IMG/VR virus record: IMGVR_UViG_3300021519_000006
Coordinates: 1 to 64,000 of that record
Length of the DNA stretch: 64,000 nt
Source: a virus
Direction: 5' to 3' (one strand)
Shown here: positions 1 to 64,000 of the stretch, piece after piece
How the letters are laid out: the number at the start of each line of letters is the position of its first letter
Numbering within the stretch: position 1 is the stretch's first letter
Notes under the pieces: generated by a model
The model's input: the letters and a program-made list of their open reading frames with translations, nothing else
Databases searched by the model: none
What the model was told of the DNA's origin: nothing
Translations under genes and position numbers: made by a program

Positions 1-1
1 C

Positions 2-412
2 TGCGGCAGAAGCCACTTTAGGCAGTCCGTCCTTGTCAACGTTAAAATTTAATACGTTAGCGGAGCTTCGGGTTTCTACAAGGTTTGAAGTACCGGCAAC
101 AGTTTTTAACGCTAATCCAACTGTACCTGATGGTGGTGTAATGGTATCGCCAGTTTTCTTGAAGTACACAGAACCAACAACTCCGTTAATAAGACCAGCT
201 TCAATATTAGTAAGGCGGTCTCCAATATCCGTCCAAGACGTTGTTTGAGAAAAGGCTCCGGCCCAAGTAGAAGTTAAAGCATCGATGCCAATAGAAAGCT
301 CTACGGCACGCACTTCTTCTTGCAAAAGGTTAATGTGGTCAGCAAACACCGTATTGACAAGGTCAATTTTTGGTGTCCAAGTACGTACTTGCGATGGAAA
401 TTGTGCTGCCAT
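2..412 (-). CDS. Baseplate/tail-associated protein, partial (runs off left edge)
   Basis: Not in ORF track. ATG at 412 with upstream GGA-type RBS; reads MAAQFPSQVRTWTPKIDLVNTVFADHINLLQEEVRAVE... and stays open to the edge; follows baseplate J gene. Confidence 0.7.
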   Translation of the reverse strand, partial: MAAQFPSQVRTWTPKIDLVNTVFADHINLLQEEVRAVELSIGIDALTSTWAGAFSQTTSWTDIGDRLTNIEAGLINGVVGSVYFKKTGDTITPPSGTVGLALKTVAGTSNLVETRSSANVLNFNVDKDGLPKVASAA

Positions 413-469
413 GTTCCTACCTATCTATTTGGGGTTACTTTAGTATTCTCTTGTACTTTCAATCATCTG

Positions 470-2038
470 TCATGACAAAAAGGTTACGTTAATTATCAAG
501 TTTTCAGTTGGAAGGGTTGCAATCTCACCATCAGCTAAAGAAATACCTTCTGTGCTTACGGTTAAATTAAGAGCTCCAAGCTTATTAAATTGGGATACTG
601 TTACAGACCCACCATCTGTAACGGCAGCAATTCCGTACGCTTTTGCAATTACTGAGGCATAAGACACAACTCCACCAAAGGTAGCTTTTTCGTAAGAAAA
701 CAAGCCACCTGGGTTAATAAATGCAGATCTAATCAATCTAGCTACGTTAACTACATTGTAAGAAGATTTTACTTGAACGTCTAAGGTTATAAATGTAGGG
801 ACGTATGTAGGGGGTTGAATAGTTACTGTTGTTCCTACAGGTTTTTTATCTTCTAAATACGTTTCTGCAGCAGCAGCCATAGATTCCCAGTTAGCGCTAG
901 GAACTCCTAACAAAAGTCCTGGGGTAACCGACCCATCATTTTGTGATTGTAAATAAAGTACTACCGAAGTATAAACACTAGCAATTGCTTTTGCTCTGCC
1001 CACTTGCGGAACTAAAGAGACTAGATTTTCATAGTCAGTCAAAGTAACGGCGCGACGTCTAGTAGTAATTGCCGATTTAATTTTAGATCTAATTTGTGTT
1101 AAATCATCTCCATCAGCTCCGCCAGTAGAAGGAGCCGCATTAGTTACGCTTAAGTATGAAACTGCTGATTTAAGGGTATTTCCAGGAATAAACGTAACTT
1201 CATCTACAGTGTTAGCAGCTAAATTTCCTGAAAGACCCACGCTAGTTCTATACAAAGCGCTGATTGCTTGACCAACTGGAGGAATTGCTCCGTTTACGCC
1301 ATCACCAAATACAATAGAGGTAACCCCGTACTCGTCAATTTCTGTTGTAAATACTAAACTTGTTGGGCCGTATTCAATTAACACGTCAGCAAATTTCCAA
1401 GGAGTAAATGAAACTCCTTGACCTACATAAACAACAACAGAGCTGTCAATGATGTTTTTATCAAACAAAGATAATTGTTGATCGGGTAATCCGGTAGAAG
1501 CACCTAAATTTACCGGCAAAGGTTTATTAGTAGTTTCGCTGATAAGGTTAGGTTTATCAGTATTTACTGTTTTACCTTCTTGACAAGTAAGGGTTGTAGT
1601 ACCTCCTGGAGATAAAGCTGTTGCGGACTCAAGAGTTTCAAAAAATACTTCTGTGTAGTTACCGTATAAAAGAGTAGCTAAAACTTGAGTTCCTACAGGA
1701 ATATCAATGTTAGTTGTACTGATGTTTTCAAAAGTAATTTCCATAGTAGCTGGAGTAGGGCCGGATACGCGGTATCCGTATAGCAAACCTAAGTTAACTA
1801 GAGTTTTTCTGCGTGTAGCGGTGTCAATTGAAAGTTCATTTGCAACCCTGTCTATGTAATAGGACATAATGTCACCCATATAGGCAAAAGACTCAATCAG
1901 CACTGTTCCTAGGTCTGAAGGGTCGTCAGCAGTCCACGCGTTGTTTGTGCGAAGGTTTACTAGACTTTTTAGGTCAGTAAGTATGCTGTCATAGTCTCTT
2001 GACGTATAGTCAATTTGAATTGGAAGTTCATTACTCAT
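470..2038 (-). CDS. Baseplate J-like / wedge protein
   Basis: IDYTSRDYDSI N-terminus, FGDGVNGAIP, GGADGDD and RAVTLTDYE motifs. Confidence 0.9.
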   Translation of the reverse strand: MSNELPIQIDYTSRDYDSILTDLKSLVNLRTNNAWTADDPSDLGTVLIESFAYMGDIMSYYIDRVANELSIDTATRRKTLVNLGLLYGYRVSGPTPATMEITFENISTTNIDIPVGTQVLATLLYGNYTEVFFETLESATALSPGGTTTLTCQEGKTVNTDKPNLISETTNKPLPVNLGASTGLPDQQLSLFDKNIIDSSVVVYVGQGVSFTPWKFADVLIEYGPTSLVFTTEIDEYGVTSIVFGDGVNGAIPPVGQAISALYRTSVGLSGNLAANTVDEVTFIPGNTLKSAVSYLSVTNAAPSTGGADGDDLTQIRSKIKSAITTRRRAVTLTDYENLVSLVPQVGRAKAIASVYTSVVLYLQSQNDGSVTPGLLLGVPSANWESMAAAAETYLEDKKPVGTTVTIQPPTYVPTFITLDVQVKSSYNVVNVARLIRSAFINPGGLFSYEKATFGGVVSYASVIAKAYGIAAVTDGGSVTVSQFNKLGALNLTVSTEGISLADGEIATLPTENLIINVTFLS

Positions 2039-2044
2039 TTTTCA

Positions 2045-2431
2045 TCACCTCGTGATAGATCCGTTTGGATTTAAAGTTGCAGTAGAAACTGTAAGGCTTT
2101 CAGACGTAAAATCAGGAAAAACTAAAAGAATCTCTACTGTCATCTTTCCGTCAGAATTTTCACCTAAAACGTTAATTTGTTGAATAGAGATTTCTGGTAT
2201 CCAGGCGCTTACTGCTGAGCTTATGGCATTTTTTATAGCCGCTTCCGCTTTGTCTTGATTTTCAAAAAGAGCTTTAGCTAAGTCTGTTCCGTAGCCAGGT
2301 CTCATTGGTCGCTCGCCTACAGTGGTAGACAGCAGTGTAAGAACCCTATCTTTATAAATTTTGCTTTGTAGTTCAGATGTGCCGGCTACACCAAAGGGAT
2401 TTAAAGTAAACGGAAACGTAATGGCTTTCAT
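2045..2431 (-). CDS. Baseplate wedge protein, gp25/GPW family
   Basis: LLSTTVGERPMRPGYGT motif; start placed at 2431 (ATGA overlap with upstream stop). Confidence 0.9.
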   Translation of the reverse strand: MKAITFPFTLNPFGVAGTSELQSKIYKDRVLTLLSTTVGERPMRPGYGTDLAKALFENQDKAEAAIKNAISSAVSAWIPEISIQQINVLGENSDGKMTVEILLVFPDFTSESLTVSTATLNPNGSITR

Positions 2432-2979
2432 TGAACTCCAATCCAAACTGGTTCTTCAGGAATACCCGCAACAAACATAATCCACACTTTTTGTCCTTTT
2501 CTAGGGATGTATCTATGGGGATTGTGCTCAGAAGTGGTATTAGTCTCTTGTGCGGTACCTAATCCACCTGCAATAGATGTATCTGTTACCGGCATGTCTT
2601 TTCTGGGATGCCTAAGGGTACCAGCCCCCGCCTTAGCCACCACGGTGAGCGCAGGTACAGTTACCGAGACGGAATGCGTGTGAGAAGGGGAGCCACCAGA
2701 AGCCGCCGATCCTGTGGCAGATACTGAAGTAGTTGTTAGTAGTGCCGCTACTGCCGTTGCTGTATGAGCTACATGGTCTGCATGCTCCGTGTTGTTAGTT
2801 ATTGGCAAGACGGCCTTAGCCCAATTTGTAACCTCAGCTCCAGTAATTGGAACCCTCACTAAAATTCTATTTTTATTAAGGGGATCTTTTATATCTACAA
2901 CTACTCCTTCGTAAATGCCAAAAAACCTAGTTCTACCAAAAGGATCTAACATGTACTCTGATAAAAGTTCGTCTGCCAT
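2428..2979 (-). CDS. Baseplate spike / gpV-gp5 OB-fold protein
   Basis: FFGIYEGVVVDIKDPLNKNRILVRVP and PRKGQKVWIMFVAGIPEEPVWIG motifs. Confidence 0.85.
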   Translation of the reverse strand: MADELLSEYMLDPFGRTRFFGIYEGVVVDIKDPLNKNRILVRVPITGAEVTNWAKAVLPITNNTEHADHVAHTATAVAALLTTTSVSATGSAASGGSPSHTHSVSVTVPALTVVAKAGAGTLRHPRKDMPVTDTSIAGGLGTAQETNTTSEHNPHRYIPRKGQKVWIMFVAGIPEEPVWIGVQ

Positions 2980-3581
2980 TATTCTGCCCTCCAAGTAATA
3001 GTACGTCGGATACCGGAAATATCAGGTACATCATACTCGTATAGGTCTGGGGTATAAACAGTTTGTGGGGTGGGGCTATATGACAACGAGGTATTTTTTG
3101 AAGTTTGTATTGAATTTCCACTTGGCTCAGCTACTCCAACGGTAACTTCTAACGAATAATCCGTTAAGACACTATTTGCTGGTGTTAAAGTTTTTCCAGA
3201 AAATTCAGCGTCAAAATCTCTAGTATCTGCTGCCCCCGCTGCGTTTGGGTTAACGTCACCTAGTACGTCGGCCCCTAAAACAACGTCCATTTGATACTTG
3301 GCATTTCCGCTACCAAAAATATGTGTAACAGACAACACCGTCCAATAGCCAGACATTCCGTGAGCTAAGTTATCTAAATAAATTTGTTTACCTACTGATA
3401 CTCCAGCATGGCCAACAATAGTTGCTTTAGCTCTATAGACATACCGATTAGCTTCAGCCACATCGTGAGCTAAATATTTAGCATCAGAGGCGCTAGCGGC
3501 AGTTTCGTGAGGCAAGTATTTTACAAATTTTGATTTATTTGGTTTGCCCGCTGTTACGCGGCTATGAGGTGTTGAGTTCAT
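2979..3581 (-). CDS. Baseplate hub (gpD/gp27-like), C-terminal part
   Basis: AKATIVGH...GKQIYL...SGYWTVLSVTHIF resembles the gpD C-terminal barrel; position. Confidence 0.65.
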   Translation of the reverse strand: MNSTPHSRVTAGKPNKSKFVKYLPHETAASASDAKYLAHDVAEANRYVYRAKATIVGHAGVSVGKQIYLDNLAHGMSGYWTVLSVTHIFGSGNAKYQMDVVLGADVLGDVNPNAAGAADTRDFDAEFSGKTLTPANSVLTDYSLEVTVGVAEPSGNSIQTSKNTSLSYSPTPQTVYTPDLYEYDVPDISGIRRTITWRAE

Positions 3582-4405
3582 GCAAAATACTCCGCGTTAG
3601 GTGAAATAACCCCGTACCCGTGGTCTTGAGTAGGTACGGTTGAGTGAACTACGTCAATAGGCGCATCTGTTAGGGCATGTATTCCAGAAATTGCCCTGTC
3701 TACTGTTGCTCCAGGCATATCTGGCGATCCGTCTGAAATAATTGGATCAAAGGTGTATATAGTTCCTAGTTTAGACGCAACTCTTGAGCGTTCGTCTTGA
3801 GCACTAGCGTAAAAATACGGAGCCGAACTTCTAGATGCAGTAGCTAATCTATTTTTAGAGACAAAATAAAGGGTTGTGCCATCATTTACAAGAATAAAAC
3901 CGGTTTGCTTAGCCATACTTCTAGCAACTTGCCAATCACTTTGCCCCGCCTGCACTATTGAGGGGAATATTTTAGGGTGGCGGTCTGTTATTGGGTTTAA
4001 CCCGTGTTTTTTTGCAAGTTTAGTTACAACGGCGTCAGCAGTGACGTTTTTGTAGATTTTTTGAGCGCCGTTCTTTAACAAATACGATGGAGATAGGCAA
4101 ACAACTTGAGTAGCGTTATCCGCTAGAGTAGTTGGGGATACATAGCTTATAAATCCTACAAAAGTCTTTATTGCTCCTCCGCCGTCCCAAGTAAATATAA
4201 CAGGGTCATCCGATACTAAAGAATTGGCAGGGTCGTTAATTTTTCCTTGAAAATTTAAGACTAAAACATCGTGGGTATTTGCTTTTTGAGTCAAAGACGC
4301 CGTAAGTAGAACTAAGTCTAGATTAGGGGTGTTTGGAAACGTCACTTTCCTACTTGTTGGGGTTTCTAAAGGAATTTTAACGTATTGGTTATTTTGTAGC
4401 GGCAT
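3578..4405 (-). CDS. Baseplate hub (gpD/gp27-like), N-terminal part
   Basis: KIYKNVTADAVVTKLAKKHGL and QAGQSDWQVARSMAKQTGF motifs. Confidence 0.8.
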   Translation of the reverse strand: MPLQNNQYVKIPLETPTSRKVTFPNTPNLDLVLLTASLTQKANTHDVLVLNFQGKINDPANSLVSDDPVIFTWDGGGAIKTFVGFISYVSPTTLADNATQVVCLSPSYLLKNGAQKIYKNVTADAVVTKLAKKHGLNPITDRHPKIFPSIVQAGQSDWQVARSMAKQTGFILVNDGTTLYFVSKNRLATASRSSAPYFYASAQDERSRVASKLGTIYTFDPIISDGSPDMPGATVDRAISGIHALTDAPIDVVHSTVPTQDHGYGVISPNAEYFA

Positions 4406-4407
4406 AA

Positions 4408-4689
4408 TTAAACCTTTGGAATTCTTATGATTGTTCCAGGGTCAATTTCAAATGGATTAGGAATAGAAGGATTGATATCCATAATTTTCCACCATAACTT
4501 AGAGCTGCCTAAGAAAGCAGCCGCTAAGAAGTCAATGGAATCTCCTTCAACCCAGGTATAGTCAATATAACGTATAGGGACTGATCCCGGAAACGTTCTA
4601 TAAATAGCTGTGGTGTATTCTTCAGTAGTTTTGTGTTGAATCTGCTGTGGAATAGCAGTGTAGTATCTAGAACCTCTTGTAGGTTTCAT
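4408..4689 (-). CDS. LysM-like tail X / baseplate protein
   Basis: EGDSIDFLAAAFLGSSKLWWKIMDINP...PGTIIRIP. Confidence 0.9.
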   Translation of the reverse strand: MKPTRGSRYYTAIPQQIQHKTTEEYTTAIYRTFPGSVPIRYIDYTWVEGDSIDFLAAAFLGSSKLWWKIMDINPSIPNPFEIDPGTIIRIPKV

Positions 4690-5511
4690 TTAGTCTATTC
4701 CTACCGCTCCGTGAGGCACAACTATACGCTTTGACCCAGAATCAGTTTGTTGAGCAGGGCTTCCCAGAACAACTTGAGTAAATTTATCAATATTTTGAGA
4801 TTTTTTGTTAAACCCAAAATCAGGAAGTCTCTCTAAGACTATCTCAACAGCGCTTCTAATAGGAACCATGTCTCTAGTAAACATTGTGTGTGTAACTCTT
4901 AGGCTAGAGAGCATAACTTTCCAACGTAGGTGGTTGTTTACTATAAAAATAAACGGTGTTCCGGCAATATAACCCATATTAGAGGTCTCTAACTTAAAAT
5001 CAACCTCACCAGTTCTTCCTAACAAAGTTGTTGGAACAGGTTTTCCGTTTACTACCCTAAAAAGATATTCAAGGTCGTACTCGGTACCGCGATATTTAAG
5101 GTTTTTAGCTTGTTCTGCGGTTATAGTCCAAGGGTAGTGAGGTATACCTAACCCCTGACCTTCAAAATTCTTTAACACAGTCATATCCGCTACTCTATCA
5201 AGCAAAATTTCAAAACTTATTTGTCCACCAATACCCGCACCGACAATTACAGCGTTATTTGGATTTCCTATAGACCAGTCAACAGAGTTATTTACATTTG
5301 CTGAATATGCAATATTAGGGGGATTAAATAAAAATCTAAAACCATACAGTTGAGCCCCAAGCTTTGCTTGAAATGAAGAGTTAAGGGCTGATTTTTCGGT
5401 GCCCGGATCCGAAGCAGACTCGGGGTCTTGGATAAACATCCCTAAAGTTAAGTACTCGTCTATGTTTCTAACGTTTCCAGACGATCCAGTGTACGTAGTG
5501 TAGTCTGGCAT
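4690..5511 (-). CDS. Tail tube initiator-like baseplate protein
   Basis: FRFLFNPPNI and VTHTMFTRDMVPIRSAVEI motifs; directly upstream of the LysM gene. Confidence 0.65.
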   Translation of the reverse strand: MPDYTTYTGSSGNVRNIDEYLTLGMFIQDPESASDPGTEKSALNSSFQAKLGAQLYGFRFLFNPPNIAYSANVNNSVDWSIGNPNNAVIVGAGIGGQISFEILLDRVADMTVLKNFEGQGLGIPHYPWTITAEQAKNLKYRGTEYDLEYLFRVVNGKPVPTTLLGRTGEVDFKLETSNMGYIAGTPFIFIVNNHLRWKVMLSSLRVTHTMFTRDMVPIRSAVEIVLERLPDFGFNKKSQNIDKFTQVVLGSPAQQTDSGSKRIVVPHGAVGID

Positions 5512-5512
5512 T

Positions 5513-6526
5513 TTATTTCCTATCGTAAGCTATAGGTGAATGGTGGCGAGTACTAATGTGCGGAGGTGGGTTAAACAAAATGCCTGTAACAGTTACGGGT
5601 TTTAATGTAGGATCCGCTGCTGCGGGAGGGGTAGCAGTTATATCACTAACTGATCCCTTAACACATACTCCTGCGGCAGCAACTTCTGCTTTTGCTTTTT
5701 CTGCCGAACTACCCTTAGTGTATTGTTGCACAGCAGTTTCTGGCTTACCGTAAATCTTTGCAGGTTTAATTTCAGTGCCCCATTTGTCAAAGTATCTAAC
5801 AGAGGATTGAAAATAATTAACTGCCGGTCCGGGGTTAGTAATAACTGTAGCTTGAACAGCATCGTAACGAACCCAACGATCAGTGCAGTTGTTCCAAGCG
5901 TATGGTCCAGTAACACCGGAATTAGACGCCGCAACTACTTCATCTGGCACGTTTTTTGGGGTAAGTATTTTTGTAAAGAAAATTTTTGGAATAGTTGTTC
6001 CAGGTTGTATTTGAACTTCTCTGTACACACCCGCAGAGCCGTTAAGGGGATCTGTTACTTTTAATTTAATTTGCGCTTTAAAGTCTGGGGGAGGGAGTGC
6101 TTTACCGGTCCCGTTTGGTACCACAGTAAAATCAAAGTATTTGTTATCAATAATTCTTACGTAGCATCCTCCGGGTGATATACCCCAAGCGCCTCTGCTA
6201 AAACCTAAACCTTTTGCAACTTTTTTAAACCCAGCGGTATTCCACCAAGCATAAAATCTTGAACCAGCTTGATTTGACGTACAACCGCCAGCTATGCTTA
6301 TTTCAACTTGACTATCATTATCTGTAAGCAAGGTGCTACCTCGGTAAAATGAAACCCTATACAGAATGTCATGATTAGATTTAATTAAGTGTTCTGGACC
6401 AACTAACCGTCTCCACCCGTCAAACTTTAAAGCATTATCAGTAGTGCTATTTGGGGTATAGCTACCTGCCTGCATATGTTCGTATGCGGCAATTGTGTAT
6501 GTATATCCAACAGCATATTCAGGCAT
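5513..6526 (-). CDS. Hypothetical tail protein
   Basis: 337 aa ORF coupled to tape measure gene by TAATG overlap. Confidence 0.6.
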   Translation of the reverse strand: MPEYAVGYTYTIAAYEHMQAGSYTPNSTTDNALKFDGWRRLVGPEHLIKSNHDILYRVSFYRGSTLLTDNDSQVEISIAGGCTSNQAGSRFYAWWNTAGFKKVAKGLGFSRGAWGISPGGCYVRIIDNKYFDFTVVPNGTGKALPPPDFKAQIKLKVTDPLNGSAGVYREVQIQPGTTIPKIFFTKILTPKNVPDEVVAASNSGVTGPYAWNNCTDRWVRYDAVQATVITNPGPAVNYFQSSVRYFDKWGTEIKPAKIYGKPETAVQQYTKGSSAEKAKAEVAAAGVCVKGSVSDITATPPAAADPTLKPVTVTGILFNPPPHISTRHHSPIAYDRK

Positions 6527-9444
6527 TAATTAACTCCCATCGCTGCAATAGCTTTATCTTGAGCTATGGCGCTCTTAAATCGATCTAAAAGAACTAGTAC
6601 TTCAGCTTCTCCAGCTTTAGCAATATTTACTGTCATATTTACGTTTATAGATCCGCCACCAGCTCCACCTGTAAGTCCACCGCGTAGTCTATCTGCAGCT
6701 TGCTTATTTAAAACCATTTCACCTTGGTGAAGGTAGGCAGGTCCTTCTGTAGCACTGTCAGTTCCATAGTAGTGCAGAGGTACACCGGCTTTTCTTGCGG
6801 CAAGCTCAGCGTCATCTAAGTAATTTGTAAATTTTCCGCTGTTGTAGGTAGCCCACTGTTTCCACCAAGTACCCTTATTAGACACTGCGTAAGCTGCTTT
6901 TAAGTTTGTGTTGGGGTTATACAAAGCAGCGTTGTTTTTAATACCAAATTGTTTAAGTCTGTTCTTACCCATATTAGGGCTAAGAGGATCTTTATTTGTC
7001 ATGTTGATTTGGAATACGCCGTAGGATTCGTCACGACCAACGCCGTTGTAGGCTCGGCTAACACCACCAGATTCTGCTAAAGCTACAGCAAAAGCAGTTG
7101 ATAAACCTTTACCTCTAAAACCTTGATTGTAAAGAGCTGCCATCAAACCTTTTCGTGAACCAAACGCCATACCGCCGCTATCGCCAAGCACGTTATCTAC
7201 GCTATTTGCTGAACTAGATTTTGATTCAGATAGGAGACTTCCTTGCCCATGATCGTCAAGCCACTGTGTTGCACCCATTTTAGTGTAGTTAGACATCTGT
7301 TGAAGATCCATAGGTTGCCCACCCTTAAGCAAATCTGCAAGGCGTGTACCTGAGTAAGGATTATTTTTTAAACTGCTTGATGAACTAGATGTTGGAATTT
7401 TGTAAAGGCTGGGATCTACAGGAGAGTTGTCTTTTCCAATATTAGAAAATAAATTTTTAACTTTTCCAAATAAACTGTGGGGGTTTACAGAAGTTCCAGA
7501 GGCTTTTGAACGACGTACTTCAAAATGTAGGTGAGGTCCAGTAGACGACCCAGATCCTGGAGCGCCCTTTTTTCCCCCAGATTTTGCAATAACATCGCCC
7601 TGTTTAACTGGTTGGCCTACACGTGCAATAGTTTGACTTAAATGTCCGTAGTAAGTATAGAAACCATCGTGCTTTAAAACCATATACAGACCATAGCTTC
7701 GACTGCTACCGCCTTGAGTTCTAATGGTGTCTACTACCCCGTCCGCGGCAGCTACAACAGCGCTACCAACAGGCATAGGATAATCAATACCATCATGGTG
7801 TTGGGTTGCACTTCTATTGTTGGGGTTTGATCTTGTCCCATAGTCTGAGGAGATGCTTCTTCCAGGAGCAAGTAAAGTAGCCGTTCCGCTAGGTGAAGAG
7901 TTCATAGGTTGTTGAGAGTTTGACCCCCCACCTACTGCCCCACCAATGGCACCAGCAGCTAACATTGCAGGTATTCCAATTTCAGGACCAAGAATATTTA
8001 ATATAGACGCATAACCGGCCCATTTCATAGCATTGCCAGCTTTTGCTTTTCCGCTACCTTTTTTTGAACCTTTGGCAACAAATTGACCGCCAACAGCTAA
8101 CCCAAGTCCAGCTACGCTTCCGGCTTTACCTACAGCGCCCATCTTTCCAAACATCCCTGCGGCGCCTCCGCCTCCGCCACTACCACCCATGCCCAGCATT
8201 TTTCCAGCAACTAAAGTTCCACCAATAGAGCTAACTGCTCCCGATATAGCGCTTGCTGGGTTACCGGTACTTGGGAAAGTTTCTAAAAATCCTTTAAGTT
8301 TTCCTAAGCCATCTACAACGCCAGGCAATAACTGAGCCATACCAGCTAGCCCGTTGTTTACGGCTGTGGAGGCATCAAGGGCGCCACCGTAACCGGAAAC
8401 TAATCCAGATTCAGTTGCACCTAAAAGTTTATTTGCGGACGCTTGGTTCTTTAATGATCTTGCCATAATTGAGTTTGGAGTAGCACCAACCATAGCTAAA
8501 GAAGAGTTTACGTTTCCAAGTTGTTTAGCTGTTATTGGCTTCTTGTTTTTTGCTCTAGCTACAAGCATAGTAGCTAGAATGTTATACATTCCTTCATCGC
8601 CAGCTGTAATTTGAGACAGCGTGTAGCCTTCTGGACTTAGTTTATTAAAGATTAATTCTGGAGTCTTTGGGTCGGTGCGCCAAATTTTTGTATAAATTTC
8701 ATTTACTAACTGCTCGTATGGGCGAATGTTTCCGTTGTTATCGCGGAGTCTTACGCCTAAACGTAGGTATGACATACCACTTTGCCCAGCAGTAGATGCG
8801 GCAATAGACTCCATAGACATACCGCTAATTGCGGCTACTCCACCAAGTCGGCTTGCTAAATTCTGAGAAGTCTTAGAGTTAAACCCGTAACCACCTGAAA
8901 GCATTACGCCCATAGCAGCTGTAGGTGCTCCCGCGCTTGTTGCTGCCCCACCGGTTCGATTATTAGAGGTTCTAATAATGTCTCGAGGATTCATCTTTCC
9001 AGAAGAAAACATGCCAATTTGTTCTGCTACAAGTCGTTGACTTACAGCAGTCATAGTGTTTGGCATCATAGACATGGCAAAAGAGCCAGCTGACATTATT
9101 CCTAAGGCTGCGTTGCCCATAGCTGAACCACGAGCGCCTTTGTAACCTATTTCATCGGCAAAACCTTGAGCGCCTTTTAAACCTATTTGCTTAGAAAAAG
9201 ACCCTGGCCCCATCTCGCCAGCGCCAAGTTTACTTCCACCACCACCTGATTTTTTACCCGACTGGATATCAGCAGTATCTTTAACTACTTTGTTTATCTT
9301 CTCAGCGGTGCCAAGAATTTCTTTCATGGACTTTAGCCAGGCGCCCATACCTTTAGAGCCGGTTTCAATAAGCTTAGATACGCCCTTTTGGCCGGTGAAG
9401 TCTTCCATGCCAGCGCCGGTGTTACCCTTTGGATCTACTGCCAT
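6526..9444 (-). CDS. Tape measure protein with M23 peptidase and lysozyme-like transglycosylase domains
   Basis: Ala/Gly-rich helical body; HHDGID, YGHLS and TGPHLHFEVR (M23); AVALAESGG...YGVFQIN (transglycosylase). Confidence 0.9.
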   Translation of the reverse strand: MAVDPKGNTGAGMEDFTGQKGVSKLIETGSKGMGAWLKSMKEILGTAEKINKVVKDTADIQSGKKSGGGGSKLGAGEMGPGSFSKQIGLKGAQGFADEIGYKGARGSAMGNAALGIMSAGSFAMSMMPNTMTAVSQRLVAEQIGMFSSGKMNPRDIIRTSNNRTGGAATSAGAPTAAMGVMLSGGYGFNSKTSQNLASRLGGVAAISGMSMESIAASTAGQSGMSYLRLGVRLRDNNGNIRPYEQLVNEIYTKIWRTDPKTPELIFNKLSPEGYTLSQITAGDEGMYNILATMLVARAKNKKPITAKQLGNVNSSLAMVGATPNSIMARSLKNQASANKLLGATESGLVSGYGGALDASTAVNNGLAGMAQLLPGVVDGLGKLKGFLETFPSTGNPASAISGAVSSIGGTLVAGKMLGMGGSGGGGGAAGMFGKMGAVGKAGSVAGLGLAVGGQFVAKGSKKGSGKAKAGNAMKWAGYASILNILGPEIGIPAMLAAGAIGGAVGGGSNSQQPMNSSPSGTATLLAPGRSISSDYGTRSNPNNRSATQHHDGIDYPMPVGSAVVAAADGVVDTIRTQGGSSRSYGLYMVLKHDGFYTYYGHLSQTIARVGQPVKQGDVIAKSGGKKGAPGSGSSTGPHLHFEVRRSKASGTSVNPHSLFGKVKNLFSNIGKDNSPVDPSLYKIPTSSSSSSLKNNPYSGTRLADLLKGGQPMDLQQMSNYTKMGATQWLDDHGQGSLLSESKSSSANSVDNVLGDSGGMAFGSRKGLMAALYNQGFRGKGLSTAFAVALAESGGVSRAYNGVGRDESYGVFQINMTNKDPLSPNMGKNRLKQFGIKNNAALYNPNTNLKAAYAVSNKGTWWKQWATYNSGKFTNYLDDAELAARKAGVPLHYYGTDSATEGPAYLHQGEMVLNKQAADRLRGGLTGGAGGGSINVNMTVNIAKAGEAEVLVLLDRFKSAIAQDKAIAAMGVN

Positions 9445-9600
9445 TTACATCACCGCCTTAGGCCTCATAATTGCTTTGGATAAAAATACTAAACGTTCTC
9501 TTACAGACAAACTTCTTATGTCTACTAATGTCCACCCCGGGTAGTACTGGGACAGCATGTCGTAGGAATCAATTACATTTTGGTAATTAATTTCATGAAC
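9445..9600 (-). CDS. Second segment of tail assembly chaperone, probably reached by +1 frameshift
   Basis: Open frame VHEINYQNVIDSYDMLSQYYPGWTLVDIRSLSVRERLVFLSKAIMRPKAVM*, stop abuts tape measure ATG; +1 relative to upstream gene. Confidence 0.7.
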   Translation of the reverse strand, partial: VHEINYQNVIDSYDMLSQYYPGWTLVDIRSLSVRERLVFLSKAIMRPKAVM

Positions 9601-10411
9601 GAAACAACTCTGCCAGGGTTAGTGGCAAAAATACCTCCTCGCCGCAAGAAGCGACTTTTTTAATTTCGCTTAGTTGTGGCCCGGGATTACGCTTGGCGAT
9701 TTCGTCAAGAATGTTTCTACGGTCTTTAATGCCAAAATTACGAATCGTATTAGGGTTCATAATTGGGACATCGTTAAGTTCCATTACGCAAGTAGTTAGA
9801 AGCAGAGTATCTAGCTCAGCTGCGTTTTTATCAGAAGAGTTAATGATCTTTGCCTGTGTTTCGCCTGTTGGCAAGAACACTTTGATCTTTCCTGGCTTAA
9901 TGTTCATATAGAACATGCGGTCAGAAATTCGATCATCTAAAGACTTCATTGGAACGTCTTTGTTTAAATCAACAATTAGGTTCTCTGTACCACCGCAGCA
10001 GTTGGCTTCTACGGTAACTTCAGAACCAAAGGTAACTTTTCTAATTGCTAAAAGGAGCATTTCTCGATCTCCCGCTAACAAGTTATTAAGTATGTCCTTA
10101 GTTGCTGGTTTCCCGCCAATAGAAACAGTTGCTCGCTCTAAAATTGCTAATAAAGCTTTTCCTGGATCTGTAATTTTAGCAAGGGCTTCTTCATCTGCGC
10201 CGGTTAGCTCGCGTACTTCAGCAACCGTATCAACAGTTCCTGAGAACCCCTCATAATAACCCGCTGGTAGTTCTACTGTTGTATCAGGAAGTGACGGGAT
10301 GGTAATCTCCATAGGAGCATCCGCCACTTCCTGAACTTCAACATTCATAGCTGCATTAGCTAACTGATTAGCTAACTCTGGATCCATTGCTGCGTTTACT
10401 TTTGTGTCCAT
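9593..10411 (-). CDS. Tail assembly chaperone / T4 gp26-like protein
   Basis: VRELTGADEEAL, GDREMLLLAIRKVTFG; lies between tube and tape measure genes. Confidence 0.75.
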   Translation of the reverse strand: MDTKVNAAMDPELANQLANAAMNVEVQEVADAPMEITIPSLPDTTVELPAGYYEGFSGTVDTVAEVRELTGADEEALAKITDPGKALLAILERATVSIGGKPATKDILNNLLAGDREMLLLAIRKVTFGSEVTVEANCCGGTENLIVDLNKDVPMKSLDDRISDRMFYMNIKPGKIKVFLPTGETQAKIINSSDKNAAELDTLLLTTCVMELNDVPIMNPNTIRNFGIKDRRNILDEIAKRNPGPQLSEIKKVASCGEEVFLPLTLAELFRS

Positions 10412-10435
10412 GTTGTATACCTTTTCTTGTATGTA

Positions 10436-11083
10436 TTAAGCGATTGAAGCTGTTGGAGTGTTTCCAAAATCTGTTGCAGAAGCTTTATAGTCAGTAGCAT
10501 ACGCTGCATCCCAACCTTCATGAACAACAGTCATTTCTTCAACCATGTAAGCGCTTCCGCCTGCATCTAGGCTGCTGTATGAAAGGTTTGTAATCCACGC
10601 GTTGTAGATGCGGAATCGCATAGATACGTGTGGTTCTGCTTCTGCTCCCGCAGTAGCTCCAGTTTCAACACTTAGGCCCTTAGCATTTGGGTGGCTAAGA
10701 ACAGAGATGTCAATGTCGCAACGGAAGTCAGCGCCTACTCCAGCTTTAGCTCCTGAGCTAATAACTGAAAATAAACGACGCATCCAAGTGTACTGTTGAC
10801 CTCCGCCAAGAAGAACTCCTCGGCTAAATGTCACAGGACTGAAAGAAGTTTGTCCTGGGAACTGGTGCATAGTGGTGTTGTAACCACCTTCGCGATAGGC
10901 AATAGATTCTGTAGCAACGGTTAAACCAGAGACAGATGTAAAGCCCATTTTTGCATTGATACCCCAGTCGGCAGCTACGCCGGTTGCTGTATCAATTGTG
11001 GGTAAAAATTCGACTAAAAATCGAAAGTTACGGACTGGATCCGTTTTTAGCGTACTGAGTACGTTTGTAAAGGCTTGAGCCAT
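10436..11083 (-). CDS. Tail tube protein (T4 gp19-like)
   Basis: DPVRNFRFLVE, GFTSVSGL, YREGG, VTFSRG, IYNAW motifs. Confidence 0.95.
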   Translation of the reverse strand: MAQAFTNVLSTLKTDPVRNFRFLVEFLPTIDTATGVAADWGINAKMGFTSVSGLTVATESIAYREGGYNTTMHQFPGQTSFSPVTFSRGVLLGGGQQYTWMRRLFSVISSGAKAGVGADFRCDIDISVLSHPNAKGLSVETGATAGAEAEPHVSMRFRIYNAWITNLSYSSLDAGGSAYMVEEMTVVHEGWDAAYATDYKASATDFGNTPTASIA

Positions 11084-11097
11084 TTTATTCTATCTCC

Positions 11098-12618
11098 TTA
11101 CGCCGAAGCGCTTCCGGTGATCTGCCCGATGCTGATCACAATGAACTCTGCTGGGTATTCAACCGCAACACCAATTTCGATGTTTACTGTACCATTTTGG
11201 ATATCAGTAGCGCTGTTGTTTGAAGCATCGCAGCGAACGTAAAATGCTTCTGAAGGACTATTTCCACGAAGTCCTCCTTGTGACCAATATGCACGAAGGA
11301 AGTTTCCTAGCGACGTACGTAATTGGTTTTGTAGACGTGCATCATTGTTCTCAAAGACAGCAAATGCGCTTCGGTTAGTAAGCTCATTCTTTAAGAAAAT
11401 CATAGAACGTCGCACGTTAATATAACGCTCACCAGGAGTGTTATTAAGAGTACGACCGCCCATAATTACAATTCCTGCGCCAGGCACATTGCGAATTGCG
11501 TTAATTGGGTGTACACGAGAATTAAGAGAATCAAGTTGAGCATTTGTAAGGGTACGCTCAACAGCAACGGCATTAGGTATGCGAGTAGCAAAACCAGCTG
11601 GTGTCTTAAATACTCCACGAGAAGCATCAGTAGCTAAAAATTGTCCAATAGCTGCAGGTCCTGGTGGAAGTAGACGAGTAGCTCCTGAAGCAGCGCTTAA
11701 GCTATCTGGAGAAACAATCCATGGCCAGTAAGTAGCTGTATTGCCACCATCTCCGGCTACAGCTTCGTCAGTAAAAGCTTGTGCTTCGTCTGCGGTAGAT
11801 CCTGCAGGCATATCGATGACAGCAAACGCATCTTCACGAGCTTCACAATAAGAAGCTAGATCTTGTTGGATACCGACCATAACTGTACGGTCTGTGTTAT
11901 CTCCACCAGAAGCAAAAGTATAGGCACCATCTGAGTTGTTCATTACTAGCGGGCTAGTAATTGTGTCAAACGAGTCCAACGCAGCAGAGAAATTAGCTTG
12001 TGAAGGCGAGGCACCTGTTGCGCCTGAACCTAGAGAAACTGTAGCCACAGCTGGTTGCTTGTCCGCTCCTACGGTTGCGTTTTCTAAATTAACTACAGTA
12101 ACGTAGTTTGAGGAAGAGTTAACATATGAAACCACATAACGTGAGTTAGTTGGAGTCATGCTTAGATCGGTAAACTGTTCTAAAATTCCGTTAGAATCAG
12201 AAATAATCATATTAAATGTTGTTGTTGAGGCTGATGTAATTTGTACTGATAGGTCATTACCCCAAGTTCCAGGGCTAGATGCATCAACAACTAATGTAGA
12301 CAAAGGTGTTCCAGCGCGGTCAAGTAAGTCAGCAGTAGCTGCTAGAGCACCGGTACCGGTTACCCGCTTTACGTAAGCCTGACGTCCACCGTTAGCAAAG
12401 AAAGTGTATAGAGCAAAAGTTGACTTGTAAGAATCTGAAAGGGACCCAAAAGTCTTTCCAAATTCATACCAGCTGTTAATCAATACAGGTGCATCTGTAG
12501 GTCCTTTTTCAAAAGAACCAATAAACGCGCCACGAGCCGTTCCATTGTTTGCAGACGCTACCGTCTGCGGTACTGAGACTTCGTTAACGAAGACTCCAGG
12601 TCTACTATATGTAGCCAT
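11098..12618 (-). CDS. Tail sheath protein
   Basis: YSRPGVFVNE, RGVFKTPAG, RYINVRR, VFENND, PAEFIVI motifs. Confidence 0.97.
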   Translation of the reverse strand: MATYSRPGVFVNEVSVPQTVASANNGTARGAFIGSFEKGPTDAPVLINSWYEFGKTFGSLSDSYKSTFALYTFFANGGRQAYVKRVTGTGALAATADLLDRAGTPLSTLVVDASSPGTWGNDLSVQITSASTTTFNMIISDSNGILEQFTDLSMTPTNSRYVVSYVNSSSNYVTVVNLENATVGADKQPAVATVSLGSGATGASPSQANFSAALDSFDTITSPLVMNNSDGAYTFASGGDNTDRTVMVGIQQDLASYCEAREDAFAVIDMPAGSTADEAQAFTDEAVAGDGGNTATYWPWIVSPDSLSAASGATRLLPPGPAAIGQFLATDASRGVFKTPAGFATRIPNAVAVERTLTNAQLDSLNSRVHPINAIRNVPGAGIVIMGGRTLNNTPGERYINVRRSMIFLKNELTNRSAFAVFENNDARLQNQLRTSLGNFLRAYWSQGGLRGNSPSEAFYVRCDASNNSATDIQNGTVNIEIGVAVEYPAEFIVISIGQITGSASA

Positions 12619-12665
12619 TTGTTGTTACTCCTTAGGGTTGGGTTATTTTCTTGGGGTTCCGAGTA

Positions 12666-13295
12666 TTAGATATCTAGTGGCACGAATGGAATAGACTGAT
12701 GATTGAACGTGATCGTTGGTGGGTACAGTACTTCGTACTTTTGTGCAAGAACGGTAGGTAAAACTTCCGCGCTAATTCTAACGCTATATGCGTTAGAAAA
12801 TAAACGTTTTCCGTTGTTATCTGTCGTATCTTTTTTAGTGAATCCGAGAACTTCAAGACGGCGAACCGTCATGTCTTCCGGAATAACAAGTAGGCCAAAG
12901 CGTAATGGCAACCGTTGTCCGGTCAGCATTGCGGCCATAATTTGTCGGTCATGTCTAGGTTGACGTGCCCACGTAACTATTTGATAATCTAAATTAACTG
13001 GGATTGGGTATTCAGTTGCGTATTGAATTTCACCAGATCCGTCTTCATTTATAGACCCTGTGGCTACGCCTTCTGGGTAATAAGGCAAGTCAATGTTTCC
13101 ACGGTGAGCTCTGTCAGTAGCTTCTGAATAGCCAATAAAATCAATAGTAATGTATGGAAAAGACTGTTGACGAATTTCAAGGTCTGGTTGACCAAACCAC
13201 ACTCCCACGGGACGAGCTGGATTTCCACTATCTGAAACAGTAATGCCTGTTAAAGAAGTCTTGAGGGCTTTATCCTCATTAATAATAATAGGCAT
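12666..13295 (-). CDS. Tail terminator / completion protein
   Basis: FPYITID and PIPVNLDYQI motifs; directly upstream of the sheath gene. Confidence 0.7.
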   Translation of the reverse strand: MPIIINEDKALKTSLTGITVSDSGNPARPVGVWFGQPDLEIRQQSFPYITIDFIGYSEATDRAHRGNIDLPYYPEGVATGSINEDGSGEIQYATEYPIPVNLDYQIVTWARQPRHDRQIMAAMLTGQRLPLRFGLLVIPEDMTVRRLEVLGFTKKDTTDNNGKRLFSNAYSVRISAEVLPTVLAQKYEVLYPPTITFNHQSIPFVPLDI

Positions 13296-13621
13296 TAGAT
13301 GAGCCCCGCATTCTTTAAGCTTTTAGATAATCCAGCTTCAAAGTGTTGCTCATTAATTTTTGTTTTTAGGAACGTAGAAATCACAGGGCTTGGGGGAGTG
13401 TCCTGAGTTCCGTACTCAAGGTTATTTACATCTTCCTGTATGTCGGAAGGGAAAGAGACGGTATATACACCGTCATTTTGTTTAATGTAAAGGTTGTACA
13501 CGACACGATCTGGCCAGCCCATTGATAGGGCGTATTGACGCAGTTCAGCTGTTAAAAGAGGAGCTTCGTGCTCTGCTGCTTCTTTACCGGCATTACCTAA
13601 TAGGATATCAGCTAGGCTCAT
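13295..13621 (-). CDS. Hypothetical neck-region protein
   Basis: LEYGT motif typical of neck/tail-completion proteins; coupled ORF. Confidence 0.55.
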   Translation of the reverse strand: MSLADILLGNAGKEAAEHEAPLLTAELRQYALSMGWPDRVVYNLYIKQNDGVYTVSFPSDIQEDVNNLEYGTQDTPPSPVISTFLKTKINEQHFEAGLSKSLKNAGLI

Positions 13622-13782
13622 TTAGACCTCGTGATGAGTTTAGCTGCTAGACCGCCTGCAATCAAACCGCCAGCAAAAGACTTGGCGTTGAATTTGTCTA
13701 CACCTAAAACACCACGAAGAAATTGCTCACGGTCGGCTTCAGTTTCAAGCCTAGTGAGTCTATCTATGAGGTAAATAGCCAT
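13618..13782 (-). CDS. Small hypothetical protein (54 aa)
   Basis: Not in track; AGGAGG RBS; MAIYLIDRLTRLETEADREQFLRGVLGVDKFNAKSFAGGLIAGGLAAKLITRSK; ATGA overlap with next gene. Confidence 0.75.
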   Translation of the reverse strand: MAIYLIDRLTRLETEADREQFLRGVLGVDKFNAKSFAGGLIAGGLAAKLITRSK

Positions 13783-13856
13783 AATGATCCTCCTGAGAGG
13801 TAGGGGTTAAGCTGCAGGGTTCCGGATTGCTCCGGCGTCAAAAACAAGAATAAACG

Positions 13857-13878
13857 AAAAAACCCCCTTTCGGGGGCT
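13857..13878 (-). terminator. Intrinsic terminator
   Basis: Minus strand GCCCCC-GAAA-GGGGGT followed by T run. Confidence 0.85.
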
Positions 13879-13883
13879 AATCG

Positions 13884-14024
13884 TTACTTCTTTTTCTTTG
13901 CTTTACATGCTTTGCAAGTACCGCAGGTACAAGCCTTTTTCTTATCAAACTTCTTATTAGCCTTAGCTAGGGTCTTTTGACCGTGCTTATTCTTAGGCAT
14001 TCCGCAGCCGCAGGTAGCACACAT
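13884..14024 (-). CDS. Cys/Lys-rich metallothionein-like peptide (46 aa)
   Basis: Not in track; AAGGAGA RBS; MCATCGCGMPKNKHGQKTLAKANKKFDKKKACTCGTCKACKAKKKK; followed by terminator. Confidence 0.8.
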   Translation of the reverse strand: MCATCGCGMPKNKHGQKTLAKANKKFDKKKACTCGTCKACKAKKKK

Positions 14025-14033
14025 TATTTCTCC

Positions 14034-14648
14034 TTAGATAGTTGGTGGGGTGCCCTCACGGAATTCACCAAACGCATATACGCCGCGATTTCCGAAAGAG
14101 GTGTAGTTAGCATAGGCACTAAATTGTGGGTCATTAACCAGTTCTTCTGGGTTAACTTGGACACATTGAATGCCAAAAAGTGTGTAATCGTTTGTAATAA
14201 TTCCTTTAGGCAAGATCTGTTGGGGCCTAAACACTTGATTTTTAAATACAATGCGGTCACGCAAATACGCATCCGGGTTGGAGGGCAAATACTTAAGCTC
14301 AGGAATAGGCAGAGCATCCCCACCAGATAAGCTAGAGCCGTCAATAACGTCCATGTTAATAGTTAAATCTAAAACGTCGGTGTTGTAAAGACCCATCTCA
14401 CTTTGCATAGTTACGCCTTGAGTAAGGGTTGCATTAATAACACTGATATGTTTTGGCCCATCCCATATACGTCCGCCGCTACTATGTCCAACGTCGTAGA
14501 TATCATCTACTGTAGTTAAGTCAGAGCGATATAGCCACCACTCAATTTGGTAACCAACCATACGTACAACTTCTCGGGTAGTACCGCCGATTATAGATTG
14601 GCGTTCATGGTTAATGCTAAATCGCCCCTCAGGGTATTCGCCGCGCAT
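14034..14648 (-). CDS. Head closure / neck protein (putative)
   Basis: DDIYD and RDRIVFKNQVF motifs; position between fibre and tail genes. Confidence 0.6.
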   Translation of the reverse strand: MRGEYPEGRFSINHERQSIIGGTTREVVRMVGYQIEWWLYRSDLTTVDDIYDVGHSSGGRIWDGPKHISVINATLTQGVTMQSEMGLYNTDVLDLTINMDVIDGSSLSGGDALPIPELKYLPSNPDAYLRDRIVFKNQVFRPQQILPKGIITNDYTLFGIQCVQVNPEELVNDPQFSAYANYTSFGNRGVYAFGEFREGTPPTI

Positions 14649-14650
14649 GA

Positions 14651-14872
14651 TTATTCCTCTTCTGAAGGGGTAAACTTGCCTGTTACTGGATCATAAGACG
14701 CACCTACATATGCGTTATTAGCAACGTCGTCTACTAGATCAGTTACGTCAAGAATTAAAGGCTCACTTAAAAATATAGCGGCTAAACGATTATCGGTATG
14801 CAGGATATCAACAACTTTGCCATCCAACACAAACGCTACCTTGATAGGTGGTAGCTCTTGGTTATTTGTCAT
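14651..14872 (-). CDS. Hypothetical protein
   Basis: Start at MTNNQ with GGAGG RBS and TAATG overlap. Confidence 0.7.
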   Translation of the reverse strand: MTNNQELPPIKVAFVLDGKVVDILHTDNRLAAIFLSEPLILDVTDLVDDVANNAYVGASYDPVTGKFTPSEEE

Positions 14873-15111
14873 TAAATTTCCTCCTTGTAAGAAATGTCTA
14901 CAGCTTCCCATTTATGCAATGGGCATGCTGCGTTTGGAAGCTTAGACTTCAACTTCATAATACATCCACACTCTTTACATTGAGTAGTAGCTGAAATAAA
15001 TTTATCACAGCCCCTACAAATAGCCAAACGTTCTTGAGCAATATCTGTTTCTACTCTGCCGATGTTTTTATTGAATAGGTCCCAGGGACGTGCGGGTCTG
15101 TTTTCAGTCAT
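14872..15111 (-). CDS. Small Cys-rich protein (DUF6171-like)
   Basis: RLAICRGC...QCKECGC...ACPLHKW pattern. Confidence 0.7.
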   Translation of the reverse strand: MTENRPARPWDLFNKNIGRVETDIAQERLAICRGCDKFISATTQCKECGCIMKLKSKLPNAACPLHKWEAVDISYKEEI

Positions 15112-15120
15112 ATTATTCTC

Positions 15121-16887
15121 CTAGATAGTGGCCAAGAAGTTGTCTAATGTAGACCCTTGGCTTCCTGTAGACGGTGCCTTAATTATACCCACAGAGGTTC
15201 CCTTAGTTGGGCTTGCAGGTGTGAGTACTAGATTACTACCTAGTTGGGTAGTAAGTCCAGCCCCAGAATAAGCTTTGGCGGTAATAGTGTCATTAAAGGT
15301 GCTTACGTACACGGAGCCAATAGTTGTGTACCCTGAATAACTGCTTGAAATAGTAGATGATGCTTGAGAAACTACTGTTCCTGAAACTGAGCTTGCAATT
15401 ACAAACCTAGTTGTATAAGTAGTCAAAGAGGAGTTTCCTGTATAGCAAGAGCGGTTAGTAACCGTACTTGTGCTTGTGTAACAGCTTCCAGTTATAGCTG
15501 AAGTAGTGGTAGACGTGTAACAAGAGTAGGTAGTTGGGTAAGTGTAAGAGTTGGTTGCGGTATAGCAAAAGTAGTTATTAACAATAGGCGTAGTTCCTGA
15601 AGTAGTGCCACAGCTATACGACGTGGTTGCAGTTCCGCAAGCGCTATCTGCGTAATATAAACCTGTAGCCGTTCCTGTTGCGCAAGTGGTGCGAGTTCCT
15701 TCAGAAGATCCATAACAAGAGTATGCGCTTCCGCAACCACTTGCTGATCCAGTTTGTCCAGTATTACAGTAGCTGCAGAGAGATCCAGATGTTTGGTAGG
15801 GTGAGGGGCAAGCCCAAGAACACGCAACGCCGGTACCTGTTGAATTACAATCACCCACTGTAGTACAGGTACTCACGTAGTACGGAGCCGCAACGTCCGT
15901 TGAGTTACAAAATCTACCGGTAACTTCTCTTGGTGTGTAGTTAGCTGAACCTAAGTACTTACAAGTATAGCCGCCGCTGAGTGGACCATCAAAAGCGTGT
16001 AAATTTTCATAGGAAAATGTTGATGTAGGTGTGTTGCAACATCCTTTACCCGCACAACTTGAGTCTGTGCCGCAAGGTACGGAACCTGTACAAGTTGCTA
16101 CACCACCACTTGGGTTATTTCCAACACCGCTGCAACACCCCATACCCGCACAACTTGAGTCTTGGCCGCAAGATATGGAGCTGGCGTTACAAACATAATA
16201 ATTTCCACCGCCACCGGTAGTTACTCCAGAACAACATGATCCCGATGGTGGGTTACTGTTGTTAGTAACTTGTCCAGCATTACAAGTAACTACTCCACCG
16301 CTATAAGAAACTCCGCTACAACAACCTGACGGGGTACAGCCTGAGCCCGCACAAGTTGCTCCGCCTTGATTACAGGGGTAAGTATAAGAAGTTGAAACTC
16401 CGCTACAACAACTAGCGCTTGGAGTACAACCTGAGCCAGTACAAGTTGCCTGACTCTGATCGCACGTATACGAAGTACTAGAGGTATACTGAGGATAGCT
16501 AGCCCACCAAGATCCAGAGTCTGTAACCCAAAAAGCTACGCCAGTTCCACCAGTAGTGTCAGCTTGTATTTTTACGTCTGAATTACCAAAGTTAATAGAA
16601 GCTATTGGGTAGGTAGATGCCGAGTCATCACTAAGAGCATTGTTAGATCCACCTATACGCCAGTTGCCACGAAGAGCTGTCCATATTTGTCCGGTGTCTG
16701 AAGTTCCTAAACCAGATATAGTTGTTCCGCGAGTAAAAGCATCTTGTATCTTTGAAGCAAACCATTGTTTCCAAACACCGCCAACGTTGACAAATGCGGA
16801 CGTGGCTGTACGCCATGTGCCCGCTACTTTTACTGAAAGCCCAGCTGCAGTCTTCCAGGAACCACCAACCTTGACTTGACCTGGCAT
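15121..16887 (-). CDS. Cys-rich repeat virion/fibre protein
   Basis: VKVGGSWK/VKVAGTWR/VNVGGVWK N-terminal repeats and a central Cys/Gly/Ser/Thr repeat block. Confidence 0.7.
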   Translation of the reverse strand: MPGQVKVGGSWKTAAGLSVKVAGTWRTATSAFVNVGGVWKQWFASKIQDAFTRGTTISGLGTSDTGQIWTALRGNWRIGGSNNALSDDSASTYPIASINFGNSDVKIQADTTGGTGVAFWVTDSGSWWASYPQYTSSTSYTCDQSQATCTGSGCTPSASCCSGVSTSYTYPCNQGGATCAGSGCTPSGCCSGVSYSGGVVTCNAGQVTNNSNPPSGSCCSGVTTGGGGNYYVCNASSISCGQDSSCAGMGCCSGVGNNPSGGVATCTGSVPCGTDSSCAGKGCCNTPTSTFSYENLHAFDGPLSGGYTCKYLGSANYTPREVTGRFCNSTDVAAPYYVSTCTTVGDCNSTGTGVACSWACPSPYQTSGSLCSYCNTGQTGSASGCGSAYSCYGSSEGTRTTCATGTATGLYYADSACGTATTSYSCGTTSGTTPIVNNYFCYTATNSYTYPTTYSCYTSTTTSAITGSCYTSTSTVTNRSCYTGNSSLTTYTTRFVIASSVSGTVVSQASSTISSSYSGYTTIGSVYVSTFNDTITAKAYSGAGLTTQLGSNLVLTPASPTKGTSVGIIKAPSTGSQGSTLDNFLATI

Positions 16888-17117
16888 TAGATATACTTAA
16901 CCCAGATATCCCCGTCAGAACCACCGGATGGATCGCTAGTGCTTGTGTAAATATTACGAACAACGCCAGCTGATGTTGAGGCGGTTGTTACAACACCGTT
17001 GGTCTTATCTACTGCGCCAATAGCGGTTGTAGTAATACCAAGAGATGCAGGGTTTAGTTGCGGGGTACCAAAGGAATCCCAAGAAGATGTACCAGCGTTA
17101 TATTTTTTAACTCCCAT
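16887..17117 (-). CDS. Small fibre-associated protein
   Basis: STSDPSGGSDGDIWVKY motif common in phage fibres. Confidence 0.65.
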   Translation of the reverse strand: MGVKKYNAGTSSWDSFGTPQLNPASLGITTTAIGAVDKTNGVVTTASTSAGVVRNIYTSTSDPSGGSDGDIWVKYI

Positions 17118-17686
17118 TAGTTAACTCCATACACTAGGGCCGTACCACCGGAGAAAGTACCGGTAGATAAAGAGATAGTAATTTTAGATAGCGCCGTAGT
17201 TTGGGTATAAATACCTATTGAGTTAATAGTTGTTACTACGTTAGATGCATTTGTGTAAACGCCTTGTAGGGATCCCCACTCAAAGCTTGCTGTGTCTTGA
17301 GTATCCAATAGATCTAAAACCATGTGGTTAGTTGTTACCCCAGCTTTAAAGCTTGCAAGAGAAAACAAGGATGTTCCAGAAGCATAGTTAGTGACATCGT
17401 CGTTAACTGTAATTTTAACTGTGGCGTCTATTGAGGGGCGAACTCCACGGAATACGACGCGCATATTTTTGTAAAGAGATAAAACAGAGATGTCTGTCGA
17501 CGCACCGCTTAGCGTTGTGGTAACAAGAAGGTTTTGACCTGCGTTGTTAAGCACGTCTGCGTCCATCCAAATGTCGCCGTCAGTAGGCGTAGTTGGTGAT
17601 GCCGCCCCAATAAAGAAGCGTTTACCTGCCTGTACGTCAGTAAATTGAATAGGGCCAGCTGGCTGGCCATCGTTAGTTATAGCCAT
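17117..17686 (-). CDS. Fibre-associated protein
   Basis: PTTPTDGDIW motif and GGTALVYG C-terminus. Confidence 0.65.
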   Translation of the reverse strand: MAITNDGQPAGPIQFTDVQAGKRFFIGAASPTTPTDGDIWMDADVLNNAGQNLLVTTTLSGASTDISVLSLYKNMRVVFRGVRPSIDATVKITVNDDVTNYASGTSLFSLASFKAGVTTNHMVLDLLDTQDTASFEWGSLQGVYTNASNVVTTINSIGIYTQTTALSKITISLSTGTFSGGTALVYGVN

Positions 17687-17693
17687 CTGAAAC

Positions 17694-18035
17694 CTACGCT
17701 ACTATCTCTGAGCCGAAAGCCTGAAATGTTAAGTTAGCTGTAGAAACCTGTGAGACAGTAATTACATCTGTGCTAGCCAAAGTAATACCAAAAGTAATGC
17801 CTGTAGTTGTATTTGCAGGCACGGTTGCATCGTAGGAAAGGTATTGGCTTGTCGCTAATGGTGCTGCCGCTTTGCGTAGGGCAATACGGTATGTAGCAGA
17901 GGCTGAGCCGCGGTTACACACGGAAATAGTAGAAACTACTGCGGAGCTTCCTGCAGTGACCGCATATAAGGTCTCTCCAGCATTAGATGCAGCAGCTGCT
18001 AGCTGTCCAAGTACTTTATAAGTTGTTGTGGCCAC
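17694..18035 (-). CDS. Small virion structural protein
   Basis: YKVLGQ...VVSTISVCN...FQAFGSEI, a beta-sandwich pattern seen in aquatic phages. Confidence 0.65.
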   Translation of the reverse strand: MATTTYKVLGQLAAAASNAGETLYAVTAGSSAVVSTISVCNRGSASATYRIALRKAAAPLATSQYLSYDATVPANTTTGITFGITLASTDVITVSQVSTANLTFQAFGSEIVA

Positions 18036-19095
18036 GTAGGCTCTCCTCTGAATAGAACGTTAAGTTGCTTGCGAGTCGGGGGTCGCTTGGATTCAATTCT
18101 ACCGCTTTACTTCCGTATTGTAGGGCTTTCTCGAAATTTCCTAACCTGAACGCAGCAATTGCTGCGTAATCCCATGGAGCTGATCCCCAGGCCAACTCTT
18201 CGCATAGATACTCCAAGGGTTTATCTACTATACCTATAGCTTGTTCAGCAGCCTCAAGGCAAGCAGTCCACATCTTGTTTTCATAATAAACCTTAGCAAT
18301 ATCAACATACCCTTCCCGTCTATCGGGAGCTTCGGCACACGCCCTAGCAAACCAAGTTATTGCATCTTGATAGTCAGCCTGTAGCTTAGCTATATACCGC
18401 ATAGATGCAGCTCGTTCTGGCTTCCACACAGCTTTAGGTAAAGATAAGTGTCTTTTAAACTCTGCCTCAGCCTCTTCATATTGGCCGTAAAAAAACAACT
18501 CTCGTGCATAGTAAAACGCATTTCTATCATCATTGGGATCTTCTTTGACAGATTGTGCAAGTAAAGGCATGTAACTTGAACGAGATTTAGAGTTGTCTGC
18601 GTGGTGGTGTATTTGTAGCTTAGTCCATCCCTGAGTCTCATCAATACGGTCCGTGACCATTACTTCGTGTACTGGATGCTTCCATCGGTACCCGTGACGA
18701 GAGTGAATCTTATCTCCGCCGTATTGAAGGCCAGGGGTTCCGTCTTCTTTCCAATTCCAAGTGTATTGATACCTAGGTCTTGTCCACTTTTCAACGTGGG
18801 CTTTTTCTAATTCTTCACGCCAACCGGGAAGTAATACTTCATCCATATCTAAAGCAATGCAATAATCAACGTCATCTGGGATAAAGGCAAGAGATGCGTT
18901 GCGGGCGTCATCAAAACGCCAAGGTTTAATAGATATCCCAACACAAACAATTCCAAGTTCTTCAGCTATTTTCCGGGTGTTATCGGTAGATCCCGTATCG
19001 GCTATAAGAAGATAATCCGCCTCTTTAGCAGAGTCATACCAGGGCTTAACGAATTGTTCTTCATTTAACGCTATTGTGTAAACAGCTACTTTCAT
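18016..19095 (-). CDS. Glycosyltransferase family 2 with TPR repeats
   Basis: VYTIALNEEQF, DTGSTD, FDDARN, DMDE (DxD); helical TPR C-terminus. Confidence 0.92.
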   Translation of the reverse strand: MKVAVYTIALNEEQFVKPWYDSAKEADYLLIADTGSTDNTRKIAEELGIVCVGISIKPWRFDDARNASLAFIPDDVDYCIALDMDEVLLPGWREELEKAHVEKWTRPRYQYTWNWKEDGTPGLQYGGDKIHSRHGYRWKHPVHEVMVTDRIDETQGWTKLQIHHHADNSKSRSSYMPLLAQSVKEDPNDDRNAFYYARELFFYGQYEEAEAEFKRHLSLPKAVWKPERAASMRYIAKLQADYQDAITWFARACAEAPDRREGYVDIAKVYYENKMWTACLEAAEQAIGIVDKPLEYLCEELAWGSAPWDYAAIAAFRLGNFEKALQYGSKAVELNPSDPRLASNLTFYSEESLRGHNNL

Positions 19096-19106
19096 GATGC
19101 TCCGAT

Positions 19107-19217
19107 TTATTCAGGGTAAGTTGTTTCGTATCCTATCACCGTACCGTTTTTGTCTTTAATTTCAAAAGTTTCTGAACCGTCTTCTGCAACACCCAAACTA
19201 GTTTTTAACTCGCTCAT
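19107..19217 (-). CDS. Small hypothetical protein (36 aa)
   Basis: Not in track; [36 protein letters not shown]; ATGA overlap. Confidence 0.6.
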
Positions 19218-20812
19218 GTGGTCTTTAACCTTCCCCAGATTCCTACGGAGCTAGCCGTAGTAACTGTTGTTGATGCTGGCAAGTCTGTTTGAGCAGCTAC
19301 CACACCCGTAGTTCTTGGGGACAATGATGAAAGAACTGAAGGTGGTGAGTTATAAGCTGTAAATACAGAGCCAGGGTTAGAAGCAAGGACAATGATTCCT
19401 ATGGCGTATCTAACGCCAGCAACCAACGTGTAGGTAGCTGGGTACCCGCCGGTTGTATCAAATAATAGTGTGTATAGAGAGTTTGCTGACGCAAAAGTAG
19501 TTGTACTTGCGGCAGATCTAGCTACAAGAGTGGCTGTTCCTGTGATGTCGTCAAAAGTATACAAACCAAATCTAATTAAAGAAGTACCAGTAGTAACAGT
19601 TGTTGCAGAAGCTACGCTTATAGAATTTACGTTTACTCCCCATAGAGGACCAAAAAACGTAAAGTAAACAGATCCGCTAGTTAATGTTGAGGAGGTGTTT
19701 CCGTATCTCGGCGCTACATCTACAACGCTTAAACTTTGATTTAAATTAACTGCAAGGCTGCCAAAAGCATCTCCGCTAAGTTTTGCTGCGGTTACTGCAT
19801 TATTTGCAATTTTAGCTGTAGTAACGTTAAGGTCTGTAATCTTTACAGTAGTAACCGCATCTGTAGCTAGTTTAGCCGTGGTTACATTAGCATCTACAAT
19901 TTTAACTGTGGTAACAGAATCTGTTGCAAGCTTTGCTCCGGTTACATTAGCGTCTGTGATTTTAGCTGTGGTTACAGTGTTATCTGTAGGTGTACGAGTA
20001 TTAGTAAGGCGGGTATCTGTTCCGTATACAACCTGTGATGTAGTGGCATCACCAGTAGCCGGAATATCTTTTACCGAGGATGTGCCTAACCCAGTTACTT
20101 GAGTATTAGCAATAGATATTGAAGATTGATTAATTCCAATTACCGCGGCAGTAGATGTGCCAGTATTAGTAATGGGTCCAGTTACGGAAACAACTCCTGT
20201 GTTACCTTGTGGCCCAGTGACATTACTTGCTGCACCTGTAGGGCCAATATTTCCTTGAGAACCTGTGGGTCCAATAGGACCTTGTGGACCTGGTACGGTA
20301 CTAGCAGCACCTGTGGGTCCAGCAATTCCTTGTGAGCCTGTAGGTCCAATATTTCCCTGTGGTCCCGTAATTCCTTGGGGACCTGTAGGTCCAATATTTC
20401 CTTGCGGACCTGTTGGTCCAACAACAGTTGATGCAGCGCCTGTAGGCCCTGTAATTCCCTGAAGACCTTGCGGACCTGTTACACCAATTAATCCTTGGGC
20501 GCCAGTAGGTCCTACTTCACCTCTTGGGATTGTAAAGTTATAAATTGCAGCGGTAGCAGATCCAGAGTTAGTTACTACTGCGCTACCACCAGCGGCACTT
20601 GTTGTAACAGAGCCTACGGATGCGGTAGAGCTTGGTCCTGTTGGACCAGTTACTCCTGAAGAATATAGAAGTGTATTCCACGCTGTTAAACCATTACCGA
20701 CCTTAAAACGCCCGGTATCGTATTCATAGCCAGCTTCACCTTGTGCAAGAACAGGGTTAGCAGAAGTCCATGCGGCAGCTGTATCACGTCTAAACTGGAT
20801 CTTTGTTGCCAT
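19214..20812 (-). CDS. Collagen-like tail fibre with Mtd-N-like domain
   Basis: [37 protein letters not shown]; GPT/GPQ triplets; VTTAKI repeats. Confidence 0.88.
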
Positions 20813-21180
20813 TAGCCTGTTGCTCCTCCCGCAGTAATAGTTAAGTTTCCTCCATAAATGGAGTTAGCTACACCACCGTCAAGATTAGCAGCTTCAGGGC
20901 CTGTAGGTCCTGTAACTGAAGGTCCTGTAGCACCTGTTGGGCCAACTGGTCCTTGCGGTCCGGTTGGGCCGGGAACAATAGAGTCTGGCCCTGTTGGGCC
21001 GGTAGGGCCTAAATCACCTTGTGGACCAGTAGGACCTAAAGGTCCGGTAGGACCTAAGTCCCCCGGTACACCTTCAGATATTAGTAGGCGCCATACAGCA
21101 CCAGTCCAGTACCAAGATTGTCCAGCATTAGTAAATACTTGGTCTAAATTTGGATCGTCCGGAAAATTAAGGACAGGCAT
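20812..21180 (-). CDS. Short collagen-like fibre protein
   Basis: LNFP...WYWTGAVW N-terminus and GPT triplets. Confidence 0.8.
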
Positions 21181-21203
21181 TTCTATCCTTTACTTTTTAG
21201 TTA

Positions 21204-21587
21204 TTAAGCCTCTACTGGAGCTTCTGGTGACTGATCTACAGCCTTTGGCTCTTGTTCAAGCTCAGTACCAACAATTACTCCGCCTTCGCCAACTTCAGCT
21301 TCAGCATGTTGTGCTTGAGCTAAAACAGCATTAGCTGCAAGTGCGTCATTAACTTCTTTATTAGTTGGGTGAGGAATTAGTGGCTGATCAGGACCATCAC
21401 CTGGGCGATCTGCTGTTTCATCAGCATTGTATGCGACCCAGGCTTTTGCCCAATCTTCTGCTTCTTTTTTAGAAGCCCACTCAGTGCCATTAGGCCAATG
21501 TGGTTGTTCTAGGTTACCTGGTGTGTCTTCAGAATCTAGCCAAATTACTACTAGATTACCTTTTTTAATTGAATATCCGACAGACAT
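21204..21587 (-). CDS. Hypothetical (possible fibre chaperone)
   Basis: [20 protein letters not shown]; directly downstream of propeller protein. Confidence 0.55.
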
Positions 21588-21596
21588 TTATACTCC

Positions 21597-24500
21597 TTAG
21601 TAGTTTCCTGTAGCTATAGTAGAACTATAGATACTAAATGTTACAGGTGTCGATGTAATGAAGTCAATTGGCTGTGATGAATAGAATCCACCAACATAGT
21701 TGGCACTCTTACGGAATGAGTACTGAGAACTGTTATCAGCAAGCTGGGTTGTGTACATAGATGAAGCAAAGTAAACAGTAGATGCTGTAGTAGTAGCATC
21801 TCCTTGATCACGCCAGATTTCATAAAGGTATGAGTCAGTCTTTACAGCGAACAACTTTCCACCGATATCAAATGCCTTATAAGCAACACCAAACGTAGCG
21901 TTAGAGCTACCTAAACGCACTGTCATAGCGTTAGTTCCCATAGCGTTGTTAGAGGTGTACGTGTCAGAAGTTCCGCAGAAGATGTAAACGTCGTCTGTAG
22001 CTGCAATATCCCAAATACCTTGTCCACCAGTACCAAAGTATCCCTGAGCCCATCGGCGTGGCTGTCTATGGAAATCTTGATTAAACATCCAGTAGCCGGC
22101 GGCGCTTGTAGACGTGTGCCAAGCAAACCAGGTATTACCGGTTTTCTTGATACGTGTAGGCGCTAGTGAAGCTGGAAGAACACCTACAACGAATGTGTGG
22201 TAGTTGTACCAAGTAATACCGTCTGCAGAACGTGCAATCGTGTTATTACCTGTGTAGTACTTATAGAAGAACCCATCTTCAAACGAGAGGGAATGCTCTG
22301 TACAACGAGAGTCTAAGTTACGACCATACTTACGGATAGAGCACCAACGGTTACCATCTGGTGAGAAGTACATATAGTTTGTACCTTCAGAACGGGCTAC
22401 AAACATACCGTTTCCACCCATAACATCGCTTAGATAGTTATTCTGAGAAACGCGGTTGTATACATACGGCAAGAATTCAATCCAGTCGTATGTACGCCAG
22501 ATTCCGTTAGCATTCATAAGGGTGTAAATACCATTTGAGTAAGCAGATTGGTACTGTGTGCTTGGAGTATAGTTAATATTAAACGAAGTCCAAGTATTGT
22601 AATCATTAGTAGACGCACCTGGCTGTGTGTGAGCAAATGTAATTTGACCGTTAAAGGCAACTGACTGTACCAAAGTACCGTTAGTAGCTACGTCACGAAC
22701 AGTCTGGGCAATATGACCTGAGCTGATCTGCCAGAAAATTTCACCGTCTTGTGTCCAAGCTAGGTATCCATTGTTACCTGTAACCCAGTGACGATCAATA
22801 GCATAACGTGAACGAGTGTTCTGACCCGATTGATACATCGCAGAAGTTTTTACTCCTGTACGCCAATCTAGACCATCAGTAGAGCGAAGTGTGACTCCAG
22901 AATCTCCCACAGCAATCCATAGACCGCTTGGATAAGCTGGAGTAACTCCCCAAGAAACACCGTTAAGGTTGTTTGCTACATACTGGCCTTCAAATGTTCC
23001 ACCTGCAGAAACAGCTGTTCCTACAAGGCGTGAGCGCTGTGTCCAAGTAATACCGTCTGTAGAAGAGTAGATATAACCACCAGCGCAGACTGCAACAAAT
23101 AGACTATTAGCAAATGTAATTTCGTAAACGCCACCACCAAGAAGAGTTTGACGCTGTGTCCAAGTGGTCATATCAGGAGATGAATAAACAATTCCTGAAT
23201 CATTACCTACTACATATAAACCAGCACCAAAAGCAATAGCTCTAGTATTAGCAGCGGAAATTACGTTGTTAGCGTTGTAGTTAGTACGAATCCAGTTATC
23301 ACCATCAACAGAGTAAGCAACTACACCAGCTCCACCAACTGCTAAGAAGCGGTTGTTGTAGAACTGAATTGCGTTAACTGTGTTAGAAACAAAGTTATTA
23401 CCGGCGGTAAATGTAGAAGTACGCTCTGTCCAAGTGTATCCATCTGGAGCAGACATGATAGTTCCAGTATTTCCACCAGCAACCCAGCGAGCACCAGAAG
23501 AACCAACACCATAAGCCATTGTGTTTATAGCGGTAGTCTGGTTAGGGTGAACTTGACGGCTCCAAGCAATTGGGTTACCGGCAGGTGCGTAGTAAGAAGA
23601 TGCATCGTTTTCTTGGCGATACCACATTTTACCAAGGGCATCCATACCAATTGTTCCAAATTGGCTAAGACCATCAGCACGGATCCACCATGAAATACCA
23701 TCTGTAGATGTCTTAATCTGTCCGTTAACTGGATCGTAGTACACAAGTACTGAACCATTTTTAACAAGACGGTGGTTGTAATAAGTAGATCCTGAAAGTG
23801 TTGAACCAGCGGTCCAAGAAGTTAAGTTAGAGCTGTAGTAAAGCTGTCCTGCTTGTGAAATAGCCCACCAAGTAGAACCAAGCTTTACAACGCTTCGGCA
23901 AATAAATGGGATGCTGTAAGCAGAGTTCCATAGAGAACCATCAGTAGATGTAGCCATACGTGAACCATCATCAAATGCTAAGTAGTTTGTACCATCCCAA
24001 GCAACTGCGGTTACGTTACCAATCAAACCTGAAGGGGAAAATAGTGTAAAGCTTTGGCCATCTGGTGAGAAACCTACGTTAGAAGAAGTAGAGTTGCGAC
24101 CATAGATATAGCCTGTAGGCGATACTGCAGCACAACGAACTGTGGTCCAGTTACCATCTCCAGAGTATTCCCAGTCAAAACCGTTATTTGAAACAAGTCC
24201 ATAATTCGTGTTTGGTCCACCGGCTACTAAGAAACGACCGTTAAAGTATTCAACGGAATAGGTTTCGTTTGTATAGGCACCCGGAGTAATGTTGTTGTAG
24301 TTACCAACGTTGTGCCAAGTATTGCCGTAGTCACGGGATGCTGAAATAATAGCGTTGTAACCACCTACGAATACCTGAATCTTTCCATCAGGAGTAGAAG
24401 CCATCATGCTACTTGAACCATACATTGAGTATGTGTTAGAGTTTAAAGTGGCTGTTCCCGTGTATCCAGAGTTATGTGGGTAGAACTGAGGAAGTGGACG

Positions 24501-24833
24501 GTACTGAGGTGCTGGGTCTTTATCAAAAGGCTCAAAAGCCATAGAGATAGTTGTTGCTGCAGAAGGAAGCTCAATAGTTCCTTGGTTTTCAGATCCACGC
24601 CAATCCCAACCACTGATTGCTTGAGATCCTTGTACATTGTTTCCATTTCCGGAAACACGGAAAATACCACGGCTGTTGGAACTGCACTTTACTGCATACT
24701 TACCAGCAGCTAGTGTTGTACCGGGGGTGTAGTCATACGCGCCTCGGCCTGAAAGAACACGAGATAATAGGACGGAACCACCATCGGGAGCTCCAGTAGA
24801 TGAACCACCTGTTAGATCACTTAAATTTGCCAT
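21597..24833 (-). CDS. Beta-propeller (BNR/Asp-box repeat) receptor-binding protein
   Basis: Many SxDGxxW repeats (STDGITW, SPDMTTW, SADGITW). Confidence 0.85.
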   Translation of the reverse strand: MANLSDLTGGSSTGAPDGGSVLLSRVLSGRGAYDYTPGTTLAAGKYAVKCSSNSRGIFRVSGNGNNVQGSQAISGWDWRGSENQGTIELPSAATTISMAFEPFDKDPAPQYRPLPQFYPHNSGYTGTATLNSNTYSMYGSSSMMASTPDGKIQVFVGGYNAIISASRDYGNTWHNVGNYNNITPGAYTNETYSVEYFNGRFLVAGGPNTNYGLVSNNGFDWEYSGDGNWTTVRCAAVSPTGYIYGRNSTSSNVGFSPDGQSFTLFSPSGLIGNVTAVAWDGTNYLAFDDGSRMATSTDGSLWNSAYSIPFICRSVVKLGSTWWAISQAGQLYYSSNLTSWTAGSTLSGSTYYNHRLVKNGSVLVYYDPVNGQIKTSTDGISWWIRADGLSQFGTIGMDALGKMWYRQENDASSYYAPAGNPIAWSRQVHPNQTTAINTMAYGVGSSGARWVAGGNTGTIMSAPDGYTWTERTSTFTAGNNFVSNTVNAIQFYNNRFLAVGGAGVVAYSVDGDNWIRTNYNANNVISAANTRAIAFGAGLYVVGNDSGIVYSSPDMTTWTQRQTLLGGGVYEITFANSLFVAVCAGGYIYSSTDGITWTQRSRLVGTAVSAGGTFEGQYVANNLNGVSWGVTPAYPSGLWIAVGDSGVTLRSTDGLDWRTGVKTSAMYQSGQNTRSRYAIDRHWVTGNNGYLAWTQDGEIFWQISSGHIAQTVRDVATNGTLVQSVAFNGQITFAHTQPGASTNDYNTWTSFNINYTPSTQYQSAYSNGIYTLMNANGIWRTYDWIEFLPYVYNRVSQNNYLSDVMGGNGMFVARSEGTNYMYFSPDGNRWCSIRKYGRNLDSRCTEHSLSFEDGFFYKYYTGNNTIARSADGITWYNYHTFVVGVLPASLAPTRIKKTGNTWFAWHTSTSAAGYWMFNQDFHRQPRRWAQGYFGTGGQGIWDIAATDDVYIFCGTSDTYTSNNAMGTNAMTVRLGSSNATFGVAYKAFDIGGKLFAVKTDSYLYEIWRDQGDATTTASTVYFASSMYTTQLADNSSQYSFRKSANYVGGFYSSQPIDFITSTPVTFSIYSSTIATGNY

Positions 24834-24836
24834 TTT

Positions 24837-26594
24837 TTAGACAAACCTCCATCCATATGTCGAGCCCGAGTATAGTAACTCTATTGAGGCATTTCTTACA
24901 TTAAGAGAGTAGTCTTCAGACAACCCCATAATTTTATTTCCGTTTCTCGCTAGTACAGCTGGTGTAGTTCCCCAAGTACCTGCTAAATCGGCAATACGTA
25001 TTCTATCATTAACTGCAGGGGTTACAGGCAATGTAAGTGTAAATGCTCCACCGGAAGTGTTTGCAAAGATTGCATCACGAACCGCTAGGGTGTAGTTGGC
25101 GGTCTTAGTTGACCAAACACCGCTGATCTGAGAATAAGCAAATCCCACTGTAGTGGCATCTGTATCTGCAGCAGGAGTAGTGCTAATAGTGATTCCAGCT
25201 GTTGCTGTTACCACACCAGTTACACCTAAAGTTCCAGCTACTGTTGTGTTACCTGTGGCAGCTGTTACTACAAACTTGTTTGTGTTGATGGTCAAGTTGC
25301 CTGTGAGAGCCTGTGTACCTGTGTTGATGATTCCGCCGACTTTTAGAGTGTCGTATACAGCGCTTGTGTAATCAACTGTGTTTCCTGGCTTTACAGTAAG
25401 TCCTGAAACTAAGTTCCAAATACCATCAGTTGCTTTCTTTGTAAATGCTGCGTACTTCTGCCCACTGGAGATATAACCACCAGCAAAAGTAAAGTCAAGA
25501 AGGTTAGCTGCGTTTGTATCAGCTACGAAGACCGCTGGGTTTACAACAGCAATGTTAGCGGTTTGAACAGTAGTTCCACCACCAGAGAAAGAAATAGTAC
25601 CCGCAATATTTACGTTACCGCCGATATTTACAGCACCCGTTACACCAAGGCCACCGGCTACTACAAGAGCTCCAGTAGATGGGGAAGTAGAAGCTGTTGC
25701 AATGTTAATAGAAACGCTGGTATCTGGATCAATAGTCATTTGAGTATTATTATCACCAAGGCCACCAGCAGCAAAAATAATTTTATTCTGTGATCCGGTA
25801 TCACCTGTAGCTAATACAAGGTTTCCTCGCCCAAGTTTTCCAGCAGATGCCGCACCATTTGGTGAAACAGATGCAGGAGCTAGATCTCCGTTCGTAGATG
25901 TGTACGTAAAAGTAGATGGTGATGGGATAGCAATGATAGTTGCAGAAGCAGTATTAAAAGATCCATCTACACCTGTAATAGTAAGTGGCATACCTACACG
26001 GAAATTATGTGCAGCAGATGTAGTTAAAGTAGCAACGTTAGAAGTTCTTGCTTTTGTAATAACTACTGCTGTTAAAACTTCTGGGCCGGTTACAAAAATG
26101 TATCCGTCACTTGCGCCAGTAATAGTAAATGATGGGTCACTAAAGTTTTGAGAAGTGAAACCCATATCAATGTAGCCAGAAGAATCCACACCATTATCAC
26201 CATAAGCAATATAGTCTGTAGAGGATGCAATTCCACTTCCCATATTTTGAAAAGCAATTTGTGCATAGTTAGTAGATTCAATACTTGCAATAATTGCTGG
26301 GTCGGACAAACCAGCTTCAGATTCAAAAGCTTGTGCTTCTGTACCAACATACATCTTTGTAACATTTAGTGGATTAGTTCCATCTAGAACTGTTGCAAGA
26401 AAATCATTTAAATCATTTTGTGCTTGAACTGACGCGGCTGCTAGATCATTAATGCCTAGTAGATTACCTAGCGTCTCAATAGTTTTTGCAACATAGACGA
26501 GGTCTTGCGCAGAATAGGTACTTGCCGCAAGGGATGCGGTAATCTCTGACTTAACCGCTTCAATTTGCGTATTAAGCGCTGTATATAGTGGCAT
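24837..26594 (-). CDS. Tail fibre protein
   Basis: TGALVVAGGLGV beta-helix motif; C-terminal NTSGGAFTLTLP...NGNKIMG...YGW module resembling T4 proximal fibre domains. Confidence 0.8.
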   Translation of the reverse strand: MPLYTALNTQIEAVKSEITASLAASTYSAQDLVYVAKTIETLGNLLGINDLAAASVQAQNDLNDFLATVLDGTNPLNVTKMYVGTEAQAFESEAGLSDPAIIASIESTNYAQIAFQNMGSGIASSTDYIAYGDNGVDSSGYIDMGFTSQNFSDPSFTITGASDGYIFVTGPEVLTAVVITKARTSNVATLTTSAAHNFRVGMPLTITGVDGSFNTASATIIAIPSPSTFTYTSTNGDLAPASVSPNGAASAGKLGRGNLVLATGDTGSQNKIIFAAGGLGDNNTQMTIDPDTSVSINIATASTSPSTGALVVAGGLGVTGAVNIGGNVNIAGTISFSGGGTTVQTANIAVVNPAVFVADTNAANLLDFTFAGGYISSGQKYAAFTKKATDGIWNLVSGLTVKPGNTVDYTSAVYDTLKVGGIINTGTQALTGNLTINTNKFVVTAATGNTTVAGTLGVTGVVTATAGITISTTPAADTDATTVGFAYSQISGVWSTKTANYTLAVRDAIFANTSGGAFTLTLPVTPAVNDRIRIADLAGTWGTTPAVLARNGNKIMGLSEDYSLNVRNASIELLYSGSTYGWRFV

Positions 26595-26665
26595 TAAATA
26601 TCTCCTTCGGGGGATTTACCCATTAAGCGATTATAAGCATACTTACTCATTTTTTGTCCTTATAA

Positions 26666-27442
26666 CTAGATTGAGCTGTAGATGTTAAGACCAAGCCAAC
26701 GATCGTCTCGGACTAGTCGTACTTCATTTGTAAGTTGTGTCATAAGCTCACTACCCTCGTAGGATAGTACTGTAGCTACGGCAGAATCCGTAGCGTTAGA
26801 TATGGCAGTTTCAGCCGCAGTTGTGGCCGCACTCAAGGTGGTTAGTGAACCAGAGAGGGTTAATCCTAAGGCATCCACAGCATCTTGAACATCCGTTAGT
26901 GCGCCATCGACTATAAGCCCAACGGCTACCGCAGCGTTACTCACTGCATCTGTTATATCCCCAGTTCCTGTGGAAACCGCCGTGTTGATATCATCAATGC
27001 CTGTGCTTATAGCAAGGGTAGCAGCATCAAGGGCGTCAGTAATATCTGATAGGCCATTGGTTACTAAATCAATAATATCTTGAGTATTTACAGCGCCAAG
27101 TTCTAGTAAAAGGGCATCAATTTGATCAAAAACTTCTTGAGAAGCGGTGTCCAGAGCAGTATTGAAAGAAGTAAGTGCGGAGGAGGCTGCTGTAGTAATA
27201 GTTCCTGTAGCAGTTGTTACGGCTGTATTTAAAGTAGAAATTGCAGTGGTAGCCGTAGTTGTTACCTGGCCCTGCTGGTAAGTTCCTTCTGTAATAACTC
27301 GTGTCAAAGCTAAGTTGGAAACTGCTGCTTCCAAAGCCTTCATTTGGATCAGAAGGTCTTTATTATCAATATTGGTTGCAACAGACTCAACCTTGGCGGT
27401 GATTACCGCCTCTAAGGCCGAGAAATCTGGATTAATTGGCAC
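26666..27442 (-). CDS. Ala/Thr-rich coiled-coil fibre protein
   Basis: Amphipathic helical repeats of about 11 residues, within the fibre cluster. Confidence 0.6.
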   Translation of the reverse strand: MPINPDFSALEAVITAKVESVATNIDNKDLLIQMKALEAAVSNLALTRVITEGTYQQGQVTTTATTAISTLNTAVTTATGTITTAASSALTSFNTALDTASQEVFDQIDALLLELGAVNTQDIIDLVTNGLSDITDALDAATLAISTGIDDINTAVSTGTGDITDAVSNAAVAVGLIVDGALTDVQDAVDALGLTLSGSLTTLSAATTAAETAISNATDSAVATVLSYEGSELMTQLTNEVRLVRDDRWLGLNIYSSI

Positions 27443-27451
27443 TGTGTCTCC

Positions 27452-29523
<2,072 letters not shown>

Positions 29524-29527
<4 letters not shown>

Positions 29528-30597
29528 AGTGTTACTTCAGATTCTGTAAACACTTTACCCTTGATGTAGGTTCTAACCTTTCCATCTCCGTCGGTAAGTT
29601 GAATATCATAATATGTTGTGCGTGGAAGTCTTTCTGTAATTTCTCCCGATAATGTTAATTTTAACATGTCGTAAATACCGGAACCAGTTGATTGAACCTT
29701 TACGATTGTAAACGTACCAACTATGACTGGACCAACTTGAGCATATTGAGATGTTTGAAATAAGCGAATTTCTGACTTAGGAGTGTAAGTAGACAAGTCC
29801 ATATTAAACTTAAGATCAACTTCAAAATCATCACCAGAGTACATAGACAGATCTCGTGTAAGAACTGAGCTTGCTGGGGTAATATCCCCATAGTTTGGTA
29901 TAGAAAGGCGTACGCGTTGAGGTAGGGAAGCGTCATCAATTTCCTGTGGGCGATAAATAGGAACAAGTTTATTAGTAAGACGACTAATACGACGGAGGTT
30001 AAATACTTCTATACGATGTAAGCCAATATTTAATAAATTACATAGCTCGCGGTACTGTTCTTTACGGGCAGTAATCATTTCCGATAGTTGACGAAAACGT
30101 TCCGAACGCGGTATAGAAACACCATCTGGAGAAATAATATCGATGTCAAAAGAAGCATCTGTAGCCAGGGTATACAAGGCCATAGTTGAGGCTAAAAGTA
30201 TAAGGGGGTACTCTTCAATTCCCGCTAACGTAAGTAGTGTAGCTTGGCTACCATTGGAATCGGTTTCATTGCGGGCATGTTGAATAAACGCAGTATTGAT
30301 GTATTGAGAAATTTCAGACGTAGTAAAGTATTTAAATGCAGTTCCGGAAATAACAACGCTGGACCCTGCTATTGGGGCCACTGCCAAGACTACCATACCT
30401 GATTGTTCTTCTACGGAAGCAGAATTAGATACGTTTACCCCGCCTACTTTGATTATAAGGCTACTGCCTTGAACGGGAGCAACGCTGAGTTGGTAGCGAG
30501 TAGTGAACCCGTCTCCCTCAAAAGTTTCCACAAATGAGCGAGCTATGTCGCCTAATTCGTAGCGAAGGCGTTCAGACAATGTTGCTAATGTTGCCAC
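29524..30597 (-). CDS. Head-tail adaptor / neck protein (putative)
   Basis: Position after capsid genes; C-terminal YSGDDF...YYDIQLT...YIKGKVF BppU-like beta domain. Confidence 0.6.
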
Positions 30598-30666
30598 TGG
30601 GATCCTCCGAGGTTACTGGTATCTAATATGGTCTCGTTATTCCTTATAATATTCAGCGCAAACGTT

Positions 30667-30705
30667 AAAAACCCTCGTAGACAGGAGGGCGTTTGTCTAC
30701 GAGGG
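30667..30705 (-). terminator. Intrinsic terminator
   Basis: 12 bp perfect inverted repeat CCCTCGTAGACA/TGTCTACGAGGG with T run on the minus strand. Confidence 0.8.
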
Positions 30706-30723
30706 CGTTCTAGATAAGCGGGT

Positions 30724-31089
30724 TTAGAGCCGGTCGTACAAGTAACCCTTTTCTTGCAAGTGCACCGCTACATGTTTTGCAACTTTGTACTTCTGGCCTG
30801 CTTTAAAGGAATAGTTATTCCCTGCGCCAATAGTTACGTTCTCTAAATCTTCTGCCACTCGAATAACCTGAACATCATCTGCCAGGTTTACGCCTACAGT
30901 CTCAACCTCATCAATAACGGTTAGTTTTGAGGGAGTTGTAGCGTCAACTACTTCTGTCTCTAGCTTGGCTGCAGCTGTTGCTGTTGCCATAGAGATTTGG
31001 CCTGCACGCTCAGCTAATGCTTCTGCGTTAGCTTTGATCTGTGCTTCACGTTCACGTCCTGTAACGTCTGTTACTTTTGATTTTGCCAC
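30724..31089 (-). CDS. Hypothetical capsid-linked protein
   Basis: Strong AAGGAGA RBS, GTG start, downstream of capsid gene. Confidence 0.7.
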   Translation of the reverse strand: MAKSKVTDVTGREREAQIKANAEALAERAGQISMATATAAAKLETEVVDATTPSKLTVIDEVETVGVNLADDVQVIRVAEDLENVTIGAGNNYSFKAGQKYKVAKHVAVHLQEKGYLYDRL

Positions 31090-31174
31090 GATTATTATTC
31101 TCCTTGTAAGTTAAGTGTTGTGGGGAATAAGCTACTGCCTACTCCCCACAACGACTTGGGGGGTTTTTTTTAAA

Positions 31175-31375
31175 CTAGTTATTCAAATGCGAAGATAGAG
31201 CTGCCTCATTAGCATGGTTACGGCATATACCGTTTCCAGATTTGTCTTGATATTTTGCAATATCTCCACAAGGCAGTCCATGAGCCTCAAGTTGTCCACA
31301 ACGAGGGACTGAACTTCCTAGTAAAGCTTCTAGAGCTTTAATACTTTGTTCTGAGGCTTTAGGGTCTCTTGGCAT
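31175..31375 (-). CDS. Small Zn-finger-like protein
   Basis: C..C..ICRNH pattern; immediately after the capsid stop. Confidence 0.5.
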   Translation of the reverse strand: MPRDPKASEQSIKALEALLGSSVPRCGQLEAHGLPCGDIAKYQDKSGNGICRNHANEAALSSHLNN

Positions 31376-31381
31376 TTTGAA

Positions 31382-32458
31382 TTAGTTGGTTTCTGCGATA
31401 ACTACAGACTGATCTGTGATAAGACCAAGACCGTAAATAGCGTACCAAGCAAGAGCGTGCTCACGACCGAAGTCAAGAATACCGCCGTCACGAAGTTCCA
31501 CTGGAAGTGAAATAGCGTGACCAAATGCGTTGTCACCGATAAAGATTGCTGAGTAGCGATCCTTGTTACCGTTACCGGTCTTTGTTGCTGGAGATGTGTA
31601 TCCACCACCAGTTGGGTAAACGATTGAGCCTGGAGCAACTGTTGAGTCAGTTGTGTAACCTGAACCAGCTCCGCCAGCTACCTTTTGGATCTGTGTTGTT
31701 TCGATGAATACTGTGTCGTACAAACGACCAATTTCACCTAGCATGAAGTTTCCTGGAGCAGCGTACTTTGTTACTTCAATGAACTCTGCGTTGTCGCGGA
31801 GCTTACGAGATTGGTGGGGGTGCACGAATGCAACGTATGTCTCACCAAGGCGAGGGATGTTCTTTGTAGCAAGTGTCTCGACTGCATCCTTCACAGTGTG
31901 AGGTGTCAAGTCGAACGCACCAGTCATTGAAGCACGTGATGTGCCCTTTGTACCGTTTGCGTACCAGTTGTTTACAGCTGTTAGATCTGAACGATCTTCA
32001 CCGTAGATAACTGATGATGCTGCCATAAGTGTGTCACGAGCCTGGCCATCAAGGTAGAGAGCCATGTTACGTCCAAGAAGACGTGAAGCTGATGCCATTA
32101 CGTCATCAAATGATGCGTTAAGTAGGAGCTCTGATACTGCAATTGCGTATCCGTGCTCAGCAACAGTGATTGAGAACTGTTGTGCTGTCAATGCGTTTGT
32201 TGACATACGAACGCCTTCAACGAGTGAATTCGCGAAGCCGAGGTTGTTGTAACGCATGAAGTTGATCTGTAGACCAGGTGCTACGCCTAGTTCTGTCTTC
32301 TTAACAGCGAATTGCTCGAAGCGTAGAATTGGCATTGACTGGAATAGAATTTCCTTAGACCAGATGGTCTGGATTGCTTGTGTAAGCTGGCTGTTTGCGC
32401 CAGAATACGCTGTAGGTGATGCGGCTAAATTGCCGGTACCTGTTACGGCTGATGCCAT
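31382..32458 (-). CDS. Major capsid protein (N4 gp56-like family)
   Basis: YVAFVHPHQ, GEIGRLYDTVFIET, DFGREH motifs; strongly biased codon use; follows scaffold. Confidence 0.95.
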   Translation of the reverse strand: MASAVTGTGNLAASPTAYSGANSQLTQAIQTIWSKEILFQSMPILRFEQFAVKKTELGVAPGLQINFMRYNNLGFANSLVEGVRMSTNALTAQQFSITVAEHGYAIAVSELLLNASFDDVMASASRLLGRNMALYLDGQARDTLMAASSVIYGEDRSDLTAVNNWYANGTKGTSRASMTGAFDLTPHTVKDAVETLATKNIPRLGETYVAFVHPHQSRKLRDNAEFIEVTKYAAPGNFMLGEIGRLYDTVFIETTQIQKVAGGAGSGYTTDSTVAPGSIVYPTGGGYTSPATKTGNGNKDRYSAIFIGDNAFGHAISLPVELRDGGILDFGREHALAWYAIYGLGLITDQSVVIAETN

Positions 32459-32504
32459 GTCGGTGTTACTCCTTAGTTAGTTTTAATTGAATAGGTAATT
32501 TTTA

Positions 32505-33278
32505 TTACCCGAAGATTCCTTTACCGCGGTCAGATGCGGCTTTACCCAACAACTTTCCACGATATTTTGCGTACTCGGTAACCGACATAGCGGCAATTTG
32601 ATCCGCCGTGAACTGTTGTTGATCCGAATTGGTGTCCATAGGTCCGCTAGGAGGAGTTGTTACACTCGTCCCTTTCATTTCCTTACGAGCAGTCTGCATA
32701 GCAGATTGCGCCGATTCCAAGATCCGTGAGCTGCGCTCGCGTAGTCCTGTAATACTTTGTTCGATCTCTTCAGGATTATTTCCTGAAATTAGATCTAAGA
32801 GCTCAGGCATAATATTGTCCTGCTCTTCTGATAAGCGACGATTGCGGAACTCATTAAGTTCTGCATACTGACGCTCACGCTCTAGAAGGGTAAAAGCACG
32901 CTCACGTTCAAGCTTTTCTACTTCTAACTTCTGAGCCCACTCTTGTTCTTTACTCTCAAGAAGTGCTCGTACATCCATTTCAGATTCAGCCTTTTTCTTG
33001 GCTTCAGCTTCAGCGGCATCCTTGGCCAGTTGGGCCTCAGTAATACGCTCTTCTCGCTCTTTCTTGAGCAAATTCAATTCATCTTTTAGAGAATCAATTT
33101 GTGGGTACAATTTTGATTTCTCTTGCTCACGTACCTTCTGCAAGTCGCCTTCTGTGTAAGACTTCTCAGTAGGTGTTACTAGTGGTGATGGTTCTGCTTT
33201 TGTTTGTTGCGGCTTTGCTTCTGAAGCAAAAGCTTCTTGAGCAATAGCATTATCAACAAGGTTTGTTGTTTCTGACAT
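32505..33278 (-). CDS. Capsid scaffolding protein
   Basis: Glu/Lys coiled coil, C-terminal IAAMSVTEYAKYR; between portal and capsid. Confidence 0.85.
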   Translation of the reverse strand: MSETTNLVDNAIAQEAFASEAKPQQTKAEPSPLVTPTEKSYTEGDLQKVREQEKSKLYPQIDSLKDELNLLKKEREERITEAQLAKDAAEAEAKKKAESEMDVRALLESKEQEWAQKLEVEKLERERAFTLLERERQYAELNEFRNRRLSEEQDNIMPELLDLISGNNPEEIEQSITGLRERSSRILESAQSAMQTARKEMKGTSVTTPPSGPMDTNSDQQQFTADQIAAMSVTEYAKYRGKLLGKAASDRGKGIFG

Positions 33279-33384
33279 GTTTATTCCTTAGGTGTAAGAG
33301 GTCGTTGTCCGATGTAGTGCCACGATGACCTGCGGATATATTGGTATTAGACTTGCAAATTTTTTATGATTTGTCAGCCTAAAT

Positions 33385-35094
33385 TTATTCTGGTTTATCC
33401 TCGTCAGGTGTGCGGCGTTGTGGAATTTTTGTTCCGTACGCCTGAGTAACGAGATCAACCTGTGTTTGCTGAAGTTCTTGTAGAACTCCTTCTTCCATTG
33501 GAGTAATTACTCCTGGCTGTCCAAATGGTCCTGGACCAGTTCCATCCCCTGGGGTAGATCCTGGAGGCATTGTGCCGTCTGGGAGCATTCCGGTTAGGGA
33601 GGTAATAGAAGCTGCAATTTGATTCTTGATCAATTGTAGAGCGCCGTCAGCCTTAGCATCGGCTATAAGCTCTGAACGAATTTCTTCAAGCTTTTCGTCT
33701 GGGAATTCTTCACCAAGCTGACGAAGAGCTCCTTCACGACTTTCTAGACCCATGCCCATTTTTGTCTGAATTTCATTCAAAACAATGAGCTTATCTAGAG
33801 GTAGTGGAGGTGGGAAATGAACTGTAGATTCGTAAGTTAGCGGGCTGTTGATGTCTAGCTGGTCTAGCTGGACCCCAACCTTAATTGGCCCATTAATTGC
33901 TGGATTGTAAGTAAATACTTCTGGTTCTTTAAAAGCAAGAGTAAGTAGGATCAATTCATTAACTCGTCGAAGACCTTCACCGTATTGGATCATCTTTTGC
34001 TGGTAACGGTTCATCAAAGGTTGGAACTGAATAGAAAGTGCAACACCTGAAGTATTAGATACTGGCTGTACTTGACCTAGAGCAGTCTCTGGTACACCGA
34101 CCATTTCGTGCATAGCTGTCTTTATTACCTTGAGGTACTCCATTGCACCAACGAGGCCTTGTCCGCCTCCTTCTAGGTTAAAGACTTGAGCGTCTTTTGG
34201 TAGCCCGCCCCAGACCTTCTTCGGACCTTTTTCAAGGGAAGAGGCCTTAGCACCTGTGATAACTGTAACTGGCGCCGCATGGTAGTTGACAATGTCCGCA
34301 ATATCTGTTGCTACTTCGTTATAGTTACGATTAAGAACAATGATGTCGTGGCAATCAGGAAGCCCCCATGGAGATCCGGAAACACGTACGTTAGGTATGT
34401 GAATAATTGGTACTACGCCAATAGGGTTTGGGCGGCTATCGATAATCTCGTCATTGATATATTCTTCAATGCGGTCATCTGTAAGGATTTCTGTGTAAGT
34501 ATAAACTTGTCGAGTTCCTTCAGCTGAAGTACCCCAGAAACGATACTTAAGCTTAAAACGAATCAAACGTGAGCGATCGTGGGGGTGGAACTCTGGGAAT
34601 GCAAAAGATGAGTTAAGTGGAAGTACGCGTACGCGACCTGGGTGAATACGGCCTACAGAGTCTTCGTAACCTTCTTCGTAAGCTACCTTGATAAAGCAGT
34701 CGCCAGATACTCCGCCTTGCTGGCCCATTTCCCACATAACAGAGTGCTTGTCGTTATCTATTTCCCACACACGCTTAAGAACGTCAGGGATAATAGCTTC
34801 TGTTGCTGAGGGGCTACGAAATGAAGCGCCGCGACCAAATGTAAAGTTAATGATGTAATCGGTAAAAGCACGATAATAGTTATAAACCATTTGGGACTCG
34901 CCAATTTCACGGCGGTACGACCAGTGGTGTCCAAGATACATTGCCCAGTTTAATGAATAACGGTTTAGGCGGGGACCGTGTACTTCAAACTCTTCGTCAG
35001 CTAATTCAACAAGACCGAGTGGAGAGATAGAGATTGTTAAGTCAGATGACGCAGCTCTGTACGACGGAGGACTAAAATCCATACCACCACTCAC
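33385..35094 (-). CDS. Portal protein (SPP1 gp6-like)
   Basis: NPIGVVPIIHIPN, SGVAL motifs; size and position. Confidence 0.93.
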   Translation of the reverse strand: MSGGMDFSPPSYRAASSDLTISISPLGLVELADEEFEVHGPRLNRYSLNWAMYLGHHWSYRREIGESQMVYNYYRAFTDYIINFTFGRGASFRSPSATEAIIPDVLKRVWEIDNDKHSVMWEMGQQGGVSGDCFIKVAYEEGYEDSVGRIHPGRVRVLPLNSSFAFPEFHPHDRSRLIRFKLKYRFWGTSAEGTRQVYTYTEILTDDRIEEYINDEIIDSRPNPIGVVPIIHIPNVRVSGSPWGLPDCHDIIVLNRNYNEVATDIADIVNYHAAPVTVITGAKASSLEKGPKKVWGGLPKDAQVFNLEGGGQGLVGAMEYLKVIKTAMHEMVGVPETALGQVQPVSNTSGVALSIQFQPLMNRYQQKMIQYGEGLRRVNELILLTLAFKEPEVFTYNPAINGPIKVGVQLDQLDINSPLTYESTVHFPPPLPLDKLIVLNEIQTKMGMGLESREGALRQLGEEFPDEKLEEIRSELIADAKADGALQLIKNQIAASITSLTGMLPDGTMPPGSTPGDGTGPGPFGQPGVITPMEEGVLQELQQTQVDLVTQAYGTKIPQRRTPDEDKPE

Positions 35095-35133
35095 AGGTTG
35101 TTACTCCTTGATTTCATATTCGCCCCTACCCAG

Positions 35134-35403
35134 TTAATTAATAAATCCGCGATCTCTGTTTTTTTTCTTAGCTTCCGCAAGTTTTCTTTTCTTAGCATCT
35201 TCCGCATCTTTTTTTAGATCGCGTAGATTTTCTGGAATATCATGTTTGGAACCAACATATTTCCCCCCTTGCCGATTATATTCGGCACTTACCCATTTAG
35301 CTCCAGGGAAACTTAAATTAGTGCTGTGGGACGGATATTTAGCTTTTGCTTGACCTATAAGTAGGTCCCAGAGTTTTTGATTCTCCGGTATCGGTTTTCC
35401 CAC
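35134..35403 (-). CDS. Basic hypothetical protein
   Basis: GGAGG RBS; AKWVSAEYNRQGGKY. Confidence 0.7.
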   Translation of the reverse strand: MGKPIPENQKLWDLLIGQAKAKYPSHSTNLSFPGAKWVSAEYNRQGGKYVGSKHDIPENLRDLKKDAEDAKKRKLAEAKKKNRDRGFIN

Positions 35404-35421
35404 GGTTCCTCCTGAAGTAAG

Positions 35422-35458
35422 GTACTCAGCCCTGGAGAAGGGGTACAGGGCTGAGTAC
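35422..35458. terminator. Strong intergenic hairpin
   Basis: 13 bp perfect inverted repeat GTACTCAGCCCTG/CAGGGCTGAGTAC; no clear U tract. Confidence 0.55.
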
Positions 35459-35476
35459 GCTCACAGTCTAGTACAT

Positions 35477-35884
35477 TTAGTCAGCTACTGATGCAGGATT
35501 CATACGCTGATAGCGTGATCCTGAGCGAATAACTTCTTCAATAACAACTTCAGAGTGATCTCCAAAGTTACCTTGTGAATATTCAGCAAGGTATGTTGGA
35601 GCTTCTACCCAAGCCGCTGAACCAACGTGTGCACGCTGCTTCATTGTTTCTTCTGGGTATTTTTCCATAACATTGTTATTGTGATTTGGTCGGCCTGCTG
35701 GAGTGTCATACCCCTGGTCAAGACCTAGTTGGAAGTCGTTCGGTACATCTGTATCGGTTGCAATACCCTCTTCAAAACGAAGTGGACCGCGAAGTCCTGG
35801 TGTTGCAGGCGACATCTTGCGCTCGTATGTTGCGCCAACCTTTTCAGGAAAAGAAGGGGTTGGAGCGATGTTTTCTTGTGCCAT
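35477..35884 (-). CDS. Hypothetical protein between terminase and portal
   Basis: AGGAGA RBS; GPLRFEEGIATDTDVP. Confidence 0.75.
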   Translation of the reverse strand: MAQENIAPTPSFPEKVGATYERKMSPATPGLRGPLRFEEGIATDTDVPNDFQLGLDQGYDTPAGRPNHNNNVMEKYPEETMKQRAHVGSAAWVEAPTYLAEYSQGNFGDHSEVVIEEVIRSGSRYQRMNPASVAD

Positions 35885-35964
35885 GCTTTATTTCTCCTAT
35901 GCATAGGGATGAGGGTCCTCAGGTAAAAGTATCGACCTATTTAAGATCTTTAGGTACCTAAACC

Positions 35965-37548
35965 TTAAAAAAATGGCGAGGCGCTTACCTCAACCGTTGG
36001 CATAACCATATCCTGGGTTAGAGAACATGCAATGGCTAAAGAGTCCACAAAGTCATCGTGAGCGTGAGCTTCATCCGGGGCAGCTACTAAGAAATTAGGC
36101 CCTTTGTATTGAACCTCTGCGTCAGTCATTTGCTGGAAAAACTTCTTCCAAAGACGAAGTCGTCTGGTTTTAGCGTGAGCTGGCCAGGAAACCATTTGTC
36201 GTTGAATTAGGGATTGCAAGTGCTTCCACCGCTTAGATTGTTCTGAAGGGCTGGAGGTAATGGCGATAACTTCTGCTCTAGGCATTAGAACCTTTAGGCG
36301 ACCAGCTACAGCATCACCAACTCCGTTAGAGTCAACTCCTATAGCAAGTACGTCATAGTTACTCAAGAAGTTAACAATTTGGAAGTATTGCTCTTCCCAG
36401 TCATCTCCCTGAATTTCTAACCAGTTTAAAACTCTATGATCGTAATAACCAAACTCATCCGGCCTATCCCAGTCAACCCACACAACAGTTACAACTGTAG
36501 AATCGATCTTACGAGCGGGGTCAACACCAACTACAACTGGAGAGCGATGCCAGCTTTTTACAATTTCTTGGGATGTATCACCTAGTTCTTCCATAATAGA
36601 AGAAGTAACAAACATACCGCGTTCTAGCAACCACTTGCAGTTATAGGAAAGTTGGAACTCATCTGAGTCCTCTCCAATACGAAGCATTTCTTTTCTAATG
36701 AACTTCTCATAGTTAGGGTTGAACTTGGCTACGTCACGCCAATCCCATTGGAAGTGGTTCTGACGTTTTCCACGTTCAGTCTGTCTACGCTTGTTTAGTT
36801 GAATAGCCCTATAAAAGTTGTTCTTAAAAGTTGTAGGTGTTCCGGTCTTAACAATAGTAGCGTTGTAGTACGCACCCATAGGAGCAATAGACTTTGAAAC
36901 TACAAAGTCATCTGCTTCTTGACACTCATCAATGATAATTAGGTGGAAAGACTTAGATTCGATCTTAGCTCTTGGGTTAGCTGTCATCATCATAAGAGTT
37001 GACCCAGAGTTCTTAAGTTTGATGTTTCGTACAACTCCCGGAGTTTTTGTAGCCATATCGTCAATCTCAGGGTCACCAAGTACTTCTAGCGCTCGCTCTG
37101 AAGTCAATCGTGAAACTGTACGTCCGTACAGTGTTTCTACCTGTGATTGAATAGGTGCAAACATTCCCACCCAAATTCCGTCTCCAAACTTACCTAGAAG
37201 ATCTGGGTACATCTTTGCAAGGCGGGGAAGAATAACCATAAGGGTTGCAACAGTATTTGCAATGGTTTCAGACTTACCCGACTGGCGAGAAGCTAACGCC
37301 GTTACCTCTTCACCGTCGTTAATAATTACAGACTCAATAACTCGTCTTGCTAGAGGTTCTTGGTAGGCGTGAAGTTCGTGACCTACTAGGAGCTTCATAA
37401 ACTCCATAATTTTATCTATCAATGCCAACACAAACTCTTTAGATAGTTCGTCTAGCTGTATCTCAGGGTTTTCGTCAGGCAGTTCTTCCGGGTCTTCGTA
37501 TGCGGGATCTACGTCTAGCTCTTCGTATTGATCCTCTTCATAGCTCAC
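35965..37548 (-). CDS. terL: Terminase large subunit
   Basis: Walker A SRQSGKSE, Walker B LIIIDECQ, TGTP, nuclease GVDPA and HDDFVDS. Confidence 0.96.
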   Translation of the reverse strand: MSYEEDQYEELDVDPAYEDPEELPDENPEIQLDELSKEFVLALIDKIMEFMKLLVGHELHAYQEPLARRVIESVIINDGEEVTALASRQSGKSETIANTVATLMVILPRLAKMYPDLLGKFGDGIWVGMFAPIQSQVETLYGRTVSRLTSERALEVLGDPEIDDMATKTPGVVRNIKLKNSGSTLMMMTANPRAKIESKSFHLIIIDECQEADDFVVSKSIAPMGAYYNATIVKTGTPTTFKNNFYRAIQLNKRRQTERGKRQNHFQWDWRDVAKFNPNYEKFIRKEMLRIGEDSDEFQLSYNCKWLLERGMFVTSSIMEELGDTSQEIVKSWHRSPVVVGVDPARKIDSTVVTVVWVDWDRPDEFGYYDHRVLNWLEIQGDDWEEQYFQIVNFLSNYDVLAIGVDSNGVGDAVAGRLKVLMPRAEVIAITSSPSEQSKRWKHLQSLIQRQMVSWPAHAKTRRLRLWKKFFQQMTDAEVQYKGPNFLVAAPDEAHAHDDFVDSLAIACSLTQDMVMPTVEVSASPFF

Positions 37549-37778
37549 TTAGTTGTTCTCCGAGTCAATGTTTCCGTAATCGTATGCAAAACTTCTGCGT
37601 GGACGCGTGCTTCTTCTAAAGCGGCCGCGCTATCGTGACGTTGCCACTGAGCAAGGCTTCTACCTATTGTGTACATGGATTGTTCTGCCCAAGCAATAAG
37701 ATCTCCCGCTGCAAGCATGCTTACGCGCTTTTCAATGCGAGATAGTTCCCGTTCTTTCTTATTCTTAAACTTAATCAT
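37545..37778 (-). CDS. Hypothetical protein
   Basis: Helical 77 aa ORF coupled to terL. Confidence 0.7.
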   Translation of the reverse strand: MIKFKNKKERELSRIEKRVSMLAAGDLIAWAEQSMYTIGRSLAQWQRHDSAAALEEARVHAEVLHTITETLTRRTTK

Positions 37779-38068
37779 GAGTCCTCGTCTAGTACGCCGA
37801 ATCTAACCGTATCCCAGTCAACTTCTGTTTGAGCCATTGCCCTTCCCCCAATAGCGTGGGTTAAAGCTTGGCTTTCTTCATACTGAGTCTTCCAACGACC
37901 TAATACTAGTCCAAGTCTGGTAAAGGGCAAACGTAAGGCAACCCCATCGCCACCGCGGTATGGAATATCAATTTCTTGTGTTTCTGCTTTTTCCCATAGT
38001 TCTTTAGGCTTTACCGGATAAACGATAGTGTGCCAATAAAAGGGACCAAAATCTTTTGGTTCCGCCAT
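37775..38068 (-). CDS. Hypothetical protein
   Basis: Coupled ORF in operon. Confidence 0.7.
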   Translation of the reverse strand: MAEPKDFGPFYWHTIVYPVKPKELWEKAETQEIDIPYRGGDGVALRLPFTRLGLVLGRWKTQYEESQALTHAIGGRAMAQTEVDWDTVRFGVLDEDS

Positions 38069-38071
38069 GGA

Positions 38072-38335
38072 TTACTCTTCGCAGTCGTGCGAAAAAGTTT
38101 CGTGCTCCGCAAGTGTCATTTGGCAAATCTTACACGTAAACCAATTCAATGCTTGAAAATTATTTTGAGCGGTTCCACCTAACGGTATGGATTCTCCACC
38201 GCTATCTCCTTGTGGTTCATAATCAGAGATGATGGGCCCAGTTGCAAATAACTCTGGTGGGAAAGGTCCCTTGGGCGAGTGCGCTGTCGCTGGTACGGGG
38301 TGCCCTTGCCTCGTAGCGATGCGCTCAATTCTCAT
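38072..38335 (-). CDS. Hypothetical with C-terminal CxxC...HxC Zn finger
   Basis: CKIC...HDC. Confidence 0.65.
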   Translation of the reverse strand: MRIERIATRQGHPVPATAHSPKGPFPPELFATGPIISDYEPQGDSGGESIPLGGTAQNNFQALNWFTCKICQMTLAEHETFSHDCEE

Positions 38336-38535
38336 TCTTCTACTGGTAACTCTTCTGCTGCAGGCTCTGTAACAACAACTTCAGGTGCTACCTCTACTAC
38401 AACTTCAGGCTCAACTGCTTTCTTGCTAACCTTCTTTACAGGCTCTACAACGGCCGCTGGAGCGATAACAGGTTCAACGAAGGGTACAGAAGGGGTTTTT
38501 CTCTTTGGTGCGTTCCACGGGGCTGCGTAGGCCAT
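38332..38535 (-). CDS. Pro/Glu/Val-rich small protein
   Basis: GAGG RBS; coupled to next gene. Confidence 0.65.
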   Translation of the reverse strand: MAYAAPWNAPKRKTPSVPFVEPVIAPAAVVEPVKKVSKKAVEPEVVVEVAPEVVVTEPAAEELPVEE

Positions 38536-38601
38536 GTGATGATCCTCTCAAATAAATTGGGGTTGCGGGTTGTCTTACCCCTGTATTTACTGTTAGGGTA
38601 G

Positions 38602-38726
38602 TGGTCTATCCAAGAAATTGGGTAGCAAACCTCGAAGCAAAAAAGGTTGCAGACCAGCGCGGTAGACATAGACCGAGCTGCTCGGGTAAGGTGACAGATT
38701 ACCAGGAGTTAGGGATGGCCTTCTAG
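38602..38726 (+). promoter_or_regulatory. Structured 5' leader of transglycosylase gene (candidate cis-regulatory RNA)
   Basis: TGGTCT/AGACCA enclosing ATCCAA-GAAA-TTGGGT and ACCT/AGGT stems; then CGGT/ACCG and GGTAA/TTACC hairpins. Confidence 0.5.
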
Positions 38727-38740
38727 ACACAGGGGATGAC

Positions 38741-39274
38741 GTGCAATTTAATGTATATCAGAAATCAGCAATTGTAGTATTAGCGGCATACTTGCCCTTT
38801 ATAACTAGCGCAGCTTTCGCCCAAGACGAGAGCCCAACCGTTACCACCCAAGTACAACCTGTGAAGGTTGGACTAGACGCCTACGTAGGCGCCACAGAGC
38901 TCTCGCCAACAGAGTTGGTAGATCTGCTCCGTTTGGTTGGTTTTGAGGGTAAATCCTTAAAACTAGCCTGGGCCGTAACCATGAGGGAATCTAGAGGACA
39001 CCCTCTCTCACACAACACCTCAAAGTATTCCGGAGACAACTCCTATGGGTTGTTCCAAATTAACATGCTTGGGAGCCTCGGACCTGAACGTAGGGAGAAG
39101 TTTGGCATCAAGTCAAACTCACAACTACTTGATCCAGTAACCAATGCTAAGGCGGCGTTCTATATGAGCGCTAAAGGTACAGACTGGGGATCTTGGGGCC
39201 TTGGCCCCAATGCCTATGATGGTACCGCAGCAGAGCCGGCCGTAACCGTATGGCTGGTTGATTTTCCAAAGTAA
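38741..39274 (+). CDS. Secreted lysozyme-like lytic transglycosylase
   Basis: Signal peptide ending AFA; AVTMRESRG (catalytic Glu) and SYGLFQIN. Confidence 0.88.
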   Translation: MQFNVYQKSAIVVLAAYLPFITSAAFAQDESPTVTTQVQPVKVGLDAYVGATELSPTELVDLLRLVGFEGKSLKLAWAVTMRESRGHPLSHNTSKYSGDNSYGLFQINMLGSLGPERREKFGIKSNSQLLDPVTNAKAAFYMSAKGTDWGSWGLGPNAYDGTAAEPAVTVWLVDFPK

Positions 39275-39278
39275 ATAG

Positions 39279-39304
39279 AAAAGGCCCCGAAAGGGGCCTT
39301 TTTT
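39279..39304. terminator. Bidirectional intrinsic terminator
   Basis: AAAAGGCCCC-GAAA-GGGGCCTTTTTT between convergent genes. Confidence 0.92.
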
Positions 39305-39590
39305 ATTTCTTCTTAGCTCTACGTTTGTTTTCTTTGCCTACGTTCTTAGAGTGACTCATAGCTTGTAGGTTGGACATCTTGTCGTGACCTTTACGGCCTC
39401 CGTTGTCCTTATGATCTACGTCAGTGTCTTTAGATAGCTTGCCATGCTTGTCTTCATAGTCTGCACGAGCTTTATTCTTGGAAGTGGTGTGCCACTTTCC
39501 ATCTTTACCCTTTGTCTTGTAAACATAAATAGGGCGGCCGCCATTAGCTGCAGAACCTTTATAAGGTCCAAACTTCTTGGTCTCAGCCAT
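39303..39590 (-). CDS. Small basic HNH-motif protein
   Basis: DVDHKDN...SNLQAMSHSKN. Confidence 0.7.
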   Translation of the reverse strand: MAETKKFGPYKGSAANGGRPIYVYKTKGKDGKWHTTSKNKARADYEDKHGKLSKDTDVDHKDNGGRKGHDKMSNLQAMSHSKNVGKENKRRAKKK

Positions 39591-39771
39591 TCTTTTTATG
39601 CCAATCTTTAGTTGCTTTTACGCCTTGCTTAATAGTTTTGGCGCCAGCTTTCTTTGTAAGGTTAATCTTATCGTACTTGCCCTTGTTTCCGGCATGGTCA
39701 ACAATTATCTCGCCCTTTTTGTTCTTCTTAATTGTGTGGCCTTCGCCAGCTACTTTAATAGTCTTAGCCAT
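39583..39771 (-). CDS. Lys-rich hypothetical protein
   Basis: TAATG-coupled start MAKTIKV. Confidence 0.7.
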   Translation of the reverse strand: MAKTIKVAGEGHTIKKNKKGEIIVDHAGNKGKYDKINLTKKAGAKTIKQGVKATKDWHKKNG

Positions 39772-40034
39772 TAGCAGTCCCACGCTCTACGTGCTTTATT
39801 TAAACGGCTGTCTGGATCTTTAGCTGCCTTAGGAAATTGCTTAGCTTGGCCAGCAGAACGTGCGCAATAAGACTTACGACGAGCAGCAGACTTTGGAGAC
39901 TTAGCTGCTTCTTCCTTTTTAACAGGGGGTTTTAAATTGTGACCTTCTTTTTTAGCAGAAGCGCGACCCTTAGCATTGAGACCACCATTAGGGTTTTGAC
40001 CTTCTTTACGTTGCCATGCTGCTGTTTTAGCCAT
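39771..40034 (-). CDS. Basic protein (DUF6321-like)
   Basis: WQRKEGQNPNGGLNAKGRAS...RRKSYCAR...SRLNKARRAWDC. Confidence 0.7.
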   Translation of the reverse strand: MAKTAAWQRKEGQNPNGGLNAKGRASAKKEGHNLKPPVKKEEAAKSPKSAARRKSYCARSAGQAKQFPKAAKDPDSRLNKARRAWDC

Positions 40035-40212
40035 GAACATCTCCTAAGCATTTAGGACAAGGACGTACATCGTTTACCAAGCCGTATCGATATTCGGAGG
40101 AACCTGCTCCGTGAGGTGCTTTTGCTGAATGCACGGTTCTAGTGTTAGGAAGCTCTTCTGGAGTAGGTATCTGATGAACTGCTCCAATAGAAAACTCAAA
40201 GTTGTTATCCAT
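40027..40212 (-). CDS. Hypothetical protein
   Basis: Start at MDNNFEF after AAAGGA; CPKC near the end. Confidence 0.55.
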   Translation of the reverse strand: MDNNFEFSIGAVHQIPTPEELPNTRTVHSAKAPHGAGSSEYRYGLVNDVRPCPKCLGDVHG

Positions 40213-40474
40213 CAATATCCTTTCGTTTAGGAACTTCGTTAAGTCCAGGCTTATCACAATTGTGAGTAAGTGCCATCTTGTCAATAGCTCTTTTTTGCTG
40301 GGCTCCACCGATCATTGTTTCGTATTTATTGCAATCTTGACAATGGTAGCCAAAAATATTTGTATTGTTAGGTCCTTCGCCCTCTTTTACAAAACGACGC
40401 ACATCAGCGTTTGTAGGCTGTTGTGACGGCTTCTTAGGAGCACGTTTACGTGGGCGGCCAGGACTAGAGCGCAT
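40205..40474 (-). CDS. Hypothetical with AT-hook-like motif and Zn finger
   Basis: PGRPRKR; CQDC...HNC. Confidence 0.6.
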   Translation of the reverse strand: MRSSPGRPRKRAPKKPSQQPTNADVRRFVKEGEGPNNTNIFGYHCQDCNKYETMIGGAQQKRAIDKMALTHNCDKPGLNEVPKRKDIDG

Positions 40475-40656
40475 TAGTTGCTTGACTCTCCGCTAGCGCC
40501 TCTTCCAGGCTTAGGGAGGGGCAAACCACGAGGTTCTGGGCTCTCGTACACTTGTTGAGTCATTGTTTCTCGGTATTCCCTAGCGTTATGCCGCAATGAC
40601 TTGTAAGGATGCTCTTCGCCCCTATCAACTAGGAAGGAGTCAAAGTTTCTTGTCAT
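40474..40656 (-). CDS. Hypothetical protein
   Basis: Coupled ORF. Confidence 0.6.
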   Translation of the reverse strand: MTRNFDSFLVDRGEEHPYKSLRHNAREYRETMTQQVYESPEPRGLPLPKPGRGASGESSN

Positions 40657-43631
40657 TTGTCTAGTGGCTTGCCAGTGTTTTCGCCAAGATCAAGAACACC
40701 TTCACGAGGCTCAGCAGTTTCCTTAATAGGCTTTGCTGCAAATTGTCCACGTGTTGGAACTCTAAGGTTCTTGTCTTCTTCACGAGATACTTCGCCGTGT
40801 GGAATATCTACAGCTTTGTCGGGGTTTGAATCGAAACGAACAGCAAGACCTGTTTCATCAGAACCAATTACGTGTCCCCCACCATGTTCTGGGTGAGTTA
40901 TGCGAGTACCAGCTGCGTACATAGGAGTTTTTCCTGAAGTGCGAGAACGAGTTCCTCCTGAAGCTAATGCCGTTATGTCATCATCTTTTACTGTTTTAGC
41001 GAGTGAAGATTCTTTTTCAGTTAACTTATCGTTTTTCTTTACAACTTTACGAGGAGTTTGTGTTGGTGCGGGCGCAGAAGCTAAAGCTGCCATAGCCTGT
41101 TGGCGAGTAAACTGTTGGCTTACTTGCGAAGTCGGGGTACCCAGTGTGCGAACAACTGCTGTATCCATAGCAGGAACAAAACTTTCACTTTCATCGTTAA
41201 CTTTACCTGAGAACGGATTCTTACGTCCACCTTTTATGCTAACTCCGGATTCGTCTCCTGCATGTAATATAGGAAGTCCACGAAGATTTCTAACGGTAGT
41301 AGACTTTCCAGTTCCGCCTTCTGCAGTTGGCTTATCTACCGTGTCTAAAGACACGCGAGCAGATTCTGAAGTTCCGGGAACAATTGCTCCTTTAAAACTA
41401 AGAAATTTCTTTTGTTTCTGTTTTTCAGTAAGTGGTGTTTTCTGCTTACCAGTAAGCGCGGGAGTGGAAGGAAAAGCTGCGCCTGGAGCTTGTGCAGGGG
41501 TAGGCTCAACTGGATCTGTGGATAGCCGTGTAATAGTGCCTTTCGTTGGCTTACCGCGGTGAACTTTAGATGCACCTGTAGGGTTAGCAAGTGTCTTAGC
41601 AATTTCTGCATGCTTAGCACGAGATAATGCTGAATCACTTTGAGTAGGGGTTGCGGCACCAATTGTTGCAGCATTTTCTACTTCTCCTGTAGCCCAAGCT
41701 GCTCTTGCACGGCCAGTTGCTTGGTTTTGTGCAGAAGCTATTACGTTTGCACCTGTAGGCGCCCCACTACGGCTGCGTTTGTTTCGAGTATCAAGACCGT
41801 AAGTTTCTGTCTCCCCAGCAATAGCATTTTGTTTATCTGCTTCAGCACGGTTTGCCAAACGATCTTTTGTAGCCATCTTAGGGCTAATACGCTTGTACTT
41901 GTTAATGTGCTCTACTACGGTGTCAGCTGCATGCACGATGTCTTTTGGAAGTTTGTTCTCAGTCCATACGTGGCGGGTGGTTCCGTCTTCAGCTCTGCGC
42001 TGTGTTCTAGTCCAACCTTCAAATCCACTTAGTGGACGAGTTTCACCAGCTGTGTAGTCTGATCCGGGAGCATTAGAAGTTACAAGTTCTCCAGAACCCT
42101 TAGGCAATTCATTTGTGCTGCGCTTAAAAGTATGACCAATAGGTACTGGACGTTCTTCGTTAACGCCGTTAACTTTGTTTCCTGTTTCAAATGTATCGGT
42201 TGCACCAATGCCACCATTTTCATGGCTAAATGTATATTCTTTGCCTGAGCCAATACGTCCCTCTTCAAAACGCTTCTTCCCCATAACAAGGTCATGTACA
42301 CCTAGAAGGCCTTCGCCCTTAAGGTTTTTAGCTGCGTTTTCTTTTACTCCGCCGTGAACAATCACGCGAGCACGGGTACGTGCCTCGGACATATGACCTT
42401 CAGACTTAAACTTAGGGTCATTAAGATCAGTACCGGCTAAGTTAGCTTCTTTAGCTAATACGTCTGGATGTTCGTATTCAAAATCACTTGCGTCTGGGGC
42501 GTTGTCAAAACGCTTTTGAGCATTTGCAGCAGCACGGTATGCTTTTCCGGCAGGACGGTTAGTTCCTTCAGAAACCATGTTTTGTCCAGTAATGTTGTGA
42601 GGTCCTGGGTTAGGTCCTCGTTGCGCACGAGTTGCAGCCGCAGCCTCTACTTCAGAACGATCTGCGGGCTTTCCTTGCCAGTCTGTATTTGATTTTACAA
42701 ACTTACGGTTTTGTCCACCTTCTTTTGCATCTGCAGCAACAGTTAACCCTGCACGAACTTCGCTATCTTCATCTTCTGATAAATGGGTTACTTTTCCACG
42801 CTTACCGCGAGTACCCATCTTATCGGCTTTACTATCCCAAACATATTGTGTAGAAGGTTTAGGCACATTAGGTGCAACCTTTTCAGAACGTGCGCCCTTT
42901 TCGGCCTTAGTCTTTATAGCATCAATTCTTCCAGCTGTAGATGTCTCTCTATCTGTAGCCTCAGCAAGTTGCCCACGAACACTGGCAATTTGTTTATCAT
43001 CTACTGTAAGTCCACCCTTTCCAGCTCTCTTTAACTTCTTGCCACTTTTTATTTTGCTGGCTTTATCGGCCTCAGCTGTAGCTAATGCAAGTGATAGGTC
43101 TGAAGATGAGAAGGGTTTACGTTCAGATTCTTCTTTAGTTTTAGGACCCATAAATTGAGGTCCTTTTACGCGCCGGTCTATTTCAGACAAAGGCTCTGTG
43201 TTTTGCCCGTACTTTTTTTGATTATCTTTTTTTCTTGCAGCGTAAGCATTTAATACTTTATCTTTATCTGGTTCAGCTGGATATTTTGGAGTAGGGCCAG
43301 CTGCTTTGCGAGCTTTTTCTGCAGCAAGCTCTTGATCTGATACGTGAAATTCATCTACTCTAGATCCTGCGGGTGCTGGACGTCCACCGTATGTAGGTGT
43401 AGGTGCAGGAGGAGGAGTTGTATCTACACGCGGTGCTGCGTTCATTAATATAGGCTTACCTTTAACCGGCTTTGCTTGTGCAGGTTTTTCTTTTGGCCCA
43501 ATAAATGGTTCCGGTTGTTTCTTTACACGCAGTAACTTTGGTTTTGTTTTTAAATCATTATGCGCAGTGGCAACAGCGCGGTCAACATCTTCTTGACCAA
43601 AATCATTTACGTAATCTTTAATTGTAGCCAT
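40653..43631 (-). CDS. Large low-complexity basic protein (992 aa)
   Basis: K/A/T/G/P-rich with no Cys; C-terminal RITHPEHGGGHV...VRFD resembles an SH3/Tudor-like barrel. Confidence 0.75.
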   Translation of the reverse strand: MATIKDYVNDFGQEDVDRAVATAHNDLKTKPKLLRVKKQPEPFIGPKEKPAQAKPVKGKPILMNAAPRVDTTPPPAPTPTYGGRPAPAGSRVDEFHVSDQELAAEKARKAAGPTPKYPAEPDKDKVLNAYAARKKDNQKKYGQNTEPLSEIDRRVKGPQFMGPKTKEESERKPFSSSDLSLALATAEADKASKIKSGKKLKRAGKGGLTVDDKQIASVRGQLAEATDRETSTAGRIDAIKTKAEKGARSEKVAPNVPKPSTQYVWDSKADKMGTRGKRGKVTHLSEDEDSEVRAGLTVAADAKEGGQNRKFVKSNTDWQGKPADRSEVEAAAATRAQRGPNPGPHNITGQNMVSEGTNRPAGKAYRAAANAQKRFDNAPDASDFEYEHPDVLAKEANLAGTDLNDPKFKSEGHMSEARTRARVIVHGGVKENAAKNLKGEGLLGVHDLVMGKKRFEEGRIGSGKEYTFSHENGGIGATDTFETGNKVNGVNEERPVPIGHTFKRSTNELPKGSGELVTSNAPGSDYTAGETRPLSGFEGWTRTQRRAEDGTTRHVWTENKLPKDIVHAADTVVEHINKYKRISPKMATKDRLANRAEADKQNAIAGETETYGLDTRNKRSRSGAPTGANVIASAQNQATGRARAAWATGEVENAATIGAATPTQSDSALSRAKHAEIAKTLANPTGASKVHRGKPTKGTITRLSTDPVEPTPAQAPGAAFPSTPALTGKQKTPLTEKQKQKKFLSFKGAIVPGTSESARVSLDTVDKPTAEGGTGKSTTVRNLRGLPILHAGDESGVSIKGGRKNPFSGKVNDESESFVPAMDTAVVRTLGTPTSQVSQQFTRQQAMAALASAPAPTQTPRKVVKKNDKLTEKESSLAKTVKDDDITALASGGTRSRTSGKTPMYAAGTRITHPEHGGGHVIGSDETGLAVRFDSNPDKAVDIPHGEVSREEDKNLRVPTRGQFAAKPIKETAEPREGVLDLGENTGKPLDK

Positions 43632-44320
43632 TATGAATTTCCTCCATTATTACCGGGTGGCGTTACTTTTAAACGTCGTCCGCTTGCTCCGAATTGTTTT
43701 AAATAAGATTCTTGATTTCCACCTGAGGCTACGTGTGAACCGAAGTCTGCTGTCATTTTTGGGCTGATGCCTAGTTCAGGACCGTTCTCTCCGCCAGTTG
43801 CGTGATCAAAATTAATATGTCCACCTTTAATAGCCGCTACCGTCGCAGCAATAGTTCCTCCACGGCCGCCCCCACCGCCACGGTTTTTTCCACCGGTTGT
43901 GCGTTTTTTATCTGGATTAGACGCATGCGCAGTGTTACCAAGCTTTTGAAAAGTTGCGCTTGATTGTCCTACGCGTACGCCAGAAAGAACTTTAGAAATT
44001 GGTAGTCCGTGATTAGGGTTTGCAATAGGCGCACCTGTTTTAGGATCGGTAGCTTTTTCAGTAACGTTTCCTTGATCATCCATTTTGTCGCCAACTTGAT
44101 AGGTAGCCATAAACTCTGCGTGCTTCTTTGCGTGCTTTACTTCGTTACCTGCTTTTTGATCAGCAGTCCACACTTGTGCTTTAGATTGCATTTCAAGATT
44201 ATTAAGTCGTTCGACGTTAGCACGACGACCTGCAAATAGGGCGAGAACCGGATTTAAGGCTCGACCGCCACTTAAATTAGAATTGGCTTGTGGAATATTC
44301 CAATTTTGTACGCCTGGCAT
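43631..44320 (-). CDS. Gly/Asn-rich hypothetical protein
   Basis: TAATG-coupled to the 992 aa gene. Confidence 0.7.
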   Translation of the reverse strand: MPGVQNWNIPQANSNLSGGRALNPVLALFAGRRANVERLNNLEMQSKAQVWTADQKAGNEVKHAKKHAEFMATYQVGDKMDDQGNVTEKATDPKTGAPIANPNHGLPISKVLSGVRVGQSSATFQKLGNTAHASNPDKKRTTGGKNRGGGGGRGGTIAATVAAIKGGHINFDHATGGENGPELGISPKMTADFGSHVASGGNQESYLKQFGASGRRLKVTPPGNNGGNS

Positions 44321-44336
44321 TTATATATCCGTTCTT

Positions 44337-44522
44337 CTAATCTTGCGATATGTCCAAAAGTTTAGCAACCGCCCCACGTTCTGTAAGGGCTTGAGCGTTT
44401 TTATTGTAGTGATGGTGACAAAAGGCCAATTCCCCAGTTTTAAGGAGGACAACCGCATATGCTCTAGCAGAGCACTGGTCACATTGAACCCGTCCCGCCG
44501 CCGTCTCCAGAGCCTGCTCCAT
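44337..44522 (-). CDS. Small Zn-finger protein of a type common in Actinobacteria
   Basis: CDQCSARAY...GELAFCHHH; start placed at MEQALE. Confidence 0.7.
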   Translation of the reverse strand: MEQALETAAGRVQCDQCSARAYAVVLLKTGELAFCHHHYNKNAQALTERGAVAKLLDISQD

Positions 44523-44775
44523 CTGAACCGTTTCCAGTACCACTGTAGTCTCCTTCGCCGTAATTGTTTTGAGCTGTTTGGTTAGAGTTATTATCGTCAT
44601 GATCATGGTCACCATCACCATATCCAATACCGGGGTATCCATTGGATCCGCCAAAACCTATGCCGTAATAGTAGGCATACCAGGGAAGACCCGTAACTGG
44701 GTGGCGTTTGTGTCGGTCGGCAGTTCTGTAGCCATCAACATTTGTAAAATCAAATTCTTGATGTTCTTTGGCCAT
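44479..44775 (-). CDS. Gly/Tyr-rich hypothetical protein
   Basis: GAGG RBS; 98 aa. Confidence 0.6.
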   Translation of the reverse strand: MAKEHQEFDFTNVDGYRTADRHKRHPVTGLPWYAYYYGIGFGGSNGYPGIGYGDGDHDHDDNNSNQTAQNNYGEGDYSGTGNGSDGAGSGDGGGTGSM

Positions 44776-44875
44776 ACGGCAATCCTCTCACTATTGTGTT
44801 CCATATAAATGCCAAAACCCCCTGCCACGTATTCGCCGTAGAAACAGGGGGCCTTGCGCTATTTAGTTGTAAGAC

Positions 44876-45637
44876 TTAGTAGTCGTATACGTTTAGGTAG
44901 CGAACGTGGATGTTAGTTCCTTCGTCCTTAATAGAGCCTGGTGCGTTCCAGAAACGTTGTAGAGTGATTACGTTTTCTGAGTCTGGTCCTTGCCATACGT
45001 TTCCAGCTGCATAATCATCAAGATTAAGTTCATCTGCTGTTTCAAACTCAATCCAGCTGTCATTTCCGTCAGCGTTTACCTGTGTAATTGTGATTAGGTC
45101 TCCAAAGTCATAAAGGTTGTTGTCAACCCAGACCTTGTCTCCAGCCTTAAGTCCTACAAGAGCTGCATCGTTATCCCAATAATCACTATCACTAGCCCAG
45201 ACACGAACAGTTTTTCCTGTTGACTCAATGTAGTTAATATCAATGTTGTGGCCGATTGCAAACAGGTCAAGGTTTAACTTGTCAAGTTCGTAACTTGCTT
45301 CACCAAGAGTCTTACCAATTAAGTTAGGAACTACTTGCTCTAGCTCTGGATCTTCGTCGCCAGCATAGTTAGGAATATAAGCTGGGAAGTTTGAATAACC
45401 AAGAGTTGCAATTGTGTGGCTATCTGCTGGTGCTTTAACTTCTAGGTTATTAAGTTCTAGATTGTAATCTGCTGTACGAAGAGTATCGCTTGTATACTTC
45501 CATGCGGCGCTCCAACCTACATCTTGAACCTGAGGGATCGAGATGTATTGATCTGTACGGTCGTCATCAGGCTGCATAGGCATGTTACCCCAGACGAAGT
45601 CAACTTGGACATTGTCCAGGTCATCTCTATGTGTCAT
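44876..45637 (-). CDS. PASTA-like domain protein, paralog 3
   Basis: VDFVWGNMPMQPDDDR leader; VVPNLIGKTLGEA...QRFWNAPGS. Confidence 0.75.
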   Translation of the reverse strand: MTHRDDLDNVQVDFVWGNMPMQPDDDRTDQYISIPQVQDVGWSAAWKYTSDTLRTADYNLELNNLEVKAPADSHTIATLGYSNFPAYIPNYAGDEDPELEQVVPNLIGKTLGEASYELDKLNLDLFAIGHNIDINYIESTGKTVRVWASDSDYWDNDAALVGLKAGDKVWVDNNLYDFGDLITITQVNADGNDSWIEFETADELNLDDYAAGNVWQGPDSENVITLQRFWNAPGSIKDEGTNIHVRYLNVYDY

Positions 45638-45686
45638 TATGTTTCCTATCTATAGATTGGTTAAGACCCTTACGTCTAAGGGAATA

Positions 45687-46421
45687 TTATGGGGCTGTGT
45701 AAGCGTACTTAACAAGTGCTACAGAAGAACCTGTATCAACAGTTGTTCCTGCTGCAACTGATTGAGTCTTAATCTTGCCATCGTTAATGGCTGTTGCGCC
45801 AGCAGCGTTATCTGCTGTGGTTACTGCGCCTTTAACAAGGTGAGCGTTAGTCAACGCTACTCCAGCTGCTGTTTCTGTTAGACCAACAACATTAGGTACT
45901 TCTGGTGCGTTATATGTAACAATGCTCATAGCTACTGGCGATGCAATTGCTCCCGCAACAGGAGATTGAGTCTTAATAAGACCATCATTAGCTACAGTTG
46001 CGCCTACGTAAGTAGATGTAGATCCACTATCTATAAAGCCAGCGGCAGTTATGATTGGGCCAGCAGCTGAATATGTTAATCCAACTATATTAGGAACAAC
46101 AAATTCTAAACCAGTGTCCCCATCACCAGCATAGTCAGGCAAGAATGCTGGGTAGTTTGAATAACCTGTTGTAGCAATATCATGGTTATCCCATGTAAAA
46201 GTCTGTTGACGAGAGCCGCCACCATCACCGGTAGAGAAAGTAAGAACATCCCAACCTGTTGCTAAGTTTTCGCTACCTACTGCTGGAAAGTTAGTCCAGT
46301 TACCATCTGTGGTTTGTGAGTACTCATTATAAGTATCACGTTGTTGATCTGGCTGTAATGGGAATTGTCCCCACACAAAGTCAACTCGTGGGTTTCCTAG
46401 ATCATCTACTGGATAAGTCAT
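45687..46421 (-). CDS. Double PASTA domain protein, paralog 2
   Basis: VVPNIVGLT...IKTQSPVAG and VPNVVGLT...IKTQSVAAGTTVDTGSSV. Confidence 0.85.
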   Translation of the reverse strand: MTYPVDDLGNPRVDFVWGQFPLQPDQQRDTYNEYSQTTDGNWTNFPAVGSENLATGWDVLTFSTGDGGGSRQQTFTWDNHDIATTGYSNYPAFLPDYAGDGDTGLEFVVPNIVGLTYSAAGPIITAAGFIDSGSTSTYVGATVANDGLIKTQSPVAGAIASPVAMSIVTYNAPEVPNVVGLTETAAGVALTNAHLVKGAVTTADNAAGATAINDGKIKTQSVAAGTTVDTGSSVALVKYAYTAP

Positions 46422-46578
46422 TATCGAGTTCCTCCAACACTTGGGGTTCCTACATATTTAAGTTCGTGCTTAGTTCCACAATCCTCGCAAGGATTGAAGA
46501 AATCTTTAGTTGGGCCAACGCCTGGCTTTTCCAGAAATGTGCCGCAACCGCATTTAATTTCAACTTGAAGAGTCATAA

Positions 46579-47187
46579 TTAGTACCACCAATCTGCAGTG
46601 TTGTTCTTGCTAGGGTCGTTTGTAAAAGCTACAACAGCGTGGTTGTACCAGTCGGGAGACTCTGCTGCGCAAATCTCTACTTCGCTTCCAGGGTTTGCTA
46701 CATAAGTAATAGTTTCGTGAAGGTCTTTACCTGTGTAAACTGTTCCTGTTTCCCAGTCAATCCAAACAATTACACCTGCAGGGATGTAATCCCAGAAGAT
46801 AATTCCGCTAGACGGATCTCTGTCGCCGTAATCTCCGATAGTGCCCCAGTCGTACTCATTTTCTCCGCCAAGGAATGTTGCATCCTTAAGAAGGGTTTCG
46901 GGAATTCCTACTGTGCGAAGGTACTCAATGTAATCCCAAACGTTTCCATCTTTAGTCTTTAAGTTGCTCCAACAGAATGTGTAGGAAGGCACAATGTATG
47001 ACATGCCACCATCTAGGGTTTTACCCTCTTCGTTTGCTTCAGATGGAAAACCATCCCATGCCACACCATTAATTGCGTGAATTCCTTTAGATCCTAATAC
47101 TATATCGCCACGGTCGTCATTAGGTTGCATGGGTACATTGCCCCACTCAAAAGCTATTCTTTGGTTACCGGAGTCATCGACTGCCAT
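46579..47187 (-). CDS. Paralog 1 of the same family
   Basis: DDSGNQRIAFEWGNVPMQPNDDR leader. Confidence 0.7.
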   Translation of the reverse strand: MAVDDSGNQRIAFEWGNVPMQPNDDRGDIVLGSKGIHAINGVAWDGFPSEANEEGKTLDGGMSYIVPSYTFCWSNLKTKDGNVWDYIEYLRTVGIPETLLKDATFLGGENEYDWGTIGDYGDRDPSSGIIFWDYIPAGVIVWIDWETGTVYTGKDLHETITYVANPGSEVEICAAESPDWYNHAVVAFTNDPSKNNTADWWY

Positions 47188-47229
47188 TGCACACACCTTT
47201 CAGGAAGATGTTACAAATGATGACAGAAA

Positions 47230-47796
47230 TTAAGCCTCTTGTACGTATGTATGGATTTCTCCACCTGAATAGATGTCGTGCTTGACAGCGACCTCGATTG
47301 CACGCCTCAAAGCTTTTTCGGCGGCCTCGGGTGTATTTATTTTTGAGAAGTTCAGGGCTTCTAGTGCTCCCAGTGCAATGTCTCCTCCACTACCAGCGTA
47401 GTAGACGTTACGTGCTTCTCTATCCCAAGAGTAGTCATTAAAGATTGGGTAGATCACTCCGCGGACAGAGACAAGTAAATTGCTGTCGTGGAAAGCTGCA
47501 TCGCCATCTTCCTTACCTTCAAAGCCGGAATCCTGAAAAACTTTACGTAGAGAGGGAATAAACTTCTTAGTCATGAATACATCTAACTCTTCAGTTGCAC
47601 GAGGCTTAGGAGGAGTCCAACCAAACTGTGCAATGTTTCCACCTCTAGAAGCGCCGGAGACAGCTATCAGTACACCATTGTTATTTACGATCTTATGAGT
47701 TGCAAGATCCATATAACGTCCGTCTTCATCTGATGCACGAGAGTCGCATCCTATGACGGACCACCCATTTCCTTGGATTGCGGCAAGCGTTGTCAT
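47230..47796 (-). CDS. Ntn-hydrolase, proteasome beta / HslV-like Thr peptidase
   Basis: N-terminal MTT, DSR, HKI, AGSGG, DIYSGG motifs. Confidence 0.88.
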   Translation of the reverse strand: MTTLAAIQGNGWSVIGCDSRASDEDGRYMDLATHKIVNNNGVLIAVSGASRGGNIAQFGWTPPKPRATEELDVFMTKKFIPSLRKVFQDSGFEGKEDGDAAFHDSNLLVSVRGVIYPIFNDYSWDREARNVYYAGSGGDIALGALEALNFSKINTPEAAEKALRRAIEVAVKHDIYSGGEIHTYVQEA

Positions 47797-47829
47797 GTAC
47801 TCCCTCTCGTAGGTGTTAAGCGTAACAGA

Positions 47830-48279
47830 TTAACGTTGATGTAAAGCTTGACGGAACTCTCCGTCTTTGGTTCTAGGTAGTTCATCAGCTGCCTTGCTAG
47901 CTAACTCGTAGTAGCCCCAATCATCTAATCCAGATAATTTTAGGTACTTCCCTGTGGAGTCAGTTGCTTTTAGATCTTTCCACATTGCATATGGGACATC
48001 TGGATATACACACCAGGTAAAGTCCCAGAAAATGATTACCAATGTCTGAGTCTTAGCGTTGTAGCCTAGCTTTCTAGCTCTAGGACGATTCAAATTAGTA
48101 GTTGCTGCATCGATATCCTCGTACTCAGAGCCAAAATCCTCTGAATAAGCAGTTTTCCCGTCCTTTGGACCAAATTCATCATAAGAATTAGCTGATCTAC
48201 CGGCTTTAAAGGCTGCTAACTCCTCTGAATCGGCATTCTGAGACCAAATTCCGCCGTTATTGCTGTTGATGTCCGCCAT
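47830..48279 (-). CDS. KTSC-domain protein
   Basis: LGYNAKTQTLVIIF...YPDVP...W..LKATDSTGKY. Confidence 0.8.
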   Translation of the reverse strand: MADINSNNGGIWSQNADSEELAAFKAGRSANSYDEFGPKDGKTAYSEDFGSEYEDIDAATTNLNRPRARKLGYNAKTQTLVIIFWDFTWCVYPDVPYAMWKDLKATDSTGKYLKLSGLDDWGYYELASKAADELPRTKDGEFRQALHQR

Positions 48280-48589
48280 TTGGTCAGTTTAGAGCCTGGC
48301 TACTGCCCTGTATCGCTCAATACCCCCCGATTTTTGGTGATGAGGTGATGAGGTGACGACCCAAAAGGTACATTTGATCCGGCAACAACAATTTCCCGAC
48401 CAAATTTTCCCGAACTCTCATCATAGTTTGGCCACTGTAAAGCTATATATAGGTCCAACTATCAGTCTCACCTGCCGAATTCCTGTGTTTCCTGTGTTCT
48501 AAGGGTGGGGGGTGTCGTTTTGATTTGTCTAAGGTTGTAATCGCAAAGAGCGAGCAAGAATTAGAAAGAGATTCTTTCCTCTTACGGTC

Positions 48590-48634
48590 GCTGACGCTGG
48601 CGCGCTCGCTGTAGTTCGATTCTACAGGTCAGCA
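48590..48634 (+). ncRNA. Truncated tRNA-like element (acceptor-like stem plus T arm)
   Basis: GCTGAC/GTCAGC stacked on CTGTAG-TTCGATT-CTACAG; no anticodon arm and no CCA. Confidence 0.55.
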
Positions 48635-48687
48635 CGCCGTAAGGCTAGGGGCAGGATAGTCCTGTCCCTATGTTCAAAGGATACTAA

Positions 48688-49191
48688 ATGTCTACATTGA
48701 CACTAAGTATGAAGGAACAACTCGCGCCAGTAGTGGCTATCGAGTTGGCAGTTCTCAACGAGGGTGCTACAGCCTTCGGGATAGGCAAGGCGAAGGGTAT
48801 CTTCAAGACCTACGCTGATGCGACCTTTTATGATGTGTATGACCACATCACAAAGCAATCAGCCTCAACAGCAACCGCTGTTCTGTCTGGTCTCATCTCA
48901 GCACGCTACAACGTGCCTATCTCGTTCCTCGTACCTATGCAAGACGACCTTGCCGAGGTATGGAGCACGTTCGACGCCACAACAGGCGACACCGAAGTTA
49001 TGTTCGGTCGTCTGGTAGCACTCAAGGCTCGTCTCAAGGACGAGCGTGAGACAGCAGAAGCATCTGCTATTGCAGATGGTTCACTAGCGTCATCAAAGAC
49101 CGTGACGCTAGTCAAGTCCCTTGGTAATCTCAAGACCAAGGGTGTTACATTCACCGAAGAGGAAAAGGCTGCGATTATCGCTGCCTTGTAA
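48688..49191 (+). CDS. First gene of the plus-strand arm, helical hypothetical protein
   Basis: AAAGGA RBS; 167 aa; codon choice like highly expressed genes. Confidence 0.85.
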   Translation: MSTLTLSMKEQLAPVVAIELAVLNEGATAFGIGKAKGIFKTYADATFYDVYDHITKQSASTATAVLSGLISARYNVPISFLVPMQDDLAEVWSTFDATTGDTEVMFGRLVALKARLKDERETAEASAIADGSLASSKTVTLVKSLGNLKTKGVTFTEEEKAAIIAAL

Positions 49192-49194
49192 TCG

Positions 49195-49458
49195 GTAATG
49201 GGTAGTGGCGGGGGCTCTATGTCCCCGCCTCTATCTATGTCCATAGACATCTGTGGGCATAGATAGGGAGCAACTATCCCTATGGTAAGGGGAATCCGAA
49301 TCAACTCGGTACGCAGGTGTATGGAAGTGAGGAGATGGTCAAACATCTCGCAGTAAAACTCCAACTGTTACACCGCCCCCGTAAGAGAAAGAATCTCGTG
49401 TCTTCTGTCGAAGAGACCCTAGTCAGCCCTTCAGCTAGTACTGGCTAGGGTCTCTTTT
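49195..49458 (+). ncRNA. Candidate structured RNA ending in a terminator hairpin
   Basis: Multiple stems whose deviations are G-U on the plus strand; closing GTAATGG/CTGTTAC. Confidence 0.6.
49411..49458 (+). terminator. Intrinsic terminator
   Basis: AAGAGACCCTAGTCAG/CTGGCTAGGGTCTCTT then TT. Confidence 0.7.
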
Positions 49459-49594
49459 CACATCCAAGCATAACTCTCATCATAGATAGATAACTCTCAT
49501 CATAGTTAGTTAGGCTACTACAAATCTCACAAGTTGAGACACCGAGAGTACAAGCAGGTCTGGGCTAGGGTGGGACTGCTGTTAGCAGATAGTC

Positions 49595-49718
49595 GGTGGA
49601 AGATACATAGTGGGGAGAATACTCCTGTAGTTACTAGATACCACCATGGGCTCTATGCCTGTAAATGGGTGGCAAGTATGGAATACCACTATGTATCTCT
49701 CACTCTCTATCTGAGAGT
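49595..49718 (+). ncRNA. Stem-clamped RNA cassette A
   Basis: GGTGGAAGATACATAGTGG (49595-49613) pairs with CCACTATGTATCTCTCACT (49686-49704). Confidence 0.7.
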
Positions 49719-49733
49719 AGAAGGAGGACTGAT

Positions 49734-50159
49734 ATGGGATCACCTATCAGACTTGAGTTCAACTGTTCTGAGTGCAAAGCAGATAACACCTTGCATTCCG
49801 GATGTACTCCTCGCATCAACGAGGACCGTATGGATTGGATTCCATTCGAAGTGGATTACAGATTCACATTCAGATGTACTGAGTGTGAGTTACCTAATCT
49901 ATTCCAAGGCACAAAGGAGTCAGGCTTTACCCCCGTGCCAACACAAACAAACCCCGCCGTAGTGCACGCTGTTCTTATCTTAGGCTGGCGTTACGGAGAG
50001 CCTGTACAACGTCTCTTTGGTATCTATCAAGACATAGAGATAGCCCATGCATCTGCTACCACGTGGATCAAGCGTAACCCCGGCAAGTATGCAGATGATG
50101 AAAAGAACGATGATGGTGAAAATGCAACATTCTACATTAGAGAGATGCCCCTACTATGA
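49734..50159 (+). CDS. Zn-ribbon hypothetical protein
   Basis: AAGGAGG RBS then ATG 49734; CSEC and CTEC. Confidence 0.75.
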   Translation: MGSPIRLEFNCSECKADNTLHSGCTPRINEDRMDWIPFEVDYRFTFRCTECELPNLFQGTKESGFTPVPTQTNPAVVHAVLILGWRYGEPVQRLFGIYQDIEIAHASATTWIKRNPGKYADDEKNDDGENATFYIREMPLL

Positions 50160-50170
50160 AAGGAGAAGTA

Positions 50171-50422
50171 ATGTCAGACGAACTTATTACCCTCAAAATC
50201 GGTATATTCGATTTTACTGTGATTACGGATGCACTCACTGATTGTGATTGTCTAAGTAAGGAATGTAAACGTCTTATCAGTAATTTCCAAGCGCAGAAAG
50301 AAGGAGAAGCAGTAAATACCTGCTTTGGATGTAAGAATGCGGTCACTGTTGCTGAGGCTATCTATTATGAGACTTATCGTCTTTGTCCAAAGTGTTACAA
50401 GTATTGGGACCCCACGCCATGA
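50171..50422 (+). CDS. Zn-finger hypothetical protein
   Basis: AAGGAG RBS before MSDEL; CFGC...CPKC. Confidence 0.7.
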   Translation: MSDELITLKIGIFDFTVITDALTDCDCLSKECKRLISNFQAQKEGEAVNTCFGCKNAVTVAEAIYYETYRLCPKCYKYWDPTP

Positions 50423-50526
50423 CAATACTTGATTACTTAGACCCAATGCAATCAGGTCTGCCTATCACTCTTATGTGGCTATCTATCTCTGCATCTATCT
50501 GTTATCTCCTCTTTAGTAAGAAGTAA
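50419..50526 (+). CDS. Small membrane peptide (35 aa)
   Basis: Not in track; ATGA overlap; hydrophobic stretch ending SKK. Confidence 0.55.
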   Translation: MTILDYLDPMQSGLPITLMWLSISASICYLLFSKK

Positions 50527-50565
50527 TACACCAAAAGGACCCCGCGAAATTTTACCGTGTGAAGT

Positions 50566-50773
50566 GGTGGAAGGCACATAGATGGTGGACCTATACCGTG
50601 AGGTGGCTAACTTAGTTGATGCTATTCAAGGTGTTGGAAGGAACCAATAACGGATTAATTTCTGGACGGTTGCCGACCCATTACTCTCCACAGTTCCCGC
50701 TGTAACAGTAGTGCCTTTGGAATGCCCATTACTAAGACTATCTATGTGTCTCTCACTCTCCACAAGGAGAGTG
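50566..50773 (+). ncRNA. Stem-clamped RNA cassette B
   Basis: GGTGGAAGGCACATAGATGGT (50566-50586) pairs with ACTATCTATGTGTCTCTCACT (50737-50757). Confidence 0.72.
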
Positions 50774-50791
50774 CTATACAAGGAGGACAAA

Positions 50792-50971
50792 GTGTCATCC
50801 GACACAAACAACACACCCGACTGGGAATACATCAAGAAGCAAGGGATGCGAGTCAATAAGCATCTTCATAACCACTATAACGACCTAATGCACCGAGCAG
50901 CCTGCGACATCTGTATGGCCTTCTTCATCGGTGAAAATTATGGCAAGTTGACTGAGGAGGAAAAACAATGA
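50792..50971 (+). CDS. Small hypothetical protein
   Basis: AAGGAGG RBS then GTG 50792; His-rich, CDIC. Confidence 0.7.
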   Translation: MSSDTNNTPDWEYIKKQGMRVNKHLHNHYNDLMHRAACDICMAFFIGENYGKLTEEEKQ

Positions 50972-51138
50972 GAGGTTATCTATTCAGATCGTTGATTGCG
51001 CTAGTTGCACCTAACTACGCTCTTGACAAGGATAACTATGGGCAGATTATCATCTACACCCATAAGAAAGAAGTTGATGATGATCGGTATGTAGAGATGG
51101 TCTCTGCAGACTTTGGAATATATGACAAGGAGGACTAA
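50968..51138 (+). CDS. Small hypothetical protein (56 aa)
   Basis: Not in track; GAGGAGG RBS, coupled at both ends. Confidence 0.65.
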   Translation: MRGYLFRSLIALVAPNYALDKDNYGQIIIYTHKKEVDDDRYVEMVSADFGIYDKED

Positions 51139-51380
51139 TGCCTGACGACGTAACAGTTATCAGCGTAGGCACACACATCGAGTCCAATGGAGGAGATGTT
51201 CTAGCTTGTAAGCCGGGCAGTTACCGAAATACAACTATTGTCCTGTGTTACTTACCACAGAACAAAGTAACCCCTTTCGTTGTACACACATACAACGAGA
51301 CTCAAGGTATCTGCTTTCGAGGTCAATATGGTTTCACACTTGAAGAAGCAATAACCGACTACAAGAACAGGAGAACATAG
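51138..51380 (+). CDS. Hypothetical protein
   Basis: AAGGAGG RBS. Confidence 0.75.
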   Translation: MPDDVTVISVGTHIESNGGDVLACKPGSYRNTTIVLCYLPQNKVTPFVVHTYNETQGICFRGQYGFTLEEAITDYKNRRT

Positions 51381-51610
51381 TGTCCAACACAAACCCCCGC
51401 GCAGCACACATCTATAACCCCGAAGACGGTGGCACTAACATGGAAATTGTCATCAGCCCCGATACTTGGTGGCACGCCGTCTGTAACGATGACATCAGGC
51501 TGACCAACAAGGAATACAACGAGCTAGACGATAGTGAAGTGGACTTGTGCCATCCCTGCGTCAAGAAAGCCAAGGAGGATGATCCCGATGGCTTTATCTA
51601 CAATCTATAA
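51380..51610 (+). CDS. Hypothetical, Cys/His Zn-binding pattern
   Basis: AGGAG RBS; H...C...CHPC. Confidence 0.7.
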   Translation: MSNTNPRAAHIYNPEDGGTNMEIVISPDTWWHAVCNDDIRLTNKEYNELDDSEVDLCHPCVKKAKEDDPDGFIYNL

Positions 51611-51714
51611 AACCTGTACAACAACAATCACTACAACAACCACAATAACAACAAAAACAACCCGCATTGTGCACGGAATTACCGTGCCTGTGCACATCCT
51701 AGAAGGGAATACGA

Positions 51715-52230
51715 ATGGCAACATCTATGAATACGCTCACAGTAAGACGAGTTGATCTATTAGAGCAACTCGAAGAGCGTTACACATACATGACCCAAGA
51801 AAAGGTAAAGTATGAGAAAGCTGTGGAAAAGTTCCACGCTTTGACTAAGAAATATGATGCAGACTTAGAGAAGTGGGAAGCACGTGTGCCCACACTACTA
51901 GAAGGTATGGTTAGAGGGTCTGACATAGACTACTCACATAACACAGAGAGATACGGCAGATACCAGTGGAATCGTGAAACTTGGAATGCAAGCATTAGTG
52001 TATCTCTCAACCGCGATGAAGTAACACGACTAATAGGGCCAGAGCCTACAAGACCAGAGGCTCCTGATACCCCCGAATTTTTACAACAGCGTAGATTAAC
52101 TAGAGGTTATTCTGCTCCTCCAGCCCCATCATTATACGAAGCTGTATACCAAGCCATTGCAATCCTTAGTATTTCTAATGATGATGATGTTAAAGCTCAG
52201 ATGTTCAACGACGTAATGTTGGCACTCTAA
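51715..52230 (+). CDS. Coiled-coil hypothetical protein (paralog of 53363-53797)
   Basis: GAAGGGA RBS; shared layout and QAIAIL/NAIALI C-terminal motif. Confidence 0.8.
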   Translation: MATSMNTLTVRRVDLLEQLEERYTYMTQEKVKYEKAVEKFHALTKKYDADLEKWEARVPTLLEGMVRGSDIDYSHNTERYGRYQWNRETWNASISVSLNRDEVTRLIGPEPTRPEAPDTPEFLQQRRLTRGYSAPPAPSLYEAVYQAIAILSISNDDDVKAQMFNDVMLAL

Positions 52231-52451
52231 TGAAACTATTCTGTGATTACATCAACGATAAACAAGAAGCACGGTTCCAAGAGCACCTCACAGTGTGTGA
52301 TGATCCCCAACACAAACAATCCACCATCCACATCCACCGCCTGATAGTAGACATATTCGACACGGACCGCATCAAATACCCACGATGGCAATACTGGATC
52401 GATAGCATCCTCGTATTCCTTAGATTGGACGGAACCAATGGAAAATATTAA
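52230..52451 (+). CDS. Hypothetical protein
   Basis: TAATG-coupled. Confidence 0.6.
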   Translation: MKLFCDYINDKQEARFQEHLTVCDDPQHKQSTIHIHRLIVDIFDTDRIKYPRWQYWIDSILVFLRLDGTNGKY

Positions 52452-52908
52452 AACACACATAGTTGAGTGTTCACGATGTCAAGCGCCCCAAGTATTCAGG
52501 AACGCACCGGGGTACATGGACTCAGACATACCAGTAGCACTGGAACTATCCCTAGATGGTGGCTACGCAATGTTCGTAGACAATATCTACTACGTTGGTG
52601 ACAAGAACCCATTGGAGTTCATGCTCTGTCACAAATGTGCCCACGAATTTACACAGTTTATGAACATACCCGAGACAACAGTAACTAGTTGGCATCCTAA
52701 AACAGATGATGCTTTCTGTAATGGTTGGACAATGCTAGGAAGCATGGAACGTGAGTTAGAGGTATTCAAACAAAAGCTTTACGATCTTGTATACATCAAC
52801 GAACACACGATGATAGTGCCGTTTGATGACTACGCACATAAAAAAGCACAGTTAGAAGAACTAATCCAACTACAAGAAGAAAGGATCAAAGAATGTACAT
52901 CGAACTAG
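52438..52908 (+). CDS. Zn-finger hypothetical protein
   Basis: CSRC...GGYAMFVD...LCHKCAH. Confidence 0.75.
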   Translation: MENIKTHIVECSRCQAPQVFRNAPGYMDSDIPVALELSLDGGYAMFVDNIYYVGDKNPLEFMLCHKCAHEFTQFMNIPETTVTSWHPKTDDAFCNGWTMLGSMERELEVFKQKLYDLVYINEHTMIVPFDDYAHKKAQLEELIQLQEERIKECTSN

Positions 52909-52985
52909 ATATGTCTAGCGCAACAACTATGACAATAGTTCTAGCCATCGTTGTTGTAGTTATTGTATTCATACGACGTAAGTAA
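52893..52985 (+). CDS. Small membrane peptide (30 aa)
   Basis: Not in track; AAGGA RBS; MYIELDMSSATTMTIVLAIVVVVIVFIRRK. Confidence 0.6.
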   Translation: MYIELDMSSATTMTIVLAIVVVVIVFIRRK

Positions 52986-52990
52986 TCGTA

Positions 52991-53275
52991 TTGATAGGGC
53001 AGAAGACATACGCATACAGGCTGTTATTACATAGAGGCCTAGGAATTTAGTGGATGAGTTACGAGTCTGCTATTTTTACTAGACGGAATTGGTAGCACCA
53101 ATGAGCGAACGACTGTAGTGCCAGAGATACCCTGCGGGCTTGCGAAAACCTATTACAGTACCTCGGTTGAATTTGGGGGATACCCCAAGTTAGTTGTACG
53201 AGTGCAAGAAGGCGCTTGTGAAAGGAGTCTCGTCGTAATTCGACAGTAGTATGCGTATGTCCTCTGTCTTATCAA
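52991..53275 (+). ncRNA. Stem-clamped RNA cassette C (285 nt)
   Basis: 27 bp terminal stem 52991-53017/53249-53275 plus at least five internal stems. Confidence 0.78.
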
Positions 53276-53362
53276 CAGAGAAAGGAGATAAGACAGCACC
53301 AACACAAACAAACACCCCCACAGCCGTGCTGGGTGTCCCGTACCAATAGAGAAAGGGTTACC

Positions 53363-53797
53363 ATGGCAGCAACCAAGGTAATTGCAACAACTTGGGATAA
53401 AGCACATTTACTCAAGAAGCTAAATGACACACTCAAGCGTATGGACGCAGAAATAGTTGCATGGGAAAAAGATAATGCAACTCTTGAAAAGCGTCAAGAA
53501 GCATGGGAGAAAAAAGCAGTTGCTTGGGCTCTTAAAAACATGCCCAAATCAAAAGATACAGACGCAAGTATGTATCACAACCGATTCCAATTGAACATCT
53601 CGTTTGATCTTCAATTGGCTACGGATGCTTTAGGTGAACGTCCTACTCAAGAACGTAAACCACAATACAAAGAAGGTCATTACTCTGAACTTAATGATTA
53701 TGACCAAATTGAAAATGCTATTGCTTTGATTGAAGGCTCAACTGACACTGAGTTTAAAATCAATACCACATCAGTGTGGGCATCTTTCATTCGATAA
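53363..53797 (+). CDS. Coiled-coil hypothetical protein (paralog of 51715-52230)
   Basis: GAAAGGG RBS before ATG 53363. Confidence 0.8.
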   Translation: MAATKVIATTWDKAHLLKKLNDTLKRMDAEIVAWEKDNATLEKRQEAWEKKAVAWALKNMPKSKDTDASMYHNRFQLNISFDLQLATDALGERPTQERKPQYKEGHYSELNDYDQIENAIALIEGSTDTEFKINTTSVWASFIR

Positions 53798-53909
53798 CGC
53801 TTAACGCGGTTGGTTTCTATAGTTCTTCCTGAGGTAAAAGAACTCCTCACCTAAGCATGTGAAGGATAAACTGCTTACCAACACAAACACTCACAAAGGA
53901 CAACAAACT

Positions 53910-54128
53910 ATGCTACAAACCTTTGGTAAATACATTCGAGACAAGTATGGAAACTTCGTGTGGAAAGAAACACAGGTTAAACCTCCGTCATTAGATAACT
54001 CAACAGCAAAATTACTATTCATTGTAGAAGCACAGCTGTTTCACGGCTGTACCCGCAAAGAAGCAATGATGCTGTGGGAAGACGGCATCGATACTCTATA
54101 CAACACAATAAGTGAGGAGGAACTATGA
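53910..54128 (+). CDS. Hypothetical protein
   Basis: AAAGGA RBS before MLQTF. Confidence 0.65.
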   Translation: MLQTFGKYIRDKYGNFVWKETQVKPPSLDNSTAKLLFIVEAQLFHGCTRKEAMMLWEDGIDTLYNTISEEEL

Positions 54129-54262
54129 AACTATGGTTACTGATCGGACTAACAACTAACATCATCTCTATTTGGACTGCGCTGTATTGGCGTGAACGAT
54201 ATTGGGATGCAGAGCGTATGCGAATGTATCTTCGCAAGTTAGATGCACGAAATGTTAAATAG
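54125..54262 (+). CDS. Small membrane peptide (45 aa)
   Basis: Not in track; GAGGAGG RBS; MKLWLLIGLTTNIISIWTALYW... Confidence 0.6.
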   Translation: MKLWLLIGLTTNIISIWTALYWRERYWDAERMRMYLRKLDARNVK

Positions 54263-54602
54263 TCTCAACAACCTATCTACATACAATCCAGACAACTTCA
54301 AGTGGCAAGATAATGCAGCGTGCAAAGACTTGCCCGTAAGTATGTTCTACTACGATCACAATGAACGTGGTCCCGACAGAGATTACAGGGAGCGTACCGC
54401 GCTTGCTGTATGCAATACCTGCCCAGTCAAGGCAGTGTGTCTACAAGACGCAATTGACAGAAACGATACACACTCTATACAGGGTGGAACTACTCCAGTG
54501 ATGCGTGGGCACAAGCTTCGTAGTGTGCCTGAGTATCCTATTGAAGTAGTTAGAGTAGAAATGGAGGAAACAAATGCGACTACGACATCGCAAACTAGCT
54601 AA
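54243..54602 (+). CDS. whiB: WhiB-family Fe-S transcription factor
   Basis: WQDNAAC...F...A.AVCNTCPVKAVCL...IQGGTTP; four Cys. Confidence 0.92.
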   Translation: MHEMLNSLNNLSTYNPDNFKWQDNAACKDLPVSMFYYDHNERGPDRDYRERTALAVCNTCPVKAVCLQDAIDRNDTHSIQGGTTPVMRGHKLRSVPEYPIEVVRVEMEETNATTTSQTS

Positions 54603-54879
54603 GCTCATAGAACGCAAGATGGTTGAGGAAGAAATTGAACTCAATGATCTAGAATCACAGCACAGTCGTGCATACCATACTGGTGTAATTGATGGATTAG
54701 GTCAAGCCCTATTCCTTATTGCACCGGAACGTGCACGACGCAATCCAATCAGCATCGTATGGTTTGATGAAGACTACGATGTGCCCCAACACAAACAATC
54801 ACGCCTACAAGAAATCGACAGAGAACAAAGTTTCGACGTCAACCATTCAGCTCTGTTTGACACATCCGAGGCACGTTAA
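54574..54879 (+). CDS. Hypothetical protein
   Basis: GGAGG RBS. Confidence 0.7.
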   Translation: MRLRHRKLAKLIERKMVEEEIELNDLESQHSRAYHTGVIDGLGQALFLIAPERARRNPISIVWFDEDYDVPQHKQSRLQEIDREQSFDVNHSALFDTSEAR

Positions 54880-55571
54880 TGCGTGTCTATGACTATGTCA
54901 CAGGTGAGTTATGGCTCAAAGGTGGACAAAAGAAAATAGAACGACCCCTATATACACGCGGTGCTAGGCTATTTCAACGAGCCGATCACATTGCCGTAGC
55001 CCTTGGTTGGGCTCAATCATACGATGTGGTGTTGTTTTACCCAGATGGCACCACAACTATTCAATGTCAAGCCAATGGTCATTGGAATCCTTTATGGAGT
55101 CAAGGAGTTAGAGCAATTATCCGTGACTTCTCAGGCTTACACGACGTACATCAACGTAAGAATAAATGGTACATAGTGGAAGCCAATCCATCACGCACGC
55201 CACCAAAGATTCAAGGTTGCAGAATGTGCAAACGCACAGGTTTGGTAGACGTACAGTGTTGGGGTCCGCGCAGTTGTTACAACAGCATACCGTGCGAAGA
55301 CCATCCCACAGCAGTACTCGACCCTAAGAACCCTCACGCAAGATGGCATGAAGCAGAACAATGTGAGCACAATAAAACTGCTAGGCACATGATGTACAGA
55401 GCAGATAAGTGTTATTCCTGTAGCGGTATGGGAATGCGCGACTACGGTAGTAAATTAGTTTCTCTTCAATGGGATGGTTTCCCAGTCCGATTGAGAGAAG
55501 GCAAGGTAATAAAGCAAGAACCAACCGAACTAGAGAAGAGGATAGCAAACTATGTCAAACCCAACAGTTGA
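54879..55571 (+). CDS. Hypothetical with DnaJ-like Zn-finger motifs
   Basis: CRMCKRTG and CYSCSGMG. Confidence 0.75.
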   Translation: MRVYDYVTGELWLKGGQKKIERPLYTRGARLFQRADHIAVALGWAQSYDVVLFYPDGTTTIQCQANGHWNPLWSQGVRAIIRDFSGLHDVHQRKNKWYIVEANPSRTPPKIQGCRMCKRTGLVDVQCWGPRSCYNSIPCEDHPTAVLDPKNPHARWHEAEQCEHNKTARHMMYRADKCYSCSGMGMRDYGSKLVSLQWDGFPVRLREGKVIKQEPTELEKRIANYVKPNS

Positions 55572-56058
55572 GTATGACAGTTCAGCAACAATAAACACAG
55601 GAGCCACAGCAGAACAACCAGTAACAGCACGAAGAATACTGAGTAGCGGTGGTATCCCTGAGAACTTAGTAACAACTTCAAGAGCTAGTAAAAACTACAG
55701 AGATGCCGTGTTAGCAGACCTATTACTTAATGTTGAACCTGGGCAACCAACTTCAACAATTGTTTTAGATACATTGCGAACTGCAGTCCGAGCATCACAA
55801 GATGGAAGCATTGACTTGCAGGTATACACCGAGTATCTTGCAGCTTTAGCCTTTGCTTGGGGTGACAAAGAACTAGCTGCCGTTACGATCATGCGTAGTA
55901 AGCCTGAGTATGCTGCAGTATCAACCCATACTATGAGCATTGTATCTGCCATAACTAAACAGATGCCTAGCCCATTTTACTTAAGCTTGCTGGTATCGCA
56001 AGGGCCAGCAGCTTCAGACGCATGGTTACAAGAACAGTCTTCCCACTTCCCTAACTAA
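55552..56058 (+). CDS. DUF4192-like helical protein
   Basis: RDAVL...LAALAFAWGD..LA pattern. Confidence 0.55.
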   Translation: MSNPTVEYDSSATINTGATAEQPVTARRILSSGGIPENLVTTSRASKNYRDAVLADLLLNVEPGQPTSTIVLDTLRTAVRASQDGSIDLQVYTEYLAALAFAWGDKELAAVTIMRSKPEYAAVSTHTMSIVSAITKQMPSPFYLSLLVSQGPAASDAWLQEQSSHFPN

Positions 56059-56351
56059 CGCCAACACAAACAAACCAGCCTATTAGACGGTCAGCGGGAG
56101 CCATTTATGACGAAAACTGCCTTCCTAAGAACTGGTATGTCGTTGGTAAATGCTGCAGAACACAGAGAAGTAGTCTGCAACATACTTGATCAAACCCAAG
56201 CCGGAAACAAGACGGCACCAGCACGCGTGGATGGTTAAACGGGACCAGTTAGTCTCACCAACCGCCACCTGCCAGTCGGACCTGAGTCGCCCGTAGTTGC
56301 TAATGCATCCAGTCCCTGTACCACTTCCTACGTAATGTGTTCAACTCAGCC

Positions 56352-56389
56352 CCTAGAGGGCACGTCATATTGGCGTGCTCTCTAGGTTT
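56352..56389 (+). terminator. Long hairpin (terminator or processing site)
   Basis: CCTAGAGGGCACGTCA-TAT-TGGCGTGCTCTCTAGG then TTT. Confidence 0.6.
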
Positions 56390-56416
56390 ACCTACTACAA
56401 CAAAGGAGATAGACAT

Positions 56417-56671
56417 ATGTGTGAAGCATGTGAGAACAACGACGATGAAGACTTCTCATCACAAGATTTTAATTTTAATAGTCTTAATGATGAAGAAAAA
56501 GAAGAGTTCTTTGAGTACCTCAGTAAGCAGATGAACCTCGTAATAAATAAAGCCGAATCACACGGCGTGTTGTTTGACCTAATTACGGAGTGGCCTCGAG
56601 GCAAGGTAGTAGCATTCGAGATGGCTACCGTATTAGAGAACCGCGTCTTAAATGACGACGATGAGGAGTAA
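56417..56671 (+). CDS. Acidic hypothetical protein
   Basis: AAAGGAG RBS before MCEACE. Confidence 0.75.
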   Translation: MCEACENNDDEDFSSQDFNFNSLNDEEKEEFFEYLSKQMNLVINKAESHGVLFDLITEWPRGKVVAFEMATVLENRVLNDDDEE

Positions 56672-56768
56672 CTAAGTTTCCTCTGCGCAAGCAGAGGGAT
56701 GCTACCGATAGTCGGTAGTAGTTGTCGCAAGACAACAACGATTCCAATACCTAGAAGGGGTAAGTTAT

Positions 56769-58208
56769 ATGGATATCGCAATATTCACAGAGTCATACAC
56801 ACCAAGCATGGGGGCTAAGCGCCGTCAGGTGCTAATAACTCCGCATGGTGACGATGTACGCATCTACTCACGTGAGACAGATGGGACCAAGGGTCCCCAC
56901 AATAAGTGGGAAGAAACAGACTTCGATGGTCTCACTGGACAGATTGACAGCGACGAGCAACTCACTCGTACGCCTGTTGCTGTGTACGTTACAGCGACAG
57001 ATGAAGAAGCTATGACTGCTAAGGGCTATTCCCCAGTACTCGGCACCAAAGCATGTCAAGCACATACCAAGGCTGCACTCAACGTAGATCCAAGTTCATT
57101 CTTGGAACGTGTGTGCGAGTTGTATGAGCAAGTTACATCGCAAGATGTAGCGTTGAGTGAGTACATCATCGACAACCGTCGTGGTTCTGGTTCTACTGTG
57201 CCTTTGGTAACTATGCCAACACAAACAACTCCAGCCCCACAACTAAACCAACACGTATTAGATAAGTTTGAAATTAAAATGGAATCTAATACTAACAACG
57301 GTTCGGTTATCATGGCGTCACTAGCATCAGTGCCACGCATTGAGCTAGCCAAGCGCTATGTTCATCGTAAAGTCTTCGAAGTAGAAGACTTCAAGGTGTT
57401 CGATCATGCTCGTGCCAACAACATCAACGTACTTATTTACGGCCCTACTGGTCCAGGTAAGACAACGTCTGTTGAAGCATGGGCTGCTGAGCGTGGCCTA
57501 CGTATGGCTACCGTATCTGGTAATGCTTCTATGGAGCCAAGCCAGATGACTGGTAAGTTCGTATCCGATGGCAACGGTTCGTTTGCATGGATTGATGGCC
57601 CTGTTACTGACGTAGTCCGTAACGGTGGTGTCTTGCTTCTTGATGAGGTTAATTTCATCAGTCCTAAAATCTATACCGTCTTGTATTCCCTACTTGACGG
57701 ACGTCGCATGATTACATTGCTTGATCATCATGGCGAGACTATTGAGGCGCACAAAGACCTCACTATCTTCGCAACTATGAATCCGGATTACATCGGCACA
57801 ACGTCGTTGAACTTCGCATTCCGCAATCGCTTCGACATCCAAATCCCTTGGGATTACGATGACAAGGTTGAAGAGAAATTAGTTTCATCTAAGTCTCTTC
57901 GTGTCTTAGCGAAGCAATTACGTACTGAAGCAGCCAAGGGTCAGTACGAGACTCCAATCTCAACCAATATGTTGATGGAGTTCCACCATTTCGTAGACGC
58001 ATTGGGTTATGAGTTCGCAGTTGAGAACTTCATCGCTCACTTCTCTACGGATGAACAGCCAAGCGTTCGCTTGGTGTTTCAGACACACGAATACAATATC
58101 AAAGGTGACTTTGGTATTGAGATTCCTATGCCTGAACAAGCAGCAGAAGGACAGTCAATTGAAGAGAAGTTGACTGAGTGGGCTGGCAATCTTGCCGGTC
58201 AAGTATAA
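56769..58208 (+). CDS. MoxR/CbbQ/CobS-type AAA+ ATPase
   Basis: GPTGPGKT, WIDGP, LLLDEVN, ATMNP, AFRNRF. Confidence 0.93.
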   Translation: MDIAIFTESYTPSMGAKRRQVLITPHGDDVRIYSRETDGTKGPHNKWEETDFDGLTGQIDSDEQLTRTPVAVYVTATDEEAMTAKGYSPVLGTKACQAHTKAALNVDPSSFLERVCELYEQVTSQDVALSEYIIDNRRGSGSTVPLVTMPTQTTPAPQLNQHVLDKFEIKMESNTNNGSVIMASLASVPRIELAKRYVHRKVFEVEDFKVFDHARANNINVLIYGPTGPGKTTSVEAWAAERGLRMATVSGNASMEPSQMTGKFVSDGNGSFAWIDGPVTDVVRNGGVLLLDEVNFISPKIYTVLYSLLDGRRMITLLDHHGETIEAHKDLTIFATMNPDYIGTTSLNFAFRNRFDIQIPWDYDDKVEEKLVSSKSLRVLAKQLRTEAAKGQYETPISTNMLMEFHHFVDALGYEFAVENFIAHFSTDEQPSVRLVFQTHEYNIKGDFGIEIPMPEQAAEGQSIEEKLTEWAGNLAGQV

Positions 58209-58220
58209 GAAAGGTAAACC

Positions 58221-60152
58221 ATGTATAACGAAGAGTTAGACGATGGTTATCGTTACAGGGAAGCCAGAGATGAAGAAGCACAAGAACGTGCTGTCCGACT
58301 CAATGCACTGTGCCGTGTTTACGAACAAGGTGACCGTGTATTAACTGGCGACCCAGTCATCGTAAATGTGATGCCGGATGGCCCCGCACCAGCGTGGTCA
58401 GACGGTGCCGCTATCTACATCAATCTTGATCAGATTGAGGACATGGACCTTGAGACATTAACTCAAGTTACTGGCCTCAACTATCATGAGTTAAGCCATC
58501 ACTTGTACTCGCCCCGTAAGGGAACGACGTTCATGCAATGGGTTATAGAAAATGGTCAGATTCAAGCTACAAATATTCTCGAAGATCAACGTATCGAAAC
58601 ATTATTTGTAGCACGCTATCCAGCTGTTGCTTCATACCTTACAGCCATGGTTTCTAGGTGGTTAGGTAAAGATGAAGATGGCATGCATGGTAACTACATC
58701 TGTATACGCGGACGTCGTTACCTACCTGTTGAGATTCGTCAAGCGTTCCGTGATGAGTTCGCTTTCCCAGATGTAATCCCAGCAGCTATTGACATCATCG
58801 ATCAGTATCGTCTCTTAGCATTTCCTCGTGACTATGACAAGGGCAAGGAACTGATTGAGCGATTCACCAATGAGGTACTGATTCCTATGGGCATCAAAGA
58901 TGACCACACACATCAGGGTGGTCCCAATGGTTGCGGTCAACGCATGCCCGTAAGTAAGGGTCGACCTGAGCCCGGCAAAGCTCAAGAGAAAGACTCTGAT
59001 CGTGCCAAGGGTATGGGTACAGCAGAAGCTCCGTGGTATCCAAAACCTAAGCAAGCTCCAACACAAACACCCACCAACGACGCCGATAAACCAATTGGCA
59101 GCAATGATGATGGTGATGGTGATGGTGATGGTGATGATCCATATAGCAAACCGTTACAACCTATTACTACAGAACAAGCACTAGATATACGCGACAAGGG
59201 TGTAGACCATACGCCAGCGTCTACCGCAGGTTCTGGTCACGTTGATAGTCTCGGCGGTATTCCTAAGAATATCAATGACATGCTCAACGATGCTATTGAT
59301 AATGTCCTTGCACGCAAGGATGTTCAAGCAGACATCAAAGCCAAGCAGAAAGTTATTGTTGGTGGAGATGGTAAGCATGATGACATTACTAAGAAGGGTA
59401 AGTTCGACAAGACTTCCGTTCCCAACGAATCCATCATTGCATACCGCAAATTCGCTCAAGAGTTACAACGTTTACGCGATGACATGGAACCTACGTGGGA
59501 TAAAGAAACACCCACCGGTAGGCTTAATGTTCAACGTGTTATCCGAGGCTGTGAGATTGATGCAGCCTTCGATCGTTGGGATGAGGGCGACGATGGATGT
59601 GATATTGAGGCCGTCATCCTAGTGGATCGATCAGGATCAATGTCCAGTCAACAGAACGATAAGAAGGCTTCCATCGCCTGCTGGACTATCAAGCGTGCTC
59701 TTGAGTCAATTCAAGCGCCCGTTACTGTCTATGCCTTTGATGACGCAGCTGAGGTTGCTTACTCCCGCAAAGAGTTAGCAGACAAGACTCAGTACAAGTT
59801 CATCTACGGCAACGGCGGTACTGAACCATACCCAACACTGTTAGTTGCAGAGCAGTTACTTATGTCTTCTCGCAAGAAGAACAAAATGCTGTTCATGGTA
59901 ACTGATGGTGTGTTCGACTCCCAGAAAAATGATGTAATTATTGAGCGTATCGGTAAGCGTGGCATTCTCACAGCCATGACGCTGATTATGACTGACAGTG
60001 ATTACAAATACTATGTGGATGATCGAGGTCAAGATCCAAAGCAATTCCATCATAATGCTGAGGTTTTTGCTCGTATCAACAATGCCAGTGACTTACTGCC
60101 GTTTGCTAAGCAAGTAGTTACATCCGCAATCAAAAAGCGTGGAAGACGCTAA
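58221..60152 (+). CDS. vWA (CobT-like) partner with N-terminal HExxH motif
   Basis: HELSH, NILEDQRIE, MIDAS DRSGSMS, GGT, TDG. Confidence 0.9.
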   Translation: MYNEELDDGYRYREARDEEAQERAVRLNALCRVYEQGDRVLTGDPVIVNVMPDGPAPAWSDGAAIYINLDQIEDMDLETLTQVTGLNYHELSHHLYSPRKGTTFMQWVIENGQIQATNILEDQRIETLFVARYPAVASYLTAMVSRWLGKDEDGMHGNYICIRGRRYLPVEIRQAFRDEFAFPDVIPAAIDIIDQYRLLAFPRDYDKGKELIERFTNEVLIPMGIKDDHTHQGGPNGCGQRMPVSKGRPEPGKAQEKDSDRAKGMGTAEAPWYPKPKQAPTQTPTNDADKPIGSNDDGDGDGDGDDPYSKPLQPITTEQALDIRDKGVDHTPASTAGSGHVDSLGGIPKNINDMLNDAIDNVLARKDVQADIKAKQKVIVGGDGKHDDITKKGKFDKTSVPNESIIAYRKFAQELQRLRDDMEPTWDKETPTGRLNVQRVIRGCEIDAAFDRWDEGDDGCDIEAVILVDRSGSMSSQQNDKKASIACWTIKRALESIQAPVTVYAFDDAAEVAYSRKELADKTQYKFIYGNGGTEPYPTLLVAEQLLMSSRKKNKMLFMVTDGVFDSQKNDVIIERIGKRGILTAMTLIMTDSDYKYYVDDRGQDPKQFHHNAEVFARINNASDLLPFAKQVVTSAIKKRGRR

Positions 60153-60183
60153 CCAACACAAACAAAGACAAAGGAGCAACAAA

Positions 60184-60375
60184 ATGTACGTTATATTCGA
60201 TAGCTTAACAGAAACACTTATAGGCCCGTTCAATGATGAGGAAAGCGCAAGCATGTTCTTGCTATATGCCTCCGACGAATTGGCAGATGGTGGTGTAAAC
60301 CTATCCGTTGAGTGCGTATCTGAGCCAGCTGAATGGGCCCAAGATAACGCCCCCGCACTAATGGCGTCGTTGTAA
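60184..60375 (+). CDS. Hypothetical protein
   Basis: AAGGAG RBS before MYVIFD. Confidence 0.7.
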   Translation: MYVIFDSLTETLIGPFNDEESASMFLLYASDELADGGVNLSVECVSEPAEWAQDNAPALMASL

Positions 60376-60527
60376 TGAGTAAGCAAGAGCTAAAGTACAG
60401 CGAAGAACTCTTGCGCATAGATATGGAACGTCTTGCTCAAGACAGAGTAAAAGCAAAAGCCTTATTAATCTCAAAAGGTGCCGACGATGTCTTAGAGATG
60501 TTAGGGCTGCAAGACGATGAGTTGTAG
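60375..60527 (+). CDS. Small hypothetical protein (50 aa)
   Basis: Not in track; TAATG-coupled; MSKQELKYSEELLRID... Confidence 0.6.
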   Translation: MSKQELKYSEELLRIDMERLAQDRVKAKALLISKGADDVLEMLGLQDDEL

Positions 60528-60708
60528 TCATTGCGGCTCCCCCATCTACGGCAAGTTTATAGAACTTCGCGTAGACAATGGTCTTAGGATTATTGAGTTT
60601 CACGATAACCCTAAGGAATGTTACATCAAAGAAGTTAGATACAAACGTAGCTTTGACAAAGCTATACGACAAGAAATTGTGCTCAACGGTGGGTACATGG
60701 AAGACTAG
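60517..60708 (+). CDS. Small Zn-finger-like protein
   Basis: CSHCG...FH...C. Confidence 0.6.
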   Translation: MSCSHCGSPIYGKFIELRVDNGLRIIEFHDNPKECYIKEVRYKRSFDKAIRQEIVLNGGYMED

Positions 60709-60721
60709 AGGAGGAAACAAA

Positions 60722-61198
60722 ATGACAACAATAACTAGGAGAGAAGCGTGCGAATTAGTACGTGAATCTATTGGTAAAGAACAATTGCTTGAGGAAGACG
60801 TCAAGCGTATTATCTATGCTGTTAATAATGACCTACAAGTAAGAGATTTCTTAATGGGCATACCTATGCATTATTCAATGGTGGAATGCGCCACACTATT
60901 AAAGAACATAGTTGCTGTAGCGGATCCGCAAGAAGCGGTACCCTTTGCAGCAGTCCTTGCTGCGTACGCATATGAAATGGATGATCATCAAACTGTTAAA
61001 GACTCTATTTCATTCTCTATAAGTGTTAATCCTACATATTCATTAACTCTCTTGTTAATGAGAGTAATAGCATCTGGTTGGCCTAAAGAAGCCTTTAAAA
61101 AGATGCGTGAAGAACTTCACCTTAAGGTTATGGCATCCTGCTATAGCCCAGAAGGTGATGAAGCTATCCCACTACAAAGTAAGGAGGAAAACAAATGA
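60722..61198 (+). CDS. DUF4192-like protein
   Basis: GAGGAGG RBS before MTTIT; VRDFLM...LAAYAY...NPTYSLTLLL. Confidence 0.7.
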   Translation: MTTITRREACELVRESIGKEQLLEEDVKRIIYAVNNDLQVRDFLMGIPMHYSMVECATLLKNIVAVADPQEAVPFAAVLAAYAYEMDDHQTVKDSISFSISVNPTYSLTLLLMRVIASGWPKEAFKKMREELHLKVMASCYSPEGDEAIPLQSKEENK

Positions 61199-61356
61199 AA
61201 GGCGGTATATCACTAGCAGACATGCAAGAACTCAACGATCTTATGAATCAATTCAATACATTTGAAGAGACTAAAGAAGCAGTTGAGTCTCGCTTCCCCG
61301 GCATCACAGCTATACGTACGGAAACCGGAATCTCTATAACATCAGAGGAGGAATAA
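61195..61356 (+). CDS. Small hypothetical protein (53 aa)
   Basis: Not in track; AAGGAGG RBS; coupled at both ends. Confidence 0.65.
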   Translation: MKGGISLADMQELNDLMNQFNTFEETKEAVESRFPGITAIRTETGISITSEEE

Positions 61357-61580
61357 TGTCAACAATGTGCGAAGAATGCAGGTGCACAGTGTTTGGTGAC
61401 GAAGCATGTGGCAATGGGTGTGGGTGTTGCGGAGGAGGTCCAAATACTGTAATCTGGAAATCCGTCGTAACAAAAGAAATGGTCGAGGGTTGGAGTGACG
61501 ATGAGATTGAAATGCTCGTTACAGACCTAGACGATGCCGTCATGGCAACGTTACAAGACTATGAAGGACACGACCACTAA
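61356..61580 (+). CDS. Cys-rich/acidic small protein
   Basis: CEECRC...CGNGCGCC; GGAGG RBS. Confidence 0.7.
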   Translation: MSTMCEECRCTVFGDEACGNGCGCCGGGPNTVIWKSVVTKEMVEGWSDDEIEMLVTDLDDAVMATLQDYEGHDH

Positions 61581-61609
61581 CCCACCAACACAAACAAGAT
61601 CGGAGCACT

Positions 61610-61801
61610 ATGGCAGACGATCTAATCTATAAGGTTCGCATTGTGTACGAAGTGAGCCTAGCCAAATGGCGTATAGACGAAGATGATAACGACTGGTGTC
61701 TATGGGTCTTTGACAGGAATTTAGGAGAGTGGATCCCCACCAATAAACTAAATAGACCTGGCGAAGATGTAGAAATTGTAGACATCAAGTTTATAAAGTA
61801 A
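61610..61801 (+). CDS. Hypothetical protein
   Basis: GGAG RBS. Confidence 0.7.
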   Translation: MADDLIYKVRIVYEVSLAKWRIDEDDNDWCLWVFDRNLGEWIPTNKLNRPGEDVEIVDIKFIK

Positions 61802-61914
61802 GGGAGGTGAAGCCTCCGGACGCACTCCGGAGGTCTCATCAATGGCGTTAACTCTTAGTTCTAAAAGAGATTACGGCATAAGTATATCCCCTCAAATCAA
61901 AGAAAGGAACAACT

Positions 61915-62172
61915 ATGGCCATATGGGCAGTAGTTAATATAAAACTACGGGATAAACACATACGCAAACTCGTATCAGCACTAGAAGGTGCGGGTCTTGA
62001 GGTATCTATTACACCGGGTAAGAAGCACGTAAGGGTAAGAAACCCTGATACAGGCAAAATAGTCTTCTTCGGTAGCCAATCGTTGGGAGACTTTAGAGCT
62101 GCAAAAAATATCAAACGAGACCTAAAGATGGTAGGGTTTGACCTATCCGAACATGGAATCAAACTAGGATAA
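61915..62172 (+). CDS. HicA-like (dsRBD-fold) protein without a visible antitoxin
   Basis: LVSALEGAGLEV...GKKHVRVRNPD...D.RAAKNIKRDLK..GF. Confidence 0.6.
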   Translation: MAIWAVVNIKLRDKHIRKLVSALEGAGLEVSITPGKKHVRVRNPDTGKIVFFGSQSLGDFRAAKNIKRDLKMVGFDLSEHGIKLG

Positions 62173-62181
62173 GGAAACAAT

Positions 62182-62421
62182 ATGGCAAAAACCAATTACT
62201 TCTTCGCAGTTAAGAAGAACCTAGATAAGGGTGGCGCATGGCTAGCAATTGTTAGCGATGAGATTAACGGCCCTATTCTAAAAGCAGCTGCATTTTCCAG
62301 TGCTGCACCAGCAAAACGTTGGGCAGCTGAACAAATTGATCGTAGTCGTTTACCGTGGGAAGTATCAGAAGACGGTAAATCTATGACAGCAGTTGCGCAA
62401 TTCAAAGAGCCAAAGGAATGA
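62182..62421 (+). CDS. Hypothetical protein
   Basis: AAGGA RBS. Confidence 0.75.
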   Translation: MAKTNYFFAVKKNLDKGGAWLAIVSDEINGPILKAAAFSSAAPAKRWAAEQIDRSRLPWEVSEDGKSMTAVAQFKEPKE

Positions 62422-62528
62422 TTATGGACTTTGAGACAGTGTTGCCAATGAAAACAGTTAACGACATCATTAAAGAAGTTAAAGAAACAAAAGAATGCGA
62501 TTGCGGTAACTGTACGTGTAAATAAAAC

Positions 62529-62562
62529 ATTAAGCCCCTCACCTTGCGGTGGGGGGCTTAAT
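62529..62562. terminator. Terminator between convergent arms
   Basis: ATTAAGCCCCTCACC-TTGC-GGTGGGGGGCTTAAT. Confidence 0.88.
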
Positions 62563-62581
62563 TGTTTGTGTTGGGCGCGGG

Positions 62582-62716
62582 CTAAGCCTCGCTATCTTCA
62601 CTTTCATCTTCTAGGAACATCGACTCGATATCCTCTAGGTCTTCTTCATCCATATTCAACTCTTCAAGGTCATCCTCAAAGTCTTCAAATAGGTCAGGAC
62701 TCAATTCATCTGACAT
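62582..62716 (-). CDS. Extremely acidic peptide (44 aa)
   Basis: Not in track; GGGAG RBS; MSDELSPDLFEDFEDDLEELNMDEEDLEDIESMFLEDESEDSEA. Confidence 0.7.
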   Translation of the reverse strand: MSDELSPDLFEDFEDDLEELNMDEEDLEDIESMFLEDESEDSEA

Positions 62717-62757
62717 GCGTGTCTCCCAGTACTAGTAGGTGTAGAAATCGTACACTA

Positions 62758-63999
62758 TTATCTATTATCTGTAATCAATCTAACTTCACAAGCATCTGTG
62801 GTGCAATAAGCTTCGCCAACCGCATCAGCGGCCATACCGGCATACACGCCCTTAAAGTCAATAGGGAATAAGGTCATAGTTGCCTTTTCATACTCGGCTT
62901 CTGTAATTTGGGTATACGGCATCTGTGGATACACGGCATTGCCCGAAGGTAAGAATGAGACAGTCTTCAGTTGGCCGTCATACATATGTAGGACAGTCCC
63001 AACGTGTTGGGCTTCAGTCTCTGGATCAAAGCTTATAGTTACCGATACCGAGTTATCAGACCAGTAACGCTGTGCTGTAGCGGCGAGCGCCATCTTTTCA
63101 TAGATAGTTACATCTTTTTCAGAACGTACCGCATTAGACTTTACCGGAAAGAATACAACCGATGTAGTCTTTGGGGATTCTGATGCTGGTTCAACTCGAT
63201 ATTGAGCCATTTTGAACAATGGGAGCATTGGGTCACTATTAGCAAACCTAATTGCTCTCATAAAGTATTGCCCACCTACAGGCCAATGAACCCCGGGAGA
63301 TTCTCCCGCTAAAATTGACACGGTGCCTGAAGGCTTCACTGTCGTCATCTTAATAGATTCACGAATACCCAACCATTCAGAGTAACTCTTGTCATAGTTC
63401 TTAATGGTTTCATACCCGGCATCCATCCAGCTCCGGAGCATTGGTAAACCTTTATTGTCCGCAAAGTTAGCAACTCCGCTCATAGATGTTCCAATACGGC
63501 GGTTACGCTGCATGATCGCGTTAGTTTCTTCCCAGTGAGTTGGGAGCAATGTAACAGTCTTGGCATAGAGATATGCAAACTTGAGAGTTCGCTTGAAATC
63601 GTCTAATGAATCGTGACGGCCAAGGTATGTCTCAACCAAAGTGCAACACTCCATAGACTCTAATGATTGTTCTGCGCAAGGGTTGTATCCAGCGGCTCGC
63701 CAGTCTTTGTTATTAATTGGATCAGACAGGCGACCGTACTGACGAGTAACGTCCATCCAGATAACGCCAGGTTCACCGTTGCGGGCAATACCATCAATGA
63801 TGGGAGTTAAGTCTTGACCTACAGAGACCTCAACAGAGTTGTTTGACATCCAACCCCACCCGGGAGCTGCCGGATCGTAACTATTGCGTTCTGGGTAAAC
63901 ATCTTTATTCTTTAAGTTCAGAAAGTCTTGGTCGTCAATACGGCCGATTAGTAACTCAGCAGAACGACGAACGTTGCCAGAAACTACGCACACTCCAAT
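62758..63999 (-). CDS. nrdJ: Class II (adenosylcobalamin) ribonucleotide reductase, monomeric type, 5'-partial
   Basis: NPCAEQ, CCTLVE, TVKPSGTVS, C-terminal YCTTDAC; frame open to the window edge. Confidence 0.93.
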   Translation of the reverse strand: MGVCVVSGNVRRSAELLIGRIDDQDFLNLKNKDVYPERNSYDPAAPGWGWMSNNSVEVSVGQDLTPIIDGIARNGEPGVIWMDVTRQYGRLSDPINNKDWRAAGYNPCAEQSLESMECCTLVETYLGRHDSLDDFKRTLKFAYLYAKTVTLLPTHWEETNAIMQRNRRIGTSMSGVANFADNKGLPMLRSWMDAGYETIKNYDKSYSEWLGIRESIKMTTVKPSGTVSILAGESPGVHWPVGGQYFMRAIRFANSDPMLPLFKMAQYRVEPASESPKTTSVVFFPVKSNAVRSEKDVTIYEKMALAATAQRYWSDNSVSVTISFDPETEAQHVGTVLHMYDGQLKTVSFLPSGNAVYPQMPYTQITEAEYEKATMTLFPIDFKGVYAGMAADAVGEAYCTTDACEVRLITDNR

Positions 64000-64000
64000 T

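Follow-up and report, generated by a model that had tools for sequence, protein, structure and literature searches.

A tRNA top-half mimic beside a long-range stalk in the leader of a phage gene

The mRNA leader of the first rightward gene of an uncultured lake phage contains a 45-nt element (48590-48634, + strand) that reproduces the top half of a tRNA, with an acceptor-like stem stacked on a T arm. The comparison of related sequences presented below indicates that this is a real mimic, kept by selection, and the analogies with known systems suggest, as the most likely role, a signal at which host tRNA enzymes would cut or dock. The weight of the case for a selected mimic is carried by the covariation of the paired positions together with the coincidence of several tRNA features in the same short RNA.

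Setting and architecture of the leader

The window, that is, the whole stretch of DNA that was analysed (64,000 nt), covers the initial 64 kb of an IMG/VR virus record of 99.9 kb, which CheckV rates complete and which has a G+C content of 44 %. The leftward genes of this phage, including those for the large terminase and an HslV-like peptidase, extend up to position 48279, the rightward genes start at 48688, and the mimic is located in the 408-nt divergent gap between the two gene sets. The terminase is closest to those of the Streptomyces phage BRock and its kin (approximately 52 % identity), which are the nearest cultured relatives by this protein, so that the host is likely to be an actinobacterium. 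The sole tRNA gene in the genome, for tRNA-Asn (88408-88480), does not encode the CCA end. No sigma-70-like promoter was called in the region 48000-49000. The features of the leader and of the adjoining gene are the following:

48500-48516, + strand: invariant 17-mer TAAGGGTGGGGGGTGTC, upstream of the leader and identical in five related sequences
48564-48578, + strand: small local hairpin GAAAGA-GAU-UCUUUC, predicted in the isolated leader; it overlaps the 5' strand of the stalk and is mutually exclusive with the stalk
48568-48587, + strand: 5' strand of the long-range stalk, pairing with 49379-49397
48590-48595, + strand: 5' strand of the acceptor-like stem, GCUGAC, pairing with 48628-48633
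48596-48608, + strand: 13-nt linker GCTGGCGCGCTCG, containing TGG, in place of the D arm, the anticodon arm and the variable loop
48609-48627, + strand: T-arm-like hairpin, CTGTAG (48609-48614) and CTACAG (48622-48627), with the loop TTCGATT (48615-48621)
48628-48634, + strand: 3' strand of the acceptor-like stem, GUCAGC, and an unpaired discriminator-like A (48634); no encoded CCA
48636-48645, + strand: GCC-GUAA-GGC mini-hairpin with a GNRA loop, invariant in all relatives
48646-48670, + strand: 11-bp hairpin, capped by a UAG loop and separated by 5 nt from the ribosome-binding site
48676-49191, + strand: ribosome-binding site AAAGGA (48676-48681) and the 167-codon gene (48688-49191), from the list of open reading frames
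49379-49397, + strand: 3' strand of the stalk, preceded by a conserved 3' structured RNA and closely followed by a long hairpin with UUUUC after it

The initial annotation had described a 6-bp stem, GCTGAC/GTCAGC, continuous with a 6-bp stem that closes a T loop, and this arrangement is indeed present: there is zero gap between the two stems on the 3' side, which yields 12 stacked pairs, and the closing pair of the T loop is G-C, the counterpart of G53-C61 in tRNAs. The mimic combines tRNA-type features, namely the 12-bp stack, the UUCRANN loop, the G53-C61-type closure and the unpaired discriminator. The 13-nt linker with its TGG and the lack of an anticodon arm, also reported in that annotation, are read directly in the sequence, and the GCC-GTAA-GGC hairpin and the 11-bp hairpin follow at 48636-48645 and 48646-48670. 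The mimic is positioned 54-98 nt upstream of the start codon, and its segment AGTTCGATTCT matches the motif of the plant t-elements, GGTTCRANYCC, in 9 of the 11 positions. The minimum free energy (MFE) of the leader corresponds to z = -3.3, and the MFE structure of the leader taken in isolation is an irregular 9 + 6 + 6 bp hairpin with approximately 21 stacked base pairs. Other leaders in the early region of the same phage are also highly structured.

The 167-codon gene downstream, which is assumed here to be an early gene, encodes a protein with 33 homologues (59-100 % identity), none of them named, the top one being the window's own protein and the other ones having 59-87 % identity. This protein has no PHROG family, and the only Pfam hit, to the GASH family, was below threshold (E = 0.0076, 15.9 bits as compared to the cut-off of 27). 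The AF2 model of the protein is all-helical (pLDDT 86), and the Foldseek search of the PDB with this model produced no match at E ≤ 0.001. The invariant 17-mer upstream of the leader is a candidate promoter or operator element, or a candidate 5' part of the RNA, and is also found in a distant relative, L025, approximately 195 nt upstream of the first gene. In L025, which encodes a remote homologue of the 167-aa protein (25 % identity), the leader is different, being structured as well but containing no T loop; hence the mimic is not required for this gene family. Judging from these sequences, the mimic is a replaceable module of the leader rather than a constant component of the expression of the gene. 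When the whole leader of L025 was searched for a stalk, long duplexes scored no better than those in shuffled sequences.

Covariation of the mimic and the long-range stalk

The relatives for which DNA was available are four contigs, L002 (the same IMG/VR contig as L008, L015 and L020), L016, L017 and L018; scans of viral, metagenome and genome contigs, whether the query was a single protein, the alignment or a DNA pattern, did not retrieve any further relatives. Among the window and the relatives, the mimic occurs in three sequence variants. The check for covariation in relatives that the initial annotation had proposed came out in favour of the fold: in the five related sequences, all 60 of the 60 pair cells are standard pairs, and four pairs have changed on both sides, one of them in the acceptor stem and the other three being consecutive pairs of the T stem. 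In the control, where the partners were slid by 1-3 columns, only 23-35 % of the cells were paired, with no double changes at all. One acceptor pair varies among the relatives between U-A, U.G and C-G, and the acceptor stem of L016 contains both U.G and G.U intermediates. Because these wobble pairs of L016 would be A.C mismatches on the opposite strand, the mimic RNA can be assigned to the + strand.

Positions 1-5 of the loop (UUCGA) and the closing G-C pair are invariant, and position 6 is U or C, as in tRNAs; three stem pairs next to them swap, whereas the loop consensus and its closure stay the same. Given that the whole leader is approximately 87 % identical among the three variants, conservation of the loop alone is not significant. 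The linker has a constant length of 13 nt and a variable sequence (GCUGGCGCGCUCG, GCACGGUGCUUCG, GCUGGUGCGCUCG) in which GG is always present. Farther downstream, one pair of the 11-bp hairpin changes from G-C to A-U and another one from G.U to A-U, and a single A.C mismatch is seen in L017 and L018. The compensatory changes in both stems of the mimic argue that its fold is maintained by selection and, with the T-loop consensus kept, they bear out the initial structural reading of the element as a minimal tRNA top-half mimic. A composite descriptor (a G-TTCRANN-C hairpin of at least 5 bp, an abutting Watson-Crick stem of at least 6 bp and a linker of 3-60 nt) was run against the real 99.9-kb genome, where it detected one site, the mimic, and against dinucleotide shuffles, 7 of the 400 of which contained matches. 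At a large scan size, some real hairpins fit the T-loop consensus by chance.

The whole one-gene unit that includes the mimic is surrounded by a long-range stalk, a newly recognised context that had been missed within the window by the initial annotation. The stalk duplex consists of 19 bp and one bulged C, with the strands approximately 810 nt apart, and encloses the mimic, the 167-codon gene and the conserved 3' structured RNA, the mimic starting 2 nt inside. The register of the alignment shifts between the two leader types, and the stalk was assessed by per-sequence duplexes. By this approach, the duplex is retained in all four relatives: in L016, the change of a leader U to G is matched by a distal change of A to C, without a matching change in the proximal look-alike GCCGUAAGG; the L002-type stalk carries a compensated one-base indel; and a U-A pair has become U.G in L017 and L018. 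About two duplex turns long, conserved and covarying, the duplex has the sequence properties of an RNase III stalk. The hairpin downstream of the stalk was not called in a consensus terminator scan.

When the leader is folded in isolation, part of the same sequence is engaged in a local 9-bp outer stem, in which bases of 48636-48645 pair with 48580-48588. Two pairs of this local stem are lost in L016 without compensation whereas the distal strand of the stalk does compensate, so that the long-range stalk is favoured over the local stem, and the GCC-GUAA-GGC hairpin is, therefore, free to form. The same change bears on the possibility that the local 9 + 6 + 6 bp hairpin is a plain RNase III-type processing or stability hairpin, in the style of the T7 early genes, with an incidental loop. 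The approximately 21 bp stacked in the isolated-leader MFE structure would suit such a role, but the comparative data from L016, where two local pairs are broken and compensation is distal, favour the stalk, and the 13-nt bulge and the T-loop consensus would be left unexplained; we consider this possibility very unlikely.

With the stalk included in the model (cofold), the L002-type sequences are predicted to fold into the stalk, the mimic and both downstream hairpins, GNRA and 11-bp. For the window, a pairing between the linker and ACGCCG (48634-48639) is predicted to be 1.4 kcal/mol better than the mimic, and the same pairing is slightly favoured in L016 too. The invariant segment ACGCCGUAAGG has three possible partners, which are CUUACGG in the leader, the segment itself and YGGYG in the linker. 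The ribosome-binding site is free in every predicted fold. Another pairing, between upstream CGAGC and GCTCG of the linker, had been suggested by the initial annotation; it does exist in the window, but the corresponding pseudoknot finds no support in the L002-type relatives, where the duplex energy is no better than that obtained with shuffled linkers.

This multiplicity of predicted pairings is relevant for an explanation in which a cis-regulatory leader adopts several states and has the T-loop-capped helix as one of its structural modules, and the likeness to tRNA is convergent and is not read by tRNA enzymes. The module would act as a stable cap, offer a docking site to the GNRA loop or bind a protein of the phage or the host, for example, the 167-aa product itself. 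Several observations agree with such a role: the three partners of ACGCCGUAAGG, the difference of only 1.4 kcal/mol that separates the mimic from the alternative fold in the window, the highly structured early-region leaders elsewhere in this genome, and the presence of a different structured leader in the same slot of L025. Nevertheless, a purely structural module does not explain the 12-bp register, the G53-C61-type closure, the UUCGA loop or the tRNA-Thr-type acceptor with its A discriminator, and the ribosome-binding site is sequestered in none of the predicted folds. We regard this explanation as possible although somewhat unlikely.

Candidate identities and proposed function

The tRNA-like features raise the question of membership in known RNA families. 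As anticipated in the initial annotation, the element escapes ARAGORN, which called 0 tRNAs in the window, and the search of the mimic region against Rfam produced no match at E ≤ 10, including the tRNA (RF00005) and tmRNA (RF00023) families. The mere 13 nt that separate the 5' acceptor strand from the T stem cannot accommodate the D and anticodon arms, and the mimic is accordingly not a tRNA. The tmRNA model RF00023 had no match at E ≤ 10 in the entire genome either; the same search does detect the RNAs of phages BRock (64.5 bits) and DS6A (43.2 bits) that consist of the tRNA-like domain (TLD) only. The mimic contains no G3.U70 in a GGG acceptor, its own acceptor beginning with GC and having U-A, U.G (with the U on the 5' side) or C-G as the third pair, and there is no P2 helix between the linker and the T stem. 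With P2, G3.U70 and the model match all missing, the mimic is not a member of the TLD family. The remaining candidate from the initial annotation, the bacterial Y RNA YrlA, was likewise without an Rfam match, and the topology is different in that the helix stacked on the T arm runs on to the flanks of the transcript. A Pfam search of ten window proteins, nine of which come from the early region, identified neither the TROVE domain nor any tRNA-related domain. A vWA protein is encoded at 58221-60152, with a weak match to VWA_2 only.

The acceptor stem can be compared with those of actual tRNAs. Out of 31 phage tRNAs, the one that best matches the L002-type acceptor, GCCGAC/GUCGGC, is tRNA-Thr(GGU) from phage BRock, with identity in six pairs. 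This acceptor is also identical to that of E. coli thrU, the A discriminator included; the window acceptor, GCUGAC, has 5 of the 6 pairs in common with thrT. Threonine identity includes acceptor-stem pairs (PMC9976931). The tRNA-Thr-type acceptor can be considered a lead for charging, although no proof of it. The resemblance to tRNA-Thr, along with the perfect T arm, could also point to a decayed tRNA gene or to a tRNA-derived attachment-site core, which is, however, extremely improbable: both stems compensate, the linker is fixed at 13 nt, and the covarying 5' acceptor strand would be without a role in an attP core. Furthermore, a degenerate 25-mer encompassing the T arm and the 3' acceptor strand of both variants is found in none of the 185,579 species-representative genomes of GTDB. 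Kinship with the phage's own tRNA-Asn was rejected as well, given that both the acceptor and the T arm differ.

Among the related phages, our RF00023 search identified in BRock an unannotated 81-nt match (c97140-97220) that scores 64.5 bits, above the 47-bit cut-off, and consists of the tRNA-like domain alone, with a GGG acceptor that includes G3.U70, a D-loop analogue, a short P2 and a T arm. Homologues of this RNA, approximately 80 nt long, are present in at least eight Streptomyces phages (BRock and seven others) and share a P2-capping hairpin with the RNA of mycobacteriophage DS6A, the score of which (43.2 bits) is below the same 47-bit cut-off. The DS6A RNA has been published, and a similar molecule inhibits tmRNA, perhaps via titration of SmpB (PMC4131195, PMC11915505). 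In the window phage, no TLD-only RNA was detected with Rfam. The linker of the mimic resembles, over a short stretch, the D-loop analogue of the TLD (12-14 nt, with GG and then UYCGAC) inasmuch as it is 13 nt long, has GG at positions 4-5 or 5-6 and ends with CUCG or UUCG.

By analogy with these RNAs, the mimic could be a decoy, either excised or attached to the message, for SmpB, with the trans-translation block that has been proposed for TLD-only RNAs, for abortive-infection toxins that modify the acceptor end or for enzymes that act on T loops. The occurrence of TLD-only RNAs in actinophages, the inhibition of tmRNA (perhaps by titrating SmpB) attributed to the DS6A molecule (PMC4131195, PMC11915505), the lack of an Rfam-detectable TLD-only RNA in a phage whose relatives BRock and seven other Streptomyces phages possess one, and the similarity of the linker to the D-loop analogue in length, position of GG and YUCG tail are all compatible with this idea. 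On the other hand, the mimic has no P2, G3.U70, GGG acceptor or Rfam tmRNA match, and one copy in an mRNA leader would make a weak stoichiometric sponge. Lacking an anticodon arm, the mimic cannot bait anticodon nucleases. A decoy role therefore appears unlikely to us.

The function that we tentatively prefer, with less than even confidence and largely by analogy, is that of a t-element-like RNase P/Z processing signal on a transcript bracketed by the stalk. Under this scenario, the tRNA-maturation enzymes of the host would read the mimic as a pre-tRNA, with RNase P cutting at 48589/48590 and/or RNase Z cutting on the 3' side of A48634. These tRNA-type cuts, possibly preceded by cleavage of the long stalk in the manner of RNase III, would separate the message from the 5' strand of the stalk and from the mimic. 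The shortened message would start with the GNRA hairpin and the 11-bp hairpin, shielding its 5' end, and the 45-nt RNA may persist after its excision and acquire CCA. The tRNA geometry, the covarying stalk 2 nt away and the tRNA-Thr-type acceptor all favour a role in processing. When a tRNA gene does not encode CCA, its addition by the host is implied once the 3' end has been trimmed, commonly via RNase Z, and the CCA-less tRNA-Asn gene of this phage accordingly suggests a host that uses an RNase Z-type 3' route. With respect to precedents, RNase P is known to cut hairpins that consist of an acceptor stem, T stem and T loop, as well as the phage M3 and C4 RNAs and some mRNAs (PMC11143913), and, in the case of cox1, the 5' end of the mRNA is generated by RNase Z under the direction of a t-element located in the leader (PMC1920247).

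Several observations go against the processing role. The mimic encodes no CCA, and the pairing of its 5' flank, in either the stalk or the local stem, reaches position -3. A paired 5' flank tends to hinder both RNase P and RNase Z. In addition, the fold that involves the linker and ACGCCG is 1.4 kcal/mol better in the window, and only three variants are available for comparison.

An extended version of the processing scheme would have the stalk-bracketed unit function as a maturation cassette from which RNase III, RNase P and RNase Z free a CCA-tailed, tRNA-Thr-type RNA of 45-48 nt. This RNA would act in trans as a decoy, for example, against SmpB and trans-translation or against acceptor-end-modifying abortive-infection toxins, and would represent the freshwater-actinophage counterpart of the TLD-only RNAs. 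We consider this version quite improbable.

Comparison with known systems

The closest parallel to the proposed processing signal is provided by the t-elements of plant mitochondria, which are tRNA-like folds with a conserved T arm and an incomplete cloverleaf that are located in mRNA leaders (Forner et al. 2007, PMC1920247). These elements are thought, and in the case of cox1 have been shown, to direct RNase Z or RNase P, and the excised element can be stable and can gain non-encoded C residues (PMC1920247). The mimic and the t-elements have in common a T-arm-bearing, tRNA-like fold within an mRNA leader. However, the t-elements are organellar and derive mostly from recognisable tRNA genes, whereas the mimic belongs to a phage, is far more reduced at 45 nt, has a 13-nt linker in place of three arms and is situated beside a long-range stem.

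The mimic is also comparable to the synthetic hairpins of McClain, Guerrier-Takada and Altman, in which an acceptor stem and T arm constitute the minimal unit recognised by RNase P (reviewed in PMC11143913). Both contain a 12-bp coaxial stack of acceptor and T stems with a T loop. The synthetic hairpins are continuous and have a single-stranded 5' leader and a 3' RCCA, in contrast to the mimic, which has a 13-nt bulge, no CCA and a paired 5' flank. If tRNA enzymes do read its fold, the mimic would be a natural minimal substrate of RNase P and RNase Z by which a phage shapes its mRNA.

Excision of tRNA shapes by RNase P and RNase Z, which defines the ends of the neighbouring RNAs, is also the principle behind the mascRNA/MALAT1-type modules and the tRNA punctuation of mitochondrial transcripts. 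These systems are eukaryotic or organellar and involve full or nearly full cloverleaves, unlike the mimic. Shaping of RNA by tRNA-like folds is documented in plant mitochondria and in eukaryotic long non-coding RNAs; in the literature, no catalogued phage example was found, and Rfam contains no matching family.

The stalk has parallels of its own. A duplex of approximately 20 bp that flanks a functional RNA is the classic entry point for RNase III, as in the stalks of rRNA operons, where tRNA-type cuts follow, and in the sites of the T7 early mRNA. The phage stalk is similar to these in duplex size and differs from them in that it encloses a protein-coding gene with a structured leader and trailer. 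The presence of the mimic beside a covarying stalk that spans a whole gene suggests a maturation of a protein-coding phage transcript that would resemble the maturation of rRNA operons.

Finally, the TLD-only RNAs of actinophages share with the mimic an acceptor stem, a T arm and the lack of an anticodon arm, with a D-loop analogue of 12-14 nt with GG that the linker may resemble, and they come from a related phage lineage and a related likely host phylum. They are distinguished by the GGG acceptor with G3.U70, the capped P2 and scores of 43-64 bits with the Rfam tmRNA model, and they are free-standing genes among tRNA genes whereas the mimic resides in an mRNA leader. Should the excised decoy prove true, the mimic would be the smallest natural tRNA-like RNA. 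Taken together, the mimic and the TLD-only RNAs of Streptomyces phages suggest that phages possess a broader range of pared-down tRNA mimics, most of it unannotated, with relevance for the expression of phage genes and possibly for counter-defence.

Divergent intergenic region

Inverted copies of the motif GGGGGGTRT lie in the 408-nt gap between the leftward and rightward genes, one upstream of each divergent gene (window 48322-48330 and 48500-48516), and the rightward copy is part of a 17-mer (48500-48516) that is identical even among relatives whose first-gene proteins are only 25% identical. Both copies are candidates for divergent promoters or operators. In the gap, no sigma-70-like promoter was called.

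Compared with L002, a related contig, the window carries a 94-nt insertion (48335-48428) bearing the repeat GGTGATGAGGTGATGAGGTGA, on either side of which TTTTGG and CCAAAA are found. L025, a distant relative, also has this repeat in its divergent gap, in reversed orientation with respect to the window, and the module may be invertible or mobile and operator-like. Direct repeats AACTCTCATCATAG are located on both flanks of the one-gene unit, the copy at 48413 being within the insertion absent from L002:

48413-48426, direct repeat AACTCTCATCATAG
49472-49485, direct repeat AACTCTCATCATAG
49492-49505, direct repeat AACTCTCATCATAG

Flanking genes and the conserved 3' stretch

The first leftward genes code for two proteins:

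47830-48279 (-), KTSC-domain protein (Pfam, E 1.7e-8)
47230-47796 (-), HslV/proteasome-beta-like peptidase (PHROG 1040, E 1e-25)

The 167-aa product of the rightward gene (48688-49191) has 33 homologues, none of them named, no PHROG family and no significant Pfam match. Its AF2 model is all-helical and confident (pLDDT 86), and a Foldseek search against the PDB (E<=0.001) returned no match.

From the stop codon of this gene to the 3' strand of the 19-bp long-range stem extends a stretch of ~185 nt (49195-49378). Because this stretch is more conserved than the coding sequence itself, shows nearly no variation in its initial 130 nt and contains hairpins (GGCGGGG/CCCCGCC and others), its sequence points to a structured 3' RNA.

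tRNA genes and phage-encoded tRNA-like RNAs

The only tRNA gene of the window phage, as of its relative G001, is tRNA-Asn(GUU), compared with ~30 tRNA genes in the BRock relatives; CCA is not encoded in the window phage copy:

whole genome 88408-88480 (-), outside the window, tRNA-Asn(GUU)
G001 44343-44415, tRNA-Asn(GUU)

BRock and no fewer than seven further Streptomyces phages carry, amid their tRNA genes, an unannotated mini-tmRNA of ~80 nt that consists only of the tRNA-like domain (TLD). Its locations include:

L031:1501-1581 (-) = KX925554.1 c97140-97220, BRock TLD-only mini-tmRNA
OR725497.1 17977-18055, TLD-only mini-tmRNA
NC_070781.1 88030-88108, TLD-only mini-tmRNA
PV654398.1 83298-83375, TLD-only mini-tmRNA
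OR725492.1 about 18154-18232, TLD-only mini-tmRNA

In these RNAs the GGG acceptor carries G3.U70. They also have a D-loop analogue, a T arm and a P2 helix, which covaries and is capped by GAAAGCCGCACGCGGAAC. In GiJojo, the match carries the annotation 'hypothetical protein'. The Streptomyces phage RNAs are homologues of the TLD-only RNA already published for mycobacteriophage DS6A (28478-28560).

Follow-up and report, generated by a model that had tools for sequence, protein, structure and literature searches.

The early mRNA of phage T7 (R0.3–R1.3) and the early RNA of Bacillus phage SP82 carry hairpins, conserved in the latter, at which RNase III processes the transcript, and RNase III cuts within the stems of pre-rRNA and of 23S rRNA intervening sequences release the RNA enclosed by them. 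In actinophages, start-associated sequences (SAS/ESAS) were described from Cluster K mycobacteriophages and Cluster EF Microbacterium phages, alongside 17–18-bp inverted repeats in Clusters O and EG (PMC3203893, PMC7302621). The ESAS is a 17-bp imperfect inverted repeat with a 4–13-bp spacer, directly upstream of a 13-bp SAS that replaces the ribosome-binding site (RBS; PMC3203893), and its authors found little support for hairpins at the mRNA level (PMC3203893, PMC7302621). T4-type phages possess PeSL cassettes, consisting of an early promoter and a terminator-like stem-loop that flank ORFs (PMC2839356, PMC4122927), and TIGR-Tas systems encode a Nop-domain Tas protein beside arrays of 8–12-nt repeats with 9-nt dual spacers (PMC12045711). 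Here we describe the clamp, a real and previously undescribed RNA family whose members are plus-strand modules of early transcripts, and which is confined to a single lineage, the ~100-kb phages of freshwater actinobacteria.

The window, a 64,000-nt stretch of viral record IMGVR_UViG_3300021519_000006, contains three cassettes, A to C, all on the plus strand and all located where a preliminary description had placed them. The inner arms of cassette A (49595–49615 and 49684–49704) form 19 pairs plus one A-C mismatch and can be extended to 28 nt. The extended 5′ arm (49586–49613) then comprises the outer stem CAGATAG, a 2-nt loop and GGTGGAAGATACATAGTGG, the 3′ arm (49686–49713) consists of CCACTATGTATCTCTCACT, CT and the outer stem CTATCTG, and a 72-nt cargo lies between them (49614–49685). 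An alternative small hairpin, ACTCTC-TATCT-GAGAGT (49702–49718), opens the segment that leads into the next gene (49702–49736), with the Shine-Dalgarno (SD) sequence GAAGGAGGA (49720–49728) and ATG 49734 of a 141-aa gene. Cassette B, devoid of an outer stem, has arms at 50564–50586 (GTGGTGGAAGGCACATAGATGGT) and 50737–50759 that form 21 pairs around a 150-nt cargo (50587–50736); its 3′ part (50737–50794) continues with the small hairpin CACTCTCC-ACAA-GGAGAGTG (50754–50773), an SD (50780–50787) and GTG 50792. These two start codons correct those given previously. In cassette C, 27-nt arms (52991–53017 and 53249–53275) of 89% complementarity enclose 231 nt; with G-U pairs counted, 28 pairs span 52989–53277. 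In these terms the 5′ arm lies at 52989–53019, the 3′ arm at 53247–53277 and a cargo of about 227 nt at 53020–53246. Here, too, the end of the 3′ arm can switch partner, as CTGTCTTATC (53264–53273) may pair with GATAAGACAG (53287–53296) within the 3′ segment 53247–53296.

Cassettes A and B had been proposed to share a frame, and this is borne out: a T-A to C-G compensatory change and an A-C mismatch at the matching position can be read directly from their stems, and AAGGAGGAC precedes the start codon in both. The window holds exactly two copies of their common 3′ frame, TATGTRTCTCTCACTCTC, versus 0.08 expected by chance (0/100 shuffles), and the complete 99,938-bp phage genome holds no more than these two. 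The core of cassette C, described earlier as similar to that of A and B, reads GAAGACATA and lacks the 2-nt spacer; its kinship with the A/B clamp is indicated mainly by clamps of intermediate sequence in two relatives (L013 and L002). Folding z-scores were −2.7 for A, −2.1 for B and −6.6 for C. A possible fourth, cargo-less clamp-like hairpin (CCTAGAGGGCACGTC/GGCGTGCTCTCTAGG, 56352–56386, plus strand) lies ~30 nt ahead of an SD and ATG 56417, and its membership in the family is uncertain.

Related phages that encode WhiB carry the clamp on ~25 viral and 28 metagenome contigs, and it had no match among 185,579 prokaryote genomes. The covariance model R1 matched cassette A with 76 bits on the plus strand versus 41 bits on the minus strand. 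It detects cassettes with short cargos, but its penalty on long inserts makes it overlook B and C; for this reason anchored-pattern and pairing scripts were used to compile the catalogue, and chance pattern matches (L004, L015, L019, L020, L022, L024, L027, L028 and L030) were dropped. Each module comprises a stem, an exchangeable apical cargo, a downstream copy of the base of the 5′ arm and, usually, an SD and a start codon. The stem is imperfect and ~26–31 bp long, with an outer 7-bp helix, a 2×2 loop, inner strands and an apical ACAYAG/CTRTGT helix; its inner section pairs a purine-rich 5′ strand with a pyrimidine-rich 3′ strand through several G-U pairs and one conserved A-C mismatch. Conservation of the clamp around varying cargos had been suggested as a check on the original proposal, and was found across related phages together with covariation: 93% of the cells in the clamp alignment are paired, and compensatory, both-side changes affect 9 of the 24 modelled pairs (0/500 shuffles). 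Leaving out the conserved A-C mismatch position, G-U pairs outnumber A-C combinations by 141 to 6, which identifies the structure as one of the plus-strand RNA.

The cargos range from 3 to ~230 nt, fall into ~30 classes (at least 30) and precede 20 downstream gene families, which extends to the relatives the earlier view of a single clamp around unrelated, internally structured inserts. Since most members carry 27–60 nt, and one (L018) has its cargo reduced to a 3-nt loop, it is the clamp that stays constant as the functional unit. Cargos and genes are shuffled: nine cargo classes each occur ahead of at least two gene families, and eight different cargos precede one orthologous family of Zn-ribbon genes. 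Cargo A is 96% identical (69/72) in the relative G001 versus 70–80% in its flanks. G001 carries a different cargo at the orthologous B site and, compared with the window, shows a gene indel directly after cassette C. The two large cargos are also present in other phages, B as a conserved RNA in L035, L013 and L050, and C as a multi-branched RNA conserved in eight phages. Cassette C as a whole is a ~285-nt structured RNA in which 27 of 49 pairs covary (0/500 shuffles).

That the cargos might be translated had been named as an outcome that would refute the original proposal; they are not conserved ORFs. No SD accompanies the in-frame upstream start codons ATG 49665 and GTG 50711, and relatives have other genes downstream. 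An apparent 7–10-codon ORF in one cargo class is accounted for by a compensated hairpin, and the alignment of cargo C is full of 1–2-nt indels. When cargos A–C were searched for antisense targets in the phage genome, matches stayed at chance level. In one relative (G004), an ORF-less stretch of ~250 nt separates an array of two cassettes from a terminator downstream.

As proposed from the window, a small hairpin and an SD follow nearly every cassette. In 58 of 59 cassettes (54% in shuffles), the downstream copy offers the terminal part of the 3′ arm an alternative partner, with which it can form a small hairpin before the SD, and this hairpin is kept through compensated variants among clamps of differing sequence. 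Clamp and small hairpin are two mutually exclusive folds, both conserved, with predicted minimum-energy structures favouring the long clamp and the SD accessible in either. An SD and a start codon lie within 160 nt of 37 of 44 cassettes (median, 35 nt), the start codon usually ~10–15 nt past the small hairpin.

Rfam 15 gave no match in the window at gathering score and, with E up to 10, a single minus-strand hit to whalefall-1 (14 bits) across 49300–53500; in 11 related loci it reported tRNAs only, located elsewhere. ARAGORN predicted no tRNA or tmRNA in the window, distant-mode blastn of 49400–53400 against INPHARED phages gave no match, and Pfam and PHROGs yielded no informative match for ten early proteins. 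We considered promoters in the arms, yet clamps are free of sigma-70-like sites on the plus strand; one 9-of-12 match, on the minus strand (53275–53248), overlaps the 3′ arm of cassette C. TANNNT hexamers occur upstream of several cassettes, at a chance frequency too high to count. As to known systems, a retron msr/msd was rejected for want of an RVT_1 match in the 99.9-kb genome, and a Y RNA or YrlA because neither a TROVE domain (the Ro60 partner) in the genome nor an Rfam match was found. TIGR-Tas arrays differ in architecture (PMC12045711), and the genome has no Nop domain. A riboswitch, in which the short P1 helix of a single conserved aptamer competes with an expression platform, is at odds with ~30 unrelated cargos on one clamp, a closing helix of 26–31 bp and an SD that is free in both folds.

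What, then, might such a module do? Tentatively, and with a confidence slightly short of even, we propose that the cassettes are modular elements for the processing and stability of RNA. The long stem would form co-transcriptionally and be cleaved by a dsRNA-specific endonuclease, most likely the host's RNase III. Cleavage would sever the early transcript at the clamp, free the cargo as a small RNA that is closed by the stem and resists exonucleases, and liberate the 3′ arm, which would snap into the small hairpin and provide the downstream mRNA with a protected 5′ end and an unobstructed RBS. The conserved arms may double as crossover points at the DNA level, which would account for the mix-and-match of cargos and downstream genes.

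Bacterial RNase III requires little sequence specificity, so that the strong conservation of both arms is left unexplained by processing and counts against it, although this conservation may stem from shared ancestry: mean identity is 84% for the clamp versus 78% for a conserved gene. An RNase III site takes about two helical turns (at least 20–22 bp), and cassettes A, B and C offer 19–28 pairs. The ideal substrate measures 22 bp, with mismatches or loops directing single-strand cuts (PMC3867540), and the geometry of the clamp, whose helix of 22 bp or more includes both a mismatch and a loop, is compatible with this. The phage genome contains no RNase III domain, while an actinobacterial control genome in the same search has one. 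In favour of processing, cassettes A–C fill the three largest intergenic gaps among tightly packed early ORFs, leaving no space for separate units. The conservation of both exclusive folds also speaks for it, as does the behaviour of the cargos as functional modules, seen in the identity of cargo A, the covariation of cargo C and the shuffling against gene families. On the other side, the 3-nt loop of L018 implies that cargo release is not a universal purpose, and the ORF-less array of G004 implies the same for exposure of an RBS.

Cassette A, which comes immediately after a conserved promoter-like region and also follows a terminator, could itself be an uncut 5′-terminal stabiliser. Generalised to the family, this idea becomes a cis-acting leader: a stable 5′-proximal or intercistronic helix that shields early mRNA from 5′-end-dependent decay (RNase J/E) and insulates the RBS from the sequence upstream, with the cargo as a tolerated, fast-evolving and mostly functionless tip. 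The fixed spacing to SD and start, the shrinkable cargo, the eight cargo versions ahead of one Zn-ribbon gene and the start-associated inverted repeats already known from actinophages (PMC3203893, PMC7302621) all fit. It does not, however, account for the conservation, backed by covariation, of a small hairpin that cannot coexist with the clamp. Also against it, cargos are conserved in differing gene contexts, those of B and C are conserved structured RNAs, and cassettes occur in an ORF-less, terminator-ended unit too; we regard it as a minority possibility to be taken seriously. Doubtful in our estimate, but worth stating, is that the clamp is a phage element dedicated to scaffolding and processing RNA, turning the early transcript into stable stem-closed small RNAs that act in trans on the host, with the arms as cargo-swapping recombination sites. 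The repertoire, with its 30 or more interchangeable types of cargo, would take in the ~150-nt B, ~285-nt C and ~175-nt D RNAs; its members would serve as decoys, sponges or regulators that might target defence systems.

We consider it unlikely that the clamp is a docking site for a dedicated phage or host protein, with the resulting RNP either presenting its variable cargos to the host as decoys, guides or sponges or autoregulating the early gene that follows. Pairing alone would not demand the invariance of many clamp positions (G14, G16, G20, ACA and the CTCTCAC strand), conservation extends to the A-C position (37/43) although it is non-Watson-Crick, cargos are discrete, conserved and exchangeable, and the neighbouring early proteins, among them a small Zn-ribbon family often found after a cassette, all lack an assigned function. 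Yet none of these proteins has a detected RNA-binding or nuclease domain, the genome has no Nop, TROVE, RT or RNase III domain, the sequence conservation of the clamp barely exceeds that of a conserved gene of the same lineage, and cargos A–C find no antisense target in the phage genome. Far less probable still, and disfavoured as a sole explanation, is an element acting only in DNA, whose arms are recombination or mobility sequences, as in PeSL cassettes or MITE terminal inverted repeats, and whose hairpin has no RNA function. The combinatorial shuffling, the cargo swap at the B site and the indel after cassette C would suit it, but the strand-specific G-U excess is meaningless in double-stranded DNA, orientation always matches the downstream gene, positions are syntenic among relatives including G001, cellular copies are absent, and neither a plus-strand sigma-70-like site in any clamp nor a U-tract behind the small hairpin was found. 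The same G-U bias, co-orientation, synteny and lack of cellular copies led us to reject a MITE or terminal-inverted-repeat transposon, whose DNA-level repeats would occur in either orientation and in copies scattered through host or other genomes.

Should the clamps prove to be processing sites, they would represent the first described modular RNA-maturation system of actinophage early transcripts, in which one reusable stem releases structured small RNAs and standardises the 5′ end and RBS of the next gene, a natural counterpart to synthetic RiboJ-type insulators. If the arms also serve phages as sites for swapping trans-acting cargos, the cassettes would be an RNA counterpart of gene-cassette systems. 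Whatever the mechanism, covariation supports the clamp and the C RNA as new structured RNA families and, more tentatively, the B and D RNAs as well; they come from uncultured freshwater phages, nearly all of whose early genes lack an assigned function.

How does the clamp compare with its closest counterparts? It shares with the T7 and SP82 hairpins the position of an imperfect dsRNA stem between early cistrons, sequence similarity within one phage and mismatches or loops that could direct a cut, and in those phages the terminal hairpins left after cleavage are stability elements. Unlike them, it is longer (26–31 bp), carries exchangeable inserts of up to ~230 nt and a downstream refolding copy, and shows no sequence similarity to them, cleavage here being a matter of prediction. 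As in pre-rRNA and 23S intervening sequences, the latter variable and sporadic, long stems arise from the flanks of a structured RNA, but the clamp resides in phage mRNA leaders and intercistronic regions, and a single clamp sequence there serves numerous unrelated cargos. PeSL cassettes similarly bracket variable modules with conserved intergenic motifs in early, hyperplastic regions and undergo modular shuffling; the conserved parts of the clamp, by contrast, are the two strands of one RNA helix that flank non-coding inserts, and without a plus-strand promoter-like site in the clamp or a U-tract after the small hairpin we rejected an assignment to PeSL, which calls for an early sigma-70 promoter fused to a terminator-like stem-loop. 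Closest in setting are the SAS/ESAS, which are likewise actinophage-specific, imperfect inverted repeats in short intergenic gaps before translation starts, conserved by cluster. The clamp cannot be assigned to them, as it has arms of 26–31 nt, a spacer of 3–230 nt and a canonical AAGGAGG SD, and it differs further in its clear covariation and G-U bias. For the long-noted start-associated inverted repeats of actinophages, it offers a concrete and testable explanation in terms of RNA structure.

The clamp cassettes, in which a 5' and a 3' arm pair into a long imperfect stem around an enclosed cargo, are a genuine, previously undescribed and lineage-restricted family of modular RNA elements. They were found in a complete IMG/VR virus record, of which the window is the first 64 kb. 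The record belongs to a tailed phage whose portal is of the SPP1 type and whose terminase is of the T4 type; since it carries WhiB and PASTA-domain genes, it is an actinophage, and we found no similar cultured phage. The WhiB-family regulator (54243-54602) lies in the early arm, PASTA domains occur in at least one of three paralogues (44876-47196), most related contigs retain a proteasome/HslV-like Ntn hydrolase (47230-47796), and MoxR-type AAA+ and VWA genes form a pair at 56769-60152. Genes are on the minus strand to 48.3 kb, followed by small plus-strand genes of unknown function from ~48.7 to 62.4 kb. Within the first 4 kb of this plus-strand arm, the three widest gaps are filled by cassettes A, B and C, where the preliminary description had placed them. 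The arms of cassette A (49595-49615 and 49684-49704) form 19 pairs; beyond a 2x2 loop the stem continues as an outer helix of CAGATAG (49586-49592) with CTATCTG (49707-49713); upstream lie a terminator (49411-49456) and a promoter-like region conserved in ~20 contigs. Cassette B (50564-50586 and 50737-50759; 21 pairs around 150 nt) begins 40 nt past the upstream stop codon, and cassette C, with arms of 27 nt (52991-53017 and 53249-53275) enclosing 231 nt, begins 4 nt past its own. In A and B the sequence directly shows the T-A to C-G substitution, the mismatched A-C and the common AAGGAGGAC. Their shared 18-nt 3' frame occurs twice in the window (0.08 expected) and only twice across the 99,938-bp genome. 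Folding z-scores were -2.7 (A), -2.1 (B) and -6.6 (C). The proposed kinship of cassette C also holds up: the C clamps of two related loci, L013 and L002, bridge the A/B and C types in sequence, which places C in the same clamp family.

What is conserved in these elements? Pattern scans recovered the clamp in ~25 viral contigs and 28 metagenome contigs, compared with 0 of 185,579 prokaryote genomes, and there was no Rfam match; the family is lineage-specific. Across 18 aligned cassettes, 93% of cells are paired and 9/24 clamp pairs show changes on both sides, with a pairing signal unmatched by any shuffle or slid register. Among 43 unique cassettes we counted 857 Watson-Crick pairs, 141 G-U pairs and 43 A-C oppositions, 37 of the latter at one conserved site (the first A of GGAAG against C). 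This asymmetry between G-U and A-C is explicable only for plus-strand RNA, and the sequence comparison therefore identifies the clamp as a conserved plus-strand RNA structure. R1, the covariance model of the clamp, scored 76 bits on the plus strand versus 41 bits on the minus strand. Mean pairwise identity of the clamp is 84%, compared with 78% for the conserved Ntn-hydrolase gene of the same contigs.

A/B-type clamps enclose anything from a loop of 3 nt (L018) to a 150-nt segment. There are 49 distinct combinations of cassette and downstream gene, drawn from 30 cargo classes and 20 gene families; nine classes each lie upstream of at least two families, eight different cargos precede one Zn-ribbon family (~67-85 aa), and L021, L007, L013, L023 and L043 have two or three cassettes in tandem. 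The cargos are not conserved ORFs. The description of a scaffold with exchangeable cargo stands. Relative to G001, a syntenic genome of 82-87% identity, cassette A is 96-97% identical (flanks, 70-80%), cassette B retains its clamp around a different, 66-nt cargo, and the clamp of cassette C is retained with two compensatory changes and an unchanged A-C mismatch, its cargo having diverged beyond blastn detection. L035, L013 and L050 carry cargo B as well. Homologues of cargo C exist in eight phages, with a consensus fold of 49 pairs, double changes at 27 and 0/500 shuffles. The gene directly 3' of cassette C (53363-53797) is missing in G001; the alignment skips from 53296 to 53809 (region 53297-53808), and this indel is bordered by the refolding hairpin of cassette C. 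Relatives also carry D-type clamped RNAs with cargos of ~171-181 nt (L007:4172-4408; L025:2335-2565; L013 oriented 11505-11733), not related to A, B or C, whose clamps share the purine/pyrimidine style and refolding hairpin of the others. L013, part of phage genome G004, has five clamped cassettes in 2.7 kb of its minus strand (oriented ~9030-11730): a B-type, a 49-nt cargo carrying a tRNA D-loop-like AGTTGGG, a 39-nt cargo, a C-type and a 175-nt type, with an intrinsic terminator ~250 nt past the first two.

Further signals accompany the cassettes. The motif (C)CAACACAAAC is repeated along the early arm (49938, 51383, 53299 and 56062) and occurs in L033, L035, L047, L012 and L017, either directly past a GTG start, encoding PTQT (as in MPTQTN...), or in 5' leaders ahead of the Shine-Dalgarno (SD) sequence. 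A C-rich block, e.g. CCCCGCGAA(A)TTTT, often comes after it, 0-30 nt 5' of B-, C- and D-type cassettes, and the motif may serve as a promoter specific to the phage or as a second signal associated with starts. The 141-aa ORF 3' of cassette A (49734-50159) resembles a fusion or overlapping pair: the half towards the C terminus, read from an in-frame GTG (~49936; VPTQTN...), has a stand-alone homologue in a 74-aa L035 protein starting MPTQT. The region 5' of first cassettes (49457-49582), conserved at ~20 related loci, contains CTCATCATAG, its imperfect inverse CTATGAGCATTGAGAG and then ACCAGGTCT, with two direct copies of ATAACTCTCATCATAG in the window, and is likely an early promoter with an operator. 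The first cassettes of L002, L005, L018, L023 and L063 have upstream regions of a second type, with another long hairpin, AGATAGGCCACTGGCC ... GGCTAGTGGCTTATCT, of ~23 pairs immediately 5' of TATCAGGTAG. Conserved non-coding sequence at 49192-49410, 3' of a 167-aa gene, is 78% identical to G001, bears an 18-bp hairpin (49229-49268) and GGCGGGG/CCCCGCC, and is bounded by the terminator at 49411-49456. Beyond the window, on the minus strand of the full genome (G000 91706-91925), a 26-pair long-range inverted repeat surrounds 166 nt within a predicted 325-aa ORF; its sequence is not related to the clamps.

How might the clamp act? In 58/59 cassettes, compared with 54% in composition-matched shuffles, the base of the 5' arm is repeated downstream in a copy able to pair with the final 5-11 nt of the 3' arm. 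This small hairpin (49702-49718 in A, 50754-50773 in B, 53264-53296 in C) and the clamp base are mutually exclusive. It is preserved by compensated variants (ACTCTC/GAGAGT, ACTCC/GGAGT, ACTCTTC/GAAGAGT, CACTACC/GGTAGTG), and C- and D-type clamps share the arrangement despite quite different sequences. SD and start codon follow, a median of 35 nt separating the end of CTCTCAC from the start codon. Because predicted minimum-energy folds favour the long clamp, the small hairpin would be expected mainly after the 5' arm has been removed. The best-supported model, each step of which we infer, is that the long helix would form, a dsRNA endonuclease would cut it, and the freed 3' arm would refold as a 5' hairpin just ahead of the ribosome-binding site, the cargo departing as a stem-closed RNA. 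Clamp geometry (at least 22 bp, with mismatch and loop) is compatible with RNase III, whose cut could be directed by a mismatch or loop in the helix (PMC3867540). No RNase III gene was found in the phage genome, while an actinobacterial control genome was positive.

Alternatively, the clamp may stay uncut, as a leader that stabilises and insulates, or serve as a scaffold for protein docking. A purely DNA-level recombination module is contradicted as the sole explanation by the G-U bias; as a side effect, such recombination is supported by the shuffling. Any single purpose is opposed by L018, where cargo is absent, and by G004, where two cassettes in an array precede an ORF-less stretch of ~250 nt that leads to a strong terminator. 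Cargo excision, as the helix, cut and refolding model would have it, is plausible.

Retrons, Y RNAs, TIGR, MITEs and riboswitches were each considered as a home for the cassettes, which lack the features that define membership. Mobile PeSL cassettes of T4-type phages (PMC2839356) are alike in shuffling, but their promoter and terminator make-up is absent here. Actinophage SAS/ESAS and other start-associated inverted repeats (PMC3203893, PMC7302621) are similar in position; the clamp falls outside their defining dimensions and, unlike them, shows compensatory pairing. Closest in the proposed working would be the processing hairpins of T7 or SP82 early mRNA and, likewise, the stems of pre-rRNA and intervening sequences.

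Follow-up and report, generated by a model that had tools for sequence, protein, structure and literature searches.

The window, i.e., the whole 64,000-nt stretch of DNA that was analysed, lies in a 99,938-bp genome belonging to an uncultured, ~100-kb, freshwater actinobacterial phage family. Near its right end runs a plus-strand gene block for which "early arm" is a plausible name. The ORF map and Pfam searches assign to this block ~26 small genes together with genes for a MoxR-type AAA ATPase, a vWA protein, a WhiB, a DUF4192 protein and a HicA-like product, and the block also includes untranslated stretches of 370–700 nt. One short word, CCAACACAAAC, forms a dense array of 11 exact copies and 1 variant, all on the sense strand of the block (48.7–62.4 kb), as listed below together with the features at its distal border.

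48688–62421, plus strand: gene block, the only long plus-strand one of the phage, bearing the dense array
49938–49950, plus strand: copy in a 144-aa gene, read PTQT
50799–50811, plus strand: variant copy CCGACACAAAC right after a GTG start (MSSDTNN)
51384–51394, plus strand: copy in codons 2–5 of a 76-aa gene (MSNTN)
52307–52319, plus strand: copy within a 73-aa gene (PQHKQ)
53299–53311, plus strand: intergenic copy directly 3' of the hairpin closing a 285-nt untranslated stretch, ~50 nt ahead of ATG 53363
53878–53888, plus strand: 5' UTR copy, with ATG 53910 21 nt downstream
54786–54798, plus strand: copy within a 101-aa gene (PQHKQ)
56061–56073, plus strand: copy 3 nt past the stop of a 168-aa gene, heading a 700-nt untranslated stretch
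57216–57228, plus strand: copy in the AAA ATPase, falling in its hypervariable linker (PTQT); most relatives keep this position
59058–59069, plus strand: copy in a linker of the vWA protein (PTQT)
60153–60165, plus strand: copy from the first base past the vWA stop, with the next ATG 29 nt on
61585–61597, plus strand: copy 5 nt past a stop codon and 14 nt ahead of ATG 61610
62529–62562, unstranded: two-way terminator hairpin between the block and a converging ribonucleotide reductase gene
62564–62574, minus strand: conserved inverted copy, sense to the reductase operon

A rescan of the window returned exactly the coordinates and strands that a sequence-only reading had given for all copies, and it had named the reading frames correctly: MSNTN falls at a start codon, PQHKQ occurs twice, and PTQT is read in the AAA protein, the vWA protein and the 144-aa product. 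Its claim that the word is far more frequent than chance also holds. The window contains 17 copies where dinucleotide shuffles predict 0.04, and Markov models of order 0–5 trained on the block predict 0.006–0.25 copies against the 11 observed; a composition-aware model thus fails to explain the array. Over 153 site groups, the consensus is YCAACACAAACAA followed by a C-rich, T-poor tail of ~10 nt that is present at coding and junction sites alike. The core consists of A and C only and can be divided into a tandem pair of half-sites, CAAC and AAAC, set 6 bp apart. The common variant forms are all transitions, and nearly all variants change C to U or A to G. Within the block, the exact word is 12–13 letters long and points with gene direction about once every 1.2 kb, the gaps (579–1842 bp) varying less than randomly placed copies would give (CV 0.35, P ~4e-4). 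The word is a genuine control signal under strong selection and resembles the stoperators of mycobacteriophages. Together with its tail, it acts in cis and is read the way transcription runs.

Comparison with 56 related loci, in which the AAA protein is 53–97% identical, shows that in nearly all of them no 10-mer is commoner than the word, which always lies on the sense strand of the block, in 2–12 copies, and forms ~153 independent site groups. Just three of the 26 block genes, encoding the AAA protein, the vWA protein and a 60-aa product, are common to all relatives, and the word is conserved through this gene turnover, its copies in 35 of 36 loci being spaced more evenly than chance predicts. 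In one subclade, the word has changed in concert to CCRACRTAAAC; the half-sites CAAC and AAAC stay fixed while the dinucleotide between them is replaced.

The AAA linker is hypervariable among relatives, yet the codons CCA ACA CAA ACA within it are invariant, and one relative keeps the word in this linker in another frame. Both findings bear out the earlier proposal that selection acts on nucleic acid and not on protein. Long genes likewise carry copies within hypervariable protein linkers, where the word is kept at synonymous positions. Gene junctions are enriched in copies: 28% of 194 distinct sites fall in ORF-free DNA, compared with 12% of sequence that is non-coding. Many sites begin 1–9 nt past a stop codon and end 12–50 nt ahead of the next start, often directly 5' of a Shine-Dalgarno (SD) sequence or a terminator stem. 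Nonetheless, the distance from the word to the next start ranges from 1 to >600 nt, and 56 of the 153 site groups are buried well inside coding sequence.

At the distal border, the minus strand reads upstream gene stop, a few nt, motif (62564–62574), 3–6 nt, terminator hairpin and T tract, and on the plus strand the complement of this copy forms the T-rich tail of the block's own terminator. Nearly all relatives share the arrangement, and in the variant subclade the inverted copy changes along with the block copies. Elsewhere in the window, copies are sparse and lie in the late module:

6904–6914, minus strand: copy sense to a 972-aa gene
14824–14834, plus strand: copy antisense to a gene, one of three such in this genome
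18938–18948, plus strand: copy antisense to a gene
25278–25288, minus strand: T-variant copy TCAACACAAAC, sense to a 585-aa gene
37425–37435, plus strand: copy antisense to a gene
41056–41066, minus strand: copy sense to its gene, in a linker of a 992-aa protein (PTQT)

The nearest relative, G001, has no antisense copy such as that at 14824, which makes a function of this copy doubtful. In seven whole genomes, copies outside the block follow gene direction, with ~26 sense and 5 antisense. The rest of the genome (64–100 kb) contains zero copies, and in the genomes checked the only copy of the 37-kb replication module is the one at its 3'-end terminator. Copy density differs between modules from ~1 per kb through 1 per 8 kb to zero. 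One conserved late site is laid out as hairpin, motif, SD and start.

These distributions bear on the suggestion that the word is a polar DNA signal apart from transcription, i.e., a Chi-like or KOPS-like site, a packaging or injection signal, a fork barrier, a priming site or a T5-type nick. Such a role would match its polarity, the convergence of opposite copies at 61585 (plus) and 62564 (minus), the Chi-like, G/T-rich complement and the RecA, primase and DnaB encoded by the phage, and the orientation would be explained by a nickase that never cuts the template strand. However, orientation flips with gene direction elsewhere in the genome, so one-way packaging or injection does not fit, and the Chi, KOPS and first-entering-DNA readings (entry, protection, pulling-in) of the earlier note are not supported. 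The uneven density between modules and the short length of known priming and Chi sites (3–8 nt) also argue against this very improbable explanation. The scan of a candidate host that the same note had called for stayed at chance level: 61 genomes of the Nanopelagicaceae, a tentative host assignment resting on a 48% WhiB match, hold 37 copies of the word and 33 of the reversed control. A Chi- or KOPS-type signal read by this tentative host is hence not supported.

The word persists through a highly mosaic block, and many blastn matches to relatives stop 0–12 nt ahead of a copy, as would be expected if the word, whether or not it also regulates, marked cassette borders and supplied the microhomology by which related phages exchange small genes, much like the promoter-early stem-loops (PeSLs) of T4-type phages. 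Contigs of relatives also switch alignment at copies, which is probably an alignment artefact. Against this, the replaced segments of the closest pair, G000 and L009, hold their own copies internally and not at their borders, conserved copies sit within the conserved AAA and vWA genes, 11–13 bp is short for homologous exchange, and recombination requires neither even spacing nor strict polarity. We consider a cassette border quite improbable.

A single-element promoter or promoter-proximal element, used by host polymerase redirected by a phage factor, would divide the block into many small transcription units, in parallel with T4 early promoters and T7 class II promoters. Sense orientation, ~1-kb spacing, positions right after the previous stop and 12–50 nt ahead of starts, the late hairpin-motif-SD-start site and the two WhiB genes of the phage are consistent with this idea. 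It is nevertheless improbable: no conserved -10/-35 element was found at a fixed distance from the word, the 37-kb replication module lacks copies, and conserved copies occur 3–6 nt before terminator hairpins, after start codons and deep in the AAA and vWA genes. Promoters for a phage polymerase are not supported either, as no phage RNA polymerase gene was found; PF00940 (T7-type polymerase) gave no match in the genome, with control genomes uninformative for this profile, the DxDGD motif is absent from every large ORF, and sigma-70 region 2 was not found. A search with the 1048-aa protein found no known relatives.

The word may alternatively act as single-stranded RNA, in transcripts or on the exposed non-template strand, offering an unstructured, A/C-only landing site every 1–1.5 kb. 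In one version, a phage or host RNA-binding protein would keep polymerase termination-resistant across untranslated stretches; in the other, a sequence-specific endoribonuclease or translational repressor would silence block messages, cf. T4 RegB/RegA. The strictly sense orientation argues for this reading, as do the A/C-only core, the low opening energy of the word in sense RNA (1.9 kcal/mol vs 5.9 for antisense), the tail shared by coding and junction sites, the bias of variants to C to U and A to G, the 370–700-nt untranslated stretches, and the placements stop-motif-SD-start, leader hairpin-motif-SD-start and stop-motif-terminator hairpin. Candidate binders are encoded too, namely SpoVS/Alba-like, KTSC, staphylococcal-nuclease-like and HicA-like proteins, of which the SpoVS/Alba-like protein is the third most conserved of the genome. 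On the other hand, native flanks leave the word no more accessible than shuffled flanks, no general downstream hairpin follows the copies, Rfam covariance models gave no match in 47000–64000 at E <= 1, PF02357 (NusG paralogue) was not found in the genome at E <= 1, and the enhancer, standby and rut sites known so far are less specific than an exact 11–13-mer. Nor was a complementary partner RNA found, either in the phage itself or among host rRNA operons. A mimic of boxA/boxC, as in rrn antitermination, was rejected: four Nanopelagicaceae rrn operons contain no copy at <=2 mismatches, and their leader carries GAGAACUCAACAACGUG, in which UCAACA is the only part in common with the word. On balance, we regard an RNA-borne signal as possible but doubtful, although it is the main rival of the explanation favoured below.

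It is likewise conceivable, and must be put tentatively, that the word is an operon ruler and not a repressor site, i.e., a new kind of unstructured A/C-only signal in RNA or the non-template strand that a factor of phage or host origin would read anew at intervals of about 1.2 kb. Such a factor would either keep polymerase termination-resistant over untranslated structured RNAs or direct the timed, sequence-specific destruction of messages. Selection on the distance between copies would then force the word into protein linkers.

The explanation we favour, with less than even confidence, is that the copies are docking sites for a phage regulator that controls the passage of RNA polymerase, acting like stoperators but lying outside that system. 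A single regulator, small, highly conserved and encoded by the phage, would recognise the word as double-stranded DNA and, bound about every 1.2 kb, would stop or throttle polymerase in an orientation-dependent manner. In this way, the accessory operon, which changes fast and is probably early, would be switched off, and read-through at module borders would be prevented. The regulator itself would be a product of the replication module, which alone lacks sites, save at its 3' end. We infer the reading as DNA, the repressive effect and the identity of the reader from several features: the counts, sense polarity, junction preference, even spacing, linker copies and site-free replication module, together with the tandem half-sites, the conservation of an Arc-like protein and the deviation of its arm in the subclade with the changed word. 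Other features count against DNA docking. The strand-switch and promoter region (48280–49900) has no copy at <=1 mismatch and thus no operator, and neither a homologue of the L5 gp71 repressor (sequence search of the whole genome, E <= 10) nor, as the marker of a temperate phage that was sought, a tyrosine integrase was found; the phage is probably virulent. The A/C-only core, the tail and the adjacency to SD sequences and terminator stems would be more natural for single-stranded RNA, and the transition variants would also be tolerable to an RNA-pairing reader. The shut-off or antitermination role first suggested for the array is still plausible.

As to the reader of these putative docking sites, none of the binders proposed earlier (the 167-aa protein, KTSC and the block WhiB) could be tied to the word, and the 167-aa protein and the block WhiB are not conserved among motif-bearing relatives. 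The replication module encodes the most conserved small candidate nucleic-acid-binding proteins. The best single candidate would be a 47-aa Arc-like ribbon-helix-helix protein (phrog_6506, E 3e-15) encoded outside the window on the minus strand (genome 89061–89204), >25 kb away from the array. It is present in 20 of 20 complete relatives, and its gene alone matched >500 stretches in IMG/VR. Across ~30 genomes that have the canonical word, the N-terminal arm and beta strand of this protein read PN[ASLK]PK-TPTRTIRV without variation, and the arm deviates in the CCRACRTAAAC subclade, an association that rests on about one evolutionary event; G008 is an exception, with a deviant arm and the canonical word, and in L032 the word differs while the beta strand is unchanged.

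Phages of this family are abundant in lakes and probably infect the Actinobacteriota that dominate fresh water. The word, one exact sequence held at a set distance despite complete gene turnover, provides a sharp handle on the control of a 13-kb block of fast-changing genes without assigned function, a diagnostic marker for the phage family and its accessory block, and a ready DNA or RNA pull-down bait for the reader. Should it act in RNA, it would represent a new type of evenly spaced operon signal.

Several known systems share parts of this design. The start-associated sequences (SAS) of Cluster K mycobacteriophages repeat an asymmetric 13-bp word ahead of some actinophage genes; SAS contain the ribosome binding site, and their short spacing to the start codon is fixed. 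The present word is also an asymmetric repeated actinophage word, but its distance to starts varies, from 12 to >50 nt or more widely as given above, and many copies lie deep in genes or beside terminators; SAS was therefore rejected. T4 RegB and RegA targets and T7 RNase III sites are likewise sense-strand repeats at cistron junctions of early messages, serving timed shut-off or processing; RegB, however, reads GGAG, RegA loose AU-rich sites and RNase III hairpins, none of which is an exact unstructured 12-mer or evenly spaced. The PeSLs of T4-type phages, too, are regulatory repeats found on either side of small exchangeable genes, in an early region that is hyperplastic, yet they combine a sigma-70 promoter with a stem-loop, whereas the word has neither a promoter consensus nor a general hairpin. 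The ops elements of RfaH-type NusG paralogues are 12 nt long, lie in transcribed regions of long operons and act on elongation, a likeness under which the word would work only on the non-template strand; ops was rejected because the genome has no PF02357 match at E <= 1, and ops elements further differ in occurring 1–2 times in an operon instead of at every kb, and in their dissimilar sequences.

The L5 stoperators named in the sequence-only reading remain the best available comparison. Stoperators are asymmetric 13-mers, >20 in number, that lie in short intergenic spaces, are oriented with transcription and lose function when reversed (PMC9283540). Those of Cluster A (L5 gp71, TipsytheTRex repressor; PMC9283540) resemble the word in being asymmetric ~13-bp sites present in a dozen or more copies in an actinobacteriophage, with orientation tied to transcription, a preference for short intergenic spaces and gene junctions, and clade-wide conservation with lineage-specific variants. 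Membership in that system was rejected, many copies and orientation being shared, but a sequence match to gp71, whose family combines an HTH with a Stoperator domain, and a copy in the early promoter being absent. No tyrosine integrase was found either. The word further stands apart in its strikingly even spacing, its sites within genes at protein linkers, its A/C-only core and compositional tail, and its concentration in one 13-kb block beside a whole site-free 37-kb module, in a ~100-kb, probably virulent phage of low-GC freshwater hosts. If the word is stoperator-like nonetheless, polar silencing of elongation would not be peculiar to temperate Cluster A mycobacteriophages and would be a wider actinophage strategy, evolved here with a different protein.

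Nearly all genes of this phage lie on the minus strand, and its sole long plus-strand block (48688-62421) carries the word CCAACACAAAC at ~1 copy per kb, as compared with ~1 per 8 kb in the late (structural) module. The block diverges from the late module at ~48.5 kb, converges with a ribonucleotide reductase gene at 62.7 kb, and contains ~26 mostly small genes without assigned function, together with genes for WhiB, a MoxR-type AAA ATPase, a vWA protein and a DUF4192 protein and a HicA-like gene. The replication module, encoding RecA, a family A polymerase, an SNF2 helicase, a primase and DnaB, occupies 64-100 kb of the genome, where the word has zero copies; the module's single copy lies at its extreme 3' end and is the inverted copy (62564-62574, minus strand) beside the two-way terminator. 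The last two block genes (61915-62421, plus strand) resemble a pair made up of a HicA-like gene (weak Pfam match, E 0.0012) and a HicB-N-like gene, the latter judged by eye. The leftward module begins with genes for a KTSC-domain protein (47830-48279, minus strand; E 2e-8) and for a second protein whose C-terminus resembles a proteasome subunit (47230-47796, minus strand). An intergenic 50-nt tract of almost only A and C (ACAACAAC-type) is found at 51611-51660 (plus strand).

A motif scan of the window matched every position and strand of the copies listed in the sequence-only reading. In the window, which covers the first 64 kb of a 99,938-bp IMG/VR phage record, 17 copies are observed against 0.04 expected, and a one-mismatch scan adds CCGACACAAAC at 50799 and TCAACACAAAC at 25278. 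The word is the most frequent 9-, 10- and 11-mer across the genome. When trained on the block, Markov models of order 0-5 predict at most 0.25 copies where 11 occur, ruling out chance or composition as the source of the word; the refuting condition set with the sequence-only reading, a composition-aware model that accounts for the count, therefore does not hold. The second commonest words genome-wide, CCTGTAGGTCC and its kin, lie in minus-strand late genes and are probably opposite-strand readings of collagen-like Gly-X-Y repeats in tail fibre genes.

Without exception, the 12 block copies lie on the sense strand. Junctions hold seven of them, 1-5 nt past a stop codon, 14-50 nt ahead of a start or at codons 2-5, and the other five are intragenic, including those in the AAA and vWA protein linkers. 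Outside the block, copies in seven whole genomes also follow gene direction (~26 sense versus 5 antisense), and none of the window's three antisense copies recurs in the nearest relative. What the polarity tracks is therefore transcription, or some process running in the same direction, and not one genome-wide direction such as that of packaging or injection; the earlier suggestion that the sites pull in the first-entering DNA is not supported. A polar DNA signal with no link to transcription is a smaller rival. A signal of that kind read by the host, such as a Chi or KOPS analogue, was envisaged, but 61 genomes of the Nanopelagicaceae, a tentative host family reached via a 48% WhiB match, contain 37 copies of the word versus 33 of the reversed control, i.e., the chance level, and the host copies sit in random contexts, which argues against such a signal. 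Mimicry of a host rrn leader box is rejected as well, as the leader lacks the word.

The copies are also evenly spaced. Gaps within the block are 579-1842 bp with a coefficient of variation (CV) of 0.35 (P ~4e-4 versus random placement), and of the 36 relatives with at least six copies, 35 space them significantly more evenly than expected at random, with a median CV of 0.275 and mean gaps of 1.0-1.6 kb. Because gene content varies among loci and long genes hold internal copies, the constraint appears to be the distance between copies. The block genes turn over, and only the AAA, vWA and a 60-aa gene are common to all relatives. A cassette-junction sequence is another smaller rival. In the closest pair, homology breakpoints are close to copies yet not at them, which speaks against a recombination-junction role.

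Conservation was compared across 56 related loci (AAA protein identity 53-97%). The word is the top 10-mer in nearly all of them, with 2-12 copies, always on the block sense strand. In the AAA linker, the protein is hypervariable around the site, yet the codons CCA ACA CAA ACA are identical in ~20 loci, and one locus, L037, keeps the variant copy CCGACACAAAC in this linker in a different frame. Selection therefore acts on nucleic acid, as was proposed from the copies in three frames and between genes; these copies, the fixed synonymous positions and the frame change in L037 rule out a coding artefact. In a small subclade comprising L032, L128 and fragments, the block copies read CCRACRTAAAC (T at position 6), in which the half-sites CAAC and AAAC are constant and the intervening dinucleotide is changed. 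The terminator-side copy of this subclade bears the same change, arguing that it is part of the same system and that the reader, i.e., whatever recognises the word, is able to co-evolve with it. Block DNA has no near-identical match among cultured phages in the phage collection; judged by AAA protein, Gordonia and Brevibacterium phages come closest (~48%).

The order at the inverted copy is fixed in nearly all relatives: on the minus strand, a stop codon, a few nt, the word, 3-6 nt, the terminator hairpin and a T tract. A second conserved site, in the late module, has the same stop-word-terminator layout, and another is arranged as hairpin, word, Shine-Dalgarno sequence and start. In one relative, L042 (G008), the reductase operon ends with two tandem word-hairpin units (17699 and 17752, minus strand) versus one elsewhere. 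A leader hairpin (CTCTCACTCTC ... GAGAGT) recurs at 49690-49724 and 50750-50791 (plus strand) and in loci L009 and L022, just 5' of the Shine-Dalgarno sequence of several cassettes, and is directly followed by the word in some relatives.

Over ~153 independent sites of the relatives' loci, grouped by flanks, the consensus is YCAACACAAACAA, followed 3' by a ~10-nt tail that is C-rich (0.32-0.52) and T-poor (0.07-0.15) at deep-coding as well as junction sites. Transitions account for nearly every minor variant; 19% of sites have T at position 0, 8% have T at position 6 and 3% have G at position 2. Such variation, a core of A and C only, the tail, and sites immediately preceding Shine-Dalgarno sequences or terminator stems would all suit a word acting as single-stranded RNA or non-template DNA. 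This explanation is the main rival of the docking-site reading proposed below and is somewhat less probable; a search for a partner or reader of this form found none. Rfam contains no matching family, accessibility of the word does not differ between native and shuffled flanks, and downstream folding energy equals that of controls, hairpins 3' of the word occurring at two or three conserved places only. Contigs of one public metatranscriptome hold pieces of block relatives and carry no ends, strand or levels; contig joints at 54786, 56060 and 57209 resemble mis-anchoring on the repeated word.

That the word is itself a promoter element is a further smaller rival; a -10 or -35 element of sigma-70 type at a set distance from it was not found. 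Direct repeats AACTCTCATCATAG(A/T)T at 48413, 49472 and 49492 (plus strand), ahead of the 167-aa gene and of the remaining block, are better candidates for block promoter/operator elements than the word.

Among known readers, searches of the genome found no tyrosine integrase, NusG paralogue, sigma-70 region 2, T7-type polymerase, DxDGD motif or L5 gp71 homologue. Four small proteins of the replication module are putative readers.

Candidate readers of the word (genome coordinates)
89061-89204 (L089:1492-1635), minus strand, Arc-like ribbon-helix-helix protein of 47 aa, between the SNF2 helicase and an Hsp20-like gene
79307-79627, minus strand, SpoVS (Alba-like) protein, ranking third in conservation among the genome's proteins
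82111-82452, minus strand, second WhiB (WhiB2)
82453-82770, conserved 105-aa protein

The Arc-like protein has no match to the Pfam Arc model and scores 17.7 bits with RHH_1, below the cut-off, but matches phrog_6506 in PHROGs (E 3e-15). All 20 of 20 complete relatives encode it, it ranks with the best-conserved proteins of the genome, and relatives of it matched >500 IMG/VR stretches. Across ~30 genomes carrying the canonical word, the N-terminal arm and beta strand (PN[ASLK]PK-TPTRTIRV) do not vary, and the arm deviates solely in the clade containing the variant word. Within that clade, G008 combines a deviant arm with the canonical word, and L032 has an unchanged beta strand. This association, amounting to roughly one evolutionary event, lends weak support to the Arc-like protein as a candidate; the other three are equally conserved candidates. 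Both the word and the Arc-like protein are absent from Gordonia phage Gray, and its kin likewise lack the word. A protein atlas search with the 1048-aa protein of the phage gave no lead.

The genome also encodes a 503-aa queuine tRNA-ribosyltransferase homologue (DpdA/TGT-like; 64833-66344, minus strand; L079:833-2344; phrog_887, E 1e-56). Phage enzymes of this type insert 7-deazaguanine bases into DNA. In the word duplex, all G residues are on the antisense strand.

We tentatively propose that the word is a docking site for a middle-phase phage regulator. Such a regulator would be produced from the site-free replication module, dock at the copies and block polymerase within the accessory operon and at module borders. 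Literature searches returned no description of the word, a string search matching only unrelated primers, and the motif goes unmentioned in papers on freshwater whiB actinophages; whiB phages are reported to be active in Rotsee Lake (PMC10914622). The closest known system is the stoperator array of Cluster A mycobacteriophages, comprising >20 asymmetric intergenic 13-mers that are oriented with transcription and lose function when reversed (PMC9283540). The comparison with L5 made from the sequence alone is supported. Unlike in Cluster A, sequence search found no repressor of the gp71 family, the array has no operator copy at the promoter, and a search for a tyrosine integrase, as a sign of lysogeny, found none. 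Shared with Cluster A is an array of asymmetric, transcription-oriented sites, intergenic ones included, and we therefore read the array as stoperator-like in action rather than as a member of the stoperators.
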